From: a virus
Lineage: Duplodnaviria; Heunggongvirae; Uroviricota; Caudoviricetes
Direction: 5' to 3' (one strand)
Virus record (IMG/VR): IMGVR_UViG_3300025875_000002
Location: 1 to 64,000 of that record
DNA length: 64,000 nucleotides
Shown in pieces: positions 1 through 64,000 of this stretch. The position numbers were made by a program, and so were the translations under genes. The notes below the pieces were generated by a model. The model searched no databases and was not told where the DNA came from. It was given only the letters and a program-made list of their open reading frames with translations. The first letter of the stretch is position 1. Every line of letters begins with the position of its first letter.

Positions 1-37
<37 letters not shown>

Positions 38-157
38 TCATGCAAGAGTATCAGGAAAAGCACGAATGCCAGAAGTGTGATTGTACCGCCAACACAGCAC
101 GTGTTTATACTAGTGGAGATAAGTTTTGGACCTGTGATAAGGGCCACGTAAGTAAGG

Positions 158-493
158 ATGAGAATGGCAGACGCGAAGAGTGAACTTTACGAAATCAAGC
201 GCATGGGCGCGGTAGCACAAAAAAATTCCGGCCGAGGGAAGCATGACAAGGGTGATGCTATCTTGGATGGAATATGGATGGTAGATGTGAAAGAATATGC
301 AAAGACATTTGGTTTAAGTACTGCCGTATGGGCCAAAACGTGTACTGACGCATTTCGGGCAGGAAAGAAGGAGCCAATGCTTAAGATCGTATTGGGCGAA
401 GGGAATAATAGAGTACGCTTAGTCGTTATATCAGAGACGATGTTTTCGGACATGAAAGAGGCGTATTTAAAGAATCAGGAAGATGTGGTATAA
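158..493 (+). CDS. hypothetical protein; possible small PD-(D/E)xK-type nuclease
   Basis: ORF track; motif GDAILDG...VDVKEY resembles a D...(D/E)xK nuclease core; weak. Confidence 0.3.
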   Translation: MRMADAKSELYEIKRMGAVAQKNSGRGKHDKGDAILDGIWMVDVKEYAKTFGLSTAVWAKTCTDAFRAGKKEPMLKIVLGEGNNRVRLVVISETMFSDMKEAYLKNQEDVV

Positions 494-826
494 TTGGATA
501 CAGAGGATAGAAGTGCCTCCGAAATAATTTCGGACGTGACTGAGCTAAATGAAATGTCTTTGTATCTAATGGACGAAGATGTTGACGAGGCTATGGCTAC
601 AGTAATTAAGCTGGTTGCAAAACCAAATGTGCCTGCCAATGTTGCAGCGCCCCTCGTTGTTAAGCTTCAAGCTTTGAGCACTAAATTTGCCTTACAGGCA
701 AAGTACTACATGCTGTACGGCAGCGTAGAAACCAAGGAGGAAAAGACTAGAAAGAAGAACACCATGATGACCCTCTCCGCAGAATTGGAGAAGCTGGCAA
801 ACGCGGTTAAGTATCTAGTCAAATAA
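494..826 (+). CDS. hypothetical protein
   Basis: ORF track, ATG immediately after previous stop, acidic N-terminus. Confidence 0.35.
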   Translation: MDTEDRSASEIISDVTELNEMSLYLMDEDVDEAMATVIKLVAKPNVPANVAAPLVVKLQALSTKFALQAKYYMLYGSVETKEEKTRKKNTMMTLSAELEKLANAVKYLVK

Positions 827-829
827 ATC

Positions 830-1639
830 ATGAGTAACAGTCGAAGCGTAATCAAGGGCCTAAAGTTAAAAAGCCAAAAGGGCTTGGACGCCACAGCCAT
901 TGCAAACGCCATTGAACAGGGCTTCCTCGCAAAGCGAAGGCCCGATAAGAATTGGGTCGAAAAGACTACATTTGCACCTTCTACGATTGCCTACGGGCAC
1001 GGAACGTGCGCCAGGTATTGGTATATTGTATTTACAGGTTTAGATACTTACACAGATACAGTAGACGCAATGGGCGTAGCGAATATGTCCCTAGGATCAG
1101 TGTTCCACGATGAGATCCAGTCGGCGATGGAAGCCTCCGGGATGCTAGTAGAAGCCGAGAAGGAAATTAAGATTGAATCGCCTCCGATTAGAGGATATCT
1201 TGACGCCATTGTAAATATTGACGATGAAGATGTAGTAGCCGAAATAAAGACAACACGACAAGAGTCTTTTGCGTTTAAAGAGATTAGTGGGAAGCCAAGC
1301 CCTAATCATCTAATCCAGCTTTTGATCTACTTAAAGGCCACCGGTTTGAAGCGTGGCTTTTTGCTTTACGTAAATAAGAATGATCAGACCTTCCTAGTTA
1401 TCCCTGTGGAACTAGACGAAGTTAACGATAAAATCATTGAAGACGTGTTCGGCTGGCTGAGGACAGTCCGCAAGGCGTACGACGATGAGACTCTTCCACA
1501 GATTCCATTTACGCGAGCTAGGAACTCAGGCGAGCCTAGCAATAAGATTTGCCGCTCATGCCCGGTACAGAAGGCATGCTTTAACGAACTTCCAGCAGGA
1601 GACGTTCTTATTCCTGTAATGGAGGTTCCTACGCTATGA
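830..1639 (+). CDS. Cas4/RecB-family PD-(D/E)xK exonuclease with Fe-S cysteine cluster
   Basis: Motifs DAIVNIDDEDVVAEIK (D..E.K), QLLIYLK (QxxxY), C-terminal CRSCPVQKAC (C-x2-C-x5-C) plus N-terminal Cys (HGTCARYWY). Confidence 0.7.
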   Translation: MSNSRSVIKGLKLKSQKGLDATAIANAIEQGFLAKRRPDKNWVEKTTFAPSTIAYGHGTCARYWYIVFTGLDTYTDTVDAMGVANMSLGSVFHDEIQSAMEASGMLVEAEKEIKIESPPIRGYLDAIVNIDDEDVVAEIKTTRQESFAFKEISGKPSPNHLIQLLIYLKATGLKRGFLLYVNKNDQTFLVIPVELDEVNDKIIEDVFGWLRTVRKAYDDETLPQIPFTRARNSGEPSNKICRSCPVQKACFNELPAGDVLIPVMEVPTL

Positions 1640-1947
1640 CTCTTTTGGCAGAGGAGGTGATCGATTTGAAGAATTGTGCAAATCCCACCTGCAACCTTGC
1701 ATTTAATCCTACTAGACACAATCAGAAGTATTGCAGCAAAGACTGCTGTAAGGTTGTAACCAATGCCAAGATCATGCAACAATATTATGAAAAGAAAGAT
1801 CGTAAATCAGGAAAGAAGCGAGTATGCAAGAAGTGTAAGGTGACAACACTATCCCGATACAATGAAGGCAATGTATGCCAGCCGTGTATCCTACAGGAAC
1901 GAGCCGCTAATAGGCTAGAGCTATTGCAATTGGTAGGGGTAGCGTGA
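1636..1947 (+). CDS. zinc-ribbon protein (two CxxC pairs)
   Basis: CANPTC...CSKDCC and CKKCK...CQPC motifs; overlaps neighbours by 4 nt (operon-like). Confidence 0.4.
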   Translation: MTLLAEEVIDLKNCANPTCNLAFNPTRHNQKYCSKDCCKVVTNAKIMQQYYEKKDRKSGKKRVCKKCKVTTLSRYNEGNVCQPCILQERAANRLELLQLVGVA

Positions 1948-2519
1948 TAACAGAGCTAAAGAAGACGCAGGCGTCGAGGGTCATGGGTATTGATTGCTCA
2001 ACAAAATCTTTGGCGTTCTGCGTGTTTTACAATAGAAGGCCGGTTACGTGGGGGAAGATTCTCTTCGAAGGCGCAACAGTATTCGATAGGTTAAAGGATG
2101 CATCTCAAAAGGTTCAAGCACTCCGTAATCAGTTCGACGTTGACTTTATTGCTATGGAGGGAGCCATCCTTTCCAACAACAAGAATGTCCGCGTCACGAT
2201 TGACTTGTCTTTGGTGTATGGAGCAGTCCTCGCACAACTACTACTCGGACGAGCAAAAGTCATTACCATCAAGCCCTTGGAGTGGCAGAATGCTATTGGT
2301 AATAAGACCTTTTCAAAGGTTGAGACCGCAAAACTAAAGGAGGACTTTCCAGGGAAGTCTGTGTCATGGTATAGTAGCAAGAAGCGTTCCATTAGAAAAC
2401 AAAGGACAATGGACTTCATAAATGACAAATGGCCAGATATGAACATAACTGACGACGACGTTGGCGATGCCTGCGGCCTAGCTTACTACGCCTACTATTC
2501 ATTAACAAGGAGACGATAA
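1944..2519 (+). CDS. RuvC-like Holliday junction resolvase
   Basis: N-terminal GIDCSTKSLAFCV (RuvC motif I-like) and C-terminal DDVGDACGLAYYA acidic catalytic motif. Confidence 0.5.
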   Translation: MITELKKTQASRVMGIDCSTKSLAFCVFYNRRPVTWGKILFEGATVFDRLKDASQKVQALRNQFDVDFIAMEGAILSNNKNVRVTIDLSLVYGAVLAQLLLGRAKVITIKPLEWQNAIGNKTFSKVETAKLKEDFPGKSVSWYSSKKRSIRKQRTMDFINDKWPDMNITDDDVGDACGLAYYAYYSLTRRR

Positions 2520-2789
2520 TGCCCAGCGTTACAAGACCACGTGTCATCAGAATGGCTAGCAATGGAATCGAAACTCTAGATGAAGCTCTGCGTCGGCAGA
2601 AGAGAAATAGGGTTCGAAGGTGGATGGACTTGCCGCCGCTAAAGCCGGGTGAAAAGTGACAAAGCTATATCACAGTAGAATTTGGTTAGAGCGCCAGCGT
2701 AAGAACGGCAAGACGATTGCTGACATTGCTAAGGAATGCGACGTAAGCTACCAAATGATTGATGTATACCTAAAGAAGTTTGGAATCCG

Positions 2790-3239
2790 ATGAAAACGTG
2801 TTCAAGATGTAAAGTAGAAAAAACAATAGACTCGTTTGGACCGTATAAGGCAGCCAAAGACGGTCTACACGTTTGGTGTCGTCCTTGCTCTAACGCTTAT
2901 CATAAGGAATACAAAGAACGCAACGTAGAGAAAGTTAATGAGTGGAGAAGAAAGACGCATCTAAAGGGAAGATATGGCATAGATCAGGCTCAATTTGATA
3001 AGATGCTATCTGATCAAAATAATAGTTGTGCCATTTGTTTTACTCGCGTTACAGAAAGCTCACGAACAGTTAATTTTTACATTGACCATGACCACGCTTG
3101 TTGTCCTGGCCATAAGAGTTGCGGAAAGTGTATAAGAGGATTGCTATGTAATTCTTGCAATACTACTCTTGGTTTTGTTAAAGATAGCGTCGAGACGCTA
3201 GAGGCTATGATAAGCTACTTAAGAAGAGGAGTCAAATGA
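2790..3239 (+). CDS. HNH endonuclease, Endonuclease VII-like family
   Basis: DHDHACCPGHKSCGKCIRGLLCNSCN signature; paralogous to 7488, 13474, 26817, 60123(-). Confidence 0.8.
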   Translation: MKTCSRCKVEKTIDSFGPYKAAKDGLHVWCRPCSNAYHKEYKERNVEKVNEWRRKTHLKGRYGIDQAQFDKMLSDQNNSCAICFTRVTESSRTVNFYIDHDHACCPGHKSCGKCIRGLLCNSCNTTLGFVKDSVETLEAMISYLRRGVK

Positions 3240-3787
3240 AGATTGGATTTACGGGGGCACACGGAACTGGAAAGACCATGACAGCCCAGGCACTAAAGGC
3301 CACAGGCAAGTTCGATGATTTCTATTTCCCTCCATCGTCAGCACGGTTGCTTTTCGGTGACGGCATCAACACATCTGCCACACCGCTTAGTCAGATTCTG
3401 ATTACAATGGACCGGACCAATAACATCGCTGGTCATCAGAATGTAATAACAGATAGAACAGCAATTGATTCATGGGCCTATACAGAGTATCAAATGATTA
3501 CAGTGTGGAGTCCAGACGAAGTCCCTACTGGATATGCTGCGATTACAAATCAGTACGTTGACCGGGCCATGAATGACATCGATTTGTTGGTTTATTTTCC
3601 TCCATTTTGGCTTCCAAAAGATGATGGAATAAGACTTACTGATCGAAATTATCAGCGTAACATTGATGATTTGATAAAAAAGGGCATCAACATGTTTTAT
3701 GCTGGCAGTGTGCTGCACATGAAAAATGAGTCTGTGCAAAGGCGAGTCGAGGCTATTATGTCAGAAATTAAATTCTTGGGCGAGTAA
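3236..3787 (+). CDS. P-loop NTPase, NadR ribosylnicotinamide-kinase-like (AAA_28-type)
   Basis: Walker A GAHGTGKT at N-terminus; length and layout like stand-alone NadR-kinase-domain proteins. Confidence 0.45.
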   Translation: MKIGFTGAHGTGKTMTAQALKATGKFDDFYFPPSSARLLFGDGINTSATPLSQILITMDRTNNIAGHQNVITDRTAIDSWAYTEYQMITVWSPDEVPTGYAAITNQYVDRAMNDIDLLVYFPPFWLPKDDGIRLTDRNYQRNIDDLIKKGINMFYAGSVLHMKNESVQRRVEAIMSEIKFLGE

Positions 3788-3825
3788 GATTTGACATAAG
3801 TCATAGTCAGTTATACAATAACAGT

Positions 3826-4365
3826 ATGACAAAAGAATTAGCTCTGCCTGAGCGTTATGATGAGATGCATCGAGTGATAACTCTGCATCTAGAAGGCCGT
3901 AATGCCTCATGGATAGCTAAGAATCTCAATATGAAGCGTGTCGATGTCTTGAATTATATTCAAGAGTTCAAAGAAATCGCCAAAAGCGATGATCTGCTTA
4001 AGGCGCGTGCGCAAGAGGTAGTTCACGAATTCGACCAGCAGCACAATCGAATCATCGCTAGTCTTTGGGAAGTACACGACGAGGCCGAACAGGCAACAGA
4101 TGGCTTGAAGATTCGTGCAACAGCACTAAAGTCACTTTCAGATATCTCCGCTAAGCGTGTGGAAGTATTGCAAAAGTCAGGACTTCTTTCTGATGCCGCT
4201 CTTGGCGATGAAATGGCAGAGCTAGAAGATCGTCAAGAGAAACTCATTGCTATTTTACGTGAGGTTACGGCTGATTGTAACCATTGCAAGTTTGAAGTGG
4301 CTCGCCGCCTGTCAGACGTTGACGGCAAGGTCGTTCCAGTAAGAGTGGAGGCCGAGCGTGAGTAG
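3826..4365 (+). CDS. putative terminase small subunit / DNA-binding protein
   Basis: Immediately upstream of and overlapping terminase large subunit; HTH-like N-terminal region; coiled-coil C-terminus. Confidence 0.35.
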   Translation: MTKELALPERYDEMHRVITLHLEGRNASWIAKNLNMKRVDVLNYIQEFKEIAKSDDLLKARAQEVVHEFDQQHNRIIASLWEVHDEAEQATDGLKIRATALKSLSDISAKRVEVLQKSGLLSDAALGDEMAELEDRQEKLIAILREVTADCNHCKFEVARRLSDVDGKVVPVRVEAERE

Positions 4366-6190
4366 ATTTGATGACTTTTTGTCTGTACTTGATGATTCTG
4401 AATTTGAAGAAATCCCGGTTGACATTGACACGTTCGTTGAAGACGAGCGTTTTCTTGGCAAGCGCAAGATGAAGCTTTCGCCGGTACAGCGTGAGTGTCT
4501 ACTTATGATGACACAGATTTATCGTAAGGACACACTAGACTCCTACCTAAGTGCAGAAGATGCACAGAAGCGATGGAACACTCTAAAGAACGAAATTATC
4601 CTACAGCTAGGCAAGGGTAGTGGTAAGGACGAAATGAGTGCTATGGCTATTGCCTACATTGTTTATCAGCTATTGTGTCTAAAGGACCCAGCCGCATACT
4701 ACAACAAGCCAGCCGGTGACAACATTGACATTATCAATGTTGCTATTAACGCCGAGCAGGCTTCTAACGTTTTCTTCAAGAAGTTCAGCAACTTCATTAC
4801 TGTTTCACCTTGGTTTGAGGATAAGTATGAGGCCAAGGCAGACCGCTCACCAATGAAGTCTAACCAGTTCAATTTTAACAAGAACGTTAACGTTTACTCC
4901 GGCCACTCTGAGCGTGAGGCTTGGGAAGGCTACAACCTTTTTGCAGCCGTACTTGACGAGATTGCCGCCTTCGCGCTAGAGTCAGCATCAACTCAGGGAA
5001 AGACCGCTGAGGCCGTCTGGAAGATGTATAGAGCTTCTGTCACCAGTCGTTTTGCAGAGTTCGGAAAGGTAATCAGTCTTTCCTTCCCCCGTTACAAGGG
5101 TGACTTCATCACTCAGCGTTACGATAAGGTCATTGCGTCAAAGCAGGTTGTCAAGCGCCGGGAAGTCTTGAAGATCGTTGAAGACTTGCCTGACGGAATC
5201 GCCGGTAATGAACTAGTGCTCGAATGGGACGAAGACCATATTGATGCATACACACAGCGGAAGGTTTACGCACTGCGCAGACCACCCTGGGATGTTAACC
5301 CTATTGCTCGCATTGAGCATTATGTATCTGACTTCGTTGACGACTATGCTGACTGCATGGGTCGTTACTGCTGCATGCCACCCGAGGCTGTTGACGCATT
5401 CTTCAAGGATCGTGACAGAATTGAGCAGGCATTCTCAGGTCAAGTAATTTCAAACGCAGTGGACAATGAAACTGGTGCGTGGACTGACGCTTGCGAACCG
5501 GACTCATCTAAGATATACTTTGTCCACGTTGACCTTGCACAAAAGCACGACCGTTGTGCAGTGTCTTTGGCCCACGTAGAAAAGTGGGAGAGGCGTCAAA
5601 TTAGTAACATAGGTAAGCTAGAGGGACCGGCGCCGGTTGTTTACGTGGACGCTATCCGTTACTGGCAGCCTACCAAGCAGAAAGAAGTTGACTTCGATAA
5701 GGTACGGGACTACATTGTATCTCTACAGCAGAGAGGCTATAATTTAAGACTAGTTACCTTCGACCAGTGGCGCAGTGAGGACATGAGAAAGTACCTTGCC
5801 AGCATCGGTATTCGTACTGACCTTCTTTCAGTTAAGAAGGAGCAGTACGTTGACTTTGCCGTTGTTCTCAACTCGGGCCGGTTGCACGGACCACTAGAAC
5901 CTCTTATTAGAGAGGAACTACTAGGACTAAGACTCTTCCCTAACGGAAAGATCGACCACCCAAGGCAGGGGTATAAGGACCTTTCCGACGCAACGGCTGG
6001 TGCTATCTTCAATGCAATTCGAAGAACTCCTCGGTCGGCAGACACAGAAATTGAAGTAAAGACAGTTAAAGACGTAAGAAAGGTTGCACGGAACGAACTA
6101 CCCAAGAAGACTGGTGTTATTGCTGCTCCTAAGAAGCAAATGCCACCGGAGCTTAAGGCTTTTCTAGAGAGTGTTCCAAGAATAATATGA
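4358..6190 (+). CDS. terL: terminase large subunit
   Basis: 610 aa; Walker A-like GKGSGKD, Walker B-like VLDEIAAF, C-terminal RNaseH-like nuclease motifs (VHVDLAQKHD). Confidence 0.7.
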   Translation: MSRFDDFLSVLDDSEFEEIPVDIDTFVEDERFLGKRKMKLSPVQRECLLMMTQIYRKDTLDSYLSAEDAQKRWNTLKNEIILQLGKGSGKDEMSAMAIAYIVYQLLCLKDPAAYYNKPAGDNIDIINVAINAEQASNVFFKKFSNFITVSPWFEDKYEAKADRSPMKSNQFNFNKNVNVYSGHSEREAWEGYNLFAAVLDEIAAFALESASTQGKTAEAVWKMYRASVTSRFAEFGKVISLSFPRYKGDFITQRYDKVIASKQVVKRREVLKIVEDLPDGIAGNELVLEWDEDHIDAYTQRKVYALRRPPWDVNPIARIEHYVSDFVDDYADCMGRYCCMPPEAVDAFFKDRDRIEQAFSGQVISNAVDNETGAWTDACEPDSSKIYFVHVDLAQKHDRCAVSLAHVEKWERRQISNIGKLEGPAPVVYVDAIRYWQPTKQKEVDFDKVRDYIVSLQQRGYNLRLVTFDQWRSEDMRKYLASIGIRTDLLSVKKEQYVDFAVVLNSGRLHGPLEPLIREELLGLRLFPNGKIDHPRQGYKDLSDATAGAIFNAIRRTPRSADTEIEVKTVKDVRKVARNELPKKTGVIAAPKKQMPPELKAFLESVPRII

Positions 6191-6417
6191 CAGACGATTG
6201 CAAGTGCGTGGAGCGGCACGTCCCACTGCCCACCCACTACAGGTCTTTACAAGTCGGCGGCGAGGTGGTAAGCTTGTGCCCTACAACGTACGAGAACATC
6301 AGGGACCTGTTGATGAGCTTTCAGGTTCATGATACAGTTCCGCCAGGCAAGATTACGAAGCATTACTCAAAGTTTGTTCGTGAGATTTGTTTGCGGTTGT
6401 GGAAAGAGTCTCAGTAG
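6187..6417 (+). CDS. hypothetical Cys-rich small protein
   Basis: ORF track; overlaps terL stop. Confidence 0.3.
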   Translation: MTDDCKCVERHVPLPTHYRSLQVGGEVVSLCPTTYENIRDLLMSFQVHDTVPPGKITKHYSKFVREICLRLWKESQ

Positions 6418-6432
6418 TGGTATAATTACAAC

Positions 6433-6933
6433 ATGACTTGTAACGATGCTAAATGTGATAGCCCTGCCGAAAGGCGGGGCTATTGCCTTAAGCACTACAT
6501 GCATTTTTACAGGTACGGTGCAAATTACGCTGATGTGCCTGCTTGCCGTGACTGTGGCAACCCTACAGGAAGTGATAAAAGGGTAAAGCGGTACTGTGAT
6601 GATTGTGCTATAATTAGAATTAGACAGGATCGGATCAGGGCAAACAACCGTCGCCGGTCACGGTCAGGCAAGGGTGATCACTACACGATCCAGATTCTTC
6701 TTGACTTGGACGGTCAGACGTGCTATCTTTGTGGCACAACGTTGACGGAGAGCCCGTCGATAGATCATGTAATTGCTCTGTCTCTCGGTGGGACAGATAC
6801 AGTAGACAATGTAGCACTTACCCATTGGGAGTGCAATAATCGAAAGAAGGCTAAGAATTTAGATGATACACGCTTAGAGTTTCCACACATGGCAATTCCT
6901 AGCAGAATTAGGGGTGAATTAAGATGCGAATGA
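6433..6933 (+). CDS. HNH endonuclease
   Basis: N-terminal zinc-ribbon cysteines; DHVIALSLGGTDTVDNVALTHWECNNRK HNH core. Confidence 0.75.
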   Translation: MTCNDAKCDSPAERRGYCLKHYMHFYRYGANYADVPACRDCGNPTGSDKRVKRYCDDCAIIRIRQDRIRANNRRRSRSGKGDHYTIQILLDLDGQTCYLCGTTLTESPSIDHVIALSLGGTDTVDNVALTHWECNNRKKAKNLDDTRLEFPHMAIPSRIRGELRCE

Positions 6934-7448
6934 CAATGGATATGACGAAGGCTGAGATTTTTGCCTTCCTAGCGGAACGAGACGGTTACAGGTGCACCTT
7001 CCCAGGTTGCGTCCGTCCTCTTGGTGACCCTAACGACATTGACACACTTGACCACATTTACCCTCAGTTTCTTGCTAAGCAGGCGGGTTGGACTAGGGCT
7101 GAAATTGATGCCTTGGACAACCTACAGATTCAGCACAAGCGGTGTAACGCTATCAAGGGTCACCAGCTTCCGGACGAAAACGGTAACTTCATTGTTCCCG
7201 TTCGTGAGCCTAAGCCCGTGCGTGGTCCGCGTCCTGAGATTTGTGACACGTGTTACAACGGTCGAATCTTGTTCATCGGTGAAGTTTGTCCAGACTGTGA
7301 GTCTGGACCGCAGCCTGCTGCTGCGCCCTCTGCATACAAGAAGACTCCTAAGGAGTGCAGCCACAGCGGTTTCGATCACTGCTGGATGTGCTACCTTGGT
7401 TTTGTTGAGCGTGGCTCTGCCTTGCAGAATTTGATTACTGGCACCTAG
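6924..7448 (+). CDS. HNH endonuclease
   Basis: LDHIYPQF...LQIQHKRCNAIKG HNH core; C-terminal CxxC pairs. Confidence 0.65.
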   Translation: MRMTMDMTKAEIFAFLAERDGYRCTFPGCVRPLGDPNDIDTLDHIYPQFLAKQAGWTRAEIDALDNLQIQHKRCNAIKGHQLPDENGNFIVPVREPKPVRGPRPEICDTCYNGRILFIGEVCPDCESGPQPAAAPSAYKKTPKECSHSGFDHCWMCYLGFVERGSALQNLITGT

Positions 7449-7487
7449 GAAGTGCGACCATAATGCGACCAGTGCTATAATGATCGC

Positions 7488-8105
7488 ATGGCAAATAAAA
7501 ATTGGTCAGAGGACGGCAGGGTGTGTAGGGATTGTAAGGTGTTTCAATCATTAGATCACTTTAATATTCGAAAGAATGGTATTCCTTACACGCTCTGCCG
7601 TCCTTGCCAGACGGCAGACAATAAGAAGAGAGCCGCCCGGAGAACTGTGTTGTCTCCAGACAGCATTAGAGTTTGTAGTGAATGTTTCTTGGAGAAAAGC
7701 ATTTTGGAGTTTCCAAAGAACAAAAATAGCGCTGGTGGGTATTTAAATCTTTGCAAGCCCTGTAATGCTAAGAAAAACTCGATTGCTAAGTGGGGTGTAG
7801 ATGTTACACAATATAGTTATTGTGTGATTTGCAAGGAAACGCTTGTTCCTGGTAGGGGAACCGTAGTTGATCACGACCATAACTGTTGCCCGGGACAAAA
7901 GTCTTGTGGAAGCTGTGTTCGTGGTGTACTGTGTAATCGTTGCAATGTTGGGCTAGGCATGTTTAAAGATAGCCCAGCCTTGCTCATTCAGGCTGCAACA
8001 TATGTATCCGAAACTTTGGGCAGTCGCATAGGATTACGCAGTGGTAAAGATGGTGGCCCCATTTTTCCATACAGGGCCAACTGGAACCTTGACAGCGAGG
8101 ACTAG
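7488..8105 (+). CDS. HNH endonuclease, Endonuclease VII-like with N-terminal Zn-ribbon repeats
   Basis: DHDHNCCPGQKSCGSCVRGVLCNRCNVGLG signature. Confidence 0.8.
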   Translation: MANKNWSEDGRVCRDCKVFQSLDHFNIRKNGIPYTLCRPCQTADNKKRAARRTVLSPDSIRVCSECFLEKSILEFPKNKNSAGGYLNLCKPCNAKKNSIAKWGVDVTQYSYCVICKETLVPGRGTVVDHDHNCCPGQKSCGSCVRGVLCNRCNVGLGMFKDSPALLIQAATYVSETLGSRIGLRSGKDGGPIFPYRANWNLDSED

Positions 8106-8153
8106 AGGGTGTACACTGATGGCATGAACGGAGCCGACACCTAGGAGCTAGAT

Positions 8154-8600
8154 ATGACGACGACCATTGACAACTTTACTGGTCAATACGACTTTCTTTC
8201 TAATTTCTATGCCCGTCCCTTTGAGTGGGAAGGCGAGACTTGGAGAACGTCGGAGCACGCTTTCAACGCAGCGAAAACATTACTACCCGGAGAACGCATT
8301 TGGGTGCGTGATGCAAAGACGCCCGGTGAAGCGAAGCGTCGTGGTCGTGTAGTTACATTGCGTAATGATTGGGATAAGCACTGGCGGTACGTGCTGATGT
8401 ATGATATCGTTCGTACCAAGTTCAGTGATCCTGTCATGCAGGATATGCTTGCGTCAACTCACGATTCCATCCTTGTCGAAGGTAATACTTGGCATGATGG
8501 TTTATGGGGAGTTTGTCGCTGTGCGACCTGCCCGCCCGGCAGGAATTGTTTGGGCATTTTGCTTATGCAAATTCGTTTTGACATAGTAAGAGGCATATAG
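8154..8600 (+). CDS. NADAR (YbiA/DUF1768) family protein
   Basis: Hallmark motifs FLSNFY, WRTSEHAFNAAK, LGILLMQIR match YbiA-like NADAR domain. Confidence 0.75.
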   Translation: MTTTIDNFTGQYDFLSNFYARPFEWEGETWRTSEHAFNAAKTLLPGERIWVRDAKTPGEAKRRGRVVTLRNDWDKHWRYVLMYDIVRTKFSDPVMQDMLASTHDSILVEGNTWHDGLWGVCRCATCPPGRNCLGILLMQIRFDIVRGI

Positions 8601-8704
8601 ATCATCTCCGTTAAAGGAGGTGGTTGCAGTGTAGACTTAGGTATGATAGACTGAATAACATCAGGGAAGTCCTGGGGGTGGGGACTATAATTACCACTCC
8701 ACCA

Positions 8705-8778
8705 TGCAGGCGTAGCTTAGTGGCCTAAAGCTCCCCTCTCTAAAAGGGGGATCGTGAGTTCGACTCTCACCGCCCGCA
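8705..8778 (+). tRNA. tRNA with anticodon CUA (amber-reading suppressor-type); amino acid identity undetermined
   Basis: Clean cloverleaf: acceptor GCAGGCG, D GCTT/AAGC, anticodon stem CCCCT/AGGGG, loop CTCTAAA (U33, A37), T arm GTGAG-TTCGACT-CTCAC, short variable arm. Confidence 0.5.
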
Positions 8779-8779
8779 C

Positions 8780-9136
8780 ATGGTATGGAATGGTTCATTT
8801 TCACCAAACTTGCTAAAGCGTAAGCTGGATGTAAGTCTAGTGTCATGGTCCGCCGGTGAAGTGGACGATGCTCTTTTAGAAGAAATCGATCCAGATTCAG
8901 ACGGTTCAGAAGGAACATTAACTGTGTACTTCACCCCCGGTGGAAAAGAATACAGTTGGTATTGCACTTATGAGAAGTATCAAGAGTTTGAGGCAATGAA
9001 AACGCTCCGATTGAATATGTCGGTGATTGAGGTTGGCCTTACGGTAGAACGGCCCAAACCGGCTGGGCCGCTCCTAAGGGTTGACAACGAAAGTAAGACC
9101 TGCTACAATATGAGTATACATTCTCCCAGAGTGTGA
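8780..9136 (+). CDS. hypothetical protein
   Basis: ORF track. Confidence 0.3.
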   Translation: MVWNGSFSPNLLKRKLDVSLVSWSAGEVDDALLEEIDPDSDGSEGTLTVYFTPGGKEYSWYCTYEKYQEFEAMKTLRLNMSVIEVGLTVERPKPAGPLLRVDNESKTCYNMSIHSPRV

Positions 9137-9432
9137 TGGCAGCACAAAAGATTCTGAATCTTTTAGATGTGGATCGAAACCATGTGGGAGAGCTTGCCTT
9201 CGGGTAAAATTGTAAAATAGGAGGTGCTACATATGGCTAGAGGTAAGGGTAGGTACACACCAAAGCTTAACCAGGCAACAGCCGGTTGGCTTCGTGATAA
9301 GACCAACACAGCTGCTCGCAACGTTGTCGGTAAGTTCAAGTCTCAGTGATCCTAGCGGATTACGCACTTGACAGACAATAGTAGCATCTGATAAGCTGTC
9401 CTGGGACATTGACTTGAAACTGTCCCTCCAAT

Positions 9433-9503
9433 GCGAGTATGATGTAGTGGTAACATAAGACGCTTCCAACGTTTTCTCGCCGGTTCGAACCCGGCTACTC
9501 GCT
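9433..9503 (+). tRNA. tRNA-Gly(UCC)
   Basis: Acceptor GCGAGTA/TACTCGC, D ATGT/ACAT, anticodon stem AGACG/CGTTT, loop CTTCCAA, T arm GCCGG-TTCGAAC-CCGGC. Confidence 0.65.
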
Positions 9504-9542
9504 CTCCACGTCTACCGGGTTACAGACGTTAAACGCCCATAT

Positions 9543-9616
9543 GGTCCGTTGGTCTAGCGGTAAGGATACCAGACTTTCAATCTGAGTGAACGTGGGTTCG
9601 AATCCCACACGGACTG
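9543..9616 (+). tRNA. tRNA-Glu(UUC)
   Basis: Acceptor GGTCCGT/ACGGACT, anticodon loop CTTTCAA, T arm GTGGG-TTCGAAT-CCCAC. Confidence 0.6.
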
Positions 9617-9670
9617 CGCGTACGTGCAAGACATTACTCCTTGTCGTCCTCCGGGACTGGCAAGGCTTTT

Positions 9671-9741
9671 ATCCGCTAAGTGTTACGGAAGCACAGAAAG
9701 CTCCAACCTTTCTAGCGTGGGTTCGACTCCTACAGCGGGTG
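9671..9741 (+). tRNA. tRNA-Trp(CCA)
   Basis: Acceptor ATCCGCT/AGCGGGT, anticodon stem GAAAG/CTTTC loop CTCCAAC, T loop TTCGACT. Confidence 0.55.
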
Positions 9742-9754
9742 CGTAAGTAATAAT

Positions 9755-9825
9755 GTGGGTGTCGTATAGTGGTAAGACGTATGGTTTGGGTCCATATGAC
9801 GTCGGTTCGATTCCGGCCACCCGCA
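9755..9825 (+). tRNA. tRNA-Pro(UGG)
   Basis: Acceptor GTGGGTG/CACCCGC, anticodon stem TATGG/CCATA loop TTTGGGT, T arm GTCGG-TTCGATT-CCGGC. Confidence 0.55.
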
Positions 9826-9874
9826 CGTTCAAACTATGTTTGCGTTTTGAACAGATGTTTATTACAGTTAATGT

Positions 9875-10291
9875 ATGAAAACATGTTCGATGTGTAAGTT
9901 AGAAAAGCCCTTCGATGCATTCGCTAAGGCAACAGGAACAAAAGATTTGTTGCAGCGTGGATGCAAAGATTGTAAGGCAGCGCAGTACAAGGCCAATAGT
10001 GGTAAGTATAAGGCGGGATCGAAAGAGGCAAGGGCGCGCAGGGCTGCTAAGCTAGCAGAACTAAAGTCTGCGCCTTGCACTGACTGCGGTGTTCAATATC
10101 CTTCGTATGTGATGCAATATGATCATATTGGTTTGGACAAGACAGCCCATGTATCATACTTAATGTCAAGAGTTTCTTGGTCTGTAATCTTGGAAGAGAT
10201 TGCAAAGTGTGAGCTTGTGTGTGCGAATTGTCATGCTGAAAGATCACATCAAAGAGCAAAAGATTTAATCGGGAACGAGGAAGATGGTTAA
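9875..10291 (+). CDS. HNH endonuclease (family with 19706..20008 and frameshifted 28775..29282)
   Basis: CTDCGVQYPSYVMQYDHIG...AKCELVCANCH motif; N-terminal Cys pairs. Confidence 0.7.
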   Translation: MKTCSMCKLEKPFDAFAKATGTKDLLQRGCKDCKAAQYKANSGKYKAGSKEARARRAAKLAELKSAPCTDCGVQYPSYVMQYDHIGLDKTAHVSYLMSRVSWSVILEEIAKCELVCANCHAERSHQRAKDLIGNEEDG

Positions 10292-10420
10292 TCCGTCTGA
10301 TTTGGGATCAGAAAAAACGGGGTTCGACTCCCCGGTTCCCGACGCTGGGTAGTCTAGGTTCGAATCCTAGCGCGTCGTAGAATCTAGGAGGTTGCAAACT
10401 TCTAGGGGAAGATAGATGGT
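10292..10420 (+). other. tRNA-like fragments (anticodon-arm + T-arm piece; acceptor/T-arm minihelix CGACGC...GCGTCG)
   Basis: GGGGTTCGACTCCCC and TAGGTTCGAATCCTA T-arm motifs without full cloverleaf directly after HNH stop. Confidence 0.3.
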
Positions 10421-10433
10421 CTAGAACATCTAT

Positions 10434-10613
10434 GAGGCATGTAGTTTAATGGCAGAACAGCCCGGGTCTACTTTGCGGAATCGCGCGGTTTCGTAAGATC
10501 CCTCTAAATGCACATGAGGCTAAATAAGGTGCAGCCTGGGGCAGTATACCCTCACCCTGATAAGGTGTTGAAAGGTTAGCTGGTACCACGTTGGTTCAAA
10601 TCCAACCTGCCTC
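10434..10613 (+). tRNA. tRNA-like gene with ~110-nt internal insertion (interrupted tRNA or pseudo-tRNA)
   Basis: Canonical 5 prime half GAGGCAT-GTAGTTTAATGGCAGAACA and canonical 3 prime GTTGG-TTCAAAT-CCAAC-CTGCCTC-A whose acceptor strands pair; second alternative 5 prime acceptor GGGGCAG at 10528 also pairs with same 3 prime strand. Confidence 0.35.
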
Positions 10614-10665
10614 ACGCAAATCCCTAGGGACTAATCGTAACAAACTCGACTAGTTAGGACGTGCA

Positions 10666-10971
10666 TTGAAGGTAGCTAGTAAGTTGTGGGATCAACTCCC
10701 GAAGTTCATTCATGGTAACAAGACGGTTCGTGCCAAGATCAATAGTGACTCAGGCACGCCGGTACAGTTAACTTATGATGGTGCTCCTGATTGGAAGGAC
10801 ACCGAGATTACCAAGGCGAATATGATCACGTCAAAGATTGACGATGATGACTTCTTCTTTTCCGGTGACGCCCACCGTCCAATTCTTGACATTGATTATG
10901 AAGCTCAGCTAGTGCCTAGTTCAACACCTGGGCACTATCACCTTTCTGAGAGACTTGCAAGACAAGCTTGA
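10666..10971 (+). CDS. hypothetical protein
   Basis: ORF track. Confidence 0.3.
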   Translation: MKVASKLWDQLPKFIHGNKTVRAKINSDSGTPVQLTYDGAPDWKDTEITKANMITSKIDDDDFFFSGDAHRPILDIDYEAQLVPSSTPGHYHLSERLARQA

Positions 10972-11035
10972 CTTGCTCGACGAATGGTGATAGAATATAG
11001 TTAGTTGCGGGGCAGGCGAAATCCTGCCCCCTCAT

Positions 11036-11107
11036 GGGCGCGTAGTTCAGCGGTAGAACAATCGGTTTACACCCGATACGTCGTGGGTTCGATCCCCACC
11101 GTCGCCT
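11036..11107 (+). tRNA. tRNA-Val(UAC), acceptor stem imperfect
   Basis: D arm TAGTTCAGCGGTAGAACA, anticodon stem ATCGG/CCGAT loop TTTACAC, T arm GTGGG-TTCGATC-CCCAC; two acceptor mismatches; preceded by hairpin GGGGCAGG...CCTGCCCC. Confidence 0.4.
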
Positions 11108-11109
11108 AC

Positions 11110-11205
11110 GCACGGTTGAAGAACGGTTCGAATCCGTCTCGTAGTGTAATGGTAGCACGCAGCCTTAAGGTAAGTGCAGGTTCGAATCCTGTCCGGTCCA
11201 CTTTG
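11110..11205 (+). other. degenerate tRNA-like element(s)
   Basis: Two T-arm motifs (ACGG-TTCGAAT-CCGT; GCAGG-TTCGAAT-CCTGT) and a D-arm-like GTAGTGTAATGGTAGCAC but no complete cloverleaf; loop CTTAAGG would give anticodon UAA if real. Confidence 0.25.
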
Positions 11206-11237
11206 GGCCGGTAGTCTAATTGGTAGGACAACCGTAT

Positions 11238-11310
11238 GGGAGAGCAGCACGCTGGTAGGTGCAAGTGGCTTATATCCTCTCGACAGTGGGTTCGATTCCC
11301 ACCTCTCCTA
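11238..11310 (+). tRNA. tRNA-Ile(UAU)-like
   Basis: Acceptor GGGAGAG/CTCTCCT, D GCAC/GTGC, anticodon loop CTTATAT, T arm GTGGG-TTCGATT-CCCAC; preceded by an orphan 5 prime tRNA-half-like segment (GGGCCGGTAGTCTAATTGGTAGGAC). Confidence 0.45.
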
Positions 11311-11311
11311 C

Positions 11312-11701
11312 ATGGCAAAAACTGGTAAGGTAAAGATAGATATTGAGTTCAACCAACCGGCCCCGGAAGGGAGGCAAATTAAGTCACGTTCGGTAAGATA
11401 CTCTAAGTATTATGATGATAAGGGTAAACTATCTAACGAAGACTGGACAGAAGAAGTAACTTTTGAAGATGCTCCGGAAGAAACGGTGAAATCAGCTGAC
11501 CCAAAAGTAGTATCAAACAACTGGAAAGTGGTTGGTCATACTAATGACCCACCCTACTTTAACTTTGTGCCAGATGACGAAGCTGTCAACTATGCAACCG
11601 GTGGTTATGTAGATGGGCACATGAACCATGTTCATTTTGAACCGCTAGATGCTACAAAGCCTGACTTGAAAAAGTCTGATCCCGACGAAATAGAATTCTG
11701 A
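11312..11701 (+). CDS. hypothetical protein (start trimmed to ATG after tRNA)
   Basis: ORF track frame; ATG at 11312 immediately after tRNA 3 prime end. Confidence 0.4.
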   Translation: MAKTGKVKIDIEFNQPAPEGRQIKSRSVRYSKYYDDKGKLSNEDWTEEVTFEDAPEETVKSADPKVVSNNWKVVGHTNDPPYFNFVPDDEAVNYATGGYVDGHMNHVHFEPLDATKPDLKKSDPDEIEF

Positions 11702-11708
11702 GGGAATC

Positions 11709-11797
11709 TGGAAGTACAAGCCGAATGCTGGCCGACGGCATCGCACTTGAAATGCGACGAGGATAAAACCCTTGTGGGTTCGAACCCCACTGCTTCC
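11709..11797 (+). tRNA. tRNA-Ser(UGA), class II long variable arm
   Basis: Acceptor GGAAGTA/TGCTTCC, anticodon stem TCGCA/TGCGA loop CTTGAAA, long variable arm, T arm GTGGG-TTCGAAC-CCCAC. Confidence 0.6.
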
Positions 11798-11850
11798 GCA
11801 TTAAACCCTATTCATCAGAGTGGGGTCCCTTACTAAAGAAGGGAGGGCAA

Positions 11851-12135
11851 ATGAATCTGCTAGTTTGGTTCAGTATCGATAATGGAGAAATTGGTCGCAT
11901 TGTCAAGATGACTGCAATTGATCCTAAGATCGATTTGGACAAGCACTTTGCCAAGTGGTCGGTCAAGTCTGAGCACAGGCAGGCCAACGTATACACCTTC
12001 ACTAGAGAGCACATTGCTGTTCCTGAGCGCATCATGGCCGGTCGCGTTGAAGGTAATGCTCTTATTATGCATTACAATGGAGAGCGCCATAGAGCAATTT
12101 TGCCCTACTTTGTTACGATAGGAGAATTAGAATGA
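11851..12135 (+). CDS. hypothetical protein
   Basis: ORF track; RBS-like GAAGGGAGGG upstream. Confidence 0.35.
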   Translation: MNLLVWFSIDNGEIGRIVKMTAIDPKIDLDKHFAKWSVKSEHRQANVYTFTREHIAVPERIMAGRVEGNALIMHYNGERHRAILPYFVTIGELE

Positions 12136-12371
12136 CTTGGAAGGACAGAATGAATGCGGGCATCGGAGAGTATCTTCGGAGCATAGGGGTTGACGCGATT
12201 GAGGTCACCGGCTACAATGAAGAAGTAGACGTCTACTCCTGGGGTGGATGCGAGACTTGCGGTCCTGAGAAGGACTTTGAGTTGAGCATTTACTACAAGG
12301 ACAGCACTGGTAAGTCAAGGACTTACACGTATGCCAACACGTTCACTGAGTTCCTGAACAACATTACGTAA
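12132..12371 (+). CDS. hypothetical protein
   Basis: ORF track; overlapping start-stop ATGA. Confidence 0.35.
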   Translation: MTWKDRMNAGIGEYLRSIGVDAIEVTGYNEEVDVYSWGGCETCGPEKDFELSIYYKDSTGKSRTYTYANTFTEFLNNIT

Positions 12372-12411
12372 ATTATGCCCCGGTCCTTGGCCGGGGACCG
12401 GGAGGGGTTTA

Positions 12412-13074
12412 ATGCGTTACCGTATTGACCAAGTAAAAACTTGGTATGAAACCATGAATGATGTTATCAACATTGAAATCCTTTACACGGACATGCAAAA
12501 GACTAGCTACAACAAGGATGGTGTTTACATTCAGCTTGCACTGTCTACCCTCGACGCTTATTCAACCAGTGATGCAGCTATTACAGATATGATCTGTAAG
12601 AAGGCAGCGCAAGAGGTTTCGTCACCATACGAGTTCTATGATGCTATGCGGTACTACATGAAGGATATGGAGTACAACGGCAAGAGCTTGTTCGGTAACC
12701 CTAAGCCTAAGCCTTATAGCCCGATACCGTGGGAGACTCCGGTTAACAAGTACGGCTATCTTCTGATAGGCGATAGCATCTCTGGGAGTCCCATTTATTG
12801 GGAACAGGCAGACAAGATTGTTGAGTCCGCCAATATGAAGCCAATTAAGAAGTCCGGTAGTTCTAGTGACTTCGTGCATCAGATTGATCTTCTTCCTGGT
12901 CTTAATGCACGGGTAAAGCACCCGGTCACGAAGGAAGAGGCTCCCATTAAGGATATCATCATTAACCTTAACGACTACCACAAGTGGACCCGCGAGGCTA
13001 TTGCTGACTGGCTAGAAACTTTGGACGTGGACTTGCGCTTCAAGTCCAAGGATGATATCCTGAGGGAGAAGTAA
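12412..13074 (+). CDS. hypothetical protein
   Basis: ORF track; preceded by GC hairpin 12376-12402. Confidence 0.4.
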   Translation: MRYRIDQVKTWYETMNDVINIEILYTDMQKTSYNKDGVYIQLALSTLDAYSTSDAAITDMICKKAAQEVSSPYEFYDAMRYYMKDMEYNGKSLFGNPKPKPYSPIPWETPVNKYGYLLIGDSISGSPIYWEQADKIVESANMKPIKKSGSSSDFVHQIDLLPGLNARVKHPVTKEEAPIKDIIINLNDYHKWTREAIADWLETLDVDLRFKSKDDILREK

Positions 13075-13225
13075 GAGAAGGAGCGGCAGGCCAAGCTAGA
13101 CCAGCTTCGTGCTGATCTAAAGCAGGTCACCGATAAGATTCAGAAGTCCGCAAACGAAATGAAAGCCATGAAGCTAGCGGCTGCAAGTTTCGAAGAACAA
13201 ATCAAACAACTATTGGAGGAAGAAA

Positions 13226-13441
13226 ATGGCAAGGATTGACGAGAAGGCAGCAGAGCTTTCCGAGCAGCTTCGTGCAGAGCTTGGTGCTATTGAGTTGAGT
13301 GCAATGGAGTTCACCCTTGCAGATGCAATTCGTGAGGGTTCCGGTGTTACTACTCATGAGCAGAGCGGTTGGGGTGACGGCGCTAGCGCTTGTGCACTCA
13401 CTGCGGCCCTTGTATCTGCTAAGAGCAGAGGCTACGTCTGA
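13226..13441 (+). CDS. hypothetical protein
   Basis: ORF track; RBS GGAGGAAGAAAATG. Confidence 0.35.
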   Translation: MARIDEKAAELSEQLRAELGAIELSAMEFTLADAIREGSGVTTHEQSGWGDGASACALTAALVSAKSRGYV

Positions 13442-13473
13442 TCCAGTGTAGTTCCTGCAAGGAGCTAAAGCCC

Positions 13474-13920
13474 TTGGAGGCGTTCAGTGCGAACGCCTCC
13501 AAGGCAATTGGTCGTAATGGCGAGTGCAAGTCATGCAAATCAGAGTATGACAAGTCCTACCGTACTAAGAACCCCGAAAGGGTGCGAGAGCAGAGAAAGC
13601 AGTTCCGTAAAGACAATTCTGATCGGCTAAAGGAAAAGCATAAGCGATGGTATGCTGACAATAAGGTGTTAGTCAGGCGACGAGTCAAAGAAAAGACATA
13701 CGGCATACCTTGGTCAGAGGTCGAGTTAATGCTTGACAACCAAGATGGTTGCTGTGCAATTTGTGGCGATGAATTTGGAGACAATGTTCCTCAGATTGAT
13801 CACTGTCATGTGACTGGTAAGGTTCGTGGCCTTTTGTGCCGATCCTGTAACACATCTTTGGGCGGCTTTAAGGACGACGTAAATAACTTGCATGCAGCTA
13901 TAGCATACTTGGAGGATTAG
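13474..13920 (+). CDS. HNH endonuclease, Endonuclease VII-like
   Basis: DHCHVTGKVRGLLCRSCNTSLG signature, CAICG. Confidence 0.8.
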   Translation: MEAFSANASKAIGRNGECKSCKSEYDKSYRTKNPERVREQRKQFRKDNSDRLKEKHKRWYADNKVLVRRRVKEKTYGIPWSEVELMLDNQDGCCAICGDEFGDNVPQIDHCHVTGKVRGLLCRSCNTSLGGFKDDVNNLHAAIAYLED

Positions 13921-14282
13921 TGAGAAATTGGCTTGGACAGGATATCGTTCCTGGTAGTGTTGTCTATCGCGGTGCCCGGCAGGGTAATGGTTCTGATTAT
14001 AAGGTCGGTGTCGTTGAAAGCGTTGACGAATCTCAGGGTACGGCGCGGGTGGTATACAAGTATACTCTTGGCAGTACATACAGGATTACTCCTGATAGGG
14101 AATCAGCCTGGGGGCCGGTTGAGCTAGATTCAAAGGGTAGCCCTTCCATTAATAGTCTTATCGTTCTATCAGACAACGATCTAGCAAGGCTTGACCAAGC
14201 TAGATTCTGGATGCTAAAGTGGAAGAGTGATCCCAGTATGACAAAGGCAGAGTTAAGAGCGGTGCTTGACACTCTGATCTGA
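13920..14282 (+). CDS. hypothetical protein
   Basis: ORF track. Confidence 0.35.
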   Translation: MRNWLGQDIVPGSVVYRGARQGNGSDYKVGVVESVDESQGTARVVYKYTLGSTYRITPDRESAWGPVELDSKGSPSINSLIVLSDNDLARLDQARFWMLKWKSDPSMTKAELRAVLDTLI

Positions 14283-14300
14283 GTCTGCTACAATATAATC
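14264..14300 (+). promoter_or_regulatory. sigma70-like promoter (TTGACA N17 TACAAT) driving tRNA-Glu(CUC) leader
   Basis: gcTTGACActctgatctgagtctgcTACAATataat. Confidence 0.4.
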
Positions 14301-14385
14301 AGTGAGTTAAACAGGGTCAAACCTTCCGTAGATGGATATCTCACGATCACGAGGATGCGGCTTACCTCGCTAAAAACACGTACAT

Positions 14386-14457
14386 GCTCTCATAGGATAA
14401 CGGTTAGTCCGCTGGATTCTCAGTCCAAGAGTCGGGGTTCGATTCTCCGTGGGAGTA
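14386..14457 (+). tRNA. tRNA-Glu(CUC)
   Basis: Acceptor GCTCTCA/TGGGAGT (2 GU), D GGAT/GTCC, anticodon loop TTCTCAG, T arm CGGGG-TTCGATT-CTCCG. Confidence 0.5.
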
Positions 14458-14516
14458 CGTTCCTACCTTAATGTATCTTTGGTTTCGGATAACCATACAA
14501 ACAAGGAGGAAATGCA

Positions 14517-14816
14517 ATGATTAATGATTACAACATGATGATTGATGGCAAGAACTATGGTGTTGTCGCGGAAACGGGACAGTATTCATATGACTGGCAC
14601 ATTGCTGCTTTGTTGCAGGATGATGAGGGAAACCTTTTCTTTGCAGTAGACAGCGGGTGCTCATGCTACGGTTTTGGAGACGACCTTACTGAGAAGGACT
14701 TGATTCCGGTCAAGCACTGGTCAGAAGCTGTTGAGCTAGCCAAGGCAGAAATCGATGGTTATGATTTGACAGAGGATTCAATAGCTCAGTTCGCTGAGAA
14801 GTTGATGAAGGCTTGA
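14517..14816 (+). CDS. hypothetical protein
   Basis: ORF track; strong RBS AAGGAGGA; followed by terminator hairpin. Confidence 0.4.
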   Translation: MINDYNMMIDGKNYGVVAETGQYSYDWHIAALLQDDEGNLFFAVDSGCSCYGFGDDLTEKDLIPVKHWSEAVELAKAEIDGYDLTEDSIAQFAEKLMKA

Positions 14817-14821
14817 CAGGC

Positions 14822-14850
14822 GCTGATGGGACTGGTGCGCTGGTCCCATC
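14822..14850 (+). terminator. hairpin terminator candidate
   Basis: Inverted repeat CTGATGGGA...TCCCATCAG. Confidence 0.4.
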
Positions 14851-14878
14851 AGCAACCCGCTAGTAGATAGGACACACA

Positions 14879-15268
14879 ATGAGTACAATCGTTGCATTGA
14901 TAGGCCCAATCGAATACTGGTGGAACACCCCGGACGACCCGGATCGGTTTAACTCGCGGCCAGCTGTTGAGTACCGGGCATGGCGGATTATGTTACGAGA
15001 TTATCTTGTGAGTAACGGTTATTTGGTTTATAGTCCGCATCTGGCATTTTTAGGAAATTGGGATGAGCGGGCTCAGGCTCACAATGATTTCATTGTTGGT
15101 GTCAGCGATGTGGTTGTTTGCATGCGGCCCTTTGGTATCCCTGGCAAGGGCACCGATCATGAGTTGGAGTTGGCGAGAAAGCTTGGTAAGCCTGTAGTTT
15201 ATGCACCGCCAGGCACTGACCTACAGGATTTCATGGCTGTCATGATTGACACCTTGGTTCCCTGGTAA
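14879..15268 (+). CDS. nucleoside 2-deoxyribosyltransferase-like / Rossmann-fold nucleotide-binding protein (tentative)
   Basis: N-terminal VALIGPI and overall size and pattern resembling NDT/DUF4406-type folds; weak. Confidence 0.3.
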   Translation: MSTIVALIGPIEYWWNTPDDPDRFNSRPAVEYRAWRIMLRDYLVSNGYLVYSPHLAFLGNWDERAQAHNDFIVGVSDVVVCMRPFGIPGKGTDHELELARKLGKPVVYAPPGTDLQDFMAVMIDTLVPW

Positions 15269-15347
15269 GTCAGTAGTATGTGGTAGTGTTCAAGTTTGCT
15301 TTTTGAATCGAACCAAAGTATAATTGTTTCATGGGTTTAAGCGAATT

Positions 15348-15421
15348 GGGGTAATAGCTCATCTTGGTAGAGCGGCACGTTGCCAACGTGCAGGTGGCGG
15401 GATCGTGGCCCGTTTACCCCT
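15348..15421 (+). tRNA. tRNA-Gly(GCC)
   Basis: Acceptor GGGGTAA/TTACCCC, D GCTC/GAGC, anticodon stem GCACG/CGTGC loop TTGCCAA; atypical T loop ATCGTGG. Confidence 0.6.
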
Positions 15422-15423
15422 CC

Positions 15424-15504
15424 GGGTCTAACGCCAAACGGTCAGGCATTGGATTGTGACTCCATGAGTATATCCCACAGAGGGTTCGACTCCCTCTAGA
15501 CCCT
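15424..15504 (+). tRNA. tRNA-like, 81 nt, possible anticodon GUG (His?) with extended variable region
   Basis: Perfect acceptor GGGTCTA/TAGACCC, T arm GAGGG-TTCGACT-CCCTC; internal arms noncanonical. Confidence 0.35.
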
Positions 15505-15536
15505 CCATACTTCCCTACCATAGATAGGATGGCCCC

Positions 15537-15749
15537 ATGTGGGATTACAAGTACCGTACGCAGAAGAAAACGGTAGAGGCCCGAGCGAAATACGCCGGTG
15601 CAGATGTGCTATTGACAACTAGCCGTACATCAGTTAGATTTGCTATGAACGGTGGAATCATGTTCAAGGGCACTAGCGATCTTGAAGATTTCGCAAATGA
15701 TCTACATGCTGCTGCCAAGACAAGCAAAGAGATATTGGAGGCTCAGTGA
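15537..15749 (+). CDS. hypothetical protein
   Basis: ORF track. Confidence 0.3.
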   Translation: MWDYKYRTQKKTVEARAKYAGADVLLTTSRTSVRFAMNGGIMFKGTSDLEDFANDLHAAAKTSKEILEAQ

Positions 15750-16093
15750 GGACAAGTCAGTCCAGAACTTATTACGGTCCGTTTACCCTGGATGACCTTC
15801 GTACAATTGTGAAGGAAACAGAGGGATGGGACGGAAAGAAAATAGTTAGCGTTGAAGTTACTCCCGGTGACCGTCCGTGGGAATCTGACCAAGCGTACAT
15901 TGAGATTGGATAATCATGGGAGTTAAGGTGACGAGGACAGCAAAGGCTGCCGGCTCACAGATCACTCTACAGGACTTAATTGATCTTGTAGAGGCTTGCA
16001 AGGACTTCCCTAAGTCTGCTAGAGTGTCTGTGTCAGCTTCCAATGATATGAGGGAAGGTTCCTTCTACTCACTTACAGTCACGGAGCCCTAAT

Positions 16094-16684
16094 ATGACCA
16101 GAGCACTCATTGTTGTAGATATACAGAATGACTTTGTTGAGGGTGGTTCACTGCCGGTCGAGGGAGGAATCAAGCTCGGTTATCTTATTGCTAACGCTAT
16201 TTCTTCTCTTAAGAGTTTTGGTCTTTACGATCATGTTGTTGCGACAAAGGACTTTCACCTCCCAGGAGACTCCAACGGTGGACACATTTCCGACAACCCT
16301 AATTACGTGAGCACTTGGCCTAGCCATTGCATCCAGGGCACTACGGGTGCTATGTTTGTGCCTCAGGTTGAGGCCATCGCTGATGATTTTGAGGCGATCT
16401 TTTACAAGGGCCAGGGTCGTGCAGACTACTCTGGCTTCCAAGGGGTTGACGTCAACGGTGATCATCTGTACACTTGGCTTACAGCACGGAACGTTGACTC
16501 TGTTGATGTGATCGGTATTGCTACAGACCATTGCGTCAAGGTGACAGCCGAGGACGCAATCATGGCCGGTTTCGCTACGCGGATTCCGGCTTTACTTACT
16601 GTGGCAGTCGGCGGTCCAGATGCGGTTGTTGATACGATTGAGAAGATCAACCGTATGCAGGGACTGAATAGGAGAATCAATTGA
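16094..16684 (+). CDS. pncA: nicotinamidase/pyrazinamidase PncA (isochorismatase family)
   Basis: ALIVVDIQNDF, VVATKDFH, HCIQGT, VIGIATDHCV (catalytic Asp-Lys-Cys and metal-binding His pattern); near colinear with mycobacterial PncA. Confidence 0.85.
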   Translation: MTRALIVVDIQNDFVEGGSLPVEGGIKLGYLIANAISSLKSFGLYDHVVATKDFHLPGDSNGGHISDNPNYVSTWPSHCIQGTTGAMFVPQVEAIADDFEAIFYKGQGRADYSGFQGVDVNGDHLYTWLTARNVDSVDVIGIATDHCVKVTAEDAIMAGFATRIPALLTVAVGGPDAVVDTIEKINRMQGLNRRIN

Positions 16685-16944
16685 CCACAGTCGATAAGCT
16701 TGATAATACCGTAGCCAATGGAGACATTGTTGTTCAGGGCGGTGAATGGGGAATTTGGATGTATCGGGTTCGTCGTGATCCGGAAGAGACAAAGCGTTTA
16801 CACGTTCACGATATCAATGGCAATCATGATACAGTGATTAGTAAGAATCCCAGATATATTCTTAATCTCAGTACCTTGCTGGGCACCATGATGTCTAATG
16901 AGGAGATTGAGGAATTAGTTAAGCAAAAGGAAGACGATGCCTGA
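16681..16944 (+). CDS. hypothetical small protein (paralog set 1/3)
   Basis: Shares GD(I/K)VV...G motif with two downstream ORFs. Confidence 0.3.
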   Translation: MTTVDKLDNTVANGDIVVQGGEWGIWMYRVRRDPEETKRLHVHDINGNHDTVISKNPRYILNLSTLLGTMMSNEEIEELVKQKEDDA

Positions 16945-17167
16945 CGTTCACAGAAAGCCACTGCGGGCCGGTGACAAGGTAGCTTATGGCTCTACCACTA
17001 AGGGCTTAGTTATCGGAACCCTCCGGTATGATGAGGAAGAAAAGCATTCATATCATCTAGAGACACAGCATGGTATGTACTATCCTCAGAAGTGGGGACG
17101 GAACGGTATAGATAAAAACATTTTGAACTTGACATTGTACATGGAGGAACAAGATGCTAGACTGTAG
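16937..17167 (+). CDS. hypothetical small protein (paralog set 2/3)
   Basis: LRAGDKVAYGS...G...G.L..D..E similar to 17154..17387. Confidence 0.3.
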   Translation: MPDVHRKPLRAGDKVAYGSTTKGLVIGTLRYDEEEKHSYHLETQHGMYYPQKWGRNGIDKNILNLTLYMEEQDARL

Positions 17168-17387
17168 GGGAAACCTACTGCGAGAGGGTGACATTGTTGC
17201 CATTGGAGTCAACTCAGGTAACCTATTGACAGGTGAGCTTGTTCATGATCCAGACGACATACGATGGAAGCGCTTGACAGTGAGAGTTGAGGGTGGTAAG
17301 CTAAAGCGAGTTGGTAAGGCAAGCAGACGGGTTGTGAATCTGACAGCGTTCCATGAACAACAGTTTGACAGCCTTACTTATCTTTGA
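17154..17387 (+). CDS. hypothetical small protein (paralog set 3/3)
   Basis: LREGDIVAIGV...LLTGELVHDPDD similar to 16937..17167. Confidence 0.3.
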   Translation: MLDCRGNLLREGDIVAIGVNSGNLLTGELVHDPDDIRWKRLTVRVEGGKLKRVGKASRRVVNLTAFHEQQFDSLTYL

Positions 17388-17395
17388 TACACTAG
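17365..17395 (+). promoter_or_regulatory. sigma70-like promoter (TTGACA N17 TACACT) upstream of leader hairpin and tRNA-Phe
   Basis: tTTGACAgccttacttatctttgaTACACTag. Confidence 0.4.
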
Positions 17396-17451
17396 TTTTA
17401 CAAGGCCGGGAGCTGTCCCTGTAGCGAAAGCAGATCATACAGCCCGGTAAT

Positions 17452-17523
17452 GGCTCTTTGGCAGAGATGGTAATGCACACGGTTGAAGCCCGTGTTATCC
17501 CGGTTCGACTCCGGGGGGAGTCA
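17452..17523 (+). tRNA. tRNA-Phe(GAA)
   Basis: Acceptor GGCTCTT/GGGAGTC (GU pairs), anticodon stem CACGG/CCGTG loop TTGAAGC, T arm CCCGG-TTCGACT-CCGGG. Confidence 0.55.
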
Positions 17524-17580
17524 CTTAGAGTTTGTGGGTTGCTGTAGTCTACTGAAACCTTCTTCTTTTTCCCCTACAGA

Positions 17581-18483
17581 TTGAGGCACAACATGTACTT
17601 TGGCATTGCAATTGTCCTGGGAATCATTTTCATCATTGGCCTTCTTGTTGCCATCTTCTCTAAGTCCGACCGTCGGGGCGATAACTACGGTCGGACCGGC
17701 GGTGCCGGTGCTGCTGTAGCTGCTCTCCTTGTGCTTGGTATCGTGACTGCGTTGTTTAGCGCCACCACGGTCGATGCGCGGTCGGTCGGAATTCAGACCA
17801 GCTTCGGTAAGTACGATGCTACTCTTGATAATGGTTTCCACTGGACGGCTCCGTGGTCTAATGTGGAGCAGTTTTCTACGCAGGTTCAGTATCTAGAGCT
17901 TAAGGGCGACGGCGCTGTGCCGGTTTCGTTCCTGGGCGGTTCCTCTGGTACGGCTTCGGTTGTTGTTCGGTGGAGCATTGACTCTAAGGGTGCTGAGGAC
18001 CTTTGGAAGAAGTACAAGACTTTCGACAATGTTCGAGACCAGCTTGTTCGTTCTGAGGCTCAGAATGCCTTTAGGACTACCTTCTCTAACTACACCCCGG
18101 TTGACGCCATTGATGGTAACAACCTGAACAAGATCACCGCTGACGTGCAGAAGCTCCTTGCGGAGACTCTTGGCAAGAATGGTGTCGCTGTTGACTCCGT
18201 TTCTGTCACCAACGTTGGCCTTGGTGATCGTGCACAGACTAGCCTTGACCGTATCGTTGCTGCTAACGCTGATGTTGAGCGTGCAACTGCGGAGCAGGAG
18301 AAGGCTAAGATTGAGGCTGAGACTGCTCGCATTCGTGCTGAGTCTCAGACCCCTGAGTCTTTGCAGCGCTACTGCCTGGAGGTTATGAACAGTTGGAACG
18401 TTAACAACAACGGTCCTCTGCCTGCTACCTTCAACTGCCTTAGCGGTGACAGCAATGTCCAGACCGTTGTTCCAGTTGGCTAA
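17581..18483 (+). CDS. membrane-anchored SPFH/band-7 (HflK/C-like) domain protein
   Basis: N-terminal TM helix; VGIQTSFGKYDATLDNGFHWTAPWSNV...STQ resembles SPFH core; C-terminal coiled coil. Confidence 0.55.
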   Translation: MRHNMYFGIAIVLGIIFIIGLLVAIFSKSDRRGDNYGRTGGAGAAVAALLVLGIVTALFSATTVDARSVGIQTSFGKYDATLDNGFHWTAPWSNVEQFSTQVQYLELKGDGAVPVSFLGGSSGTASVVVRWSIDSKGAEDLWKKYKTFDNVRDQLVRSEAQNAFRTTFSNYTPVDAIDGNNLNKITADVQKLLAETLGKNGVAVDSVSVTNVGLGDRAQTSLDRIVAANADVERATAEQEKAKIEAETARIRAESQTPESLQRYCLEVMNSWNVNNNGPLPATFNCLSGDSNVQTVVPVG

Positions 18484-18676
18484 TGCCTTGGTGGGTTAAG
18501 GGTCCAGAGGATGAAGAAGATTCTCTAGGCACTTTTTATGAGGACTATGAAATGTCTTCGGCCTTGTCGCACTTCTTTAAGCTAGCGCAAGAGGAAGAGA
18601 CAGCAGACTTGCACTGGTCATTCTGATCTGTTATACTAAGTAGACGCCTGAGCATGCGTGGAAACTGCTCGTTAAT

Positions 18677-18752
18677 GCGTCAATATACCCTAACGCTACG
18701 AACGTTTTGAAAGGTTAATGGACACATGCAGGTTCGAATCCTGTTTGACGCA
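18677..18752 (+). tRNA. tRNA-like (perfect acceptor GCGTCAA/TTGACGC, T arm GCAGG-TTCGAAT-CCTGT; internal arms degenerate; possible ACG loop)
   Basis: 76 nt; acceptor and T arm canonical, D/anticodon arms cannot be folded canonically. Confidence 0.3.
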
Positions 18753-19091
18753 CTTGCATTAAAAGCAGAATAAGGCTATTATGCAGTTATGAATACATAT
18801 ATGGTTTCCGTAATGCTACAGGTACAAGTAGAGGCATTTAGTGATTCAGATGCCACGGAAGTAATTACTGATTGCTTTGGCGAAGGAGACTTCTGCGGAG
18901 TAGACGTACAAAGTGTTGAGGTTCTAGACTTTGAAGAATTGAGTTAAAATGGAGCACGTAATTTGGTGTAATTCTTGTCAATCAGAACCGGCAGTAGTTA
19001 CTATCGAAGTTGAATTTGATGGTGAGTGGGCTCCGCTTGATATAGGTGAGCAGTGCTTGACGAGACTGCAAGAGGATGGTAAGATGAACTA

Positions 19092-19487
19092 ATGGAAAGT
19101 AATCGTAAGGGTGACCTGGCGCAAGCCAGGGTCGAACTAAAAGCCTTAGAAAAAGGATATATAGCTTCTAGACCAGCAGTAGTTGCACGCTATGATCTAG
19201 TTGTAGATGACAATGATAGGCTATGGCGGGTGCAGGTAAAATATGCAGATGCCAAGCCAAGTAATACTCAAACCGCAGTATATGCAAGTTTAAAATACAC
19301 AGATAGGGCAGGAAAAGGACACTCATACACCTCAAAAGAGGTTGATGCTTTTGCAATTTATGTACCAAAAGTTGATGAAGTTCTTTGGTTTACATCTGAG
19401 CAAGCTTGTGGTAAGCTTAAGCTGTCGATCAAGATAGGTGGCAAACGACAGAAAAATAGCAATTGGTATGAAGATTATATTTGGTAA
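19092..19487 (+). CDS. PD-(D/E)xK family nuclease (possible homing endonuclease)
   Basis: KGDLAQARVELKALEKGY...YDLVVDD...LWRVQVKY pattern typical of PD-(D/E)xK core. Confidence 0.4.
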   Translation: MESNRKGDLAQARVELKALEKGYIASRPAVVARYDLVVDDNDRLWRVQVKYADAKPSNTQTAVYASLKYTDRAGKGHSYTSKEVDAFAIYVPKVDEVLWFTSEQACGKLKLSIKIGGKRQKNSNWYEDYIW

Positions 19488-19493
19488 AACAAT

Positions 19494-19567
19494 GATTCAT
19501 TAGCTCAATTGGTCAGAGCACTCGCCTGTCACGCGAGAGGTTGCCGGTTCAAGTCCGGTATGGATCG
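19494..19567 (+). tRNA. tRNA-Asp(GUC)
   Basis: Acceptor GATTCAT/ATGGATC, D GCTC/GAGC, anticodon stem CTCGC/GCGAG loop CTGTCAC, T arm GCCGG-TTCAAGT-CCGGT. Confidence 0.6.
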
Positions 19568-19578
19568 CGCAGTATTAT

Positions 19579-19654
19579 CCTCCGTTAGCTTAGTCAGGTT
19601 AAAAGCGCTTGATTGTCAATCAAGAGAGCACGGGTTCAAATCCCGTACGGAGGA
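19579..19654 (+). tRNA. tRNA-Asp(GUC), second copy
   Basis: Acceptor CCTCCGT/ACGGAGG, D GCTT/AAGC, anticodon stem CTTGA/TCAAG loop TTGTCAA, T arm ACGGG-TTCAAAT-CCCGT. Confidence 0.55.
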
Positions 19655-19705
19655 CTTGGGCAGCCTGGGTGCTGTCCTGGCGAGAGGCAAGACTTGAATA
19701 GGTAT

Positions 19706-20008
19706 ATGACGGAGTTCGCCGGTGTTGTGACAAAGAAAGACAAACGGCGAACTTCCCGTAAGTTGATAATCCAACTTAAAACAGGACGATCTTGCATAGA
19801 CTGCAAGGAATTTTACCCGCATTACATGATGGACTTTGACCACGTGCGAGGCATCAAAATCGGAAACATTTACGATCTGGCAAAAACCGGAGATATAGCT
19901 AAGCTCTTAGCAGAAGTTGCTAAGTGCGATTTGGTGTGCTCAAACTGCCATAGACACCGTACGTTCATGAGAGCGGCGGGGGTTGACAGGAAGGCAAAGA
20001 GCAGCTAG
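19706..20008 (+). CDS. HNH endonuclease (start trimmed to ATG downstream of tRNAs)
   Basis: CIDCKEFYPHYMMDFDHVRG...AKCDLVCSNCH; paralog of 9875..10291. Confidence 0.65.
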   Translation: MTEFAGVVTKKDKRRTSRKLIIQLKTGRSCIDCKEFYPHYMMDFDHVRGIKIGNIYDLAKTGDIAKLLAEVAKCDLVCSNCHRHRTFMRAAGVDRKAKSS

Positions 20009-20040
20009 ACTGATGCCAACGACAATGAAGGAGGGCCTCA

Positions 20041-20244
20041 ATGATTGATGTTAGCCGTGGGGATAAGGTTCGTGGCAGCTTCGGGGTTGCGTATGTTACT
20101 GACGTAGGGTATGGTTTCATTACTGACCCTGCGACGGATGAGCAGGTCGGCCCGGTTGACAGGCTGGTCCGTATCCTACAGTACCGTGGTGACAAGCCGG
20201 TGTATAAGTACACGAACCGAAGTGAGATTGAGGAGATTTTGTGA
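20041..20244 (+). CDS. hypothetical protein
   Basis: ORF track; RBS GAAGGAGGG. Confidence 0.35.
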   Translation: MIDVSRGDKVRGSFGVAYVTDVGYGFITDPATDEQVGPVDRLVRILQYRGDKPVYKYTNRSEIEEIL

Positions 20245-20423
20245 ATGAAGTCAATGCCGTCAAGTTTGTTGATGAAGCTACTCGTAGGGCGGAAGATTTT
20301 GTTATGCAAGTCTTTGATAAGTCAGGCACGAAGCTCGACGAGCATGAAATGAGAGCATTAAAGACCGGCATTTTGGCCGGTGTCGCATCGACGCTAGAGA
20401 TGGTTGGTGAGCAAACACCATGA
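20241..20423 (+). CDS. hypothetical protein
   Basis: ORF track, overlapping GTGA. Confidence 0.3.
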   Translation: MNEVNAVKFVDEATRRAEDFVMQVFDKSGTKLDEHEMRALKTGILAGVASTLEMVGEQTP

Positions 20424-20647
20424 GCTTTCTTATTTTCATTACATTAGTCTATGCTGCTTATTTGCTTTATATGCTTAATGATAACCTTGTTAAGTTTGGT
20501 GAAAACTTTAACGACTGGGTAATTGATCAGCTAGAGTCAGAAGTTAATGAGCCTGAATATGTCATGACAGTCAATAGCGCTGTTGGTGAGACCGTCCAGG
20601 AAACTTTTGATCGTCACGCTCAAAATCGTATTACCCGCGAGGGTTGA
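20420..20647 (+). CDS. small membrane protein
   Basis: N-terminal hydrophobic helix FLIFITLVYAAYLLYML. Confidence 0.3.
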   Translation: MSFLIFITLVYAAYLLYMLNDNLVKFGENFNDWVIDQLESEVNEPEYVMTVNSAVGETVQETFDRHAQNRITREG

Positions 20648-20672
20648 CAAGCACAACACAACCTGCTAGAAT
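20644..20672 (+). promoter_or_regulatory. sigma70-like promoter (TTGACA N17 TAGAAT)
   Basis: ggTTGACAagcacaacacaacctgcTAGAATat. Confidence 0.4.
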
Positions 20673-20822
20673 ATAGAGACAAGAACTTCTCGCCAGGCGT
20701 CGGCGGGATATGGAAGAGAGAGTGTAAGAAGCTCGACACTACTCAGTGTCACAATAGGTTAAGATCACCACCGGCAGTATTGTTGCTAAGTCTGCGGAAC
20801 CTAAAACCTCTTCCCCTTTATG

Positions 20823-20894
20823 GGCGTATAGTAGCAATGGTAAAACTTGGGTCTCTTACACCTAAATTCTCGGTTCGAATCCGAGTGCGCCTAC
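20823..20894 (+). tRNA. tRNA-Lys(CUU)-like (weak D stem)
   Basis: Acceptor GGGCGTA/TGCGCCT, anticodon stem TGGGT/ACCTA loop CTCTTAC, T arm CTCGG-TTCGAAT-CCGAG. Confidence 0.4.
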
Positions 20895-21013
20895 GTGACT
20901 ACAATACAATGTCAGCTAAATGGCTGCTACAGAAGAGAACAAGAGTTGGGGACGTTTGCCTCGCTAAGCTTCATGTGGTTTTGCTCTCAGGAGCATTACG
21001 AAAAGGGTAAGGT

Positions 21014-21442
21014 ATGGGCAGAAGAACGTGGTCTTGCTTGGGACGAGAAAAAGGTATATGTGGGATAATGCCTCCTTCAAACATGAAAGAGTATATGCTT
21101 GCCCGCTACCACCGGCGTAGACAAGAATGGATTGACTCACAAGGGGCTAAATGCGCTAATTGTGGAGCAACGGAAGAATTAGAAATTGACCACATCAATC
21201 GTGAAGATAAGTCCTACAATATAGGACAGATTCTCACAAGCGGCAATGAAAATATGTTGCGGGCAGAGCTTGCCAAGTGTCAGGTTCTGTGCCATACTTG
21301 TCACAAGGATAAGTCAGCGCAAGAGGCCGCTGTAGAGCATGGTGGTGGTAAGGCTGGTAAAAAGAATTGCAAGTGTGATCCTTGCAGGCTAAAGAAAAAT
21401 GAATACTTGCGCGAATGGAAGCGAAAGAATCGTGCAAAATAA
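21014..21442 (+). CDS. HNH endonuclease (family with 32997..33350 and 46606..46962)
   Basis: KCANCGATEELEIDHINRE...AKCQVLCHTCHKDK; stop abuts tRNA-Lys 5 prime end. Confidence 0.7.
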   Translation: MGRRTWSCLGREKGICGIMPPSNMKEYMLARYHRRRQEWIDSQGAKCANCGATEELEIDHINREDKSYNIGQILTSGNENMLRAELAKCQVLCHTCHKDKSAQEAAVEHGGGKAGKKNCKCDPCRLKKNEYLREWKRKNRAK

Positions 21443-21515
21443 ACCGCTCTGGTGAAATGGCAATCACCCTGGACTTTTACTCCATGAGTTGTGGGTTCGA
21501 CCCCCACGGGCGGTA
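21443..21515 (+). tRNA. tRNA-Lys(UUU)
   Basis: Acceptor ACCGCTC/GGGCGGT, D GTGA/TCAC, anticodon loop CTTTTAC, T arm GTGGG-TTCGACC-CCCAC. Confidence 0.6.
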
Positions 21516-21516
21516 C

Positions 21517-22023
21517 ATGACTAAATATGATAATCTAGTGTTCGTAGACGTAGAAGCAACGGACCTAACGCCATTCAGCGGAGAAATGACAGAGTTTGGC
21601 GCAGTACACTACGGATCAAGAAAGACTTTCCACGGCGTCTTGTGGGATGCGATTCCTAATCCAGAGATTCCAGCAAAGCCAATGATTGTTGGAGAGGCTT
21701 ACCCTTTGGAGCCGGTCATGGCCGGGTTCAGAAGTTGGCTAAAGACAAATGTCAAAGGTAGACCAGTATTCGTAAGTGATAATCCAGCATATGACTTCAT
21801 GTGGATAGCTTATTACTTCGACAAGGCTCTGCGAGATAATCCTTTTGGTCACTCTGGCCGTAGGATTTCTGACTTTTGGGCCGGTCTCCAAGGAGATTGG
21901 TCACGCACACAGCAATGGAAAAAGTATCGTGTAACAGTACACGATCATAATCCCGTCAATGATTCAATGGGTAATGTTGAGGCTTTTGAAAAGATCATCA
22001 AGACCTACGAATCAATAGTCTGA
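21517..22023 (+). CDS. DEDDh-type 3 prime-5 prime exonuclease (DnaQ-like)
   Basis: Exo I-like LVFVDVEATDL motif at N-terminus; start placed at ATG right after tRNA. Confidence 0.5.
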   Translation: MTKYDNLVFVDVEATDLTPFSGEMTEFGAVHYGSRKTFHGVLWDAIPNPEIPAKPMIVGEAYPLEPVMAGFRSWLKTNVKGRPVFVSDNPAYDFMWIAYYFDKALRDNPFGHSGRRISDFWAGLQGDWSRTQQWKKYRVTVHDHNPVNDSMGNVEAFEKIIKTYESIV

Positions 22024-22172
22024 AAGGTTACTAATGGCAAACAGTGAGATGGTCACGATCCCTATGACTGAGTATCTTTCGCTTAAGGAAGATTCACTTT
22101 GGCGAAGCTGTGTTGAAGATGCAGGGGTTGACAACTGGGAAGGGTTCAGCTATGCTATGAGAGACTTCTACA

Positions 22173-22358
22173 GTGAGGATGACGATGACTGATCTTAAGA
22201 CTCCCGAAGAATGGCAGGTTATCAAGGGATTCCGGGTTTATGATCCTGATGGTTGGCGCAGGGCTGGTGATCCCGCTTGGGACGAGCCAATTACTGAGGC
22301 TGACTTCGATCTTCGTGCAGGACAGAGTACGATTGGTCCGCTTAATTTAGGTTCCTAG
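22173..22358 (+). CDS. hypothetical protein
   Basis: ORF track. Confidence 0.25.
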   Translation: MRMTMTDLKTPEEWQVIKGFRVYDPDGWRRAGDPAWDEPITEADFDLRAGQSTIGPLNLGS

Positions 22359-22382
22359 TTACCTTAATAACTAGGTGGTGGA

Positions 22383-22400
22383 GGACGAGATTTCTCGTCC
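22383..22400 (+). terminator. hairpin terminator candidate
   Basis: GGACGAGAtttCTCGTCC. Confidence 0.35.
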
Positions 22401-22707
22401 CTAGACTGGCCCGGTCTTAACAATGGGCACTTAAACTAAGGAGACAACATGATAATGTTCGTATGGTGGGTGATGGAAAAGCTCGACCAGGCTTATCATG
22501 CTGGGTTTATTCCAGAGCCTCTTGGCAAGAAGATTTGCAACGCTCTTGACAACTACTACACATCGGAGTAATATATGATGATAGTGTGGAACGATGGTGA
22601 TGAATGCATCATCGTTATGGACAAGGGCAAGAAGGGTGAAATTTTTGGAGTCCTTGATTTAGACATCATAGATGTTATTGAACTTTACAACAAGCTTAAC
22701 AAGATTC

Positions 22708-22736
22708 TTGACAAGCGCGGGTTGATAGAGTAGAAT
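22708..22736 (+). promoter_or_regulatory. sigma70-like promoter (TTGACA N17 TAGAAT) driving ORF-free RNA locus
   Basis: cTTGACAagcgcgggttgatagagTAGAATgt. Confidence 0.4.
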
Positions 22737-22744
22737 GTAAGACA

Positions 22745-23260
22745 GAGCAGAAATGCTCTCATGAGTGTGCGCCGAAGCGGGAGAGTCGGGGGTGGCTGTA
22801 ACCCATTTGCAATTGCTGAGTGGGTTCGAATCCTATCACACTTACGTAAGGTTCCGATATTCGAATAGGAGCCTAGGCAGAGATAAGCCCTTGTGTAAGC
22901 GGGGTCGGCACCCGTCACCGGCAGTCGTCGGTGGTTTCTGGCAACAGCACAAGCAAACTGTTAGTGAAGTTAGGCCGATGAAACTGCTAACCCATTTTAG
23001 CCCGCTAGTCCAACGGTGATATTGGACGACCAGTGTCTGATGCCCCAACGGTTCGGGGCGGCGGTTGTAACCCGTTGTATTCATCAACTCAGTTCGATTC
23101 TGAGCAGGCGCACTACCCCCGGTCCCAAGGGGAATGACTAAGTATCGGGCACGTATTCTCGTGGGCTAACTGTTGGTAGTTAGAATGGTCCGTTAAACCA
23201 TTACTCCGTAGGTTCGATCCCAGCTGTGAGAGCATTACTTAGAGTGACATTTCTATCCTT
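22745..23260 (+). ncRNA. ORF-free, promoter-driven structured RNA locus with tRNA-like modules (function unknown)
   Basis: ~500 nt without credible ORF; T-arm-like motifs GGGTTCGAATCC, CAGTTCGATTCTGAG, AGGTTCGATCC; repeated TGTAACCC; multiple hairpins; 82-nt tRNA-like element 22762..22843 with pairing termini GAGTGTG/CACACTT. Confidence 0.35.
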
Positions 23261-23269
23261 AGAGTGAGC

Positions 23270-23298
23270 TTGACACCTAATAGATTCAGTCTATAATC
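23270..23298 (+). promoter_or_regulatory. sigma70-like promoter (TTGACA N17 TATAAT)
   Basis: cTTGACAcctaatagattcagtcTATAATcaagg. Confidence 0.45.
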
Positions 23299-23331
23299 AA
23301 GGTGTAAGAAAATTTTAAGGAGGTCATAAAT

Positions 23332-23883
23332 ATGGCTGATTTTATCAATGTCCTGTTTGCATATAATGTGCAAATGTTGGACATTTTAAAGGGGGTGAGA
23401 AGAGAAATGTCAAGTTTAAATGAGCAGGTAACAGCATTGCGTGAGGCAGTTGCAGCACTTGCAGACAGAGTTGTTGACCAGCCTGCCGCCGTGACAGAGG
23501 CACTTGCAACCGCAAGAGCTGAGCTAGAGGTTGAGCGTGCACAGTACGCCAACCTTGTAGCAGCAGAAGATGCTGAGGACATTACACAGAATGCAGCACT
23601 TGATGCCGCACTTGACGAGGCAGACGCAGCAGCCGCAGAAATTCAGGCAGCAGTTGACGAGCTAAATGCAGTTGCAGTTCCATCCGAGGAGGATGCACCA
23701 GCAGCAGACGAGCCAGTTGCGGGAGATGATGCACCCGTTGCAGACGTCCCAGATGAGGATGCACCAACACCAGTTACTGACATTCCAGATGCAGATGCAC
23801 CAGCACCTGTAGTTGAGGAAGAGCCAGCACCTGAGGAAGATGCACCAGCAGCAGAAGATGAGGACCCGCTACACACAGTTTGA
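23332..23883 (+). CDS. acidic Ala/Asp/Glu/Pro-rich coiled-coil protein
   Basis: ORF track; strong RBS AAGGAGG; low-complexity acidic C-terminus. Confidence 0.4.
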   Translation: MADFINVLFAYNVQMLDILKGVRREMSSLNEQVTALREAVAALADRVVDQPAAVTEALATARAELEVERAQYANLVAAEDAEDITQNAALDAALDEADAAAAEIQAAVDELNAVAVPSEEDAPAADEPVAGDDAPVADVPDEDAPTPVTDIPDADAPAPVVEEEPAPEEDAPAAEDEDPLHTV

Positions 23884-23895
23884 TTTAAACCCATT

Positions 23896-23917
23896 GGGAC
23901 CGGTTTCGGCCGGTCCC
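23896..23917 (+). terminator. hairpin terminator candidate
   Basis: GGGACCGGtttcggCCGGTCCC. Confidence 0.4.
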
Positions 23918-23941
23918 TTTGGCATCTAAAGGAGGTGTAAT

Positions 23942-24253
23942 ATGTCAGTAAATGTAACAGAGCAAAGTTTTAACAGTGCGGTCGCGGACGGCTTAGTTCT
24001 AGTAGATTTCTGGGCCGCGTGGTGTGGTCCCTGCAAGATGCTTAGCCCAACACTTGATAGGATAGAAGATGAGCTAGACGGCCGGTTGACAGTGGCGAAG
24101 GTCAATGTTGATGAAGAGTCAGGACTAGCAAGAGACTATCGTGTGATGAGTATACCGACTATGGTCCTATTCAAGGACGGCGAGCCAGTAAAGACCATCG
24201 TGGGAATTAAGCCACAGAAGCAACTTATGGATGAGTTGTCTGATTTCCTGTAA
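23942..24253 (+). CDS. trxA: thioredoxin
   Basis: WAAWCGPCKM active site; 103 aa; RBS AAGGAGG. Confidence 0.85.
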   Translation: MSVNVTEQSFNSAVADGLVLVDFWAAWCGPCKMLSPTLDRIEDELDGRLTVAKVNVDEESGLARDYRVMSIPTMVLFKDGEPVKTIVGIKPQKQLMDELSDFL

Positions 24254-24416
24254 TTGATTAATTACAGACGGTGACCTTGACAAATTATAACATTATGTCA
24301 TAATTAAGGTAACATAAGAACTTGTAGTGCATGGAAGCACAATTCATCACGGACGATGAGCAAGGGGGAAGCTTTGCAGGCAATACAGGTCCTTAACTTC
24401 GAAAGGACTGATTTAA

Positions 24417-25469
<1,053 letters not shown>

Positions 25470-25521
25470 CAGACCGGGGCCGGTCGTGTAAGCTAGTCTC
25501 AACGAACAGAGAGGCAAGGAT

Positions 25522-25989
25522 ATGAAGCTAAGAGTTAGTGTAGATACAAGGACTTGGGTAACCGATCCTGGTGATCCTGACGATAAGTGGGACAGGGATA
25601 ACACAGCACAGTCTATTGAAGGTGTTAGTGTTTATGCTAATGATGAGGACGACAGAGGTTATTATTCCTGGGGTTATCCTACGCCAGAGCTAGATGTTAA
25701 TATTGGTGACACGGTTTACGTAGTCATCATTCGGTATTCTGATGGTGATACTTTCGGAAACGATGAAGGTCAGCATGCAGTTGCTGATGTATTCAAGGAC
25801 GAGATTGATGCTCTTGAATTGCAGAACTGGTATGAGGGATGGACAACCACAGAACACATGCGTTATGGTGGCGGTAAGGTTGTTCCCTTTCAGGAGAGTT
25901 TTAAGGGCAAGGAATATCGTATTCCTTGGGCCGGTTACTTTGAACGGTATGAATCCGTAAACATTTATGAATGTAAGGTCAGGGGGTGA
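25522..25989 (+). CDS. hypothetical protein
   Basis: ORF track. Confidence 0.35.
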   Translation: MKLRVSVDTRTWVTDPGDPDDKWDRDNTAQSIEGVSVYANDEDDRGYYSWGYPTPELDVNIGDTVYVVIIRYSDGDTFGNDEGQHAVADVFKDEIDALELQNWYEGWTTTEHMRYGGGKVVPFQESFKGKEYRIPWAGYFERYESVNIYECKVRG

Positions 25990-26227
25990 TTACATGGACG
26001 GTGGAGGTATTGCAGTCCCGTTGACGATTGTATTCATTCTCTTGAAGGTTTTTGGTGTGATCACTTGGTCTTGGTGGTGGGTCTTTAGCCCCATTCTGAT
26101 CAGCCTTGCGCTTGGTGTGCTTGGTGTGGTACTGTTCTTCGTCGTGGCTGCGGTCATGGTGCTGGTGTTCCACAAGAGCGCACCGAAGTTTAAGGTGCCT
26201 GGCCCTGCGGGTCGCTTGACTCGCTGA
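25967..26227 (+). CDS. small 2-TM membrane protein (holin candidate)
   Basis: Two hydrophobic helices; located downstream of lysin. Confidence 0.3.
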   Translation: MNVRSGGDYMDGGGIAVPLTIVFILLKVFGVITWSWWWVFSPILISLALGVLGVVLFFVVAAVMVLVFHKSAPKFKVPGPAGRLTR

Positions 26228-26256
26228 GAAAGATGTGATAGACTAGTAAGACAAGA

Positions 26257-26324
26257 GGGGCTGCCAAGATGGGAGTCCTTGCGGACTGCAAGAGGGAGGA
26301 CGCTCCCCGGTCAGTCCAGCCCCT
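26257..26324 (+). other. tRNA-like structured element (acceptor-type stem GGGGCTG/CAGCCCC, no T loop)
   Basis: Perfect 7-bp terminal helix, D-like hairpin CAAG/CTTG, nested hairpin GGGAG/CTCCC; immediately upstream of tRNA-Arg. Confidence 0.3.
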
Positions 26325-26329
26325 CAATT

Positions 26330-26401
26330 GGCTCTGTAGCGTAGGGGAAACGCGACGGTCTTCTAAACCGTTAAACGTTGGTTCGAATCCAACCAGGGTC
26401 A
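26330..26401 (+). tRNA. tRNA-Arg(UCU)
   Basis: Acceptor GGCTCTG/CAGGGTC, D GCGT/ACGC, anticodon stem ACGGT/ACCGT loop CTTCTAA, T arm GTTGG-TTCGAAT-CCAAC. Confidence 0.6.
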
Positions 26402-26470
26402 CTCAAACAGAAGGGTTCCGGGTGGCCAGGTAACTATCCGACACAGGGTTGTGACCCACCATCAAACAAT

Positions 26471-26546
26471 GCCTTTGTAGCTCAGTCTGGTCTAGAGCAA
26501 CCGCCTCTTAAGCGGTGGGTCGTAGGTTCAAATCCTACCGGGGGCA
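26471..26546 (+). tRNA. tRNA-Lys(CUU)
   Basis: Acceptor GCCTTTG/CGGGGGC, D GCTC/GAGC, anticodon stem ACCGC/GCGGT loop CTCTTAA, T arm GTAGG-TTCAAAT-CCTAC. Confidence 0.6.
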
Positions 26547-26650
26547 CAACAATCGTTGCTAGACGATGCAGGGTATGAGATTAAGGTTGGCTAAAATCAT
26601 ACCAGTTCGACAAGGCCGAGCCAAACGCACCTGTCGGAATCTAGCGCAAT

Positions 26651-26723
26651 GCCGCAATAGTTCAGTGGATAGAGCAGGACTTTCCTAAAGTCAAGGTCGG
26701 GGGTTCGAATCCCTCTTGTGGCA
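26651..26723 (+). tRNA. tRNA-Arg(CCU), CCA encoded
   Basis: Acceptor GCCGCAA/TTGTGGC, D GTTC/GAGC-type, anticodon loop TTCCTAA, T arm GGGGG-TTCGAAT-CCCTC, followed by CCA. Confidence 0.6.
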
Positions 26724-26816
26724 CCAACCTGAGGAAAGCTCAGGAGAGCCCGGTTCCGAGGCCGAATATCGGAACAACACTTGACATTGTAATGTTTATC
26801 ATGTATAGTACATGAT

Positions 26817-27158
26817 ATGCCGAATGTTAGAGGAACAAAGCACCGCGTCAAAGCAAAGGGTGAAGCTAACAAGTCTCGTAAGGAGCTGGCTGTATGGTCA
26901 GATTATAGACTAACTTTGGCTGAATATGAAGCTTTGCTCGCAAATGGTTGTTCGATTTGTGGTTCGATGGAAAATCTTTGTGTGGACCATGATCATAAAT
27001 GTTGTCCAAGGGTTAACCCAGCGACAGGAAAGAGAACGAACAGGACTTGCGGACAGTGCATCCGTGGTGTACTATGTAGGAGACACAACTTGGCGGAAGG
27101 ACACCTTAACGGTGATCTTGCTGAGGTACAAGCTTTGTTAGATTATCTAACAAGATAA
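26817..27158 (+). CDS. HNH endonuclease, Endonuclease VII-like
   Basis: DHDHKCCP...CGQCIRGVLCRRHN signature. Confidence 0.8.
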   Translation: MPNVRGTKHRVKAKGEANKSRKELAVWSDYRLTLAEYEALLANGCSICGSMENLCVDHDHKCCPRVNPATGKRTNRTCGQCIRGVLCRRHNLAEGHLNGDLAEVQALLDYLTR

Positions 27159-27159
27159 A

Positions 27160-27900
27160 AGTAAATGAGGTATGGCTCAATAAGCTATGGTGACATAGTG
27201 AAAGGCAGACTGGTTGTCTGTCGCCCAGCAATGGGTAGTCCATACAAAGCATTGGTCGTTGAGCAATCGGACACCCCGGTTGCAGCGATGTGAGCGTCCC
27301 AGGCGAATGGTCGAATGACTGTAGCCACCCGGCAGGGTAAGACGGGGTTCTACGTAAGCATCACGTTCGATAATGCGAGGAAAGATAGTCCGAGACCGCA
27401 ATCAAGGGCGCTTTCCATGAAGGTTAAGTAGCTGGACCGGCAGGTTCGTGAAAGACTAGAGATTTGAGTAGCCCCGCAAGGCGAAAGATATTGAGGCGTG
27501 TAGTATTCTTAGGCTCAAAAGGTCTCGGAACTACGCGGAGAAGCACGTCTCTCACCACATACCCACCCCGGTTAGGGGACTGTATATTGGAATACAAATT
27601 CAAATAAGCAAAAGACTTCTCCTGTCGTAAAGCAAAAGTGCCTTAATGGCTGACCTTCGGGAATCAGCCCACCTAAAAGCTCGCAAGGCCAAGGGTGTTC
27701 GTGTACAAGTAGTGCAGTGAAGGGGTTTAGCGGCCCTTACACGAATCGAAAGTAGCGGAGTAGCTCTACGTCATGAAGAGTGATCAGCTATACTGATCAG
27801 GCACGGCAGGTCCGGTAGGGATACCGGGGAAAGGTTGGGAAACAATAATCCAACTAAAGCCTGTCACGGGAGGGTGAATTCTAAGCCCTCCCAAATTTTA
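27160..27900 (+). ncRNA. large ORF-free, highly structured RNA candidate (~740 nt); identity unresolved (GOLLD/ROOL-like phage RNA or degenerate ribozyme-like element)
   Basis: No credible ORF on either strand; many hairpins incl. GNRA/UUCG-type loops; long-range complementarity AGTCCGAGACC (27387-97) with GGTCTCGGAACT (27521-32); flanked by tRNAs. Confidence 0.4.
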
Positions 27901-27901
27901 T

Positions 27902-27975
27902 GGTGGCAGACAAGCAAGGCTGCTGAAAGAGTCTCATAATCTCTTGTATGCCGGGTTCGATTCCCGGTGCCACTA
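27902..27975 (+). tRNA. tRNA-Met/fMet(CAU)-like, D arm noncanonical
   Basis: Acceptor GGTGGCA/TGCCACT, anticodon loop CTCATAA, T arm CCGGG-TTCGATT-CCCGG. Confidence 0.35.
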
Positions 27976-28083
27976 CTAGCGCGGATGGAGAAAAGGTGTC
28001 TCGCCAGCCTCATAAGCTGGAAATCAGGCTGGTCGGAGCAGCCCCGCGCTCCCACGTATTGGAACAACAGAAAGGCAATCCTA

Positions 28084-28316
28084 TGGAGCACGTTAAGGAA
28101 ATTCTTGCCGGTTTGGCAGTTTTTATTGTTGTTCTAGCTATTGTTGCTGGCATCTTTTTGGTTCCAACAAAGATTGCCCATGAGAACAATCAGAAGCAGC
28201 AGCATATGAATGAGATTTGTATTGCTAAGGGCTACATTGGTTGGAGTGACCAGCGGACCGTTCGTGACGGACCTGACCTCCCGGCCGGGTGTGTAAAGGA
28301 GAAGAGTGATAACTAA
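28084..28316 (+). CDS. small membrane protein
   Basis: ATG after tRNA; TM helix LAVFIVVLAIVAGIFLV. Confidence 0.35.
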
Positions 28317-28319
28317 GCC

Positions 28320-28526
28320 GTGATAGGAGAAAAGGGAATCAGTAAGCTTCCTACGCCTAGATACAAAATAGGTGATACGATGACAGTGTATATAAACGGT
28401 AAGCCTTATCCTGCTAGAGTGTATGGCGTAACAATACAAACTGTTAAGTGTTATTATCAAGTTGAACTTATGAAGATACCTATGATGCAGGTAGATGAAT
28501 CAGGTAGTATCGTTTATCAATTTTAA
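28320..28526 (+). CDS. hypothetical protein
   Basis: ORF track. Confidence 0.3.
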   Translation: MIGEKGISKLPTPRYKIGDTMTVYINGKPYPARVYGVTIQTVKCYYQVELMKIPMMQVDESGSIVYQF

Positions 28527-28774
28527 GGAGAATGGAATGACTAACACCAGTTGACTTCCCTAGACCAACAGTCTAGGGAAGGAGGTGAGGCATAATGGCC
28601 GGACCTAACTCGTCACCTTGCGGTGACAAAACTCTTGTGGATAACACGCAGATTCACTGCGCGCCCTGCAAGGGCTGGTTCCGAAAGCGGGACCACCTGG
28701 CTAAGCATGGAAAGCTTAGGACAGGAAAGACTAAGTAATTTGCTTTTGAATTATCATGGTGTTATTATCATGGC

Positions 28775-29282
28775 ATGAAGAAATGCTATAAGTGTGAAGA
28801 GGTAAAGCCTCATGCTGAGTTTTACAAAAATAAGGCTCAGCATGATGGTCTTTATCCTTTATGCAGGCAGTGTACAAAAGCAAAGAATGATGCTTACTCT
28901 CGTGCAAAGGGTAAGCCGGTCAGAAAGATGATCGGTAAATCTAAGGCTCAGTATGCTACGGAATCTAAACGGCAGGCAGTTGAAAGAAACAGAGACTACA
29001 TAATTAATTATCTCTCAACTCATCCTTGTGTTGATTGCGGAAACACTGACTATAGAATATTGGAGTTCGACCACCGGCCCGGGACTGAAAAAGTTAAAGG
29101 GTGTTGCCAAGCTAGTAAGCAATGGAATGAGTTTAAAAACCATTGATGTAGAGATAGCTAAGTGCGACGTTCGGTGTAGAAACTGCCATACGATCAAGAC
29201 TTATGAACGTCTTGGTGGTTCGTGGCATGACAAATATTTGGAGGTAATAATGACTCAGGAGGTTGACCATGCGAATAATTAG
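28775..29282 (+). pseudogene. HNH endonuclease interrupted by a frameshift at an A5 run near 29097 (pseudogene or slippery site)
   Basis: N-terminal part in frame A (..CVDCGNTDYRILEFDHRPG..) and C-terminal part (..KGVAKLVSNG...AKCDVRCRNCH..) in +1 frame; colinear with intact paralogs 9875 and 19706. Confidence 0.5.
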
Positions 29283-29591
29283 ATAACCTGAGGAGGTGAC
29301 TAAATTCGTATGGCATCATCACCATCCGGCTTGAAGGGCAACCCAGCCTCCAAGCGTATGAGCAACGCCCACCGCAAGGCATACCGCGCGGCACTATGGG
29401 CAAAGCAGAAGAAGCGTGCAGCAGCGCGTCAGGCAAAGCAGGACGCAGCACACGCCGCAAAGCAGAGGTGAGTATGGCGGGGTTGACAAGTTCAACCCCG
29501 CCTGCTACACTTAACATGGCAGATTGGCCGAGGGAAGGTACGCGCCTGCAAAGCGTTGTCACACGGGTTCGTAACCCGTATCTGCCTCCAC

Positions 29592-29657
29592 GCTCTCAGT
29601 AAGGAACAGAACGATCTTCCGAAGTTCGTGATCAGGGTTCGATTCCCTGTGAGAGCA
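29592..29657 (+). other. 66-nt tRNA-like element lacking a D arm
   Basis: Perfect acceptor GCTCTCA/TGAGAGC, T arm CAGGG-TTCGATT-CCCTG, single central hairpin. Confidence 0.3.
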
Positions 29658-29765
29658 CGGGGCCGGTTGTGCGGCCAACTAATATGACTCTGATTCTATT
29701 GGGATTGGGTTGGAGTCGAATAGGTGAGATATAGTAGCCCAATTGAGGCTCACCTACACAACCTA

Positions 29766-30073
29766 AGGGGCTGAAATGGTATCGACCTCTGAAAAGAAAT
29801 AATGTACGCAGCCCGTCTTTGAGGTAGAGACGTTAAACGACTTCAAAAATAATAAATGCAGACTACGATGTAGTTGCAGAGGCTGAGGCAATTCTTGCCG
29901 AGGCTTCTCTAATTTCTGCCTAATCGCGGATTGAGGGGCAACTCCTTAGAAACAGAAAGTTGCAACGCAATACCCCGCACTGCCAAGTAAGACCCGCCGG
30001 GGTTACGGAATGGCTGTAATAATGATATTATGGAAGATCAGAGGGACAGGGGTTCAAATCCCCTCAGCTCCAC
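29766..30073 (+). ncRNA. ssrA: tmRNA (ssrA)
   Basis: 5 prime GGGGCTGAAATGGTATCGAC resembles tmRNA 5 prime end; 3 prime GGACAGGGGTTCAAATCCCCTCAGCTCCA resembles tmRNA tRNA-like 3 prime end; internal tag frame GCA GAC TAC ... GCC TAA preceded by A-rich tract. Confidence 0.6.
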
Positions 30074-30101
30074 ATAGCAGTAAAGTACAGAAGGGCTATC
30101 C

Positions 30102-30497
30102 ATGTATGATGTTAAGTTACTCAGAGTAATTGATCTAGACCCTTTAACCATAATCAATTGTAAGCGTTTGTCGTATGGTGACGAGGGCTATATGTGTGAA
30201 GATTTAGATGCAGCAATTGCAAAGGATAAGGCCAGCAGACGCCGGTACAGATATAGCATGGCCTGCCTGGTATATGATCAAGGCACACTAGTTGGATGGT
30301 CTCTTATTGAACCAGTCGCCCGATCACCACGATATGTCGTTCAGATGTTCGTTGACCCAAATTACCGCCGCAAGGGCATCGGCAGATATCTATTGCAACA
30401 AGCAAACTACATGAGCAAGCGAAAGCCGCTTGTGTATCTAGACGATGACAATGAAGGATTCTTCCATAAGAATCCAGACCTATACGCAGAGGTGTGA
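30102..30497 (+). CDS. GNAT-family acetyltransferase-like protein
   Basis: RRKGIGRYLL (Q/R-x-x-G-x-G/A) motif. Confidence 0.4.
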   Translation: MYDVKLLRVIDLDPLTIINCKRLSYGDEGYMCEDLDAAIAKDKASRRRYRYSMACLVYDQGTLVGWSLIEPVARSPRYVVQMFVDPNYRRKGIGRYLLQQANYMSKRKPLVYLDDDNEGFFHKNPDLYAEV

Positions 30498-30730
30498 TGA
30501 AGGCTAAGAATTTGTACTACAAGGGCACGGATGAGCATTTGAGGACTCTTGCAGAAGAGTACAACGACGCCGGTTTTGATACCGAGATTGTCGAAGGCGA
30601 ACTTACAGTATTTGCTGGTAAGCGTCCACAGCCCACGAAGAAGAAGGGTAAGGGCAATGAGCAGAGCGACCGATGGTCAAAGCGAGAGCGAAACTTTGGC
30701 TATGCAAGAACGACTGAGCGTAAGGATTGA
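30494..30730 (+). CDS. hypothetical protein
   Basis: ORF track. Confidence 0.3.
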   Translation: MMKAKNLYYKGTDEHLRTLAEEYNDAGFDTEIVEGELTVFAGKRPQPTKKKGKGNEQSDRWSKRERNFGYARTTERKD

Positions 30731-30980
30731 GCCAACCCCCTTACCTGGCCTATATTCCCTTTCTTTAAAGAAAGATGGACCTGCTACATTTCGTAGCATA
30801 GTGTGGTTTGAAAATTGGTATTGTTTCGGTAGAAACTGGGCAGAGGCCAAGGCTAAGCGCATTATTAAGCGCAGAGCGCGGGTAGAAATTGATGGATCGT
30901 GGGTCGTAACTTTAGATAGAAATGATTCTGAACTTGCCTGATCCTGTGTTACAATATACACACGGAAGGGAGGTGTATTT

Positions 30981-31220
30981 ATGCCTAAGACAACTAGCGT
31001 TGCAGAGGGTTACTGGCGTTCCGAAGATGGTCTCTATGAGATTCAGGAAAACGCCGGTGTATTTTTGGTTAGCGAGCGTCGTGATGACCAGTGGGTTACC
31101 ATTGCTACTGCTAAGACAAAGACAGAAGCCGACAAGGAACTAAATAAGCTTGACAAGCAGGAGGCAGAGGCTCCCGTTCTCACTACTGAGGACGTAGTCG
31201 CTGTAACTCCCAAGGGTTGA
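30981..31220 (+). CDS. hypothetical protein
   Basis: ORF track; RBS GGAGG. Confidence 0.35.
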   Translation: MPKTTSVAEGYWRSEDGLYEIQENAGVFLVSERRDDQWVTIATAKTKTEADKELNKLDKQEAEAPVLTTEDVVAVTPKG

Positions 31221-31272
31221 CAGGTCCCCTAGTCTCATGTAGGCTAGGGGCACACCAACCAAGGAGGTCAAC

Positions 31273-31650
31273 ATGCAGGAGTTTTTCGCAGCTAAGCGCA
31301 ACTACGATCAGACCGAGGGCCGTGGCCCGATGATCACGATGGGTGTTTTCACCACCATTGAGCCTGCTTACTGGCTAGTCAAGGGCCAGGGTGTTATGGG
31401 CTACAATGACGGCGACATTGATGTTATCCGTGTGTTTGATACCGTGGATGAAATGAAGCAGTTTGAGAAGGGTCGCAGCCGTCTGGACGATAGGGTTTAC
31501 AGCGGCTGGAAGAAGAAGTGGACGCCTGGTTACGAGATTCATGACCCGCGTGCCGCAGACCCTGAGTGGCAACTTCTCATCGAGAAGCAGCGTGAGCAGA
31601 AGGAACTTGCTGCTGAGGTTGATCGCCTGGCTGAAAAGTTTAAGGATTGA
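31273..31650 (+). CDS. hypothetical protein
   Basis: ORF track; RBS AAGGAGG. Confidence 0.4.
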   Translation: MQEFFAAKRNYDQTEGRGPMITMGVFTTIEPAYWLVKGQGVMGYNDGDIDVIRVFDTVDEMKQFEKGRSRLDDRVYSGWKKKWTPGYEIHDPRAADPEWQLLIEKQREQKELAAEVDRLAEKFKD

Positions 31651-31707
31651 TCTGCCCTTGCGCCTGTCACCAGCGCGACAACCACTGTATGTGGTGCACT
31701 GATAAAG

Positions 31708-31923
31708 ATGCCCGCGAATGCGACGACTTTTACGGAGAATAATATGGCTAAGTACGTCTACAATGTAGTGTTTGAGCAACCTCTTGGCAAGACGGGCCGG
31801 TTGTCCATTGACGGTGTCTCTATACAAGACAGTCAGACTATGCTATTCTGGAAGCTGCCCGATGGAACGATCAAGGGCATTCCTATCTCTCGTATCTACG
31901 AGCTTGAAGTCAAGGAGGTCTAA
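31708..31923 (+). CDS. hypothetical protein
   Basis: ORF track. Confidence 0.3.
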   Translation: MPANATTFTENNMAKYVYNVVFEQPLGKTGRLSIDGVSIQDSQTMLFWKLPDGTIKGIPISRIYELEVKEV

Positions 31924-32417
31924 TGCAGAAGTTCGCTACACTCAGTGACGCAATTACTCTTGCAGAGTTTGCTCACCGCAACCAGCTTGATAAGGCTGGC
32001 CTACCCTACATTGATCACCCGCGCCGGGTGCTCGCAAAGGTTCAGGCCCAGGGAGGCTTGCCTTACGTCCAGATCGCTGCTATACTTCATGACGTGACCG
32101 AGGACACCAAGTTCACTCACGAAATGCTACTGGCACTTGGGTTCAGCGAGGCTGCGGTGCGTTTGGTGCGGCTGCTTGACAGGGATGATAGTCTTGCTAG
32201 GTACAACAGTCAGGTGTGGCAGAGCGCCGGTATCCAGGCAATTACCCCTGACGAGTTTTACTATGACGGCATTAAGTCAGACCCTGGTGCTAAGATGGTT
32301 AAGCTTGCTGATATTGAAGATAACCTTAGTGACTGGCGTCTATCTTATCTTAGTGACGAGACTCAGGCCCGGTTGAGGTTGAAGTATTTTAAGGCAAAGG
32401 AGCACATCAATGGATAA
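31923..32417 (+). CDS. HD-domain (p)ppGpp hydrolase, small alarmone hydrolase (RelA/SpoT HD family)
   Basis: FAHRNQLDKAGLPYIDHPRRV...AAILHDVTEDT motifs of SpoT/Mesh1-type HD domain. Confidence 0.65.
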   Translation: MQKFATLSDAITLAEFAHRNQLDKAGLPYIDHPRRVLAKVQAQGGLPYVQIAAILHDVTEDTKFTHEMLLALGFSEAAVRLVRLLDRDDSLARYNSQVWQSAGIQAITPDEFYYDGIKSDPGAKMVKLADIEDNLSDWRLSYLSDETQARLRLKYFKAKEHING

Positions 32418-32814
32418 TAACATTCGTAAGCAGTGGGTTGACAAGCTGCGCAGCGGCGAGTACCCTCAGGCTAAGGGAGTGCTTCGGAAATCTGACGGCG
32501 GCTTTTGTTGCCTTGGTGTTCTCTGCGAGCTAGCAGTTGAGCAAAAGGTGATTGAGCCTCCTACCCTTCACGGTAGCTCGTATTTCTATCAGGACGACAA
32601 GTCGGACGACGCCTACGATGCATGGCTGCCTCCCACGGTTCGTAAGTGGGCCGGTTTGCAGACTGACGAGGTTCGTCTTGCTGAGTACCGGGTAGTTAAC
32701 GAGGTAGCAATCAACACCCTTAGCGCGATGAATGATCGTGGCCTTACCTTCACCGAGATTGCTGATTTCATTGAGTCTGATGACTTCGTGGAGGCAGTTG
32801 ACAAGTCTAAGTGA
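32410..32814 (+). CDS. hypothetical protein (paralog of 50771..51214)
   Basis: Shared motif W(V)xxLRSGxxxQxxGVL...GGxCCLGVL. Confidence 0.35.
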   Translation: MDNNIRKQWVDKLRSGEYPQAKGVLRKSDGGFCCLGVLCELAVEQKVIEPPTLHGSSYFYQDDKSDDAYDAWLPPTVRKWAGLQTDEVRLAEYRVVNEVAINTLSAMNDRGLTFTEIADFIESDDFVEAVDKSK

Positions 32815-32835
32815 GTCTGCTACACTATACTCACT
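32800..32835 (+). promoter_or_regulatory. sigma70-like promoter (TTGACA N17 TACACT) upstream of tRNA-Asn
   Basis: gTTGACAagtctaagtgagtctgcTACACTatact. Confidence 0.4.
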
Positions 32836-32905
32836 GGCCGATCATGAGCGGCTGACTACTAACCGCCCCTGCTCCCGAGGGTTCGAAAGTATCGGGGGAC
32901 CACAT

Positions 32906-32978
32906 TCCCCTGTAGCTCAGTTGGTAGAGCGTCGCTCTGTTAAAGCGAATGTCACTGGATCGAAGCCAGTCGGGGGAG
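32906..32978 (+). tRNA. tRNA-Asn(GUU)
   Basis: Acceptor TCCCCTG/CGGGGGA, D GCTC/GAGC, anticodon stem TCGCT/AGCGA loop CTGTTAA, T arm ACTGG-ATCGAAG-CCAGT. Confidence 0.65.
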
Positions 32979-32996
32979 CCTAAAGAAAGGAAAGTA

Positions 32997-33350
32997 ATGC
33001 CATACGCAGATAAAGAGGCCCAAAAAGAGTACGTTAGAAAGTGGGCCGCAAAGCGTAGAGCAGATTTCTTTGACGGAAAATCTTGTGTTAGATGTGGTTC
33101 GGTTGATAGGTTAGAGCTTGATCACATAGACCGCAACACTAAGGTAACAAATTCTATCTGGACATTCTCTGAGAAGCGTCGAGAACAAGAGATTGCCAAG
33201 TGCCAAGTCTTGTGCTACACTTGTCACAAGGAAAAGACGAAGGACGAGCGAGCGGGTGACCGTAAGCACGGTAGGACAATGTATAAGTATGGTTGTCGTT
33301 GTGGTGTGTGCAAAGAAGTACAGAGATTGCACAATGCACAACGAAGTTAA
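32997..33350 (+). CDS. HNH endonuclease (start trimmed to ATG after tRNA-Asn)
   Basis: SCVRCGSVDRLELDHIDRNTK...AKCQVLCYTCHKEK; stop 1 nt before tRNA-Thr. Confidence 0.7.
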   Translation: MPYADKEAQKEYVRKWAAKRRADFFDGKSCVRCGSVDRLELDHIDRNTKVTNSIWTFSEKRREQEIAKCQVLCYTCHKEKTKDERAGDRKHGRTMYKYGCRCGVCKEVQRLHNAQRS

Positions 33351-33351
33351 T

Positions 33352-33422
33352 GCCACCTTAGCTCAATGGTAGAGCAATGCCTTTGTAACGCATAGGTTGT
33401 CAGTTCGATTCTGACAGGTGGC
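33352..33422 (+). tRNA. tRNA-Thr(UGU)
   Basis: Acceptor GCCACCT/AGGTGGC perfect, D GCTC/GAGC, anticodon loop TTTGTAA, T arm GTCAG-TTCGATT-CTGAC. Confidence 0.6.
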
Positions 33423-33658
33423 TCGTAGTTCAGTGGGGGTTCGACTCCTCATGCGGCCGCAATTCTCCGGGAAGGCTGAACTAGCAATGGGCGTTAAGTG
33501 TCAAGGGTTGCACGTCGGTGTTGCATACCGAAAGATAGGGTTCAACTCCCTCACTGTCCACACCTAGAGGAAACCAGGGACGCTTGGTGAAATCGAAAGT
33601 CAGCCGGATGGAGGCTGAGAGCATAAGGAGACCTAATGGTTGGTCCCACCATCGCAAT

Positions 33659-33731
33659 GGGGAATTAGCTCATTTGGGAGAGCGCTTCGCTTGCAACGAA
33701 GAGGTAACGAGTTCGATCCTCGTATTCTCCA
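33659..33731 (+). tRNA. tRNA-Ala(UGC)
   Basis: Acceptor GGGGAAT/ATTCTCC, D GCTC/GAGC, anticodon stem CTTCG/CGAAG loop CTTGCAA, T arm ACGAG-TTCGATC-CTCGT. Confidence 0.7.
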
Positions 33732-33732
33732 C

Positions 33733-34359
33733 GTGAAAGTTTGCTATAAATGCAAAGAAGAAAAGCCAGCTACGGCACAATTTTTCTATAGGGATAAATC
33801 AAGAAAAGATGGTTTGACTCCACGATGTAGGGACTGCATATATGCCAAGAAAGAAACTGGTCCTCGCAGATGGGATGAAAAGCCTGACCGCATCCGATGC
33901 TTGGCTTGTAAAGAAGAATATGATTACACATCAGAAAACTTCTACGTAGATAAAGACTATAAGTTTGGCCTACAAACTACACGATGTAAGCTTTGCAAGG
34001 ATAAAGCTTCTGCTCAATGGAGAGTTGATAATAGAGAGTATGACCTAGAAAGACAAAAAGAAAAGTCTAGACTCTGGCGTCAAAATAATCCAGAAAAAGC
34101 TAGAGCAAAATGGCAATTACGAAAGGCCCGCAAGAAATCAAATGGTGCTTATGAGTATGTTGACTACATTACTGTAGCGGAACGAGATAGATGGGTTTGT
34201 CAAATTTGTCAGGAAGAAGTTGATCCTGAAATAAAACATCCCGATAGGCAGTCTGGATCGTTAGATCATGTCGTGCCACTTTCAAAGGGTGGTGCTCATA
34301 CTTATGATAACACACAGCTTGCCCATCTCTTTTGTAACATGAAGAAAAGCAACAAATAG
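33733..34359 (+). CDS. HNH endonuclease (GTG start directly after tRNA-Ala)
   Basis: Multiple N-terminal CxxC pairs; DHVVPLSKGGAHTYDNTQLAHLFCNMKKSN HNH core. Confidence 0.65.
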   Translation: MKVCYKCKEEKPATAQFFYRDKSRKDGLTPRCRDCIYAKKETGPRRWDEKPDRIRCLACKEEYDYTSENFYVDKDYKFGLQTTRCKLCKDKASAQWRVDNREYDLERQKEKSRLWRQNNPEKARAKWQLRKARKKSNGAYEYVDYITVAERDRWVCQICQEEVDPEIKHPDRQSGSLDHVVPLSKGGAHTYDNTQLAHLFCNMKKSNK

Positions 34360-34366
34360 TATTATG

Positions 34367-34426
34367 GGCGTACCCTGGGAGGGTTGCAAGCGCGTACTGG
34401 CGGGGTTCGACTCCCCTCACGTCCAC
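34367..34426 (+). other. ~60-nt tRNA-like minihelix element (acceptor + T arm, no D arm)
   Basis: GGGCGTA...CGGGG-TTCGACT-CCCCT-CACGTCC; too short for tRNA. Confidence 0.25.
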
Positions 34427-34621
34427 AAACCGGCCGAGGTAGGTCGGGGTTTTCGAAGCAAAGTGCTGGCGTTGGTCATACCAGTATGCGGTGGACTTAA
34501 ATCCTTGTCCCTAGGCACCCGTCTTTGGAAACTCATATTCCCATAGTGTAACGGCAGCACAAGAGCCTTCGGTTCGATCCCGTCATTCTCCACTGGCAAC
34601 ACCACAGATTGCCGATTTGAT

Positions 34622-35137
34622 GTGTTGCTATTAATATGGTATGATTTCAACATGAGATCATCACCATTACATGACGAGGACAGACTAAGAAAGCTTTGCG
34701 CAGAATCATACTCCATTAAGGAGGTTCTTGACAAGCTTGGACTCAGGGCTGCCGGTGGCAATTACAAGCAGTTAAAAATGTATGCAGAAAAATTTGGCAT
34801 CACCCTGCCCCAGCAGGACGCCCAGCATCTTCAAAGAAAGACTGAGGGTGCAAGGCAGGCTAGAAAAGTTTCAGATGAGCTTGTGTTCTGTGCCGAGTCA
34901 GAGTATACTAACAGGTACCAAATCAAGCGTCGGTTGAGAGCTATGGGATGGAAATGGATTTGCTCAACTGATGGGTGTGGCGTAAGCGAAGAGTGGTTGG
35001 GCAAGCCAATGTCTCTTCAACTTGACCACATTAACGGAATCCATAACGATAACAGAATAGAAAATCTTCGTTTGTTGTGTCCTAATTGTCACTCGCAAAC
35101 AGAAACATTCGCTGGCCGTAAAGGCTGGCTAATCTGA
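34622..35137 (+). CDS. HNH endonuclease (family with 39311..39789)
   Basis: LQLDHINGIHNDNRIENLRLLCPNCHSQTE. Confidence 0.65.
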   Translation: MLLLIWYDFNMRSSPLHDEDRLRKLCAESYSIKEVLDKLGLRAAGGNYKQLKMYAEKFGITLPQQDAQHLQRKTEGARQARKVSDELVFCAESEYTNRYQIKRRLRAMGWKWICSTDGCGVSEEWLGKPMSLQLDHINGIHNDNRIENLRLLCPNCHSQTETFAGRKGWLI

Positions 35138-35213
35138 GGTTACTCTGTTGGCAGGGGTGATCTGACTTTGAATCAGAGCAGGACGTAGGTTCGATTCCTA
35201 CCCTCAGAGCAAC
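35137..35213 (+). tRNA. tRNA-Gln(UUG)-like (D region irregular)
   Basis: Acceptor TCTGAGG/CCTCAGA, anticodon stem TCTGA/TCAGA loop CTTTGAA, T arm GTAGG-TTCGATT-CCTAC. Confidence 0.35.
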
Positions 35214-35233
35214 ATGGCCCGTCACTGGCAGAA

Positions 35234-35488
35234 ATGTCGCTGGCGGGTTTTTCTACTATTAATGGAGGCACTGTGGAGTATCCTAAGGGCAACGGACAAA
35301 TGTTCAAGGCTGTTCCCATGCAGAACACCCACTGGTATAGGTTAGGAGGCCGTGAGGGCTGTACAGCCAACCCCAGGTATGCCCCACAAGCTGAGGTCAA
35401 GAGGGTTGGACTTCACGATTGCGATGTGCTACGCTGTGCTAGTAAGCACGTAGGAACGAAGGCCGACTACGAAAAGAGGGTAAAGTGA
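35234..35488 (+). CDS. hypothetical protein
   Basis: ORF track. Confidence 0.3.
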   Translation: MSLAGFSTINGGTVEYPKGNGQMFKAVPMQNTHWYRLGGREGCTANPRYAPQAEVKRVGLHDCDVLRCASKHVGTKADYEKRVK

Positions 35489-35739
35489 AGTTGCTAATGC
35501 TGCTTGAACTTAACTATTACGATGGTCCGGTTGAGTTTATTGCACAGGATCCTGAGGCCGATGGTCTGAATAAGTACCGGGCTATTCATGGAATGTACCA
35601 GTACGATGTTGTTGCCCCCGATGGGTACAGCACGCGGGTTTTTAGACTGACTACCCTACCGGCATTGGATGATTACGGACACCCCAATGCCTTCCAAGAT
35701 GTCCGAGAAGATCAGATTGAGTGGATAACAAATGATTAA
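35485..35739 (+). CDS. hypothetical protein
   Basis: ORF track. Confidence 0.3.
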   Translation: MKLLMLLELNYYDGPVEFIAQDPEADGLNKYRAIHGMYQYDVVAPDGYSTRVFRLTTLPALDDYGHPNAFQDVREDQIEWITND

Positions 35740-36184
35740 GAGTCTTATTAAAAACATTAGGTTTGGTCTAGCTACCAACTCTAGTTCTAGCCACTCTCTT
35801 GTTTACCGTAAGACCCCCGGTGATGACACCGTTTGGGAGAGCGGTAGCATGTATGATACAGAGTATGGTTGGAACCACTTTGTACTAGACAGCCTTGGTG
35901 AGAAGTTAATGTATGCCCTTACCGGTGCACTGGGTAGCCAGCATTGGTGGAGTGATGACATTGATGAGGCTGAGATTGATCGTCTCATGGCAGAGTATGG
36001 CCCAATGTTCCCTGAGCTAAACCGCAGCCACTTTGAGCAGGCTCTTCGTGGTTACATTGATCATGAGTCTCAGGGTCTTGCTGATGTTGCAGTGGCACGT
36101 GATCCTCACGTTGAGATTCACGGCGGTAACGATAATGGCGACAGCGGTTGCTCTGACTGCTCTTCCGGAGACTATTACTACTGA
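35732..36184 (+). CDS. hypothetical acidic protein
   Basis: ORF track. Confidence 0.35.
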   Translation: MIKSLIKNIRFGLATNSSSSHSLVYRKTPGDDTVWESGSMYDTEYGWNHFVLDSLGEKLMYALTGALGSQHWWSDDIDEAEIDRLMAEYGPMFPELNRSHFEQALRGYIDHESQGLADVAVARDPHVEIHGGNDNGDSGCSDCSSGDYYY

Positions 36185-36194
36185 TAGGGGTACC

Positions 36195-37067
36195 ATGATT
36201 AAGGTGCGGCGTGACAAGAACGCAGTTGTTCTATTCAATCAGGTGACGGGTCATAAGATCCGTCTCGCCATTGGTAACTACACCAAGGCAAAGCGTCCGG
36301 AGCTAGTCGATATCAAGATTACTGACTACTGCCCTTTCGCTTGCACCTTTTGCTATCAGGACTCCACCTTGCAGGGTGAGCATGCATACAATGTGAGCAT
36401 GGGCCTTATCATTGAGCGTCTTGCCAAGGCTAAGGTATTTGAGGTGGCGCTTGGTGGTGGAGAGCCAACCGATCATCCGGCGTTTATTCAGATTCTTCGT
36501 GACTTCCGTGCTGCTGGCATTGTGCCTAACTTCACCACCAAGTCTCTCGGCTGGGTTAAGCGTAATTGGACTAAGATCGAAGACGTTGTTGGTGCTTTTG
36601 CATACTCTGCTGAGACTGTTAAGGATCTAGAAAGCGCAGATAAAATGTTTGCTGAGATTCCTCGGGATCGAATTAACATTCACTACGTCATGGGTCTACA
36701 GGACAAGGCCGGTTTCGTAAGTTTTATGAAGCGTGCAAGTGAGCTTGGGTTCCGTGTTACTCTTCTAGGATACAAGACTACTGGTCGTGGTAAGGACGTT
36801 ATTCCTGAGCCTTATGACTGGTGGATTGAGGCTGTCACGGTACTTGCAGCCCTTGGAAAATGCCCCACGATGAGTATTGACACGCCGCTTGCAGAGCAGT
36901 ATGATGGTATCATGCCAGTAAGCAGCCAGGTTTACCACACCCGCGAGGGTTTCGTAAGCATGTACATTGATGCGGTGTCTATGCAGATGGGCGCTTCTAG
37001 CTTCGATGCGGCGGTTGAGTTGGTTCCCTTTGACGACAAGTGGCTTGACCGCTACAAGAGTATTTAG
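36195..37067 (+). CDS. radical SAM enzyme
   Basis: CPFACTFCYQ (CxxxCxxC), glycine-rich ALGGGEPT motif; start at ATG 36195. Confidence 0.6.
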   Translation: MIKVRRDKNAVVLFNQVTGHKIRLAIGNYTKAKRPELVDIKITDYCPFACTFCYQDSTLQGEHAYNVSMGLIIERLAKAKVFEVALGGGEPTDHPAFIQILRDFRAAGIVPNFTTKSLGWVKRNWTKIEDVVGAFAYSAETVKDLESADKMFAEIPRDRINIHYVMGLQDKAGFVSFMKRASELGFRVTLLGYKTTGRGKDVIPEPYDWWIEAVTVLAALGKCPTMSIDTPLAEQYDGIMPVSSQVYHTREGFVSMYIDAVSMQMGASSFDAAVELVPFDDKWLDRYKSI

Positions 37068-37075
37068 GAGACAAC

Positions 37076-37639
37076 ATGCCTTGCAATAGCGACTACATGA
37101 TGCCCAGCCAGCAGGAGATTAAGCGTCTTGGCGAGAAGTCTGAGGCTCTAAAGGATATCGCTGATCAGATGGTGTACTCTGCCGATGTGATCCGTGAGAT
37201 TGTCCTTAAGACCTTCGGTCATTTCAGCAACCTTGATGTGGCTACTGCCCTAGAGCTTAGCCGTCGGGTTACTTCCTGGGAGGCTCTGTCTGCCAAGGGT
37301 GATAAGCTCGTTGACGATATCAAGAATGAGTACGCCTACGGCAACGATAGTGGTGGAAAGAAGCGCGGTAACAAGGTTTTGGCCGGTTACGAGGCTTCCA
37401 AGCAGAGCTTTAAGGTTGCAGTCGATGGTGGCTCTAACCTTATGAACGACGTTAAGCTTTCTCCTGAGACGTATGAGAAGATTGAGAACGATCAGATTCA
37501 TCACCGCATGGAGGACGTTAAGCGTCTCATCCCTATCTTTTCCGAGCGGGGCGATTTCAAGACCGTTGTCAAGCTTTCGCAGGTTGACTTTACTCAGGAG
37601 CTAGAGCCGCAGCTTGGTTTCAGCCCTGACGACTTCTAA
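37076..37639 (+). CDS. hypothetical protein
   Basis: ORF track. Confidence 0.35.
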   Translation: MPCNSDYMMPSQQEIKRLGEKSEALKDIADQMVYSADVIREIVLKTFGHFSNLDVATALELSRRVTSWEALSAKGDKLVDDIKNEYAYGNDSGGKKRGNKVLAGYEASKQSFKVAVDGGSNLMNDVKLSPETYEKIENDQIHHRMEDVKRLIPIFSERGDFKTVVKLSQVDFTQELEPQLGFSPDDF

Positions 37640-37647
37640 GGAGTAGT

Positions 37648-38025
37648 ATGATCAATGGTTGGATTGAAGTAACTGAACAAAAGCTTAACGCGCATAGCAC
37701 TGGTTGGCAGAACCGTTGGGTTAATGTTCCTACCGGTGAGCAGGAGTGTCCTGATTGTAAGTTTCGCACAAGCGTAAACGATCTTTTCGGTTCTCACAAC
37801 TGCCCGGAAATGAGAGACTGTCATGGTAACATTATGGCGGTTGATGACATTGCCTATGCTTATTCCAGTAGCAAGATTCGTAAGGTTAAGATTGTAAAGT
37901 ACAAGAAGGAAACCGATAACATCGGTGTGGAAGAACTAGATAATCCTGGCGATCTTCGTGAGGACGGCCAGCCGCGCCGGTATACAGTTACCGATCATGG
38001 TAAGATTTTGAGGATAGATGAATAA
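37648..38025 (+). CDS. hypothetical Cys-containing protein
   Basis: ORF track; CPDCKF, CPEMRDCHG. Confidence 0.35.
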   Translation: MINGWIEVTEQKLNAHSTGWQNRWVNVPTGEQECPDCKFRTSVNDLFGSHNCPEMRDCHGNIMAVDDIAYAYSSSKIRKVKIVKYKKETDNIGVEELDNPGDLREDGQPRRYTVTDHGKILRIDE

Positions 38026-38180
38026 GCAGACAATTACTGACATATTAAAGAAGCATCTTCAAAATGAAGAGTTTATAAATCTTTGGTGGGACTTAAAACT
38101 ACCGGGCCTGGGAATGGCAAGCCCCAATGAAGTATGGGAGCGAGACCCAGAAATTGTATTAGAATACGCACAGGGCTATG

Positions 38181-38209
38181 GAGATCATGCTTGACCAACC
38201 GGCCCGGTT
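38181..38209 (+). promoter_or_regulatory. sigma70-like promoter (TTGACC N17 TAGAAT)
   Basis: cTTGACCaaccggcccggttgtgcTAGAATat. Confidence 0.35.
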
Positions 38210-38347
38210 GTGCTAGAATATAAGTACCGGAGGGATGGGTGCCAATTCCCATTACCAATCAGGGTGACAGACTTGAACAAGTACGCTTAGCGAAAAGTTC
38301 TAACTTGAAGCCATGTTGGAATAGCTCGTAGTCGAGCACCGGACTCT

Positions 38348-38431
38348 GGAAGGTAACCGATTGGTCTAGGAGTCGCACTGCTAATGCGATACGGGTGTAT
38401 GCCCAGGTGAGTTCGATTCTCACGCTTTCCG
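38348..38431 (+). tRNA. tRNA-Ser(GCU), class II
   Basis: Acceptor GGAAGGT/GCTTTCC, anticodon stem TCGCA/TGCGA loop CTGCTAA, long variable arm, T arm GTGAG-TTCGATT-CTCAC. Confidence 0.6.
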
Positions 38432-38459
38432 CATAAGAAAAAGATGGTACAATAACAGC

Positions 38460-38870
38460 ATGATGACGATACGGCGAGTTAAATCTTTCTTAAACAACCG
38501 GCCACTCTGTGTAATTGGCATGCTGTCGGGATTGAAAGACATACTTGTGGGTACCGGATTCCTGTTCCAATTTAATCAAGTTACACGAACTCATCTATTT
38601 CAAAACTTTAACGAATTAATTCCTGGTTATAGCGGATGGATAGTGGGAATCTTTTTCATTCTTTCAGGGATTGTGGTAATCACAGGCGAATCAATTAATA
38701 AAATGAAACTGGCCCGGTGGGGATTGAGATACCAAGCCTACGCTTGGCTATTTTCCGGTATTATGTATACCTTAGACCAAGAATGGATATTAGCATTAAT
38801 TCTTGGTGGGTTCTTTAGTGTAGTTTCTGGATACACTGCTTATTATTACAAGTATAAGACCCGTAGTTGA
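38460..38870 (+). CDS. membrane protein (4 predicted TM segments)
   Basis: ORF track; hydrophobic segments. Confidence 0.4.
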   Translation: MMTIRRVKSFLNNRPLCVIGMLSGLKDILVGTGFLFQFNQVTRTHLFQNFNELIPGYSGWIVGIFFILSGIVVITGESINKMKLARWGLRYQAYAWLFSGIMYTLDQEWILALILGGFFSVVSGYTAYYYKYKTRS

Positions 38871-38940
38871 CACACCGGCTCGATTCTGCTAGACTTGTAC
38901 TACGAGAGAGGGAGGGGCTAAGGCTTTTCCCACTCTCCAA

Positions 38941-39021
38941 GCCTAAGTGGTGGAATGGCATACACAACCGACTCAAAATCGGTCGCGGCAACGCATGAGG
39001 GTTCGACTCCCTTCTTAGGTA
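38941..39021 (+). tRNA. tRNA-Leu(CAA), class II
   Basis: Acceptor GCCTAAG/CTTAGGT, anticodon stem ACCGA/TCGGT loop CTCAAAA, long variable arm, T arm GAGGG-TTCGACT-CCCTT. Confidence 0.55.
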
Positions 39022-39087
39022 CGCGGTGCAGTTTTCTAGAGTGTGCTGTACTAGCAACCATTGGTCCGTACAACCAATGGACAATGA

Positions 39088-39195
39088 ACAAATGTGCCGG
39101 AGTGGTTTAACGGAAGCCCCGTGGAGGGGCTGTCTATGTATCGGCCCAAGGCGGGTGCGTTGCATAGACCGCTGGTTCGAATCCAGTCATTTGTT
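39088..39195 (+). tRNA. atypical 108-nt tRNA-like gene, anticodon GGA (Ser?) with ~40-nt extra arm
   Basis: Perfect acceptor ACAAATG/CATTTGT, anticodon stem GCCCC/GGGGC loop GTGGAGG, 7-bp extra-arm stem GTCTATG/CATAGAC, T arm GCTGG-TTCGAAT-CCAGT. Confidence 0.35.
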
Positions 39196-39199
39196 CGAT

Positions 39200-39271
39200 G
39201 CGTGCGTAGGCCATCGGCGAGCCGCCAGATTTAGGTTCTGGTGTATGTGGGTTCGACTCCCATCGCACGTA
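39200..39271 (+). tRNA. tRNA with anticodon UAG but class I (short variable arm) architecture
   Basis: Acceptor GCGTGCG/CGCACGT, D GGCC/AGCC, anticodon stem CCAGA/TCTGG loop TTTAGGT, variable TGTAT, T arm GTGGG-TTCGACT-CCCAT. Confidence 0.5.
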
Positions 39272-39310
39272 CGCTTGACTTTGGTAGGCTAGCTTGCTAT
39301 AATCATAGCA

Positions 39311-39789
39311 TGACTTCCAGAGTAGGATATAAGCATAAGTATACAGAAGAAATGTTGCGTGATGCTGTTACCAATTCATTTTCTTTAGCTAATGTGTTGA
39401 GAATATTAAACATTCCACAAGCGGGTGGAAATCAAACTCACATTAGAAAGAGAATTAATTTCTTCGGTATCGACACTACGCATTTTACAGGCGCAGTTCA
39501 CAACAAAGGAAAGCCTGCTAGAAATAGACTTAGCTTAGAAGAAATATTAATTGTCCTACCAGCAGGATCGGCTAGACCAAAGCGCAAACAGCTAAAGCGA
39601 GCAATGTTAGAGTCAGGCTTGCTATACCAGTGCCGATGTGGTAACCTTGGTAAGTGGCAGGGCAAGGAGCTTTGCTTAGAAATTGATCACATAAATGGTG
39701 ACTGGCTGGACAATAGATTAGAAAATCTTAGGTTTCTCTGCCCTAACTGTCATAGTCAAGAGCCGACTAGTCACAGACAAAAGAAATAA
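39311..39789 (+). CDS. HNH endonuclease
   Basis: LEIDHINGDWLDNRLENLRFLCPNCHSQE; start ATG after tRNA. Confidence 0.7.
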
Positions 39790-39794
39790 ATAAT

Positions 39795-39877
39795 GCCCCC
39801 TTGGTGAAATCAGGTAAACACGGCGGACTTAAAATCTGCTGCCCACGGGCTTGTCGGTTCAAATCCGACAGGGGGTA
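39795..39877 (+). tRNA. tRNA-Leu(UAA), class II (bldA-like)
   Basis: Acceptor GCCCCCT/AGGGGGT, anticodon stem GCGGA/TCTGC loop CTTAAAA, long variable arm with GCCC/GGGC stem, T arm GTCGG-TTCAAAT-CCGAC. Confidence 0.6.
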
Positions 39878-39924
39878 CGTCAAGCTAGGAACGCAACGGT
39901 GGCGACCGTCCTTCTTGGCATCAC

Positions 39925-39997
39925 GCCTACATAGTCCAACGGTAGAGACAAACGGCTTAGACCCGTTGTGTTGGGGGTTCGAATCCCTCTGTAGGCA
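39925..39997 (+). tRNA. second class-I-architecture tRNA with anticodon UAG
   Basis: Perfect acceptor GCCTACA/TGTAGGC, D GTCC/AGAC-type, anticodon stem AACGG/CCGTT loop CTTAGAC, variable GTGTT, T arm GGGGG-TTCGAAT-CCCTC. Confidence 0.5.
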
Positions 39998-40161
39998 CCG
40001 AGCGGTAGTGTAAGTGCGTATAAAGCGTTCGATTTCAGGCACCCTGGGGACGGCAATCCTAACAGAGTTTGCGGGTCGTTCGAAAAACGTAGCCTCTTTG
40101 CCGAGGGGAAGCACACTGGACGTTAATCCAGTAGTGAGGTATCAAATCCTCCCAATCGACT

Positions 40162-40233
40162 CGGATGTGTAATTCATTGGTAGAATGCTTCGTTGACACC
40201 GAAGTCGTAGGAGGTTCAATTCCTCTCACATCC
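40162..40233 (+). tRNA. tRNA-Val(GAC)
   Basis: Perfect acceptor GGATGTG/CACATCC, D ATTC/GAAT, anticodon stem CTTCG/CGAAG loop TTGACAC, T arm GGAGG-TTCAATT-CCTCT. Confidence 0.65.
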
Positions 40234-40288
40234 ACCCGGTCCCTATATACTACCATGATATAGGGACTTTTTCTTTGAAGGGAAGTCT

Positions 40289-40981
40289 ATGAGAATACTT
40301 GACCTCTATTGCGTAGCTGGTGGGGCCGGTAAAGGCTACCATGACGCCGGTTTTGAAGTAGTAGGCATTGACATTAAGCCACAACTCAACTACCCTTTCG
40401 CTTTCAGCCGGATGGTAGCACTAGAAGCCCTACAAATCCTTATTGACGGTGGTTCTATTATTACGACTAAGGGTCTATTTAAGTTAGAAGATTTTGATTT
40501 CATTCACGCCTCCCCACCGTGCCAGTCAAGTTCAGCCTTGACAAAGGGCACCAACTACGGTAAGTTTACTTATCCAGACCTTATCGAACCAACCCGTGAC
40601 CTACTAAAGGAGACCGGCCTTCCGTACGTTATTGAAAACGTTGCCGGTGCAGCAATCGACAAGGACATTATGCTCTGTGGAGAAATGTTCGGACTTGCCG
40701 TTATTCGTCATCGCTTCTTTGAATTGGGTGATTGGAAAGCTTATCAACTCCCACATAGGAAGCACCGAGGCCGGGTTGCCGGTATGAGGCATGGAGTTTG
40801 GTATGAAGGCCCATACTTTGCTGTATACGGAGACGGCGGTGGCAAGGGCACGGTTGCCCAATGGCAAGATGCTATGGATATACACTGGACTAACGTTCGT
40901 AAAGAGATTGCAGAGGCGATTCCGCCGCTTTATTCGAAGTACATAGGCGAGCAGCTTATGGTCTGTTTGCAAAGGGGATAG
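40289..40981 (+). CDS. DNA (cytosine-5)-methyltransferase, unusually short (230 aa)
   Basis: Motif I LDLYCVAGGAGKGY, motif IV SPPCQ, motif VI VIENV; no obvious TRD/motif IX-X region. Confidence 0.65.
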   Translation: MRILDLYCVAGGAGKGYHDAGFEVVGIDIKPQLNYPFAFSRMVALEALQILIDGGSIITTKGLFKLEDFDFIHASPPCQSSSALTKGTNYGKFTYPDLIEPTRDLLKETGLPYVIENVAGAAIDKDIMLCGEMFGLAVIRHRFFELGDWKAYQLPHRKHRGRVAGMRHGVWYEGPYFAVYGDGGGKGTVAQWQDAMDIHWTNVRKEIAEAIPPLYSKYIGEQLMVCLQRG

Positions 40982-41174
40982 TAATGGGTGTTTGGGCAGA
41001 AAATTATACTCCAAGTCATGAAGATGTTATCACAATGATCTTGCGTGACAACGTGTGGACACCAGCACAGGACTTGCCATGTGGATGCAACCCTGCTAAG
41101 CTTTGTGCAGAGCACGCAAGAATCCGGGCCGTGGAGCACTACCATCCTGAGACTATTCCAGCCCGGTTCAGGTC

Positions 41175-41204
41175 TTGACAAACTGTCGTACCCCCGTGCT
41201 ACAC
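41175..41204 (+). promoter_or_regulatory. sigma70-like promoter (TTGACA N18 TACACT) upstream of rIIA-like gene
   Basis: cTTGACAaactgtcgtacccccgtgcTACACTaa. Confidence 0.4.
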
Positions 41205-41236
41205 TAAACCTAACAAAAACAACACTAGGAGGCTTC

Positions 41237-43198
41237 ATGGAAACCCCCGTTTCTAGCATTACTTCCCAGGGCGACCTGGGCGGTCAGAAGGTCAAGATGA
41301 GCTTTGACGAGAATTCTCTCGCTCACCTGATGAGTGTCCTCACCGACCTTTATTCTGACCCGCAGCTTGCGGTCATCCGTGAGTACAGCACCAACGCGCT
41401 TGACGCGCACATTGAGGCTGGTATCACAGACCCGATTGAGGTTTTCACTCCTTCGGCTTACTCTCCGTACTTCAAGATCGTTGACCACGGTGTCGGCCTT
41501 TCGGTGGACGACATTACGGACATGTACTCTAAGTACGGTGCCTCTTCTAAGCGTGGAACTAACGATCAGGTTGGTATGCTTGGCCTTGGTGCTAAGTCTG
41601 CTCTGACTTTGGTCCCGCAGTTTACTTTAGTTTCCGTCAAGAACGGTGTAAAGATCAGCGTTAGCATCAGCCGTAACTCTGATGGTGCTGGTCAGATGGA
41701 GATTATTGATACTGTTTCGACTACAGAGAGTAACGGTGTTACGATTCAGATTCCTGTTCCTCGTAACCACACCTTCACTCAGAAGTGTGAGGACTTCTTC
41801 CGCTTTTGGAAGAAGGGAACCGTCCTCGTTGACGGTAAGGAGCCTGCTTTCATTGAGGGCCGACTGGTTGGGACTGACTTCATTGTTAACCAGAAGCTTC
41901 GCCAGGACTACATCGTTATGGGTAACGTTCCCTATCCGGTGAAGGAATCGCTGTACGGTAACAGCTATAGCTCGCTGGGTGTTGTTGCTTTCGTCAAGAT
42001 CGGTGACGTTAACTTCACTCCTTCCCGTGAGCAGCTTCACTACACGACCAAGACGAAGGAGACCATTGCGCGTTTGCGTAAGGACTTCTCCGACCAGCTT
42101 CTTGCGTCGATCCAGAAGGACATTGACACCGCTCCGGACCACCACACCGCGTGGGCGCGCGCAACGGAGTGGAGAGATTCTTTCGGTAACCAATTCAAGG
42201 CTTTGAGCTACAAGAACTCTGTTATTCCTAGCCACATTAGCTTCACAAGCTACATGGCTAAGGACGCAGCAGGTAACGCTTTCACTAAGAATGTCAATGC
42301 TAAGAGCATCAGCATTTTCAGCAACAGCCGTTACAACTATTCATTTCCTAGCGGCGTGAACAACGCTGATGGACCGAAGCACATTTACATTACCGGTTTC
42401 GCTGAGTCTTTGAAGGCCAGCCCGGTTCAGCGTGAGAAGGTTGCCTCTTATCTAGAGAGTCAGGGCATCCCTACAGTCAAGAACATGGTTATCACTAACC
42501 ACGATAGATTCTTCACTACTGATGATGAGAAGTGGCTTAAGGGCTTCCATTTCGCTGATTGGAAGACTGACATTGCTCCGATTAAGATTACTCGGAACAA
42601 GTCTGGTAACAAGGTTATCCGCACTGATCCTTATGACCTTTATGATGGACAGTACGGTAGCAAGCAGGTTCCCAACCTTGACCTTGCCAAGCCAATCGTG
42701 TACTATTCTACTGCCGACCTTCGCTACCCCGTGTGGCTGCCGAAGATGGTTGATGATGACGCACAGATTGTCATTCTGAGCAAGAACCGTTGGGATAAGT
42801 TCAAGCGTGATTACCCGACTGCGATGGAGTACCGTAAGGCTATCATCGCAAAGCAGGAGAAGCTGATTAAGCAGATGACCCTTGCTGATCGTATTCTCTG
42901 GCACCACAGCGGGTACCGTCACATTGTTCGCAGGCTTGATTGGAAGAAGATTAACGATCCTGACCTGCATGAGTTTGTTAAAGTTTTGTCTACGCCTGAC
43001 CTTGAATTCTCTGATGCTGCGAAGGTTCTTAGGGACGAAATGTCACGTCGTGAGGCTCCTAGCCCTGACGTTTCCATTCCTGTCAACCCCCTTACTCGCT
43101 ATCCTCTTCTCGGCAACATGCGTGAAACAGATGTTGAACATATTTATTGGTACTTGAATTCTTATTTAAAGGAGCTTAAGATTGCCAACAAGCTGTAA
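41237..43198 (+). CDS. rIIA-like protein with N-terminal GHKL/HATPase-like fold
   Basis: N-box-like IREYSTNALDAH, G-rich GMLGLGAKSAL; RBS AGGAGG; ~650 aa. Confidence 0.5.
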   Translation: METPVSSITSQGDLGGQKVKMSFDENSLAHLMSVLTDLYSDPQLAVIREYSTNALDAHIEAGITDPIEVFTPSAYSPYFKIVDHGVGLSVDDITDMYSKYGASSKRGTNDQVGMLGLGAKSALTLVPQFTLVSVKNGVKISVSISRNSDGAGQMEIIDTVSTTESNGVTIQIPVPRNHTFTQKCEDFFRFWKKGTVLVDGKEPAFIEGRLVGTDFIVNQKLRQDYIVMGNVPYPVKESLYGNSYSSLGVVAFVKIGDVNFTPSREQLHYTTKTKETIARLRKDFSDQLLASIQKDIDTAPDHHTAWARATEWRDSFGNQFKALSYKNSVIPSHISFTSYMAKDAAGNAFTKNVNAKSISIFSNSRYNYSFPSGVNNADGPKHIYITGFAESLKASPVQREKVASYLESQGIPTVKNMVITNHDRFFTTDDEKWLKGFHFADWKTDIAPIKITRNKSGNKVIRTDPYDLYDGQYGSKQVPNLDLAKPIVYYSTADLRYPVWLPKMVDDDAQIVILSKNRWDKFKRDYPTAMEYRKAIIAKQEKLIKQMTLADRILWHHSGYRHIVRRLDWKKINDPDLHEFVKVLSTPDLEFSDAAKVLRDEMSRREAPSPDVSIPVNPLTRYPLLGNMRETDVEHIYWYLNSYLKELKIANKL

Positions 43199-43778
43199 AA
43201 TCGAAGGCTGCGATAGCAAGATTGAGGCAAGAGGTTGGTGTAGCAAGCATTACCAACGATGGAGAAGGCATGGTGATCCACTCTACACTGAATTTTGTGT
43301 TGATGAGCTAACTGTAAAAGAAATTCTGTCAAACTGCACGGCCATGACTAATGGATGCCTAGAATGGAATCGTGGCCGTGTGACAGGAGGGTACGGAACT
43401 TTCATATTTGAGGGAAAAATTCACGCCTCTCATCGGGCCGTGTTAGAGTTAAGTCTTAATCGGTCGTTAGCACCAAAAATGCTAGCTTGTCACAAGTGCG
43501 ACAATCCTCCATGCTGTAATCCAGATCATTTATTTGAGGGATCATCGCAGAAAAATATTGATGATATGTTTTCTAAAGGGTGCAACAAAGCGCTTTTCGG
43601 AGAAAGTCATGGTAACAGTAAATTGAACGAGGCAAGCGTATTGGAAATAAAGATGCTCTTGCAATCCGGTGAAAGTTGTGCTAGCATTGCTAGGAGACAC
43701 AATGTGAACCCTCGCACAATATTGGACATTAAGCATGGATTAACATGGAAGCACACAAATTTTGGAGGTTTTAAATGA
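43182..43778 (+). CDS. HNH endonuclease (HNH_3-type with N-terminal Zn ribbon and C-terminal HTH)
   Basis: CKIEGCDSKIEARGWCSKH; CHKCDNPPCCNPDHLFEGSSQKN; sits between rIIA-like and rIIB-like genes. Confidence 0.55.
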   Translation: MPTSCKIEGCDSKIEARGWCSKHYQRWRRHGDPLYTEFCVDELTVKEILSNCTAMTNGCLEWNRGRVTGGYGTFIFEGKIHASHRAVLELSLNRSLAPKMLACHKCDNPPCCNPDHLFEGSSQKNIDDMFSKGCNKALFGESHGNSKLNEASVLEIKMLLQSGESCASIARRHNVNPRTILDIKHGLTWKHTNFGGFK

Positions 43779-44686
43779 AGTATAATTTGGTACAGAACGA
43801 TGAACTTGGTAGTCTTACGGCATTTTTCGATGGTCAGATGTACGTTGCTGATAACACGCACGCCTCTTGGCCGCAGCTTGTGGCCCAGGTCACGGCTGCT
43901 GATGACAGCACGGACCTTACGGCGCTAGCGCGTCTGTTCGATCCTGCTGTTGCCGTTGCAGACTTCTTCACTAAGGTTTCCGAGCGTGTCTCAGTTGCCG
44001 GTGGACACGTTTTCTTCGACGGCGAAGAGGTTAATGACGGTCTTGCCGACCACATTATCCGCTTCATGAATGAGGGTAATGACGCCCTGCCACTGGTTAG
44101 GTTCATGGAGAACATCATGACCAACCCCAACGAGAACAGCCGTACTCAGTTGTTCGATTGGCTGAGCAAGCGTGACTTCACCATTACGCCCGAGGGAACC
44201 TTCCTTGCGTACAAGGGTGTTGCTGCACGCACCAGCGGAGACGATCTGGATAAGTACCCTTACCAGTCTATCTCTAGCGGTAAGGCTATCGTTGACGGCA
44301 AGGTCTACGACGGTGCCATTCCTAACGGTGTCGGTGCTGTTGTTGAAATGCCTCGCGGTGAGGTTGCGCACGACCCTGACGTGGCTTGCCACACTGGTCT
44401 GCACGCCGGTAACTACCGTTACGCTTCCAACTTCGGTCGGATTCTGTTGATCGTTGAGATTAACCCGCGTGACGTTGTTTCCGTTCCTCACGACAGCAAC
44501 AGTGAGAAGATTCGTTGCTGCCGTTACACCGTTAAGGACGTTCAGAACAAGGAGTTCACCACTTCTTACTATGGCGGCTACTCTGCGCCGGTAGTTGACG
44601 ACGAGGATGACCTTGACGATCTGGACGAGGACTACTCCTATGACGCTCCGTACTATGGTGATGACGAGGATGACGACGGATTCTGA
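43775..44686 (+). CDS. rIIB-like protein (tentative), acidic C-terminus
   Basis: Position after rIIA-like gene, size ~300 aa, RBS GGAGG; no motif-level proof. Confidence 0.35.
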   Translation: MKYNLVQNDELGSLTAFFDGQMYVADNTHASWPQLVAQVTAADDSTDLTALARLFDPAVAVADFFTKVSERVSVAGGHVFFDGEEVNDGLADHIIRFMNEGNDALPLVRFMENIMTNPNENSRTQLFDWLSKRDFTITPEGTFLAYKGVAARTSGDDLDKYPYQSISSGKAIVDGKVYDGAIPNGVGAVVEMPRGEVAHDPDVACHTGLHAGNYRYASNFGRILLIVEINPRDVVSVPHDSNSEKIRCCRYTVKDVQNKEFTTSYYGGYSAPVVDDEDDLDDLDEDYSYDAPYYGDDEDDDGF

Positions 44687-44993
44687 TTCAACAGCGGTAG
44701 CCCTTCCTAAGTTAGCGGATGGCTACCGCTGGAATATCGTTAAGCAGCAGTATTCCTACACAGACCTTTGGGTTAACCTAGAGAAGCTGACACCGCGCCG
44801 GTTTCTAAAGCCTAAGTGGAAGATTGTTGCCACAGGAGACACTGAGCAACCTTGGAATCGTGACAAGCCTTTGCCAGAAAGAACACTCATGGCGGCTAAT
44901 GATGCTCTAAAGGCTTATGAGGAAAGAACAAAGCGTGAGGAAATCATTTCTAGCCTGACCGGGGTTTATGAGGAAGGTAAGGACGATCTGTAA
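44658..44993 (+). CDS. hypothetical protein (LPDGYRW paralog 1)
   Basis: Shares LP(K/E)L(A/P)DGYRW(N/K) motif with next ORF; start uncertain. Confidence 0.3.
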   Translation: MMTRMTTDSDSTAVALPKLADGYRWNIVKQQYSYTDLWVNLEKLTPRRFLKPKWKIVATGDTEQPWNRDKPLPERTLMAANDALKAYEERTKREEIISSLTGVYEEGKDDL

Positions 44994-45286
44994 TGGATAT
45001 GCCAGAGCTACCTGATGGCTACCGCTGGAAGGTAAAGCCAGATCGTTGTGATCACAGTTGGTCATTTTCTAGTTATCTTGGCCTAAAGGTCTGTTTGCAA
45101 AAGCGTATCGGCCCCGTGTGGGTCACACGCATGTATGATTGTGTTAAAAAGGGCCGGAACAGAGAGACAAAGCAAGTCATGGTTGTGCGTCACGCCTGCC
45201 ATGTGCTAGACTCCTACACAGAGCAAGAGGCTGAGTTCCGAGAGAAAGAGGCCCTAATTGGCGTCTACAAAACACCTCAGGTCTAA
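44993..45286 (+). CDS. hypothetical protein (LPDGYRW paralog 2)
   Basis: MDMPELPDGYRWKVK. Confidence 0.3.
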   Translation: MDMPELPDGYRWKVKPDRCDHSWSFSSYLGLKVCLQKRIGPVWVTRMYDCVKKGRNRETKQVMVVRHACHVLDSYTEQEAEFREKEALIGVYKTPQV

Positions 45287-45623
45287 GCGTGGTTTGTTAG
45301 AGAATTCTAGACCTGATGGTGATTGTGTGCGCTGGAATGGCTATGTCGATGACAGTGGATACGGTAGGATATATCGACTAGGTGCTCCTGTCAATGTGGC
45401 AAAAGATTATGTGACAGCCAGAAGAAGCGACGAGCCAAGGCAAAGGAGAAGAAAGATGCCCTACGCAAACAACATCAAGTCTAAGCCTTGCGCAACCCTC
45501 GGTTGCAAGGGTAAGGTCATGACGGACGAGGCGCACCGTGGCTTTAATGCTACAGGCAAGAACGGTAAGATTATCTGTCCTGACTGCAAGGTGGCTGAGA
45601 TTTATGAGAGGTATGGACTATGA
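45258..45623 (+). CDS. hypothetical Cys-containing protein
   Basis: ORF track; CVRWNGYVDDSGYGRI; CKGK...CPDCK. Confidence 0.3.
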   Translation: MASTKHLRSKRGLLENSRPDGDCVRWNGYVDDSGYGRIYRLGAPVNVAKDYVTARRSDEPRQRRRKMPYANNIKSKPCATLGCKGKVMTDEAHRGFNATGKNGKIICPDCKVAEIYERYGL

Positions 45624-45793
45624 GTTACTTGACCTATCAGGTCGTAATCCGCACGAACACTGAGCTTACCGATTGGGAGCTTGACGAGCTTCGTCAGACT
45701 GTGGTAGACTTTCTGTCACCAGATGAAGAAACAGAAGTTGAAGTTGTCGAGCAGGACTAACATAATCAGATCGCTAATATTTGGGGGTGAGAA

Positions 45794-45982
45794 ATGAATA
45801 AGGAAGATTTCCTCCGTAAGTTCAAGGAAGAGGGCGGAATGGATGAGGTCATTGGCCTGCTTGGTGACATTGAGACTGAGCTTACCGTTGCCTCTACGAA
45901 GATTCCGCTGGCCGTTCAGGATCGTATCCTGGCTGCACGCAACTACGTGCACGGCCTAAAGGCTAAGGCCGAGGCGCTCTAA
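45794..45982 (+). CDS. hypothetical protein
   Basis: ORF track. Confidence 0.3.
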   Translation: MNKEDFLRKFKEEGGMDEVIGLLGDIETELTVASTKIPLAVQDRILAARNYVHGLKAKAEAL

Positions 45983-46040
45983 TTTGTCTTTTGAACATTC
46001 CCCTGTTATACTGTGCGTAACAGGAGGAGGTGTTTAATAA

Positions 46041-46448
46041 ATGAGTGAGCCAATTGTAGGACCAGCAGTGGTACAGCCACCAGCGGAAACCCCAGCACAG
46101 CGTGCAGCCCGTGATCTAGAGCAGCAGCGTGGTGATTGGAACAACCACCCTGATCCAGACAACGATAACCTAGTTTACGTTGCCCGTACATCAGAAGGTG
46201 CACGTTACGAGCGTACTTACGAGCGTCGTCGTGGCGATGTGTACTACGTATACAACGAGGACAACCAGCCAGTAAGGCGTTACGCTGAGGATGGTCGTAA
46301 CCAGCGTATCTATGCTGATTATGACACGGGAGTTAGTGCTGTAGCAGGCACAGCACACCCACGTTACAACCAGTTTAAGACCAGGGAAGTTCCAGCTTAC
46401 GTTGCCCAGCCAGGCGATGTAGTAGAGTCAACTTTGCCAGGTGCGTAA
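46041..46448 (+). CDS. hypothetical protein
   Basis: ORF track; RBS AGGAGGAGG. Confidence 0.4.
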   Translation: MSEPIVGPAVVQPPAETPAQRAARDLEQQRGDWNNHPDPDNDNLVYVARTSEGARYERTYERRRGDVYYVYNEDNQPVRRYAEDGRNQRIYADYDTGVSAVAGTAHPRYNQFKTREVPAYVAQPGDVVESTLPGA

Positions 46449-46475
46449 TCCGTAGAACTTTATACCGGCGGTCCC

Positions 46476-46505
46476 TTGACACAGAGGGACCGCCGGTGCT
46501 ATACT
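46476..46505 (+). promoter_or_regulatory. sigma70-like promoter (TTGACA N18 TATACT) upstream of tRNA-Thr
   Basis: cTTGACAcagagggaccgccggtgcTATACTaag. Confidence 0.4.
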
Positions 46506-46516
46506 AAGAGTAACAT

Positions 46517-46589
46517 TCCCTGGTAGTGATAACGGTTAGCACACGGTCTTGGTAAGACTGTAGTCGCAGTTCGATTCTGCGTCGGGGAT
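46517..46589 (+). tRNA. tRNA-Thr(GGU)
   Basis: Acceptor TCCCTGG/TCGGGGA, D GTGA/CAC-type, anticodon stem CGGTC/GACTG loop TTGGTAA, T arm CGCAG-TTCGATT-CTGCG. Confidence 0.6.
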
Positions 46590-46605
46590 CAAACAAAGGA
46601 AGATA

Positions 46606-46962
46606 ATGCCTTACTTAGATAAAGATAAGCAACGAGAGTATCAGCGCTTGTGGAGAGCAAAAAGACGAGCAGACTATCTTGCAGACAAGTCTTGTGCTCA
46701 GTGTGGCTCATGTGATAGACTAGAAGTTGACCACATTGACCCAGCGACAAAGCTAACCCACAATGTTTGGTCATGGACTGAGAAGCGCCGGGAGGCAGAG
46801 CTAGCTAAGTGCCAGGTACTATGCTACACTTGCCACAAGGAGAAGACTTCCCAATGGTACGTAGACAATAGGAAGCATAATATAACAGCATATAACCACG
46901 GGTGTAGATGCCCAATTTGCTTCGCTGCACAACAGAAGCACAATGCTCAAAGATATGCTTGA
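46606..46962 (+). CDS. HNH endonuclease
   Basis: SCAQCGSCDRLEVDHIDPATK...AKCQVLCYTCHKEK; stop codon lies inside acceptor stem of next tRNA. Confidence 0.7.
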   Translation: MPYLDKDKQREYQRLWRAKRRADYLADKSCAQCGSCDRLEVDHIDPATKLTHNVWSWTEKRREAELAKCQVLCYTCHKEKTSQWYVDNRKHNITAYNHGCRCPICFAAQQKHNAQRYA

Positions 46963-47028
46963 TTAGTGTCAGAGGCAGCACGTCGCCTTCGTAATGCGAT
47001 AGGAGCGGTTCAAATCCGCTATCAAGCT
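46957..47028 (+). tRNA. tRNA-Thr(CGU)
   Basis: Perfect acceptor GCTTGAT/ATCAAGC, D GTGT/GCAC, anticodon stem TCGCC/TGCGA loop TTCGTAA, T arm AGCGG-TTCAAAT-CCGCT. Confidence 0.55.
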
Positions 47029-47063
47029 CCATAAGCAACACCTCCTACGAACAAAGGAATAAC

Positions 47064-47297
47064 ATGGATAAGCTACAGTCCTATAACCTCCGGAGTGATC
47101 ATATGCTCCGTTACTTTCTTCCCGAAAAGGACCTGGGTTCCCTGCTGGGCCGGGTTCAGAAGTTCCTTGACCTCCACGACGACCTTTTCCTTATTGACTT
47201 GAACGTCAAGGGGTACTATGATGGTGAGGACGAGCAGGATCAGGTGTGGGAGGCAACTCTCACCTACTTTGGGGAGGTCGATAATGGACAGGACTAA
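47064..47297 (+). CDS. hypothetical protein
   Basis: ORF track. Confidence 0.3.
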   Translation: MDKLQSYNLRSDHMLRYFLPEKDLGSLLGRVQKFLDLHDDLFLIDLNVKGYYDGEDEQDQVWEATLTYFGEVDNGQD

Positions 47298-47378
47298 GAT
47301 CGCATTTTACATCATGATGTGGAATGAGCTTAAGAAGCTCCTTCGTAAGCACTGATTACTAGAGAAAAGAGAACTAAC

Positions 47379-47579
47379 ATGCTTAAGCTTGACTATGATG
47401 CAGCCCATCGATTTGTTGATGGGTATGATGGTGCTCGTTGGGACGGATGGGACGTGCTGCTTTTTAAGCCCACCCCGGCCGGGGCAACCCACCGCAGGGG
47501 CGCATATGTTAACGGCCAGTGGGGCATTCAGACTCGTGTTGTTGCCGATAGTGAAGGAAAGTGGCGTTTGAAGGTATGA
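47379..47579 (+). CDS. hypothetical protein
   Basis: ORF track. Confidence 0.3.
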   Translation: MLKLDYDAAHRFVDGYDGARWDGWDVLLFKPTPAGATHRRGAYVNGQWGIQTRVVADSEGKWRLKV

Positions 47580-47896
47580 CGACTAATCCCAGCTTGCTTG
47601 ATGAATTGGGATTAGACGAGTCAACTCTTTCTTGGTATCAACTTTCTTCTTGTCGTGGTATGGACCTTAATCTCTTTTATGAGCTTTATGAAGAAAATGA
47701 AGAGATAGCAAAGGCAATTGATGAGCGGTGCCTAAGCTGCCCGGTGTTTAAAGAGTGTCTAATGACTGCCACTGACGATAAAGACTATGGTGTTCGTGGA
47801 GCAATTTATCTATCCAATGGTAAGCCAGACAAGCAGCGTAACGCTCATAAGACACCGGAAGTTTGGTCACGAATTCAAGAAAGATTAAGTGAATGA
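47576..47896 (+). CDS. whiB: WhiB-family transcriptional regulator (Fe-S)
   Basis: Cys pattern C-x(n)-CLSCPVFKEC (C-x2-C-x5-C) plus GVRGAIY (G[VI]WGG-like); start at overlapping ATGA. Confidence 0.6.
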   Translation: MTTNPSLLDELGLDESTLSWYQLSSCRGMDLNLFYELYEENEEIAKAIDERCLSCPVFKECLMTATDDKDYGVRGAIYLSNGKPDKQRNAHKTPEVWSRIQERLSE

Positions 47897-48165
47897 TTCC
47901 ACTCAGCCATCCTATTAGAACAATGTTCCAAAGAAATCCACCACCGCCCCGGCCGGTCATGTTAGATTTAGTTTATCATGATGCAGACGAGACGAATGAT
48001 CTCCCTGAGTTTTGGACATTACGCATGTACCGAGACAATCTACGTAAGCTCAATTATAATGCAGAAGACACAATGTCTATTCATAGATGGGTTAATGATA
48101 TAATCAAGAACCTAAGGATGATTGATGAGCACGTATATCTTGAAATCCTTGAAAAGGAGGTTTGA
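47893..48165 (+). CDS. hypothetical protein
   Basis: ORF track. Confidence 0.3.
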   Translation: MIPLSHPIRTMFQRNPPPPRPVMLDLVYHDADETNDLPEFWTLRMYRDNLRKLNYNAEDTMSIHRWVNDIIKNLRMIDEHVYLEILEKEV

Positions 48166-48344
48166 TGAATACAACAGTGTGGATAAAGGATGAGAACGTT
48201 GAGGGAGTTATCTTAACGGAGATGCTACACGGAGCTATCATTGCTTATGACCTGGGCGGGTTTCATCATGAAGTTTTGATGGACAAGGACGACTATATCG
48301 TAAAGGACGAAATATTCTTTGAATTTGAGGAGATTGATGAGTAG
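48162..48344 (+). CDS. hypothetical protein
   Basis: ORF track. Confidence 0.25.
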   Translation: MMNTTVWIKDENVEGVILTEMLHGAIIAYDLGGFHHEVLMDKDDYIVKDEIFFEFEEIDE

Positions 48345-48597
48345 ACCAATTACACAAGGCGTTTCTTGTGAGGTCTGTAACATGCAGCGAGCACCTGGGG
48401 AAATTCATTCCCGAGAATCTCGTTTGTTAAAGGGCACAAGGTTGTTGATCTGTAACAAGTGCGACGTAGCAAAAAAGGAGCCACGTGGCTTTATTATTAT
48501 TGTTGCACAAACCCGTGGCGCCGATGCAGTAGCAGATTATATCAAAAATGAACGTTACGTTGGCAAGCCAATCACCGCTAAGGAAATAACAAAGTAA
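48319..48597 (+). CDS. hypothetical Zn-finger protein
   Basis: CEVCN...CNKCD. Confidence 0.3.
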   Translation: MNLRRLMSRPITQGVSCEVCNMQRAPGEIHSRESRLLKGTRLLICNKCDVAKKEPRGFIIIVAQTRGADAVADYIKNERYVGKPITAKEITK

Positions 48598-48635
48598 CTT
48601 TTGTGTTTTAGCCATAGTGCTGTTATACTGGCGAT

Positions 48636-49046
48636 ATGATACGAATGGGTAAACTACTGTGGCTTGCACGTCATCCGGTGGAGACAACTATATTTATAGT
48701 CTCCCTCGGATTGTTCGTATTCGCTTGTTATATGGTCAGTCCTTGGTATGCCACCAGCTACACTTCTCCTTTGACTGTTAATTTCTCTGAGCGAATTCAA
48801 GAGTATTGTGTTGGCACAATGTTCATCTTTTCTTCACTTCCTGGCCTCATTGCTCCTCTTATAAAAGACGACAACAGGATACGTGCTTTAAAACTTGGTA
48901 GTTTTATGCTATTTCTTTCTTGGTTGTTCCTTTTCATCCTTAGGGTTTTTACTGTCGGTTGGACACCGTGGCACTGGATGCCAATGTTAATCATTTCACT
49001 TCTCATGGGTGTCAATAGGTTATTCTTAGAGGTTAAATCAGAATAA
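48636..49046 (+). CDS. membrane protein (4 TM)
   Basis: ORF track; hydrophobic segments. Confidence 0.4.
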   Translation: MIRMGKLLWLARHPVETTIFIVSLGLFVFACYMVSPWYATSYTSPLTVNFSERIQEYCVGTMFIFSSLPGLIAPLIKDDNRIRALKLGSFMLFLSWLFLFILRVFTVGWTPWHWMPMLIISLLMGVNRLFLEVKSE

Positions 49047-49345
49047 TGGATACTGCGTGGATCGCTCTCATCGGAACTGTATTTGGCGGCGCCGGACTAA
49101 AGATGATTGAAAGCGTTCTTTCTCGTGGACAATCAAAGTCAGACGCAGCCACAGCCATGAGAGAAGAACTACGTAAGGAATCAACCTCACTTAGAGAAGA
49201 AATGCGGGTTGTTGAAAAGGATTTGGACGCTTGGAAGGAAAAATATTTTCTTCTATTGCAAGACTACTTAGAGTTAAAGAGTCAATTCGTTCACAAAGAG
49301 CCAGTAGTAGAAGAAACTAAGAATGATGAGGGGAATAATTGGTAA
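49046..49345 (+). CDS. membrane/coiled-coil protein
   Basis: N-terminal TM, charged coiled-coil remainder. Confidence 0.35.
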   Translation: MDTAWIALIGTVFGGAGLKMIESVLSRGQSKSDAATAMREELRKESTSLREEMRVVEKDLDAWKEKYFLLLQDYLELKSQFVHKEPVVEETKNDEGNNW

Positions 49346-49563
49346 TGCTAGTAATTAAGTTAGACCTAGAAAAGAACAAGATGAATTATAATGCTGCGCT
49401 TGCGGCCTTGTCTGATTTTGATGTTGCAAGCGCAGCGTGGGAAACGGACGAGCCAAAGGTAGCCCCACCGGCAGCGAAGTCAGGTCAGACCGGCAGCGAT
49501 CTAAGCTCCGGACTTTCTGCTGCTATTAAGTTTCTTGCAGATAGTCAAAAGAATAAGCAGTGA
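49339..49563 (+). CDS. hypothetical protein
   Basis: ORF track. Confidence 0.3.
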   Translation: MVMLVIKLDLEKNKMNYNAALAALSDFDVASAAWETDEPKVAPPAAKSGQTGSDLSSGLSAAIKFLADSQKNKQ

Positions 49564-49790
49564 ATTTAGCGAAGGATCTTGCTGAAATCTTCAAAGGGCG
49601 AGAGCTTCATTGGAGTATTGATGGTAAGATGGTAATACCAACCGCAAAAGATATTCAAGAGACTCTTGACAAGGCGAAGGAAGCCTTGTACACTGAACCA
49701 GTACCCAGCCAGATGGAAGTCGGACGCTTGATCGTTCGCCACTGGAAACAAAATCAATTTGATGTCTACCTACAGATAGGAAATCTATAA
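49560..49790 (+). CDS. hypothetical protein
   Basis: ORF track. Confidence 0.3.
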   Translation: MNLAKDLAEIFKGRELHWSIDGKMVIPTAKDIQETLDKAKEALYTEPVPSQMEVGRLIVRHWKQNQFDVYLQIGNL

Positions 49791-50344
49791 TGTCACTCTT
49801 TGAGTACACTCATCACAAGGAAACCCCGGACTCTAGCGTCATCAGTGACCTGTATTATAATGCAAATACTGAGGAGCTTGTTGTTGTCCTTCACGGCGGC
49901 ACTAACGCCGGTTACGATGGAGTGTCACTGATCGTTTACCTTGCCATGATCACTCACTACGACGCCCGCGAGGAGGGTGGATCTGTTGGTGCCTATTGGA
50001 ACACTGGCGTTAAGCCTCTTTTTGATGGCTTTGACACCTCTTGGATTGAGGGTTTTGTTGATGCCAATGGTGAGGACGAGGGTCCTAGCGATTGGGAGCA
50101 GGAAGTCCTTAATGCTCAGGCCCCTGTGAACCTCGACAGCGTTGCTATCAACCAGACGATTGTCATTCCCACCGCCGAGTACAGTATCGGCTTTGCGTTT
50201 GAGACTGCTAGCACTACGTATGAGATTGATCTTCCTGTCTTTGCGGTTGATCCTGACGATGCGCTGAGCCGCTTTAATCGTATTGCTGGCCTGGCCGGTT
50301 ATGAGAAGGTCAAAGTTAAGTCCGTCACTCGCTTTTTTGAGTGA
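49790..50344 (+). CDS. hypothetical protein
   Basis: ORF track; followed by strong terminator. Confidence 0.4.
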   Translation: MSLFEYTHHKETPDSSVISDLYYNANTEELVVVLHGGTNAGYDGVSLIVYLAMITHYDAREEGGSVGAYWNTGVKPLFDGFDTSWIEGFVDANGEDEGPSDWEQEVLNAQAPVNLDSVAINQTIVIPTAEYSIGFAFETASTTYEIDLPVFAVDPDDALSRFNRIAGLAGYEKVKVKSVTRFFE

Positions 50345-50346
50345 TT

Positions 50347-50383
50347 CGTAACCGGCCCTGGTTAGCCGCCAGGGCCGGTTACG
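50347..50383 (+). terminator. strong hairpin terminator (15-bp perfect stem)
   Basis: CGTAACCGGCCCTGGttagccgCCAGGGCCGGTTACG. Confidence 0.55.
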
Positions 50384-50535
50384 TAAGGAACAGCTTATGA
50401 ATGACTATATTATAGTCTGGTGCCCGTCCAATCCAGGTGGTAAGGTAGAAATTCCTAACCGCTGGTGGAGTCGTCGGCGTAAGTTTGCGACCCTAGGCCA
50501 GAGTATCCGCTACTCAAAGAGAAAGAAGTGGGAAT

Positions 50536-50787
50536 ATGACAATTGCTGACGACGTCTTTGGTGTATTGTCCAAGACTTATTCAAGGTATTATGGTGAAGA
50601 TTCGGTAAGGAAGCTTAGCAGATTGATTGCTGATCAGATTCAGATGGGTAAGATTACCTCTCACCAAGCCTTGCAGAATTACATCTGGATGTGGTACAGT
50701 GGTGGCTCCACCGCAAAAGCGGTCAGCTACGAATTCATAGAGAAGTTCCCCAATTACATTAGGAGTAACGATGACGACTCAGATTGA
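50536..50787 (+). CDS. hypothetical protein
   Basis: ORF track. Confidence 0.3.
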   Translation: MTIADDVFGVLSKTYSRYYGEDSVRKLSRLIADQIQMGKITSHQALQNYIWMWYSGGSTAKAVSYEFIEKFPNYIRSNDDDSD

Positions 50788-51214
50788 CGAGTATATTGTT
50801 CCCGAAGAGTTTGTGACCATGAAGCCTGAGGTTAAGGCTGAGTGGGTTGCTGACCTGCGCAGTGGTAATTTCAGTCAGACTCGCGGTGTGCTTTGTAACC
50901 CCATTAAGGGTGGTCACTGCTGCCTTGGCGTGCTTTCTGAGCAGGCCGTTCGTAAGGGCGTTGCCACTAAGGAGGATGACGTTACCGATGGTGTGTCTGG
51001 ATTTAGGATTGAGGCCAATGGTGATCTTGCTCTGACTCAGCTTAGCACTGGCCTTGCTGAGTGGGCCGGTATAATTCCTGCCTACGGTAGTCGTACTACT
51101 CAGAGCATCCTGCCTTTCTTTGACCGCGAAGTGCGGCGCGTTTACCTCGACAACCTGAATGATGACGGCATGCCGTTTTCGCAGATTGCCGATCTGATCG
51201 ATTTTTGGTACTGA
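50771..51214 (+). CDS. hypothetical protein (paralog of 32410..32814)
   Basis: WVADLRSGNFSQTRGVL...GGHCCLGVL. Confidence 0.35.
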   Translation: MTTQIDEYIVPEEFVTMKPEVKAEWVADLRSGNFSQTRGVLCNPIKGGHCCLGVLSEQAVRKGVATKEDDVTDGVSGFRIEANGDLALTQLSTGLAEWAGIIPAYGSRTTQSILPFFDREVRRVYLDNLNDDGMPFSQIADLIDFWY

Positions 51215-51234
51215 CCAACAAATAAGGAGACAAA

Positions 51235-51627
51235 ATGAATAAGATTAAGAAGGCTGCCGTTAGCATGGGAGCAATCGCTGCACTTATCACCGGAGGGGTT
51301 GCTGCCGACACTGCAAATGCTCCCGATGCGAGCGCAGCAGTCGCTCAGGTTTGTCACAGGGGACCATCGACTAATGCTCCCGTTGCAGTTCTAGAGTCTG
51401 GTGGGGCATCCTACCTTGTCTACCCCGGCCACTGTACCTCAGTAAATGTACCCATTTTTGGTTTCCGTCCCTCTCGTTCAGGAGATACTGTTACTTGGGC
51501 TTACGACAGTAGCTACTTTACCAACTACACCGCTGTTTATAAGAGCGGGCAGTGGACTGCTACTCTTAACAAGAGCATTGTGATTAAGAATGTTCATAGT
51601 GGATTTGGTGGTGGAGGCTCTTTCTGA
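51235..51627 (+). CDS. secreted protein of unknown function
   Basis: Signal peptide MNKIKKAAVSMGAIAALITGGVAADTANA; RBS AAGGAGA. Confidence 0.4.
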   Translation: MNKIKKAAVSMGAIAALITGGVAADTANAPDASAAVAQVCHRGPSTNAPVAVLESGGASYLVYPGHCTSVNVPIFGFRPSRSGDTVTWAYDSSYFTNYTAVYKSGQWTATLNKSIVIKNVHSGFGGGGSF

Positions 51628-51807
51628 GCTTGACACAACCGGGCCGGTAGAGTAAGCTCTAGTCAACAGACAAGGGACAGCATGAATGAAAAGAAGCCAC
51701 GAAAGAAGAAGGACAAGCCTAAGGGTGAGGTTCGTAATCTTCTAAAGATCAATGGCACTTTACAGCTTCAAAGTTGACTTTAATTTGAAGCCAGATACAA
51801 TTGGTCT

Positions 51808-52257
51808 ATGAAAATTTGCAGCAGGTGTAAAGTAAGTAAGTCTTTAGAAGAATTCTCTAAAAATAAGACAAAGAAAGACGGCAAGAATACTTTTTGCAAG
51901 CCATGCCATAAAGAGTACGTTGGCGAACACTATCAAAAAAACAAACAAGTATACTTGGATCGTACTGCTCAATATTCTAAGGATAACGCGGACAAAATAA
52001 AACAATACAAGCTTGATTGTCGGTCTGAATATACAGACCTTGAAAATAAACGTCGTGCTAGAAAGAAAAATCAGCTTGGAAAACCATACTCTAGACAGAA
52101 AATTTTTGATAGAGACGAGTGGATGTGCTATCTTTGCGGAGAATCAATCAATCCGGACCTTAAACGCCCGGATATGATGAGCGCATCCATTGATCACGTT
52201 AAGCCTATATCTAAGGGCGGACTTGATTGTGAGAGCAATGTCCGTGCAAGCATCTAA
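51808..52257 (+). CDS. HNH endonuclease
   Basis: N-terminal CxxC pairs; SIDHVKPISKGGLDCESNV HNH core. Confidence 0.6.
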   Translation: MKICSRCKVSKSLEEFSKNKTKKDGKNTFCKPCHKEYVGEHYQKNKQVYLDRTAQYSKDNADKIKQYKLDCRSEYTDLENKRRARKKNQLGKPYSRQKIFDRDEWMCYLCGESINPDLKRPDMMSASIDHVKPISKGGLDCESNVRASI

Positions 52258-52275
52258 TATGTAATGTGAGGAAAA

Positions 52276-52494
52276 ATGCCACATACACCGAAGAGGACCC
52301 CACCTGGTAAGCCAAAGAAAGAAAAGGCTAAAGGTGAGTATAGAAACTTAATGATCGTAAATGGTATCTACACATTTGAAGTCAAGCGTAAGGACAACAC
52401 ATGGACTGCACTCGGAGGGCTATCCGGTGAAACTTCTAAGGCTGATGCAGAAAAGTTTGCGCAGAACACTGCCGAGTCATGGAGGAAGCGGTGA
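52276..52494 (+). CDS. hypothetical protein
   Basis: ORF track. Confidence 0.3.
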   Translation: MPHTPKRTPPGKPKKEKAKGEYRNLMIVNGIYTFEVKRKDNTWTALGGLSGETSKADAEKFAQNTAESWRKR

Positions 52495-52688
52495 AGTATA
52501 GATATCATATATACTATGCGCATAACAATCAGCTCGTTGAGACAATTGACTGCGCAGGTATAGAAATTGTTCATGAAGGCAAGATTTTCAAGGTGTGGGG
52601 CAACAAAAGGCTTGACGGAGAACGTGAAGTGCTGGCTTTAATCCCTACATCACACTTTTATTTTAGATTGGATGACGCCATTGGCTAG
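52479..52688 (+). CDS. hypothetical protein
   Basis: ORF track. Confidence 0.25.
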   Translation: MEEAVKYRYHIYYAHNNQLVETIDCAGIEIVHEGKIFKVWGNKRLDGEREVLALIPTSHFYFRLDDAIG

Positions 52689-52860
52689 CTTTCAAGTTGT
52701 TAGAGTCGAAGATAATGCTATTATCGATGTGATTGAAGATGCTGTTCTTTTCTTGAAGGATGGTGTTTATAAGTTTGCTGACCCGACCGGTAACGGCGGG
52801 GAGGGAAAGGGCAAGGCGTTCTTTCCTGTTCGCTCCTACTATGTAAAGAAGGTGATTTAA
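52672..52860 (+). CDS. hypothetical protein
   Basis: ORF track. Confidence 0.25.
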   Translation: MTPLASFQVVRVEDNAIIDVIEDAVLFLKDGVYKFADPTGNGGEGKGKAFFPVRSYYVKKVI

Positions 52861-52978
52861 CATGCTTGGAATTATTTGGGATGCACTGTGGATCGCTGTA
52901 CCGGCGTGGGCCGGTTGGAAGGGTCATAAGATGGTTTATGGTCCCAAGACTGATCCCAGCCAGAAGGCGATTCGCTGA

Positions 52979-53338
52979 GTGTACGAGTATATTGCCAAGG
53001 TCCGCTCAGAATACGATGGTGACACCATCCGTGCAGATGTGGACCTTGGCTTTAACATGTGGATGATGAATGCAGACTTGCGGCTAAATAGGATTAATGC
53101 TCCTGAGCTTAAGGGTGAGCAGCGTCCGCTTGGCATTGCAACCAGAAATTATATGTTGACTCTCATGCCCCTCGGTGCTACGATCTACATGCGAACGATG
53201 AAGGATTCTACCGAGAAGTACGGACGCTATTTAGTAGATATTTACCCTCTCGGGTTTGATATGTATTGTCTAAATGACCGGTTGGTGTCCGAAGGGTTTG
53301 CGAAATATTATGACGGGACCGGGCCTAAGCCAATCTAA
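52979..53338 (+). CDS. staphylococcal-nuclease-like (thermonuclease/SNase) domain protein
   Basis: YDGDTIRADVD and RLNRINAPE motifs. Confidence 0.5.
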   Translation: MYEYIAKVRSEYDGDTIRADVDLGFNMWMMNADLRLNRINAPELKGEQRPLGIATRNYMLTLMPLGATIYMRTMKDSTEKYGRYLVDIYPLGFDMYCLNDRLVSEGFAKYYDGTGPKPI

Positions 53339-53347
53339 GGAGCACCA

Positions 53348-54127
53348 ATGAAGTATGAGAAGAATCTAAAGAATAACATCCTAGAGGGCGTGGTGATCGG
53401 TGTTGTTTTTACCGGTCTGTCCTATCTCCTTGGCGTTTCTTTCGGATGGATTGACAGCGTTAACTGGCTAGAAGCCTTCGCTGTCTTCACCTCCTACGTG
53501 TGCACGTGGCTGTGTGTTCGTGAGCGTCGGTGGAACTATCCCATCGGTGCACTGTCTACCGCAGCCTACGCTGTAGTTTTTTGGCAGATGGACCTGTATG
53601 CTAGTGCTGCACTTAATGCCTACCTTGTGCCTACGCTGCTTTACGGCTGGTACAGGTGGCGCGATGATGACAACACTCGTCCGATCACGCGGGTTGCGGC
53701 CAAGTGGATTCCTGTCTACCTCGCTGTGACCGCTGCAACTTATGGCGCTGTGCTCTTGATTATAAACGCCTTCGATGCTAAGCTTGCTCTGACAGACAGC
53801 GTGATCCTGGTCGGGTCGATCCTGGCTCAGTTCCTGCTGGACAACAAGAAATTGTCCACTTGGAGCGTTTGGGCTGTGGTCAATGTCCTCGCCATTTATA
53901 CCTATTTCAACGCAGACTTGACCCTCGCTGGCTTCCAATACATTACCTTTTTACTCAACACCGGCGTTGGATATATTGTTTGGAAGAATTCAATGAATAG
54001 GAATAATGATGACCCGAGCCTTTACATTAATGACATGTCTACCCCCAACCCTGGGGCACCTACGATTAATTCAATTCAGCCAGCAGCTAGCACCGACGAC
54101 GGTGATCGTAAGCACGCAGCCGTCTGA
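53348..54127 (+). CDS. pnuC: nicotinamide riboside transporter PnuC
   Basis: Multi-TM; QMDLYASAALNAYLVPTLLYGWYRWRDD closely matches PnuC signature region (LYAS...GWY.W). Confidence 0.8.
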   Translation: MKYEKNLKNNILEGVVIGVVFTGLSYLLGVSFGWIDSVNWLEAFAVFTSYVCTWLCVRERRWNYPIGALSTAAYAVVFWQMDLYASAALNAYLVPTLLYGWYRWRDDDNTRPITRVAAKWIPVYLAVTAATYGAVLLIINAFDAKLALTDSVILVGSILAQFLLDNKKLSTWSVWAVVNVLAIYTYFNADLTLAGFQYITFLLNTGVGYIVWKNSMNRNNDDPSLYINDMSTPNPGAPTINSIQPAASTDDGDRKHAAV

Positions 54128-55034
54128 GCCTTTTCCGATGGAGCGCTACAAGGCAATCAAGGAGGCCATTTCTGGTCAGGGAGTCATGGCAATGCTATAC
54201 AACAGAGAGATTGAGCAGAACCCCGAAGCCCCTGGATTCTGGCAGACATGGCGAGATATCTTTTATCAGTATGGTTTCTCAGAGGGTGACTACATCGTAG
54301 CCAGTGAGCCTTACGGACAGCGTTTGGCAGAAGAGCTTGGTGGTGTGTTTATGCCTTATGACCTTAACCGGTCCATTGACCCAATTAAGGCCACACCGGT
54401 TCGTAATGATCCCCTGACGCTCTGGCGTTGGAGGGATATGGTTCCTGAGTTTCGTAAGTACGTGATGCAGCGAGTTACCATTTTCGGTGCTGAGTCTTGC
54501 GGAAAGACTACTCTCAGTCAGGACTTGGCCGTTGAGTATAACTCTCGGTGGCTGTTTGAGTGGGCACGGCCTTACCTAGAGGCTGTCGGTGCTGAGGTTA
54601 CCGACGAAAAGATGTATGCAATTCACAAGGGTCAGCTTGCTTTGCAGCAGCATGGCCGGTGGAATGTGACAGACGCGCCGGTTCTGTTTCAGGATACAGA
54701 CCTGTTTAGCACTGTTGGTTACTGGAATCTCTGGAAGCCAGAGCACAACATCAATGAACTTATCCTTGATGCGGCTGACAATAAGTCCCAGCTTTACCTG
54801 ATTGCACCCTCTAATATTCCGTTTGAGGCTGATCCTCTCCGGTACGGTGGGCATGAGCGGGAGTCGGCAGACCAGTTTTGGATCGACCTGTGCAAGTCTT
54901 ATGGACTTAACTACAGAGTCTTGACTTCCAGCGACCGGGTTGGTAGAGTGAAGGAAGCGGGCAAGTATATCCATGAGTTGCTGGACGACAACATTGTCCA
55001 GCCGTTGCACTACGAGAGGACGTTCAATGGTTGA
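54006..55034 (+). CDS. nadR: bifunctional NMN adenylyltransferase / ribosylnicotinamide kinase NadR
   Basis: NMNAT motif FTLMTCLPPTLGHLRLIQ (GxFxPxHxGH-like); RWRDMVPEFRKYVMQRVTIFGAESCGKTTL matches NadR RNK-domain Walker A region; 3 prime of pnuC overlaps by ~120 nt. Confidence 0.85.
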   Translation: MMTRAFTLMTCLPPTLGHLRLIQFSQQLAPTTVIVSTQPSEPFPMERYKAIKEAISGQGVMAMLYNREIEQNPEAPGFWQTWRDIFYQYGFSEGDYIVASEPYGQRLAEELGGVFMPYDLNRSIDPIKATPVRNDPLTLWRWRDMVPEFRKYVMQRVTIFGAESCGKTTLSQDLAVEYNSRWLFEWARPYLEAVGAEVTDEKMYAIHKGQLALQQHGRWNVTDAPVLFQDTDLFSTVGYWNLWKPEHNINELILDAADNKSQLYLIAPSNIPFEADPLRYGGHERESADQFWIDLCKSYGLNYRVLTSSDRVGRVKEAGKYIHELLDDNIVQPLHYERTFNG

Positions 55035-55257
55035 GTTTGTTGCTCTTGGAGCGGCAATTGCTCCTGCACTATACGCTACCTATTTCCTCGGAACCAAGCG
55101 GTCAAGGACCATTGAGTATGAGGAACCAGATTGTATCCATGAATGGGGCAAATGGAAGGTTGCAGAAGTAACTGGCAGCAAGGCCGTTTGGGGACAGACG
55201 CGCAATTGCACTAAGTGTGGCTACACTATTTGGAAGAAGGGAACGGTTGACCGTTAA
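54973..55257 (+). CDS. hypothetical small protein with CxxC
   Basis: ORF track; CIHEWGKW...CTKCGY; overlaps nadR end, doubtful. Confidence 0.2.
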   Translation: MSCWTTTLSSRCTTRGRSMVEFVALGAAIAPALYATYFLGTKRSRTIEYEEPDCIHEWGKWKVAEVTGSKAVWGQTRNCTKCGYTIWKKGTVDR

Positions 55258-55717
55258 GGAGGTATTGATGGACGCAGTGATTGTGGATATGGATGGTACT
55301 GCTGCTGACGTAAGGACAATTCGTCATCACGTTACTGGAGCGGTTCACAATTTTCATAAATTTTATGAAGAATCGGTTAATTGTCCGCCCAATATTGAAG
55401 TGATCGATGCTGTCAAGAAGGCTCAGTCTAATGGACTAAAGGTATTAATTGTTACCGCTCGACAGGATCGGTACATGTATCACACTCTTTTCTGGCTGTC
55501 TGGCCCGGAGGTTGATCTATCCTTTGATGACATTTATATGAGAAAGACTAATGATAACCGGCCGGATCATGTGGTAAAGAGGGAGATCCTCGAAAGAATT
55601 TACAAGGACGGATACAATCCTGTCCATGCTTGGGATGATCGGCCTGATATTGCTGCAATTTGGGAAGAGGCAGGCATTCCAACCACTCTGGTGGCTGGAA
55701 TCGGCTTTGAAGATTGA
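55217..55717 (+). CDS. HAD-superfamily phosphatase
   Basis: Motif I VIVDMDGT (DxDG[TV]); size typical of small HAD nucleotidases/PNK-phosphatase domains. Confidence 0.5.
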   Translation: MATLFGRRERLTVKEVLMDAVIVDMDGTAADVRTIRHHVTGAVHNFHKFYEESVNCPPNIEVIDAVKKAQSNGLKVLIVTARQDRYMYHTLFWLSGPEVDLSFDDIYMRKTNDNRPDHVVKREILERIYKDGYNPVHAWDDRPDIAAIWEEAGIPTTLVAGIGFED

Positions 55718-55760
55718 GTATGGTATGCTAGGCTAGAGTCCTACTTAAAGGGAGGCCCTG

Positions 55761-56024
55761 ATGACTGATTTTGATATGGCAATTGATGCTCTTATTAAGA
55801 CCCGTGCAGAGCGTGAGCGACTGCGTAAATTTGCTGAGTGGATTGTCTCTTTAGACGATGACGACCCGGAAAGCCCCGGTCGTCAGGCACGCAAGACAGT
55901 TACTCTAAGTAACATTATTGATAGAGCTAGGAAGGCATGTAAGGTTACAAAGAAGACGGAAGAATTTCACTTTTGTTACCCCGATAGCTGCGAAATATAT
56001 GGAGGTAGTAATGAAGGAAAGTAA
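55761..56024 (+). CDS. hypothetical protein
   Basis: ORF track; RBS AAGGGAGG. Confidence 0.35.
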   Translation: MTDFDMAIDALIKTRAERERLRKFAEWIVSLDDDDPESPGRQARKTVTLSNIIDRARKACKVTKKTEEFHFCYPDSCEIYGGSNEGK

Positions 56025-56292
56025 GAAAAGATTTCTTCTTTGGGGCACTCCTTCCGCTGGAATTATTGGGAGTGCATGGCTTTTTGCTGCTGACAATCCT
56101 ACCATCTTTCTTACGATGATGGTATGTTCTCTTCCTTTCCAAGCGAGGATGTGGAAGGAAGTTGTTTAATTCTATCGACCAACTGTTTTTTCGGTTCATC
56201 ATGTGGCTGTTCTTCCCTAAGTTGAAGAAGCTACTTGACGGGGACCAACCTCTAGGGTAGACTATCCCTACGTCCACAAGAAGGGGGTACAG

Positions 56293-57156
56293 ATGATCCT
56301 CAGCACTATCATTGACATTGCTACCGTTGCCGGTCCCACCGTGGCCGGTTACGTTGGCTTGAAGATCGTTGACAAGAAGATGGAGCAGCCGAAGCAGAAG
56401 GCAATCGCTGGTCCCACCCTAATTGATGGACGCACTAAGGACGAGTGGTACGGTCTTATTGAGGGGATGGGCAAGGAGAATTACGAGCAGCTTTCTATGC
56501 CGCCTCTTGATGGTCTAGAGCGTTCCACTGAGATTACTTGGGATGTTGAACCTCTCATGGGCACCTTTAACTACACCCAGCTTATGCGTCGTTGGTATCC
56601 TGAGCAGTTCTGTGAGTATTGCTCCAAGCGTGGTTGCGAGCAGACCTGCTGGGAGTATGAGGATTACGTTGAGGAACAGCGCGAGCGAGAGCGTGATGCT
56701 AAGCGTCGTGCGCTACAGGCCCAGCGTCGTAAGGATCAGGAGGCCCGTGACCAACAGAGGCTAAAGAAGGCTCTTGTCGAGAAAGGCAAGCCCCGAGATA
56801 TTATTTCCAAGCGTGAGTTCAACTATGAAGATGAACTTGATATGATTCAAAAGAAAATAAATAAGCTTAATCAGGTGGCAAATAATATTCACTTGTCCGA
56901 AAATATAGAGGATGTTAATACTCCTTCTGGGCCTGTGACGTTTACCATCAAGAAGGAAGAAAACTGGCCTAACTTTTATATTGTCACTGCGAATCGTAAT
57001 GGACTTTCAGCCAGCCGTAAAGTTGCGGTCATTACAATTGAATTCAGCATGAACCTGGTCAAGGAAGCTCTTATTGAAGAGCTTGATAAGCTGGGCGCAA
57101 TAGTTTCTCGTACTACCATCCAGTGGAAAGATAAAACTTACTATATTATTTACTGA
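56293..57156 (+). CDS. hypothetical protein with N-terminal hydrophobic segment and Arg/Gln-rich coiled coil
   Basis: ORF track. Confidence 0.4.
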   Translation: MILSTIIDIATVAGPTVAGYVGLKIVDKKMEQPKQKAIAGPTLIDGRTKDEWYGLIEGMGKENYEQLSMPPLDGLERSTEITWDVEPLMGTFNYTQLMRRWYPEQFCEYCSKRGCEQTCWEYEDYVEEQRERERDAKRRALQAQRRKDQEARDQQRLKKALVEKGKPRDIISKREFNYEDELDMIQKKINKLNQVANNIHLSENIEDVNTPSGPVTFTIKKEENWPNFYIVTANRNGLSASRKVAVITIEFSMNLVKEALIEELDKLGAIVSRTTIQWKDKTYYIIY

Positions 57157-57390
57157 GAGTAGTCAATAGTTATCAGATTGTTGCATTGACGTAGGCACGT
57201 GCTCGTGCTACACTCTAACCATACCGGAGGAAATGATGACTGTTTTGATTCGTATTTTCTGCAACGCTTGTCATGGCATGGCAGGGGTTGGTCTTGATTT
57301 TTCTCACGCCAAGTTTAATGTCAGGGAGACTGGCGGGAGGATTTTTGGGTCCAGGGTAGCTGTCTGTTCAGGATGTGCTAAGGCCACTGC

Positions 57391-57870
57391 ATGACGCTGG
57401 GTACCGAGGAAGAAGCACGGCTGATCTACCGTAGGCGCAGAAATGGGCGAGGACCACTCCCAAGGGGCTGGAAGAAGCTAGGTGAGGGGGCATCCCGATC
57501 AGCTTACCTTTCCCCCTTGGGAGTGGTATATAAGATTAATAAGCCCCATCTTGATGAGGACTATAATCTTTCGGAAGTATTTAACTTTAAAAGGTTTAAA
57601 TCCAGCAAGAAGAGACTGCCGACGGGCTGGCGAATTGCTAAAATTAATCTTTACAGTTTTAAGCACGAAGGTGATACCATTAATGTAGTAGCAATGCAGT
57701 ACATTCAAGGTCGTCATGAAGTTTTATGCTCTTATGAGCAAGAAGAATCGTTTTATAAAAATTCCGGCGCTTTGAGGGCCTGGAAGGTTTTGGAATTAAA
57801 CGATGTGCACGAGGGTAATTTTGTAATCACCCCAGAGGGAACGAAAGTCATAATTGATCTAGGAGAATAG
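57391..57870 (+). CDS. hypothetical protein
   Basis: ORF track. Confidence 0.35.
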   Translation: MTLGTEEEARLIYRRRRNGRGPLPRGWKKLGEGASRSAYLSPLGVVYKINKPHLDEDYNLSEVFNFKRFKSSKKRLPTGWRIAKINLYSFKHEGDTINVVAMQYIQGRHEVLCSYEQEESFYKNSGALRAWKVLELNDVHEGNFVITPEGTKVIIDLGE

Positions 57871-57871
57871 C

Positions 57872-58111
57872 GTGACGAGACGGCGTATGTCGGCAACAAT
57901 AAAAGAGTCACTTGATCAGCAGGGTCTGCCACTTACCGAAGAAACTAAGGCGGTCGCAGACGCTGCTGTCGATGCTGCCCTAGATTATCTGTTGGCATTC
58001 GCCCAAGACGTTAGTGAAGAATTAGCAGGAAACGAACTATTTTCTGAGGCAATGGTTGCGGGTGTCTTTGCTCGCAAATTCAAAAACCTCAAAACTGATG
58101 ATTTAGCATAA
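57872..58111 (+). CDS. hypothetical protein
   Basis: ORF track. Confidence 0.3.
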   Translation: MTRRRMSATIKESLDQQGLPLTEETKAVADAAVDAALDYLLAFAQDVSEELAGNELFSEAMVAGVFARKFKNLKTDDLA

Positions 58112-58125
58112 CTACATGGTAAAAT

Positions 58126-58341
58126 ATGTCTAGGTCACAAACAATAGGAGGCACAGACATGAATACAGAATACTGCGACCGCTGCGGAGCGGCGGGTAAG
58201 GTTCAGATTATTCTCGCCAATGGACAGGATTTGGTCTTTTGCGGGCATCACGCTAGAGAATATAAGCACATAATTTGGGATCTCGCTTGTGATGTAATCT
58301 ATGACGACGAAACTCTAATTGAAGACCTACAGCCAGTTTAA
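58126..58341 (+). CDS. hypothetical Zn-ribbon protein
   Basis: CDRCGAAG...CGHH. Confidence 0.3.
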   Translation: MSRSQTIGGTDMNTEYCDRCGAAGKVQIILANGQDLVFCGHHAREYKHIIWDLACDVIYDDETLIEDLQPV

Positions 58342-58350
58342 GGAGATATC

Positions 58351-59013
58351 ATGAGGGTACTTGATCCAAGGGTTCGTAATCCTCTGTACCGTCTCTATAG
58401 CCGTATGAACCATACCATCGGGGACGGCGGAACTTTAGCAACAATTGGTGCTCTTGGTTTCGCCGCCCCGGTGGGGTCAAGCTTTTTTGCAGATACCGCC
58501 TTTGCTTTTGGTGCGGCAGCCGGTGCAGCAGGTCTCTTGACCTTTGCCGGTTATGCTCAGCAGACCAAGCAGAAGGCTCGACTAACTAAGTTGGTTACCA
58601 TTAAGGGCCAACTACCTGAGGGTTATCAGAGAATTATTGATCCCCTCATTGATGAGGTGTACCACTGCACCAACAGCCACTTTTCCTTTAAGCGTGGTAG
58701 GCAGGGAATCCAATATGGTCATACTGTTGACGGATACTCTCAGACATTCTATCTTGATAAGGAAAGCAAGGCTGAGTGGAAGGCCCGTGACGCACGTGAG
58801 GAATTGCTTGCGCTGGGTCACTCTTGCGAGTATTGTGGACAGCGTGTCCAGGCCGCGCAGCTTCTTTTGGAAGAATGTAAGACTGCCCAGGTCGATGATG
58901 ATAGCTCTGTACAAACCGTCCTGCGTGTGGTAGACTCTCAGAGAGAAGCCAACAAGCAGATTGCGGCAGTGCGAGAGAGCACCCGCCAAGCATATAAGGA
59001 GCTAACCCAATGA
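58351..59013 (+). CDS. membrane protein
   Basis: Hydrophobic segments near N-terminus; RBS AAGGAGA. Confidence 0.4.
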   Translation: MRVLDPRVRNPLYRLYSRMNHTIGDGGTLATIGALGFAAPVGSSFFADTAFAFGAAAGAAGLLTFAGYAQQTKQKARLTKLVTIKGQLPEGYQRIIDPLIDEVYHCTNSHFSFKRGRQGIQYGHTVDGYSQTFYLDKESKAEWKARDAREELLALGHSCEYCGQRVQAAQLLLEECKTAQVDDDSSVQTVLRVVDSQREANKQIAAVRESTRQAYKELTQ

Positions 59014-59225
59014 GAATTCCTGAGGTTCCCCGCGAGCGTATTGGTCATTCCTACCTCGGCGCTATACTTATGATCGTCTTGGCCCTTATGAATGTGGGCG
59101 GTTTTGTGCTTACAATTTTCGGTTTCGGTCTGCTCGTCTGGACTGCTATCTCTGACCATGATGATGACAATCACATCGACCCGCCCGGTACTGAGTATGT
59201 GAATAACAGGGAGGTGCGTACGTGA
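59010..59225 (+). CDS. small membrane protein
   Basis: Two TM helices. Confidence 0.35.
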   Translation: MRIPEVPRERIGHSYLGAILMIVLALMNVGGFVLTIFGFGLLVWTAISDHDDDNHIDPPGTEYVNNREVRT

Positions 59226-59737
59226 GAATCGTAAAGCCCAGCCGGGGTGGTTGGACCCGGTTCAGTAAGTCAGCAATTGAGTCTGGCGATGGTGTATGGT
59301 ACTCCTTTATGGGTACAATTGCTACTGCGGGTAGTATTCCCGGTGCAATTCTGCCTTCCATCGTAACCGGCAATCCTGGGTTCATGCTTATTGCTGTGCC
59401 TGCTGCTTTGTTCCTCAGTACAGTTTTCGGTTACGTTTCCGGTACTGAGAAGGTTGACGGCGGTCGTGCAAAGCTGTACGTTGAGGCCAACAGGCTGCTG
59501 CCTAAGATTACTGGCGTGCTAGAGCGTCCAATTGCTGAGAGGCTGGTCGAAAACATTTGGCTGCACACTCTTGACAATCACTACTCTAACTGCGAGACTT
59601 GTACCGAGCGTGTTACCATGCTTAAGGAGCTTGCACCTAATCAGATTAAGAACAGAGAAGATATTGAAGAGGCTAAGCTAATGCTGGAAACCCGGCGTGA
59701 GGTTGCGTCGTGGTCGGAGAGGAAGCAAATTGGATAG
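59222..59737 (+). CDS. membrane protein
   Basis: Hydrophobic segments; overlapping starts with neighbours (operon). Confidence 0.4.
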   Translation: MRIVKPSRGGWTRFSKSAIESGDGVWYSFMGTIATAGSIPGAILPSIVTGNPGFMLIAVPAALFLSTVFGYVSGTEKVDGGRAKLYVEANRLLPKITGVLERPIAERLVENIWLHTLDNHYSNCETCTERVTMLKELAPNQIKNREDIEEAKLMLETRREVASWSERKQIG

Positions 59738-59936
59738 GATATGTGCTTTCTGCGGGGCAGAATGTAGCCCTGCAATTGGAGTGTCCCAGGAGCTTATGAC
59801 TAAGTTTTGGGGTGGAAAGACCGGTTTTAAGATTCAGTATACGGGCAGGCAGGACCTATTCTTCTGTAATGACCGGCACCGGTCTGCTGCCCTTTATCCA
59901 AAGCCAGAGATTACGGAGAGTGACGATGAAGATTGA
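59697..59936 (+). CDS. hypothetical Cys-containing protein
   Basis: CAFCGAEC...CNDRH. Confidence 0.3.
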   Translation: MRLRRGRRGSKLDRICAFCGAECSPAIGVSQELMTKFWGGKTGFKIQYTGRQDLFFCNDRHRSAALYPKPEITESDDED

Positions 59937-60122
59937 GGTCGTAATTGAGGAAGGCTCTGCTGGTGTTTGGCATTGGTTCCTTAAGCCTGACTTTAGTTAC
60001 GCTGAATTTGCTAGCCCGATAGCAGGGTGGGCAACTGATCCTGGCGAGGCGGGTAATACTGCCATGAATGCTTTAGTCCGGTTGAATTACTGGTACTGGC
60101 AAACCCAGCAGGGTGAGCTTTT

Positions 60123-60536
60123 CTAATTTCGGTTTAGGTAATCAATAGCCTTTCGTAATGTCTCTATGTTGTCCTTCGCCATTCCAAGCATGATGTTGCA
60201 GCTATTGCATAGCAACCCACGAACATCGCCGGTCGTATGGCAGTGATCCACATATAGTGAGTCACCCCTTACGGGTGCAGGAACTTCTTTACAAATAGCG
60301 CAAAGTCCTTGCTGCTTTACTATCATGGAGTTATAGTCTTCCATGCTTATACCATATTTGCTAAGGAAGTGTGAACCCTTTTTGTATGGGTAATGCTTAC
60401 GACGGCAAGCACTACACTTGTAGTCATAGCCAGAAGTTGCTGCCTTGTTGACAGGGAAGTTTTCTACTGGTAGCATTTCACGACACATCTTGCATAGCTT
60501 CTTTCCATCAATGATGGGATACTTTTCGTTTGGCAT
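60123..60536 (-). CDS. HNH endonuclease, Endonuclease VII-like (only clear minus-strand gene)
   Basis: CAICKEV...DHCHTTGDVRGLLCNSCNIMLG signature. Confidence 0.8.
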   Translation of the reverse strand: MPNEKYPIIDGKKLCKMCREMLPVENFPVNKAATSGYDYKCSACRRKHYPYKKGSHFLSKYGISMEDYNSMIVKQQGLCAICKEVPAPVRGDSLYVDHCHTTGDVRGLLCNSCNIMLGMAKDNIETLRKAIDYLNRN

Positions 60537-60578
60537 GATGTAGTCGTACCAAATTTCAGTTTAAAACACAAATGAAAC

Positions 60579-60641
60579 CAATTTTCGGTTTTAGTTTTCG
60601 GCTTCATTTCATTTCAATTTTCGGTTTTAGGGAGAGATTTC
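60579..60641. repeat. direct repeats CAATTTTCGGTTTTAG (x2) with four TTTTCGG cores in divergent intergenic region
   Basis: 60579-60594 and 60626-60641 identical 16-mers; additional TTTTCGG at 60596 and 60648. Confidence 0.5.
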
Positions 60642-60644
60642 GGT

Positions 60645-61016
60645 ATGAGTTTTAGAATACTGGTGAGCGGGAGCCGCGAGTGGGACGATCCTCTTGCCAT
60701 AGAGAACGCTATCATTGATCTAAAGAATTGGTATCCGTTCATATGGGAGGACGTAGTAATTGTTCATGGTGATTGCCCTACCGGGGCCGATGCTATGGCA
60801 CAAAAGTTTGCCGATGAGGTAGACCTAATTACTGAACGTCACCCTGCTGATTGGAAACAATTCGGTAAGTTCGCCGGTCCAAAGCGTAATCAAGAGATGG
60901 TTGACAGTGACATTAACGTCGTGTTAGCGTTTCCTAAGGGATTGTCCAAGGGCACCCGAGGAACAATCAAGATGGCTAAAGAGGCCGGTCTTGTAGTTAA
61001 AGTTTATGAGGGATAA
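60645..61016 (+). CDS. SLOG-fold (DprA/Smf-like, DUF2493-type) nucleotide-binding protein
   Basis: ILVSGSREW...VVIVHGDCPTGADAMAQKFA...AFPKGLSKGTRGT pattern typical of SLOG/DUF2493 Rossmann-like proteins. Confidence 0.45.
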   Translation: MSFRILVSGSREWDDPLAIENAIIDLKNWYPFIWEDVVIVHGDCPTGADAMAQKFADEVDLITERHPADWKQFGKFAGPKRNQEMVDSDINVVLAFPKGLSKGTRGTIKMAKEAGLVVKVYEG

Positions 61017-61036
61017 CCCCATCTAAGGAGAACAAA

Positions 61037-61327
61037 ATGACGAATCCATTTGTACCAAAGACTAGCTTTACTTTTGCAGAAATGCAGGAGAGTGTTACCA
61101 ATGTAGTCAATGCCTTCACTGATGCTGTAGATGAGCACATTGATGACGAAGGTATTAAGATGAAGATTGCTATTTCGTTTGCTGCCAATGTGTTCAAGAC
61201 CACCATGCGTGTAGCGCTAAAAAAGCAGAAGGACGCCGAGCAGACCACCGGGGCATCCAATGAGGAACTTGATGGTCTCTTTAAGAATGATGCGGATTAC
61301 TTCAAGAGGTTTTTTGATGGGCTCTGA
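61037..61327 (+). CDS. hypothetical protein
   Basis: ORF track; RBS AAGGAGA. Confidence 0.35.
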   Translation: MTNPFVPKTSFTFAEMQESVTNVVNAFTDAVDEHIDDEGIKMKIAISFAANVFKTTMRVALKKQKDAEQTTGASNEELDGLFKNDADYFKRFFDGL

Positions 61328-61544
61328 TAAAGAACTTATTCTAATTGATGTAGCAGTAGAGGGCATGGCCATGGTGAAGCAATCGTTTCTAATGGCCATG
61401 GCAAGCGAAGGTTATTCTCTTGTTGATATAATTCGTATTAATGATGCTGCTGAAAAGCTTAAGGTTGATTGGGTTGCAAAAATGCAACTAAAGAGCCTGT
61501 TGCGTGACCTTGGAGAGAATACAGAAGAGCCCTCGTCAAATTGA
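61260..61544 (+). CDS. hypothetical protein
   Basis: ORF track; overlaps previous ORF in another frame, one of the two may be spurious. Confidence 0.25.
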   Translation: MRNLMVSLRMMRITSRGFLMGSDKELILIDVAVEGMAMVKQSFLMAMASEGYSLVDIIRINDAAEKLKVDWVAKMQLKSLLRDLGENTEEPSSN

Positions 61545-61551
61545 CGGGGGC
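61531..61551 (+). terminator. hairpin terminator candidate
   Basis: CCCTCGTCAAATTGACGGGGG. Confidence 0.4.
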
Positions 61552-61675
61552 TTCGTAATACTCCGGTCAATTTTCTCGGAATTCGTAATATTTTAAAAAC
61601 TTTCCGTTAATTTTTGACTCGGTTCGTAATAGCCTAAAAAAACTTTCCGTTAAAATTCTAGACCTTTCGTAATGG
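61552..61675. repeat. tandem ~43-nt imperfect direct repeats with TTCGTAATA (x4) and AAACTTTCCGTTAA (x2) cores
   Basis: TTCGTAAT at ~61552, 61582, 61623, 61666; AAACTTTCCGTTAA at 61596 and 61640. Confidence 0.5.
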
Positions 61676-62316
61676 AGCTGTTTTTGGGGGCGGCTAAAAA
61701 TGATCTTTGGGCCGGGACGGGTTTTCGCCCCAGCCCGGCCCGTCCGTCACTCTGCGTGATAGCGCCGCCATTCCCGCTTTTCGCGGTGCTTGACCCTACG
61801 CCTCTCAGACTTTACACCACTAGGCGGAATGTCGCAACACGTGCACTGCACTGAGTCTCGGCGGTTTCGCTTGCTCATCACGATTGCCATACCCCTAGCT
61901 TACACGAAAACCGCCCGGTTGCAAGTATTGACTTATCAGACTTTGGGGTTTATACGTGCGTGCACACACAGAGAACAGCCTTAAAAGATCTTGAAGTTAA
62001 GGGTTGTGATCTTGGTATGGTGCGTGTAATGTTCTCCCTGTCAGAAGGTAGCGGCTAAAGCGAAAGCCGCTAGCGAGGTAGCCACCAAAACGGCCTACTG
62101 ACACCGCACGGAACATCCTAGGCGCGTCAAATCACCTAGGCTCGCTAGCAGACCGTGATACGGATAGTCTGCCCTTGACACACCCACCAACCTCCTATAG
62201 AGTAGGGATCATGCGAAACTACTTCAAGCGTTACCGTTCCACCGGGCGACACACCTCCCGGTTCGTTGAGCGAAACACTGTCGGCCTTTCCATCTTCTCC
62301 TGATAGGATCACACAC

Positions 62317-62739
62317 ATGAATACTGTTGCAGAGTTGACCGGCATCGGTTTTGATGCTACCCTCGCACAGCACGTGCTTGACTACGTTGAGCGGCTTAAC
62401 GGTAGTGACGCTATCGGGCCGGGTAAGAATCATAAGGGTGGACGCTACATGAGCTTTAGCGTCGATTCTAAGGCTACCCGTGCCAATAAGTATGTGCGTA
62501 TCATCGGTGACACCGGTGGTCCCTATGGGAAGTCTGTGCATGCCTTTATCGTTAAGGCAACCGGGCAGGTGGTCAAGCCTGCCGGTTATAAGGCACCGGC
62601 TAAGTCTACAGCGGCCGGTAAGGTTGGTGAATTTCTTTCCAACTACACCTTGACCGATGATGACTCACGTGCTAAGCTCTGGAACCTGCTTGCTACGGAC
62701 GCCGGTTGTTTTGCCGGTGGATATCTTTACCAGCGGTAG
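62317..62739 (+). CDS. hypothetical protein (start uncertain; ORF track gives 62266)
   Basis: ORF track frame; ATG 62317 preceded by AGGA. Confidence 0.3.
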   Translation: MNTVAELTGIGFDATLAQHVLDYVERLNGSDAIGPGKNHKGGRYMSFSVDSKATRANKYVRIIGDTGGPYGKSVHAFIVKATGQVVKPAGYKAPAKSTAAGKVGEFLSNYTLTDDDSRAKLWNLLATDAGCFAGGYLYQR

Positions 62740-63243
62740 GGGTTGACAGACCGAGAAACAGGGTCTAAGCTTTAGATGTAAGGCCGAAACGGAAGCCCCG
62801 GTTAAGCGGGCGAGAATAACTGTGAATGTACTGTAACCTATTAAGGGAGTCATCATGGATACTCAGTCCCGGGCATGAATTAAACTGCCTCGCCATTTAA
62901 TTTTAATCGAAAGTGGCACTAATAGAATTGGGCAGGATCGGGACCGGGGAGCCTATCATTACAGACGGCAAATCCGACGGCGGGGTTTAATGCATACCCT
63001 CCCACAAAATGCATAAGTAATACCGGGCCGGTGCGACAGGCAAAACCGTGAAGCACCGTGAGTTTGTCGCTACCGTGTAAAAATGTATTCCGGCCTACGG
63101 CCCTTCCTCACCGAGACTAAATCGGCCGGTTTAGTTGTTGACGTGAGTATGGCACTGTAGTACGCTGTAGGTTCGGGCTGATCACCTCATAGCCTATGGT
63201 TGTACGCAATACGGGACCGGTTTGAATCCGGTAAGGGTCACGC

Positions 63244-63275
63244 TTGACAGGCACGACAGGGTGTGATTATACTGA
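63244..63275 (+). promoter_or_regulatory. sigma70-like promoter (TTGACA N18 TATACT)
   Basis: cTTGACAggcacgacagggtgtgatTATACTg. Confidence 0.35.
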
Positions 63276-63300
63276 TCACACACCAACAAACGGAGGAAAT

Positions 63301-63715
63301 CGTGAGCACTGTACTTGACGCACGTGAGTGGCTGGCATCTCTTACCCCGCCGCTTGCAATCGCTAACACCCGTGGGCGGTTCAGTAATGCCGCTAAGGAA
63401 GCGCTAGCGGCTGCTGCTAAGGATGGCATAGTGTTTTCCACTAGTGCCACGCCTACGGCCACCGTGACCGTTACAGTGGAGAATGGCGATAAGGTTACGG
63501 AGCGGCGGGAAATCAATATCTACGCGCCGCACGCTGATCCTATCCGATCCGGTACGCTGGTCTTTGTTGACGGAAAGCGAAAGCGCTTCAATGCTTCCGC
63601 AACGGAAGCGTGCGCGCACTGTTCAATGTCTTTCGGCTGGTGCTACTGTGACATTCCGACATTCCGTGTGTGGCAGTCCGATACCATTCTCCGTTTGGAG
63701 TCGGCCATTGCCTAA
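63301..63715 (+). CDS. hypothetical protein (GTG start after promoter and RBS GGAGGAAAT; ORF track gives 63263)
   Basis: ORF track frame, RBS AACGGAGGAAATC. Confidence 0.3.
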
Positions 63716-64000
63716 GGTGACTGCCGAAAAGAAGCTTGCCGATACGATTGGGAATGCTCTTGATTCCCTTTCGTTCCGGCCAGAGCTAATTGTCTTTGCA
63801 TTCCATGATAAGGGGACGGCAATTAATATGCGTCTCTTTGATCTTATCATGGCTTTCCTTACCAATTGGTCTGATCGGTATAGGGATAATGAAGTCACGC
63901 CGGATATGCGAATGTATCGTGCGTGCGAAATGTCCCATCGCATGCTGTCATCACTCTATGATACCGAAAGTAACACAAAGTAGTTGTTGACAAACTAGGA

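Follow-up and report, generated by a model that had tools for sequence, protein, structure and literature searches.

The window analysed here is a 64-kb stretch (64,000 nucleotides) of an uncultured 133-kb phage known from metagenome assembly (IMGVR_UViG_3300025875_000002:1-64000), and its 37 tRNA genes and single tmRNA gene all lie on the + strand (ARAGORN, whole window). Upstream of the leucine tRNA group lies a sigma-70-like promoter (TTGACA-17-TAGACT, 38867..38895, + strand) with 10 of 12 consensus matches, identified by consensus match only. It is followed by a type II tRNA-Leu(CAA) with a long variable arm (38941..39021, + strand), called by ARAGORN and scoring 53.3 bits against the Rfam tRNA model (RF00005, gathering score 29 bits), which has a G1·U72 pair, A73 and a 3-bp D stem. 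The next element (39088..39196, + strand) is a tRNA-like cloverleaf without an assigned identity that ARAGORN calls only when an intron is allowed and that has no Rfam match at E ≤ 1. It consists of a 7-bp acceptor stem, a 3-bp D stem, a hairpin with a 5-nt loop (GUGGA), a 38-nt extra arm and a canonical T arm, with a minimum free energy of -45.7 kcal/mol (z = -3.1). Several degenerate tRNA-like elements of this kind, this one included, are present in the window.

Three nucleotides further downstream begins the first of two type I tRNA-Leu(UAG) genes, here called tRNA 1 (39200..39271, + strand; ARAGORN; Rfam 51.4 bits, E 1.4e-9). A free-standing HNH endonuclease gene (39310..39789, + strand; Pfam HNH and HNH_3; PHROG 10822, E 8e-50) is inserted in the tRNA group after tRNA 1, and is preceded by a strong, near-consensus sigma-70-like promoter (TTGACT-17-TATAAT with a TG element, 39275..39303, + strand; 11 of 12 consensus matches) that ends 6 nt before the HNH ATG. 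The transcript from this promoter would appear leaderless and would also carry the three downstream tRNAs. The first of these, a type II tRNA-Leu(UAA) with a 12-nt variable arm, G1·U72 and A73 (39795..39877, + strand; ARAGORN; Rfam 54.5 bits), starts 5 nt past the HNH stop codon. It is followed by the second type I tRNA-Leu(UAG), tRNA 2 (39925..39997, + strand; ARAGORN; Rfam 60.0 bits, E 6e-12), and by the final tRNA of the group, a tRNA-Val(GAC) of ordinary class I type with a 4-bp D stem (40163..40234, + strand; ARAGORN; Rfam 62.8 bits). No further tRNA was found in the spacer between them (40000-40162), even with relaxed ARAGORN thresholds, nor was any credible gene found on the minus strand between 38300 and 40400. 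A terminator-like hairpin read from the sequence, TCCCTATAT-(9 nt)-ATATAGGGA followed by CTTTTTCTTT (40240..40276, + strand), stands at the end of the tRNA transcription unit; it is absent from the consensus-scan list because its loop exceeds 8 nt. A DNA methyltransferase gene lies 3' of the hairpin, followed by rIIA and rIIB.

The region is reproducible: positions 37289-43981 are 100% identical to a 133,313-bp ENA metagenome contig and parts of them are 100% identical in four other metagenome assemblies, and such identity across five independent assemblies rules out an assembly error. Sequence look-ups with the methylase and HNH genes returned identical copies only.

Architecture of the two UAG tRNAs

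The initial annotation had placed two tRNAs with anticodon UAG at 39200-39271 and 39925-39997, and ARAGORN and the Rfam covariance model agree on these coordinates. The perfect 5-bp anticodon stems described for them are present (CCAGA/UCUGG in tRNA 1 and AACGG/CCGUU in tRNA 2), as are the 5-nt variable loops (UGUAU and GUGUU respectively), and the tRNA-Leu(UAA) at 39795-39877 between them is indeed of class II with a long variable arm. A cryptic extra arm was looked for in both UAG tRNAs and none was found, so that their reading as unusual leucine isoacceptors was not refuted on this point. Both Rfam matches span the full model and lie above the gathering score, all four stems are intact with G·U pairs at most, and CCA is not encoded. 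The two genes are 67% identical to each other. Both contain U8-A14, G18G19 with U55C56, U54-A58 and a T loop starting with TTCGA, and inspection of the identity elements showed A73 in both and an acceptor pair of G1·U72 in tRNA 1 and G1-C72 in tRNA 2. The 3:70 pair is G3-C70 in tRNA 1 and C3-G70 in tRNA 2, the alanine-type G3·U70 being present in neither. At positions 15 and 48, tRNA 2 has A15 and U48; in tRNA 1 both are U, and the same is seen in its relative, the tRNA-Leu(CAA) of phage Tonenili.

The D arm of both UAG tRNAs has a 3-bp stem, with loops of 9 and 10 nt, an arrangement typical of tRNA-Leu that recurs in the type II tRNA-Leu(CAA) and tRNA-Leu(UAA) of the window; a 4-bp D stem prevails among the other class I tRNAs of the window. 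Additionally, G1·U72 is common to tRNA 1 and both type II leucine tRNAs of the window. The anticodon loop of tRNA 1 is UUUAGGU, with G37, and its 17-nt anticodon arm, CCAGATTTAGGTTCTGG, is that of Escherichia coli tRNA-Leu(UAG), leuW; that of tRNA 2 is CUUAGAC, with A37. When the tRNAs were typed by nearest neighbour with the anticodon masked, leucine enrichment was moderate only. A derivation of tRNA 2 from a tRNA-Val, considered because its loop ends in AGAC and that of tRNA-Val in ACAC, was rejected on account of the 3-bp D stem, the widespread UAG homologues and the low identity to the valine tRNAs of the window.

A family of leucine tRNAs with a short variable loop

The best blastn matches of the UAG tRNAs among 50,697 phage records were genes of 73-78 nt annotated as tRNA-Leu. 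They occur in Mycobacterium cluster C phages (Tonenili and Bonray; anticodons CAA, GAG and CAG), in M. abscessus prophages (UAG and CAA) and, always with UAG, in the Streptomyces phages Wofford and Manuel, the Bacillus phage Deep Blue and the Microcystis phage Mwe-JY26. The 73-78 nt genes of cultured phages share the scaffold of the window tRNAs at 72-82% identity. The nearest relatives of tRNA 1 are an IMG/VR tRNA-Leu(UAG) (85%) and the Tonenili tRNA-Leu(CAA) (82%), and tRNA 2 matches an IMG/VR tRNA-Leu(UAG) at 92% identity over 61 nt. The relatives that share 85-92% identity with the window tRNAs, found on other viral contigs, retain UAG and differ in compensatory pairs.

Two pattern scans of IMG/VR returned 11 loci and at least 120 loci, of which 131 are listed, and 115 of the listed loci carry a type I tRNA-Leu(UAG), the sample being conditioned on carriage of such a gene. 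The 204 type I leucine tRNAs of these loci carry A73 more often than the other class I tRNAs of the same loci (90% against 50%), and the same holds for a 3-bp D stem (78% against 26%) and for A15 (97% against 49%); their D loop measures 10-11 nt, that of the other class I tRNAs mostly 7-9 nt. The signature of the type I leucine tRNAs in the listed loci thus matches that of type II tRNA-Leu and differs from that of the other class I tRNAs. The same scaffold was seen with UAG, CAA, UAA, GAG, CAG and AAG anticodons, all of them for leucine, a range compatible with a synthetase that ignores the anticodon.

An alignment of 70 homologues supports the structure: 93.6% of its stem cells are paired and 487 cells are changed on both sides, a covariation reached by none of 500 shuffles, the paired fraction in slid controls being 35-49%. 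Within this alignment A14, the GG of the D loop and U48 are invariant, the 13:22 position is unpaired in 68 of the 70 sequences and G1·U72 occurs in 40. A37 in place of G37 is found in about half of the type I tRNA-Leu(UAG) genes of the viral loci and in 16 of 63 tRNA-Pro(UGG) genes; the idea that A37 is peculiar to type I leucine tRNAs was rejected, since phage tRNA-Pro(UGG) genes and type II tRNA-Leu(UAG) genes often have it as well.

Among the leucine tRNAs of the listed viral loci with an anticodon other than UAG, 89 are type I and 37 type II, whereas in the same loci 97 of 99 tRNA-Ser and 32 of 37 tRNA-Tyr are type II. SerRS needs the long arm, and bacterial LeuRS makes no essential contact with it. 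Since serine tRNAs keep the arm and leucine tRNAs often lose it, the pattern is the one expected if normal synthetases charge these tRNAs. When one genome per species (185,579 species) was scanned for the tRNA 1 arm at the spacing of a type I tRNA, three matches appeared, all in Actinomycetota and all lone genes; one of them lies on a 798-kb scaffold of Nocardioides hwasunensis, which indicates that a chromosomal type I tRNA-Leu(UAG) exists too.

The initial annotation had stated that bacterial tRNA-Leu is normally class II, which is generally true, but exceptions are documented for Streptomyces coelicolor, for tRNA arrays of mycobacteria and for phages of Streptomyces and Mycobacterium. In S. 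coelicolor the chromosomal tRNA-Leu(CAA) belongs to type I, its variable loop being 5 nt long (Fan et al., 2019, NAR, PMC6614811). It was shown that the single LeuRS of this species (ScoLeuRS) leucylates this tRNA with a kcat/Km of 6.25, compared to 14.2 for the type II UAA tRNA, that five nucleotides is the loop length it requires, the shortest with relatively high aminoacylation, and that U8-A14 matters for charging by this enzyme and A73 does not (PMC6614811). As in the window, a 5-nt-loop tRNA-Leu with U8-A14 is found there beside type II leucine tRNAs, UAA included; the S. coelicolor tRNA is, however, a chromosomal CAA tRNA whose charging was assayed, whereas the window tRNAs are phage-borne, carry UAG and are known from sequence. 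A mycobacterial tRNA cluster contains a short-variable-loop tRNA-Leu(TAG), an HNH endonuclease gene and a tRNA-Ile(TAT) (Behra et al., 2019, PMC6582537). All three are present in the window, the likeness being one of description, although that cluster resides in Mycobacterium genomes and the present one in a phage. Animal mitochondria also have an armless type I tRNA-Leu, and their LeuRS can dispense with the arm when charging it (PMC6614811), but these tRNAs belong to a different lineage and have a reduced structure, and human mitochondrial tRNA-Leu(UUR) is not charged by ScoLeuRS (PMC6614811). The UAG tRNAs of the window are therefore new sequences of a kind already on record for Streptomyces and for mycobacterial arrays, and annotated in many phages.

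A further comparison is with the Streptomyces phage Wofford, which shares with the window a terminase, many tRNAs, a tmRNA, leucine, valine and serine tRNAs and rIIA/rIIB in syntenic order. Wofford carries two tandem 76-nt tRNA-Leu(tag) genes, a 74-nt tRNA-Leu(taa), a 78-nt tRNA-Leu(caa), a tRNA-Ile(tat) and several HNH genes. Both phages have the same pair of anticodon loops, CUUAGAC and UUUAGG, the latter completed by C in Wofford and by U in the window. tRNA 2 is closest to Wofford copy A, with which it shares the CUUAGAC loop (73% identity), and tRNA 1 to copy B, with the UUUAGG loop (71%); because each window gene is closest to a different Wofford copy, the two represent old sublineages rather than recent duplicates or anticodon mutants. 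The arrangements differ in that the CAA and UAA leucine tRNAs are type II in the window and type I in Wofford, and in that the HNH gene and tRNA-Leu(UAA) separate the two UAG genes, which are in tandem in Wofford. Short-armed leucine tRNAs are ordinary for this phage group.

Wofford is nevertheless only a distant relative of the window phage. The nearest cultured relatives, as judged from an rIIA identity of 38%, are the Streptomyces cluster BE phages (Stanwilliamsviridae); a megablast of positions 38000-42000 against the 50,697 phage records gave no match, and a protein search of viral contigs with rIIA returned no relative. The phage encodes a protein with Rpf-type transglycosylase and M23 peptidase domains, the former being a domain associated with Actinobacteria, and this protein points to an actinobacterial host. 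The carriage of type I tRNA-Leu is a second hint, in that it suggests a host LeuRS that accepts armless tRNA-Leu; such tolerance is demonstrated for the Streptomyces enzyme, while the LeuRS of E. coli cannot charge the S. coelicolor type I tRNA-Leu (PMC6614811), and this supports an actinobacterial host for the 133-kb phage.

Probable leucine identity and codon demand

The meaning of CUA in this phage was read by aligning the products of window ORFs with homologous proteins encoded in the compared loci, mainly those of Wofford and Peebs, and tallying the residue opposite each codon. CUA stands opposite leucine in 45% of 126 positions, followed by phenylalanine (9%) and isoleucine (8%), and the other leucine codons stand opposite leucine in 40-50% of positions (UUA in 48% of 95). 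There is no sign of CUA reassignment in these alignments, its profile being the same as that of CUU, CUC, CUG, UUA and UUG. Together with the leucine-type body and the widespread UAG family, this supports the reading of the two genes as unusual leucine isoacceptors.

Apart from LeuRS, SerRS and AlaRS, the synthetases read the anticodon according to established identity rules. Given A73, the missing long arm and the missing G3·U70, leucine is the identity that remains. Both UAG tRNAs are thus very probably type I tRNA-Leu that have lost the long variable arm, and they would be charged by LeuRS and serve the codon supply of the phage. Features of both tRNAs count against this assignment. The leucine identity set described for E. 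coli and A. aeolicus comprises A73, U8-A14, G18G19 with U55C56, U54-A58 and A15-U48 (PMC6614811), and tRNA 1 has U15, whereas E. coli LeuRS makes use of an A15-U48 pair; tRNA 2 in turn has A37 in place of the G37 (m1G37) that is usual in readers of CUN codons. Additionally, since the E. coli enzyme does not charge the type I tRNA-Leu of Streptomyces, charging would depend on which host is infected (PMC6614811).

Leucine codon usage was counted over 15,547 codons of + strand ORFs. CUU is the commonest (23.9 per 1000; 30% of leucine codons), followed by UUG (15.6; 20%), CUA (14.3; 18%), CUG (9.8; 12%), UUA (7.9; 10%) and CUC (7.6; 10%). The two codons singled out in the initial annotation are therefore both frequent in phage genes, CUA being found in 91 of 121 ORFs, with 19 occurrences in the terminase gene, and UUA in 77 of 121; in the corresponding region of Wofford they reach 15.2 and 4.5 per 1000. 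Because CUA and UUA are common in phage genes, codon supply is the likely role of these tRNAs, and the leucine tRNA set of the window (CAA, UAA and two UAG), taken with the codon usage, covers the codons that a high-G+C host would decode worst. The window holds no GAG-anticodon tRNA for CUU, the commonest leucine codon, so that the matching is incomplete unless U34 also reads CUU.

In the proposed mechanism, the UAG tRNAs would be made from the phage tRNA gene region and, as CCA is not encoded, would receive it post-transcriptionally. They would then be charged by the host LeuRS, an enzyme that is blind to the anticodon and, in Streptomyces, tolerant of a 5-nt variable loop, and would decode the CUA codons of phage mRNAs as well as, through wobble, at least the CUG codons. 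Alongside the type II tRNA-Leu(UAA) and tRNA-Leu(CAA) they would form a set of decoders for A/U-rich leucine codons, which are in heavy use in this phage of 47.5% G+C (the value of the window) and for which a high-G+C actinobacterial host would be poorly equipped.

The tRNA-Leu(UAA) had been described as bldA-like, with the suggestion that a phage copy would decouple phage translation from the developmental control of the host. The description holds for the UAA anticodon on a type II tRNA-Leu and goes no further, for the nearest relatives of the gene are ordinary type II tRNA-Leu genes from phages of many hosts; the likeness to bldA, which is developmentally regulated in Streptomyces, is one of anticodon and type II shape. 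The S. coelicolor genome contains only 145 UUA codons (PMC6614811), and Streptomyces phages usually avoid UUA altogether (PMC10732093). A phage with UUA in most of its genes may reasonably be expected to need a UUA-decoding tRNA of its own when the host is Streptomyces-like, and the tRNA-Leu(taa) of Wofford provides the same arrangement in a cultured Streptomyces phage. A decoupling from bldA may be envisaged if the host is a Streptomyces. A genome-wide recoding of TAG through the CUA-anticodon tRNA at 8706 was also considered and rejected, since 19 of 116 ORFs terminate at TAG and little coding sequence is gained by readthrough.

Alternative explanations and significance

The short variable loop combined with a leucine anticodon is atypical for bacteria, and Streptomyces is known to hold mistranslating tRNA-Pro variants, so that the UAG tRNAs might be thought to carry another amino acid, with CUA recoded or deliberately mistranslated, as in the proposal of tRNAs of another identity decoding CUA. 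This is extremely improbable: CUA aligns with leucine at the rate of the other five leucine codons with no other residue enriched, the D arm and A73 are of the leucine type, and neither an AlaRS, for want of G3·U70, nor the anticodon-reading synthetases would accept a tRNA with UAG. It is likewise very unlikely, if slightly less so, that the genes are pseudogenes or other tRNAs whose anticodon recently turned into UAG, the third of the readings initially offered. Degenerate tRNA-like elements do occur in the window, one of them directly upstream (39088-39196), and an identity of 67% between the two genes is low, but their stems are intact and their Rfam scores high, more than 115 type I UAG homologues exist, and relatives at 85-92% identity keep UAG while differing by compensatory pairs. 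The match of the two genes to two sublineages, each represented also in Wofford, marks them as old and not as recent mutants.

A role mainly in counter-defence, in which phage leucine tRNAs make up for host tRNA-Leu lost to cleavage, tagging or depletion in infection, and in which the armless shape and the A37/C32 loops escape nucleases or toxins, is compatible with both leucine identity and codon supply. It would give a meaning to the very frequent loss of the arm (the 89 type I against 37 type II non-UAG leucine tRNAs of the listed viral loci), to the replacement of G37 by A37 in about half of the type I tRNA-Leu(UAG) and in 16 of 63 tRNA-Pro(UGG), and to the two loop types kept side by side in the window and in Wofford. 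Additionally, tRNA arrays have been proposed as anti-defence elements (PMC12803027), and tRNA-degrading defence has been discussed (PMC10865867). On the other hand, codon demand alone accounts for the presence of the UAG tRNAs, and there is no sign here of a host nuclease or toxin that targets tRNA-Leu, which makes counter-defence a doubtful candidate for the main function. A reading of similarly low probability concerns the division of labour between the two UAG genes, which would not be redundant: tRNA 1, with U32 and G37, would be a TrmD substrate and the canonical reader of CUA and CUG, and tRNA 2, with C32, A37 and C38, could perhaps decode every one of the four CUN codons, CUU included, and would not need m1G37, and the armless bodies and altered loops might escape enzymes that attack the type II tRNA-Leu of the host. 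The pairing of a G37 with an A37 gene is common to the window and Wofford.

With type I tRNA-Leu supplying phage codons as the preferred reading, the two genes carry little weight as a discovery, their kind being already documented in hosts, tRNA arrays and phages. The wider pattern could be written up from public data: phage tRNA-Leu is mostly type I (about 70% in the listed loci, which were conditioned on a type I tRNA-Leu(UAG)) and tRNA-Ser keeps its arm, a contrast that was not found stated in the literature searched. For practical purposes, automated annotation can safely call such genes tRNA-Leu.

Extra arms and base 37 across related loci

Arm-less tRNA-Tyr genes of 72–75 nt also occur alongside normal copies of 83–84 nt in these phages, as in Streptomyces phage Wofford (29937–30008), a syntenic distant relative, and in Peebs (6312–6383). 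Among the matches listed for the viral loci, 5/37 tRNA-Tyr genes were arm-less and 97 of 99 tRNA-Ser genes kept the arm. Outside viruses, a pattern scan over 185,579 species genomes returned matches in three Actinomycetota genomes and in no others; each holds a lone type I tRNA-Leu(UAG) whose anticodon arm is identical to that of the window tRNA at 39200–39271 (Nocardioides hwasunensis, L143:3603–3676; L142:5120–5195; L144:4292–4365).

TrmD methylates G37, and A37 was frequently found in its place in phage tRNAs that read CNN codons, both in the viral loci L010–L140 and in the window at 39925–39997. Again among the matches listed for the viral loci, A37 was present in 60/115 type I Leu(UAG), in all six type II Leu(UAG) and in 16 of the 63 Pro(UGG) genes.

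Two notable anticodons and further tRNA-like elements

Two other plus-strand tRNAs of the window are notable for their anticodons. The tRNA at 8706–8779 (58.5 bits with the tRNA model), labelled 'Pyl' by ARAGORN, has the anticodon CUA and would have the UAG stop codon as its predicted target. Genome-wide recoding of TAG was not apparent, either from ORF ends or from a reading of TAG as sense, because TAG terminates 19 of the 116 ORFs and taking it as sense adds little coding sequence. The other, called by ARAGORN at 11238–11311, is a tRNA-Ile(UAU), which is common to the window and the Wofford annotation. In bacteria AUA is normally decoded by a lysidine-modified CAU tRNA, and a tRNA-Ile with a UAU anticodon is unusual. 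Mycobacterial tRNA clusters also contain tRNA-Ile(UAU) (PMC6582537).

Thirteen T-loop-like sites were found in the window beyond the ARAGORN calls, one belonging to an element at 39088–39196 and the other 12 lying at 10357, 10593, 11125, 11179, 11777, 15483, 18731, 27954, 33438, 33539, 34404 and 34571. Five of the 13 reach the Rfam tRNA gathering score (15424–15504, 33489–33560, 11711–11797, 10538–10614 and 11135–11200), so that the tRNA-like genes of the phage are more numerous and odder than a standard scan shows. On the plus strand at 29518–29658, tRNA-Cys(GCA) and a 69-nt 'tRNA-Arg(CCG)' have one base in common (29590), and the latter is poorly paired and falls below the Rfam tRNA gathering score.

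The element at 39088–39196 (plus strand; fold z-score -3.1) is a tRNA-like cloverleaf separated by 3 nt from the downstream tRNA-Leu(UAG) at 39200–39271. Its acceptor stem is 7 bp long, its D stem has 3 bp and a loop of 11 nt, and its extra arm spans 38 nt; the T arm is canonical, and the place of the anticodon loop is taken by a 5-nt loop (GUGGA) on a 6-bp stem. It had no match in the Rfam search of the window, ARAGORN reported it solely as a Tyr tRNA with an intron, and it may be a class II tRNA that has decayed, or else a processing element. Another tRNA-like element, together with tRNA-Met (27978–28054), lies directly 3' of a GOLLD RNA on the plus strand at 27491–27888 (RF02032, 203.5 bits versus a gathering score of 150).

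A putative HNH gene promoter and recurrence of the phage

In the plus-strand stretch 39275–39310, a sigma-70-like consensus match (TTGACT-17-TATAAT) marks a putative promoter of the HNH gene. Because the ATG lies 6 nt past the end of the -10 hexamer, this arrangement suggests a leaderless mRNA, a common style in Actinobacteria.

The region 37289–43981 matches without a difference the ENA metagenome contig ERZ27293403 k141_2035252 (133,313 bp), and parts of the region recur unchanged in contigs from JGI 3300004213, 3300025825 and 3300004186 and from Logan SRR6241621; judged by these identities, the same uncultured phage genome is present in several samples.

What the first reader, a model, noticed from the sequence alone, without database searches (positions are those of the whole stretch)
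53348..55717. Phage-encoded pnuC-nadR (NR transporter + NMN adenylyltransferase/NR kinase) with adjacent HAD phosphatase
A contiguous PnuC and full-length bifunctional NadR, with a HAD phosphatase immediately downstream. This gives the phage its own nicotinamide-riboside to NMN to NAD+ route. It is not among the NAD+ reconstitution architectures I know described for phages (ADPR-PP synthetase + Namat; Nampt + Nmnat). The 3 prime end of pnuC overlaps the nadR start by about 120 nt in another frame, suggesting translational coupling or an unusual C-terminal extension of PnuC. A plausible role is replenishing NAD+ during infection or countering NAD+-depleting immunity (TIR, SIR2, SEFIR effectors).
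Basis: partly seen in the sequence, partly recalled or inferred. Interest (0 to 1): 0.85.

Follow-up and report, generated by a model that had tools for sequence, protein, structure and literature searches.

The report
Phage nicotinamide-riboside NAD+ salvage gene pair
The window carries an intact phage gene pair, a PnuC-type transporter and a NadR-type enzyme, predicted to import nicotinamide riboside and turn it into NAD+; this kind of module was predicted in 2024 and shown experimentally in 2026 under the name NARP3, so this is a divergent new example rather than a new system.

Summary
pnuC (53348-54127) and a NadR-like gene without the HTH domain (54006-55034) are intact, co-oriented and overlap by 122 nt. 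A HAD phosphatase gene (55268-55717) follows, but a 76-aa ORF lies between it and nadR.

The novelty claim does not hold. A phage PnuC + NadR operon was predicted as a third NAD+ reconstitution route by Osterman et al. (2024 preprint). Yan et al. (Sci Adv, Aug 2026) demonstrated it as NARP3 for Bas30_86/87. Many GenBank phages already annotate the pair.

This copy is divergent: 25% (NadR) and 28% (PnuC) identity to a T5-like homologue of the NARP3 proteins. The gene order is reversed (pnuC then nadR). It lies on a 133-kb metagenomic contig that looks like a tRNA-rich phage of actinobacteria.

The HAD protein is a polynucleotide-kinase-type 3'-phosphatase domain. It is widespread in phages that lack NadR and is rarely near nadR in relatives, so it is a neighbour, not a pathway member.

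The overlap is real but not conserved. Across 20 related loci, 10 show no overlap and the others overlap by 1 to 122 nt. The PnuC tail is an incidental read-through.

A more consistent accessory is a PncA-like nicotinamidase, encoded here at 16094-16684 and adjacent to the module in some relatives.

Verdict: new member of a known kind; low interest.

The parts
53348..54127 (+). pnuC: PnuC-family nicotinamide riboside transporter, 259 aa. The transporter core is roughly residues 1-220. Residues 220-259 form a non-conserved hydrophilic tail.
   Evidence: PF04973 at 8.7e-40, profile positions 1-175 of 175. TIGR01528 at 75.5 bits against a 42.45-bit cutoff. phrog_1880 at 2.8e-36. N. mucosa PnuC 4QTN at 7e-12, query residues 36-220. 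Several hydrophobic stretches up to residue ~211 (only some of the expected helices pass the crude cutoff); the tail has mean hydropathy -0.83.
54006..55034 (+). nadR-like gene, 342 aa, without an HTH domain. It has an N-terminal NMN adenylyltransferase domain (T15-L-G-H18; NPEAPGFW loop; K128-A-T-x-x-R133) and a C-terminal ribosylnicotinamide kinase domain (Walker A G161AESCGKT168; D230-T-D232; R279YGG..RE286). The real start may be the second ATG at 54009.
   Evidence: Family hits. Profile against solved structures: 9x6f (Bas30_86) at 5e-27 over the full length, plus 8x7f, 6gye and 1lw7. AlphaFold2 model with pLDDT 93.6; the top Foldseek hits are NadR structures, with TM 0.74 to 8x7f. Conserved columns are listed.
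53999..54002 (+). Shine-Dalgarno-like AGGA, 3 nt before the first ATG and 6 nt before the second ATG of nadR. It lies inside the pnuC coding sequence.
   Evidence: Read from the sequence. Relatives carry AGGA or AGGAG at the same place.
54006..54127 (+). Out-of-frame overlap of 122 nt. The PnuC tail is read in the frame that starts one base before each nadR codon, across the region that encodes the conserved NadR N-terminus.
   Evidence: L007, L010 and L011 use the same relative frame but have different stop positions. The overlap lengths are; L010 (74 nt) was worked out by hand from the output.
55027..55257 (+). Intervening 76-aa ORF of unknown function, with a hydrophobic N-terminus and a CxxC-containing C-terminus. 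It is a neighbour, not assigned to the module.
   Evidence: Public gene call. No Pfam, NCBIfam, PHROG or PADLOC hit.
55268..55717 (+). Stand-alone HAD phosphatase of the polynucleotide kinase/phosphatase (Pnkp) type, 149 aa, with an intact D-M-D-G-T motif. It is a neighbour and is not supported as part of the NAD+ route.
   Evidence: PF25109 at 73.6 bits. phrog_415 at 2e-37. Best solved relative is the Pnkp1 phosphatase domain 4xrp, 5.5e-8. Distribution.
16094..16684 (+). PncA-like nicotinamidase, 196 aa. It is a candidate accessory NAD+ salvage gene of the same phage, 37 kb upstream of the module.
   Evidence: M. tuberculosis PncA 3pl1 at 3e-52, residues 3-185. The residues that align with the M. 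tuberculosis catalytic triad (D8, K96, C138) and metal ligands (D49, H51, H57, H71; residue roles from my own knowledge of PncA) are all kept. NF008623 at 1.5e-24, below its cutoff. PncA-like genes lie next to pnuC-nadR in 6 of 29 distinct related loci.

Best explanation
This is a NARP3-type nicotinamide riboside (NR) salvage module carried by a large, tRNA-rich phage that most likely infects actinobacteria.

Proposed mechanism:
1. PnuC, a membrane facilitator, lets external NR into the infected cell.
2. The C-terminal P-loop kinase domain of the NadR-like enzyme phosphorylates NR with ATP to give NMN. This traps the substrate inside the cell.
3. The N-terminal nucleotidyltransferase domain adenylates NMN with ATP to give NAD+.

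The pair gives the phage a route to NAD+ that does not depend on host enzymes. It can refill the pool when it is drained during infection, including by NAD+-degrading defence effectors (SIR2, TIR, DSR).

Shown here: gene integrity, family and fold membership, conservation of the catalytic motifs, and a strictly conserved pnuC-then-nadR arrangement in related viral contigs. Inferred from the characterised homologues (Bas30_86/87 and bacterial PnuC and NadR): the substrates, the chemistry and the counter-defence role.

The 122-nt overlap is a by-product of a late pnuC stop codon. nadR is translated from its own Shine-Dalgarno site, which lies inside pnuC. The HAD phosphatase is an unrelated end-healing type enzyme that happens to sit nearby.
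For: PnuC: PF04973 at 8.7e-40 and the TIGR01528 equivalog above its cutoff. It aligns to 4QTN over residues 36-220 and keeps Q196, N214 and both pocket tryptophans (residue list from PMC13464706).

NadR-like: the profile hits the Bas30_86 crystal structure 9x6f over the full length at 5e-27, and also E. coli, L. lactis and H. influenzae NadR. The AlphaFold2 model has pLDDT 93.6 and pTM 0.89, and its eight best PDB matches are all NadR structures, with TM 0.65-0.74. TxGH, the PExPxGxW NMN loop, (K/S)ATxxR, Walker A GxxxxGKT, DTD and the RYGG..RE lid are invariant or nearly so across 23 homologues.

Arrangement: PnuC lies upstream of NadR on the same strand in 32 of 32 related loci, 29 of them distinct.

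Function of the kind: Bas30_86/87 imports NR, makes NAD+ and rescues phages from Sir2-HerA and DSR1 (PMC13464706). The operon was predicted in the 2024 preprint.

Phage context: terminase, rIIA/rIIB, 37 tRNAs and a tmRNA. WhiB is also present.
Against: No biochemical data exist for this clade.

Identity to the characterised NARP3 proteins is low, 25% for NadR and 28% for PnuC. The gene order is the reverse of the T5-like prototype.

The NMNAT domain lacks the canonical G-K-F start of the ATP-binding loop. Here it reads M-T-C/A-L-P-P-T-x-G-H, whereas Bas30_86 K10/F11 mutants are impaired.

Two of the four polar NR ligands of N. mucosa PnuC are substituted, Q124 to L and Y242 to F.

The curated full-length NadR models are not reached: TIGR01526 scores 99.5 against a 341-bit cutoff, and NF005988 scores 52.6 against 201.

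Whether the host environment supplies NR is unknown. Whether the host carries NADase defences is also unknown.
Confidence: 0.8

Rival explanations
1. The biochemistry is the same, but the role is general metabolic support. On this reading the module is an auxiliary metabolic gene set that keeps NAD+ high for phage replication, as was proposed for the KVP40 salvage pathway and for the jumbo-phage NAD genes. It would not be a dedicated answer to NAD+-depleting immunity.
For: The module sits among tRNA genes and other host-takeover and metabolic genes. The phage also carries a PncA-like nicotinamidase. Relatives add NAPRT, which looks like broad pathway augmentation. Jumbo-phage surveys interpret pnuC/nadR in this way (PMC11662467).
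Against: The only experimentally tested PnuC+NadR pair acts as a counter-defence. The two roles are not mutually exclusive, and sequence alone cannot separate them.
Confidence: 0.3
2. The module has three genes: PnuC, NadR and the HAD phosphatase. On this reading the HAD enzyme acts on a pyridine nucleotide, for example converting NMN or NaMN to the riboside, or NADP to NAD.
For: The HAD gene lies 233 nt downstream of nadR on the same strand with no predicted terminator between them. It gives a weak sub-threshold hit to HAD-IIIB acid phosphatases, 24.1 bits against a 27-bit cutoff. From my own knowledge, that family includes the NMN-dephosphorylating e(P4) enzyme. The closest relative, L004, also has the HAD gene about 1 kb downstream.
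Against: The best family is the Pnkp phosphatase domain, PF25109 at 73.6 bits. The best solved relative is RNA-repair Pnkp1. Homologues occur in 1311 phage records dominated by Klebsiella, Mycobacterium, Gordonia and Streptomyces phages, none of which is among the ten commonest host genera of the 314 NadR-positive records. The gene is within 5 kb of nadR in only 3 of 29 distinct related loci, and in those it is separated by other genes. The protein has no signal peptide, so it cannot act like periplasmic e(P4).
Confidence: 0.05
3. The clade has shifted specificity. Its atypical ATP-loop start and altered PnuC pocket would mean that it handles a different pyridine nucleoside, for example nicotinic acid riboside to NaMN to NaAD. 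That would fit the frequent linkage with PncA and NAPRT.
For: The G-K-F start is replaced by M-T-A/C-L throughout the clade. PnuC has Q124 to L and Y242 to F. PncA-like genes lie adjacent in 6 of 29 distinct loci and NAPRT in 2.
Against: The NMN-binding loop and the TxGH and ATxxR motifs are conserved. The TIGR01528 PnuC equivalog cutoff is passed. From my own knowledge, no NadE-like NAD synthetase, which a deamidated route needs, was seen in the window.
Confidence: 0.07
4. The overlap is an assembly or sequencing frameshift artefact at the 3' end of pnuC.
For: The contig is a MEGAHIT metagenome assembly. The other two frames carry stop codons right at the nadR start. An open run of 39 codons in this frame is somewhat long, roughly p = 0.03 from the stop density over nadR.
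Against: Independent related contigs L007, L010 and L011, L015 and L024 show overlaps of 44-92 nt. L007, L010 and L011, which were checked, use the same relative frame. The PnuC core aligns without a break up to the nadR start. Both products are full length.
Confidence: 0.03

Closest known systems
NARP3, Bas30_86/Bas30_87 of Escherichia phage TrudiRoth and T5-like Epseptimavirus/Tequintavirus phages (Yan et al., Sci Adv 2026, PMC13464706; structures 9x6f and 9x6h)
   Same: Both are two adjacent co-oriented phage genes: a PnuC-type NR transporter and a NadR-like enzyme with NMNAT and RNK domains and no HTH. The profile matches 9x6f over its full length at 5e-27. Both lie in or near a tRNA-rich part of the genome.
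   Different: Identity is only 25% for NadR and 28% for PnuC. The gene order is pnuC then nadR, whereas the T5-like phages have nadR then pnuC. The window has a 122-nt overlap where the T5-like phages have a 1-nt gap. The ATP-loop start is M-T-C-L rather than G-K-F. The host lineage is probably actinobacteria rather than Enterobacteriaceae. There are no experimental data for this copy.
PnuC + NadR-like genes annotated in Microbacterium phages (Big4, Cece, Zooman, A3Wally) and in Sinorhizobium phiM12-like, Agrobacterium Atu_ph07, Ochrobactrum vB_OspM_OC and Caulobacter CcrSC-like phages
   Same: These are the best GenBank phage relatives: NadR 45-47% and PnuC 36-41% identity to the Microbacterium phages, and NadR 31-41% (PnuC up to 43%) to the alphaproteobacterial phages. 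All have the same pnuC-upstream-of-nadR order.
   Different: In the Microbacterium phages the two genes are about 1.3 kb apart with three small genes between them, and a 'nicotinate ribosyltransferase' gene lies nearby. There is no nucleotide-level similarity to the window.
Bacterial PnuC/NadR NR salvage (Haemophilus influenzae, Salmonella/E. coli, Lactococcus lactis; structures 4QTN, 1LW7, 8X7F, 6GYE)
   Same: The transporter fold and family are the same, and so is the two-domain enzyme fold, with TM 0.65-0.74. The inferred NR to NMN to NAD+ chemistry is the same.
   Different: The phage enzyme has no N-terminal HTH repressor domain. It scores below the curated NadR cutoffs. It is encoded by a phage.
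NARP1 (Adps + Namat) and NARP2 (Nampt + Nmnat) phage NAD+ reconstitution pathways (Osterman et al. 2024)
   Same: The overall purpose, rebuilding NAD+ during infection, is the same.
   Different: The substrates and enzymes differ: ADPR plus nicotinamide for NARP1 and nicotinamide plus PRPP for NARP2, against imported NR here. No NARP1 or NARP2 genes were seen in the window.
T4 Pnkp / Pnkp1 phosphatase domain (PF25109), for the HAD gene only
   Same: It has the DxDxT HAD core. The best Pfam, PHROG and PDB matches all point here.
   Different: It is a stand-alone phosphatase domain without the kinase domain. Its substrate is untested.

Membership tests
NARP3 (phage PnuC + NadR-like NAD+ reconstitution pathway) | A PnuC-type NR transporter gene | tested here: met
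   PF04973 at 137 bits against a 27.3-bit cutoff. TIGR01528 at 75.5 bits against 42.45. 4QTN at 7e-12.
NARP3 (phage PnuC + NadR-like NAD+ reconstitution pathway) | A NadR-like enzyme with NMNAT and RNK domains and no HTH | tested here: met
   Full-length profile match to 9x6f at 5e-27. The AlphaFold2 model matches NadR structures with TM up to 0.74. The protein starts 4 residues before beta-strand 1 of the NMNAT domain, which leaves no room for an HTH.
NARP3 (phage PnuC + NadR-like NAD+ reconstitution pathway) | The two genes are adjacent and co-oriented in a phage genome | tested here: met
   The ORFs overlap on the + strand. Phage hallmark genes are present in the window. The arrangement is conserved in 32 of 32 related loci.
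NARP3 (phage PnuC + NadR-like NAD+ reconstitution pathway) | Close relationship to Bas30_86/87 (the 124 operons the authors found by BLAST; order nadR then pnuC) | tested here: not met
   Identity is 25% and 28%. The gene order is reversed. This copy belongs to a different clade of the same two families.
NARP3 (phage PnuC + NadR-like NAD+ reconstitution pathway) | NR import, NR to NAD+ conversion, and rescue from NADase defence | not testable with these tools
   This needs transport and enzyme assays and infection assays.
NadR enzymatic core (NMNAT + RNK) | (H/T)xGH and SxTxxR-type nucleotidyltransferase motifs | tested here: met
   T15-L-G17-H18 and K128-A-T130-P-V-R133 are present. T15, G17, H18 and R133 are invariant in 23 homologues. 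They align with LTRGH and SATMIR of 9x6f.
NadR enzymatic core (NMNAT + RNK) | Canonical G-x-F-x-P start of the ATP-binding loop | tested here: not met
   The window has M9-T-C-L-P13 and the clade consensus is M-T-A-L-P, where Bas30_86 has G-K-F-A-P.
NadR enzymatic core (NMNAT + RNK) | RNK Walker A, Walker B and lid | tested here: met
   G161AESCGKT168, Q229-D-T-D232 and R279-Y-G-G...R285-E286 are invariant or nearly invariant. AAA_28 matches at 8e-19.
NadR enzymatic core (NMNAT + RNK) | Score above the curated NCBIfam NadR cutoffs | tested here: not met
   TIGR01526 scores 99.5 against 341.15 bits. NF005988 scores 52.6 against 201 bits.
Trifunctional NadR regulator | N-terminal HTH DNA-binding domain | tested here: not met
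   NF005988 aligns only from profile position 144 onward. There is no sequence N-terminal to the NMNAT domain.
PnuC NR transporter (substrate specificity) | The NR-coordinating residues of N. mucosa PnuC (Q124, Q196, N214, Y242) and the pocket tryptophans | tested here: inconclusive
   In the 4QTN alignment, Q196, N214 and both tryptophans are kept. Q124 aligns to L and Y242 aligns to F. Bas30_87 itself uses a reduced set of three residues.
HAD phosphatase as a member of the NAD+ module | Conserved linkage with pnuC-nadR | tested here: not met
   It lies within 5 kb in 3 of 29 distinct loci. It is absent from L007, L008 and L009. Homologues are abundant in phages of genera that are not among the ten commonest for NadR.
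Pnkp-type HAD phosphatase (PF25109) | HMM score above the cutoff and the DxDxT nucleophile motif | tested here: met
   73.6 bits against a 27.6-bit cutoff. The motif V-D-M-D-G-T is present at the N-terminus. Pnkp1 4xrp matches at 5.5e-8.

The most novel reading that the evidence does not exclude
This uncultivated, actinophage-like clade may run an extended NAD+ programme rather than the two-gene NARP3.

The NR import and NadR pair would work together with a mycobacterial-type nicotinamidase (PncA). In some relatives a NAPRT is also inserted in or next to the module. The phage would then rebuild NAD+ from external NR and also recycle, or remove, the nicotinamide released by NADase defence effectors.

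The atypical ATP loop of the NadR-like enzyme could then reflect adapted specificity.
Probability: 0.2. Interest if true: 0.4.

Novelty: new member of a known kind. Interest (0 to 1): 0.15.

Why it matters
The practical value is small.
- It extends the NARP3-type NR salvage module to a divergent clade of large, tRNA-rich, probably actinobacteria-infecting phages that is known mainly from metagenomes.
- It shows that pnuC-then-nadR is the dominant order in that clade.
- It flags PncA, and sometimes NAPRT, as recurrent companions, rather than the HAD phosphatase.
- It exposes an annotation error: public gene callers truncate nadR to avoid the overlap, which deletes the catalytic TxGH motif.

It does not reveal a new kind of pathway.

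Tried and rejected
- Megablast of 53000-56000 and of 40000-64000 against GenBank phages found no nucleotide relatives.
- An exact-sequence lookup of the 342-aa NadR failed because the public gene call is the truncated 298-aa version.
- A lookup of ORF 62266-62739 also failed.
- I looked for an NAD+ or pnuC-motif riboswitch. There is none in the window, and only 9 nt separate pnuC from the upstream gene.
- The promoter and terminator scan of 51500-57500 gave no convincing internal terminator and only consensus-level promoter hits.
- PADLOC gave no hit for PnuC, NadR, ORF76, HAD or PncA.
- The second AAA_28 protein (3236-3787) is not detectably similar to the NadR kinase domain, so I dropped it as a possible extra NR kinase.
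- I searched the 5.7 kb beyond the window end for more NAD genes and found none.
- I considered the HAD protein as an e(P4)-like NMN phosphatase and rejected it on family assignment and distribution.
- I considered a frameshift artefact and rejected it because independent contigs share the overlap frame.
Full report
**Observation**

- ORF 53348-54127 (259 aa) matches the PnuC family across the whole Pfam profile (PF04973, 8.7e-40). It passes the curated cutoff of the NCBIfam PnuC equivalog (TIGR01528, 75.5 bits against 42.45).
- ORF 54006-55034 (342 aa) matches AAA_28 (8e-19). It matches the NadR NMN-adenylyltransferase model TIGR01526 over residues 10-310 (2e-28, below that model's high cutoff). 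It also matches the phage family phrog_3462, 'nicotinamide-nucleotide adenylyltransferase', over its full length (2e-50).
- The ORF ending at 55717 is a HAD phosphatase of the polynucleotide-kinase type (PF25109, 73.6 bits; phrog_415).

pnuC and nadR overlap by 122 nt in different frames.

Two details differ from the finding.
- A 76-aa ORF (55027-55257) separates nadR from the HAD gene, whose probable start is 55268.
- The NadR-like protein lacks the HTH domain of trifunctional NadR.

**Where the window comes from**

The window is identical to part of a 133,313-bp contig from ENA metagenome assembly ERZ27293403. It has no nucleotide-level relative among 50,697 GenBank phage records.

It is clearly a phage. 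Nearly all called genes are on one strand. It encodes a large terminase that is 54% identical to that of Streptomyces phages such as Gilson and Wakanda. It encodes rIIA and rIIB homologues closest to Streptomyces phages. It carries 37 tRNA genes and a tmRNA.

Several features point to an actinobacterial host; this is an inference.
- A WhiB gene is present.
- The PncA homologue is closest to that of M. tuberculosis.
- The best GenBank phage matches are Microbacterium phages for NadR, and Microbacterium together with alphaproteobacterial phages for PnuC. For the HAD protein they are Streptomyces phages.

**The NadR-like enzyme**

A search of about 5.8 billion proteins gave 1010 homologues at E <= 1e-10, many on 100-140-kb contigs. 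The public gene call for this contig (P0001, 298 aa) starts at Met45 to avoid the overlap. That removes the nucleotidyltransferase TxGH motif. Homologues on other contigs begin M(M)xRAF(V/T)LMTALPPTxGH, which supports the start at 54006 or 54009. An AGGA sequence lies 3 and 6 nt upstream of those two ATGs.

In an alignment of 23 homologues with 47-75% identity, the following are invariant or nearly so:
- P13-P-T15-x-G17-H18
- the NMN loop P-E-x-P-G-F-W
- K/S-A-T-x-x-R133
- Walker A G161AES(T/C)GKT
- Q-D-T-D232
- the lid R279-Y-G-G...R-E

A profile built from this alignment matches the Bas30_86 crystal structure (9x6f) over its full length at 5e-27. It matches E. coli, L. lactis and H. influenzae NadR about equally well. 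An AlphaFold2 model (pLDDT 93.6, pTM 0.89) finds NadR structures as its eight best PDB matches, with TM 0.65-0.74. Both catalytic domains are therefore present and look intact.

One departure is that the canonical G-K-F start of the ATP-binding loop is M-T-(A/C)-L in this clade. K10 and F11 were among the residues mutated in Bas30_86.

**PnuC**

The protein aligns to N. mucosa PnuC (4QTN) over residues 36-220. I used the residue list in the NARP3 paper. Q196, N214 and the two pocket tryptophans are kept. Q124 aligns with Leu and Y242 with Phe.

Residues 220-259 are hydrophilic and unrelated to the tails of homologues.

**The overlap**

DNA homology with the closest long relative (L004; NadR 74% identical) covers 53336-53949 and 54005-55034. 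L004 has two extra small genes between those blocks.

In L007, L010 and L011 the pnuC reading frame also runs into nadR, in the same relative frame, and stops after 44, 74 and 86 nt.

Across 20 scorable related loci, 10 have no overlap. The other 10 overlap by 1, 1, 4, 4, 4, 44, 71, 86, 92 and 122 nt. The window is the extreme case.

The short overlaps of 1 and 4 nt are the usual arrangement for translational coupling. The long ones are best explained by loss of the nearby stop codon. The tail sequence is then dictated by the conserved nadR N-terminus read out of frame. An open run of 39 codons in that frame is only mildly unusual, about p = 0.03 from the stop density.

A stop codon 122 nt past the nadR start does not fit termination-reinitiation coupling (an inference from general knowledge of coupling); nadR has its own Shine-Dalgarno site. 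Because independent contigs share the frame, I see no sign of a frameshift artefact.

**The HAD phosphatase**

Its best Pfam and PHROG families are the Pnkp phosphatase domain. Its only solved relative by sequence is the phosphatase domain of RNA-repair Pnkp1 (4xrp). The DxDxT motif is intact.

Homologues occur in 1311 phage records, led by Klebsiella, Mycobacterium, Escherichia, Gordonia and Streptomyces phages. NadR homologues occur in 314 records, led by Salmonella, Escherichia, Bacillus, Lactobacillus and Vibrio phages.

I surveyed 32 NadR-containing loci, 29 of them distinct: 27 from IMG/VR plus five metagenomic relatives. A HAD homologue lies within 5 kb in only three distinct loci, and never directly adjacent. 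PnuC, by contrast, lies upstream of NadR on the same strand in all 32.

I conclude that the HAD gene is a neighbour and not a pathway component. Its likely role is 3'-phosphate end healing of nucleic acids; that is an inference from family membership.

**What is already known**

- The 2024 preprint of Osterman et al. states that phage NadR genes usually share an operon with PnuC. It also states that this operon could be a further NAD+ reconstitution pathway (10.1101/2024.02.11.579819).
- Yan et al. (Sci Adv, 12 Aug 2026, PMC13464706) named it NARP3. They showed that Bas30_87 binds NR and is needed for the NR-dependent rescue. They showed that Bas30_86 converts NR to NAD+ through its RNK and NMNAT domains. 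They also showed that the pair restores NAD+ and rescues phages from Sir2-HerA and DSR1, and they solved the Bas30_86 structure.
- Jumbo-phage surveys also list pnuC/nadR clusters (PMC11662467).
- GenBank records of Microbacterium, Sinorhizobium, Agrobacterium, Ochrobactrum, Caulobacter, Lysinibacillus, Vibrio and T5-like phages annotate both genes.

**How this copy differs from the prototype**

- It is 25% (NadR) and 28% (PnuC) identical to the T5-like proteins.
- The gene order is reversed: T5-like phages have nadR then pnuC with a 1-nt gap.
- It belongs to a clade that the NARP3 paper does not discuss. That paper makes no mention of Actinobacteria, Microbacterium, Streptomyces or metagenomes.

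**A companion that fits better than the HAD gene**

The window encodes a nicotinamidase homologue at 16094-16684. It matches M. tuberculosis PncA at 3e-52. The residues aligned with that enzyme's catalytic triad (D8, K96, C138) and metal ligands (D49, H51, H57, H71) are all kept.

PncA-like genes lie within 5 kb of nadR in six of the 29 distinct related loci. In L016 and L018/19 the gene sits between pnuC and nadR. In L007 and L017 a nicotinate phosphoribosyltransferase is also present.

This suggests that parts of this viral clade carry an extended salvage set. Whether PncA cooperates functionally with PnuC and NadR is untested.

**Verdict**

The system is a divergent new member of the known NARP3 kind. 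The HAD gene is not part of it, and the overlap is incidental. Interest is low.

Noticed in passing
window 16094-16684 (+): A PncA-like nicotinamidase. It matches M. tuberculosis PncA 3pl1 at 3e-52 and keeps all catalytic and metal-binding residues. PncA-like genes are adjacent to pnuC-nadR in 6 of 29 distinct related viral loci.
   Followed up: partly
L007 3271-6817; L017; L016 and L018/L019: Relatives carry larger NAD modules. L007 has pnuC, nadR, a nicotinate phosphoribosyltransferase (NF005529 at 2e-106), a small ORF and a PncA-like gene in a row. L016 and L018/19 have pnuC, a PncA-like gene and nadR.
   Followed up: partly
window 27491-27888 (+): A full-length GOLLD RNA (Rfam RF02032, 203.5 bits against a gathering score of 150), lying among the tRNA genes.
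   Followed up: no
window 8706-47031 (+): 37 tRNA genes and a tmRNA (29767-30075; tag peptide ADYDVVAEAEAILAEASLISA). They are interspersed with many HNH and endonuclease VII genes.
   Followed up: no
window 8706-8779 (+): A tRNA with anticodon CTA (amber-suppressor type; ARAGORN labels it tRNA-Pyl). TAG still ends 13 of 73 long + strand ORFs, so general recoding is not evident.
   Followed up: partly
window 8154-8600 (+): A NADAR-domain protein (PF08719 at 1.2e-19; TIGR02464 at 78 bits). From my own knowledge, this family is linked to ADP-ribose and NAD metabolism and to reversal of ADP-ribosylation.
   Followed up: no
window 54006-54137, compared with public protein P0001: The public gene call for nadR on this contig starts at Met45 (298 aa) to avoid the overlap, which removes the catalytic TxGH motif. 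The calls in L010 and L011 are truncated in a similar way.
   Followed up: yes
window 41045-44686 (+): rIIA-like (717 aa) and rIIB-like (303 aa) genes with a 198-aa ORF between them. They are closest to the genes of Streptomyces BE-type phages, at 38% identity.
   Followed up: no
window 3236-3787 (+): A second AAA_28 P-loop protein (183 aa, 2.2e-8), encoded close upstream of the terminase gene. It is not detectably similar to the NadR kinase domain.
   Followed up: partly
window 31923-32417, 36033-37067, about 47576 onward, 52979-53338: An HD_4 (SpoT-like hydrolase) domain protein, a radical SAM protein, a WhiB-family gene, and a staphylococcal-nuclease-like gene directly upstream of pnuC.
   Followed up: no
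L006 865-3815 (Salmonella phage faergetype): In T5-like phages the NARP3 pair lies in the tRNA region and directly follows an SPFH/Band_7 'lipoprotein' gene. The window also has a Band_7 gene (17581-18483) in its tRNA region, but it is 35 kb from pnuC.
   Followed up: no
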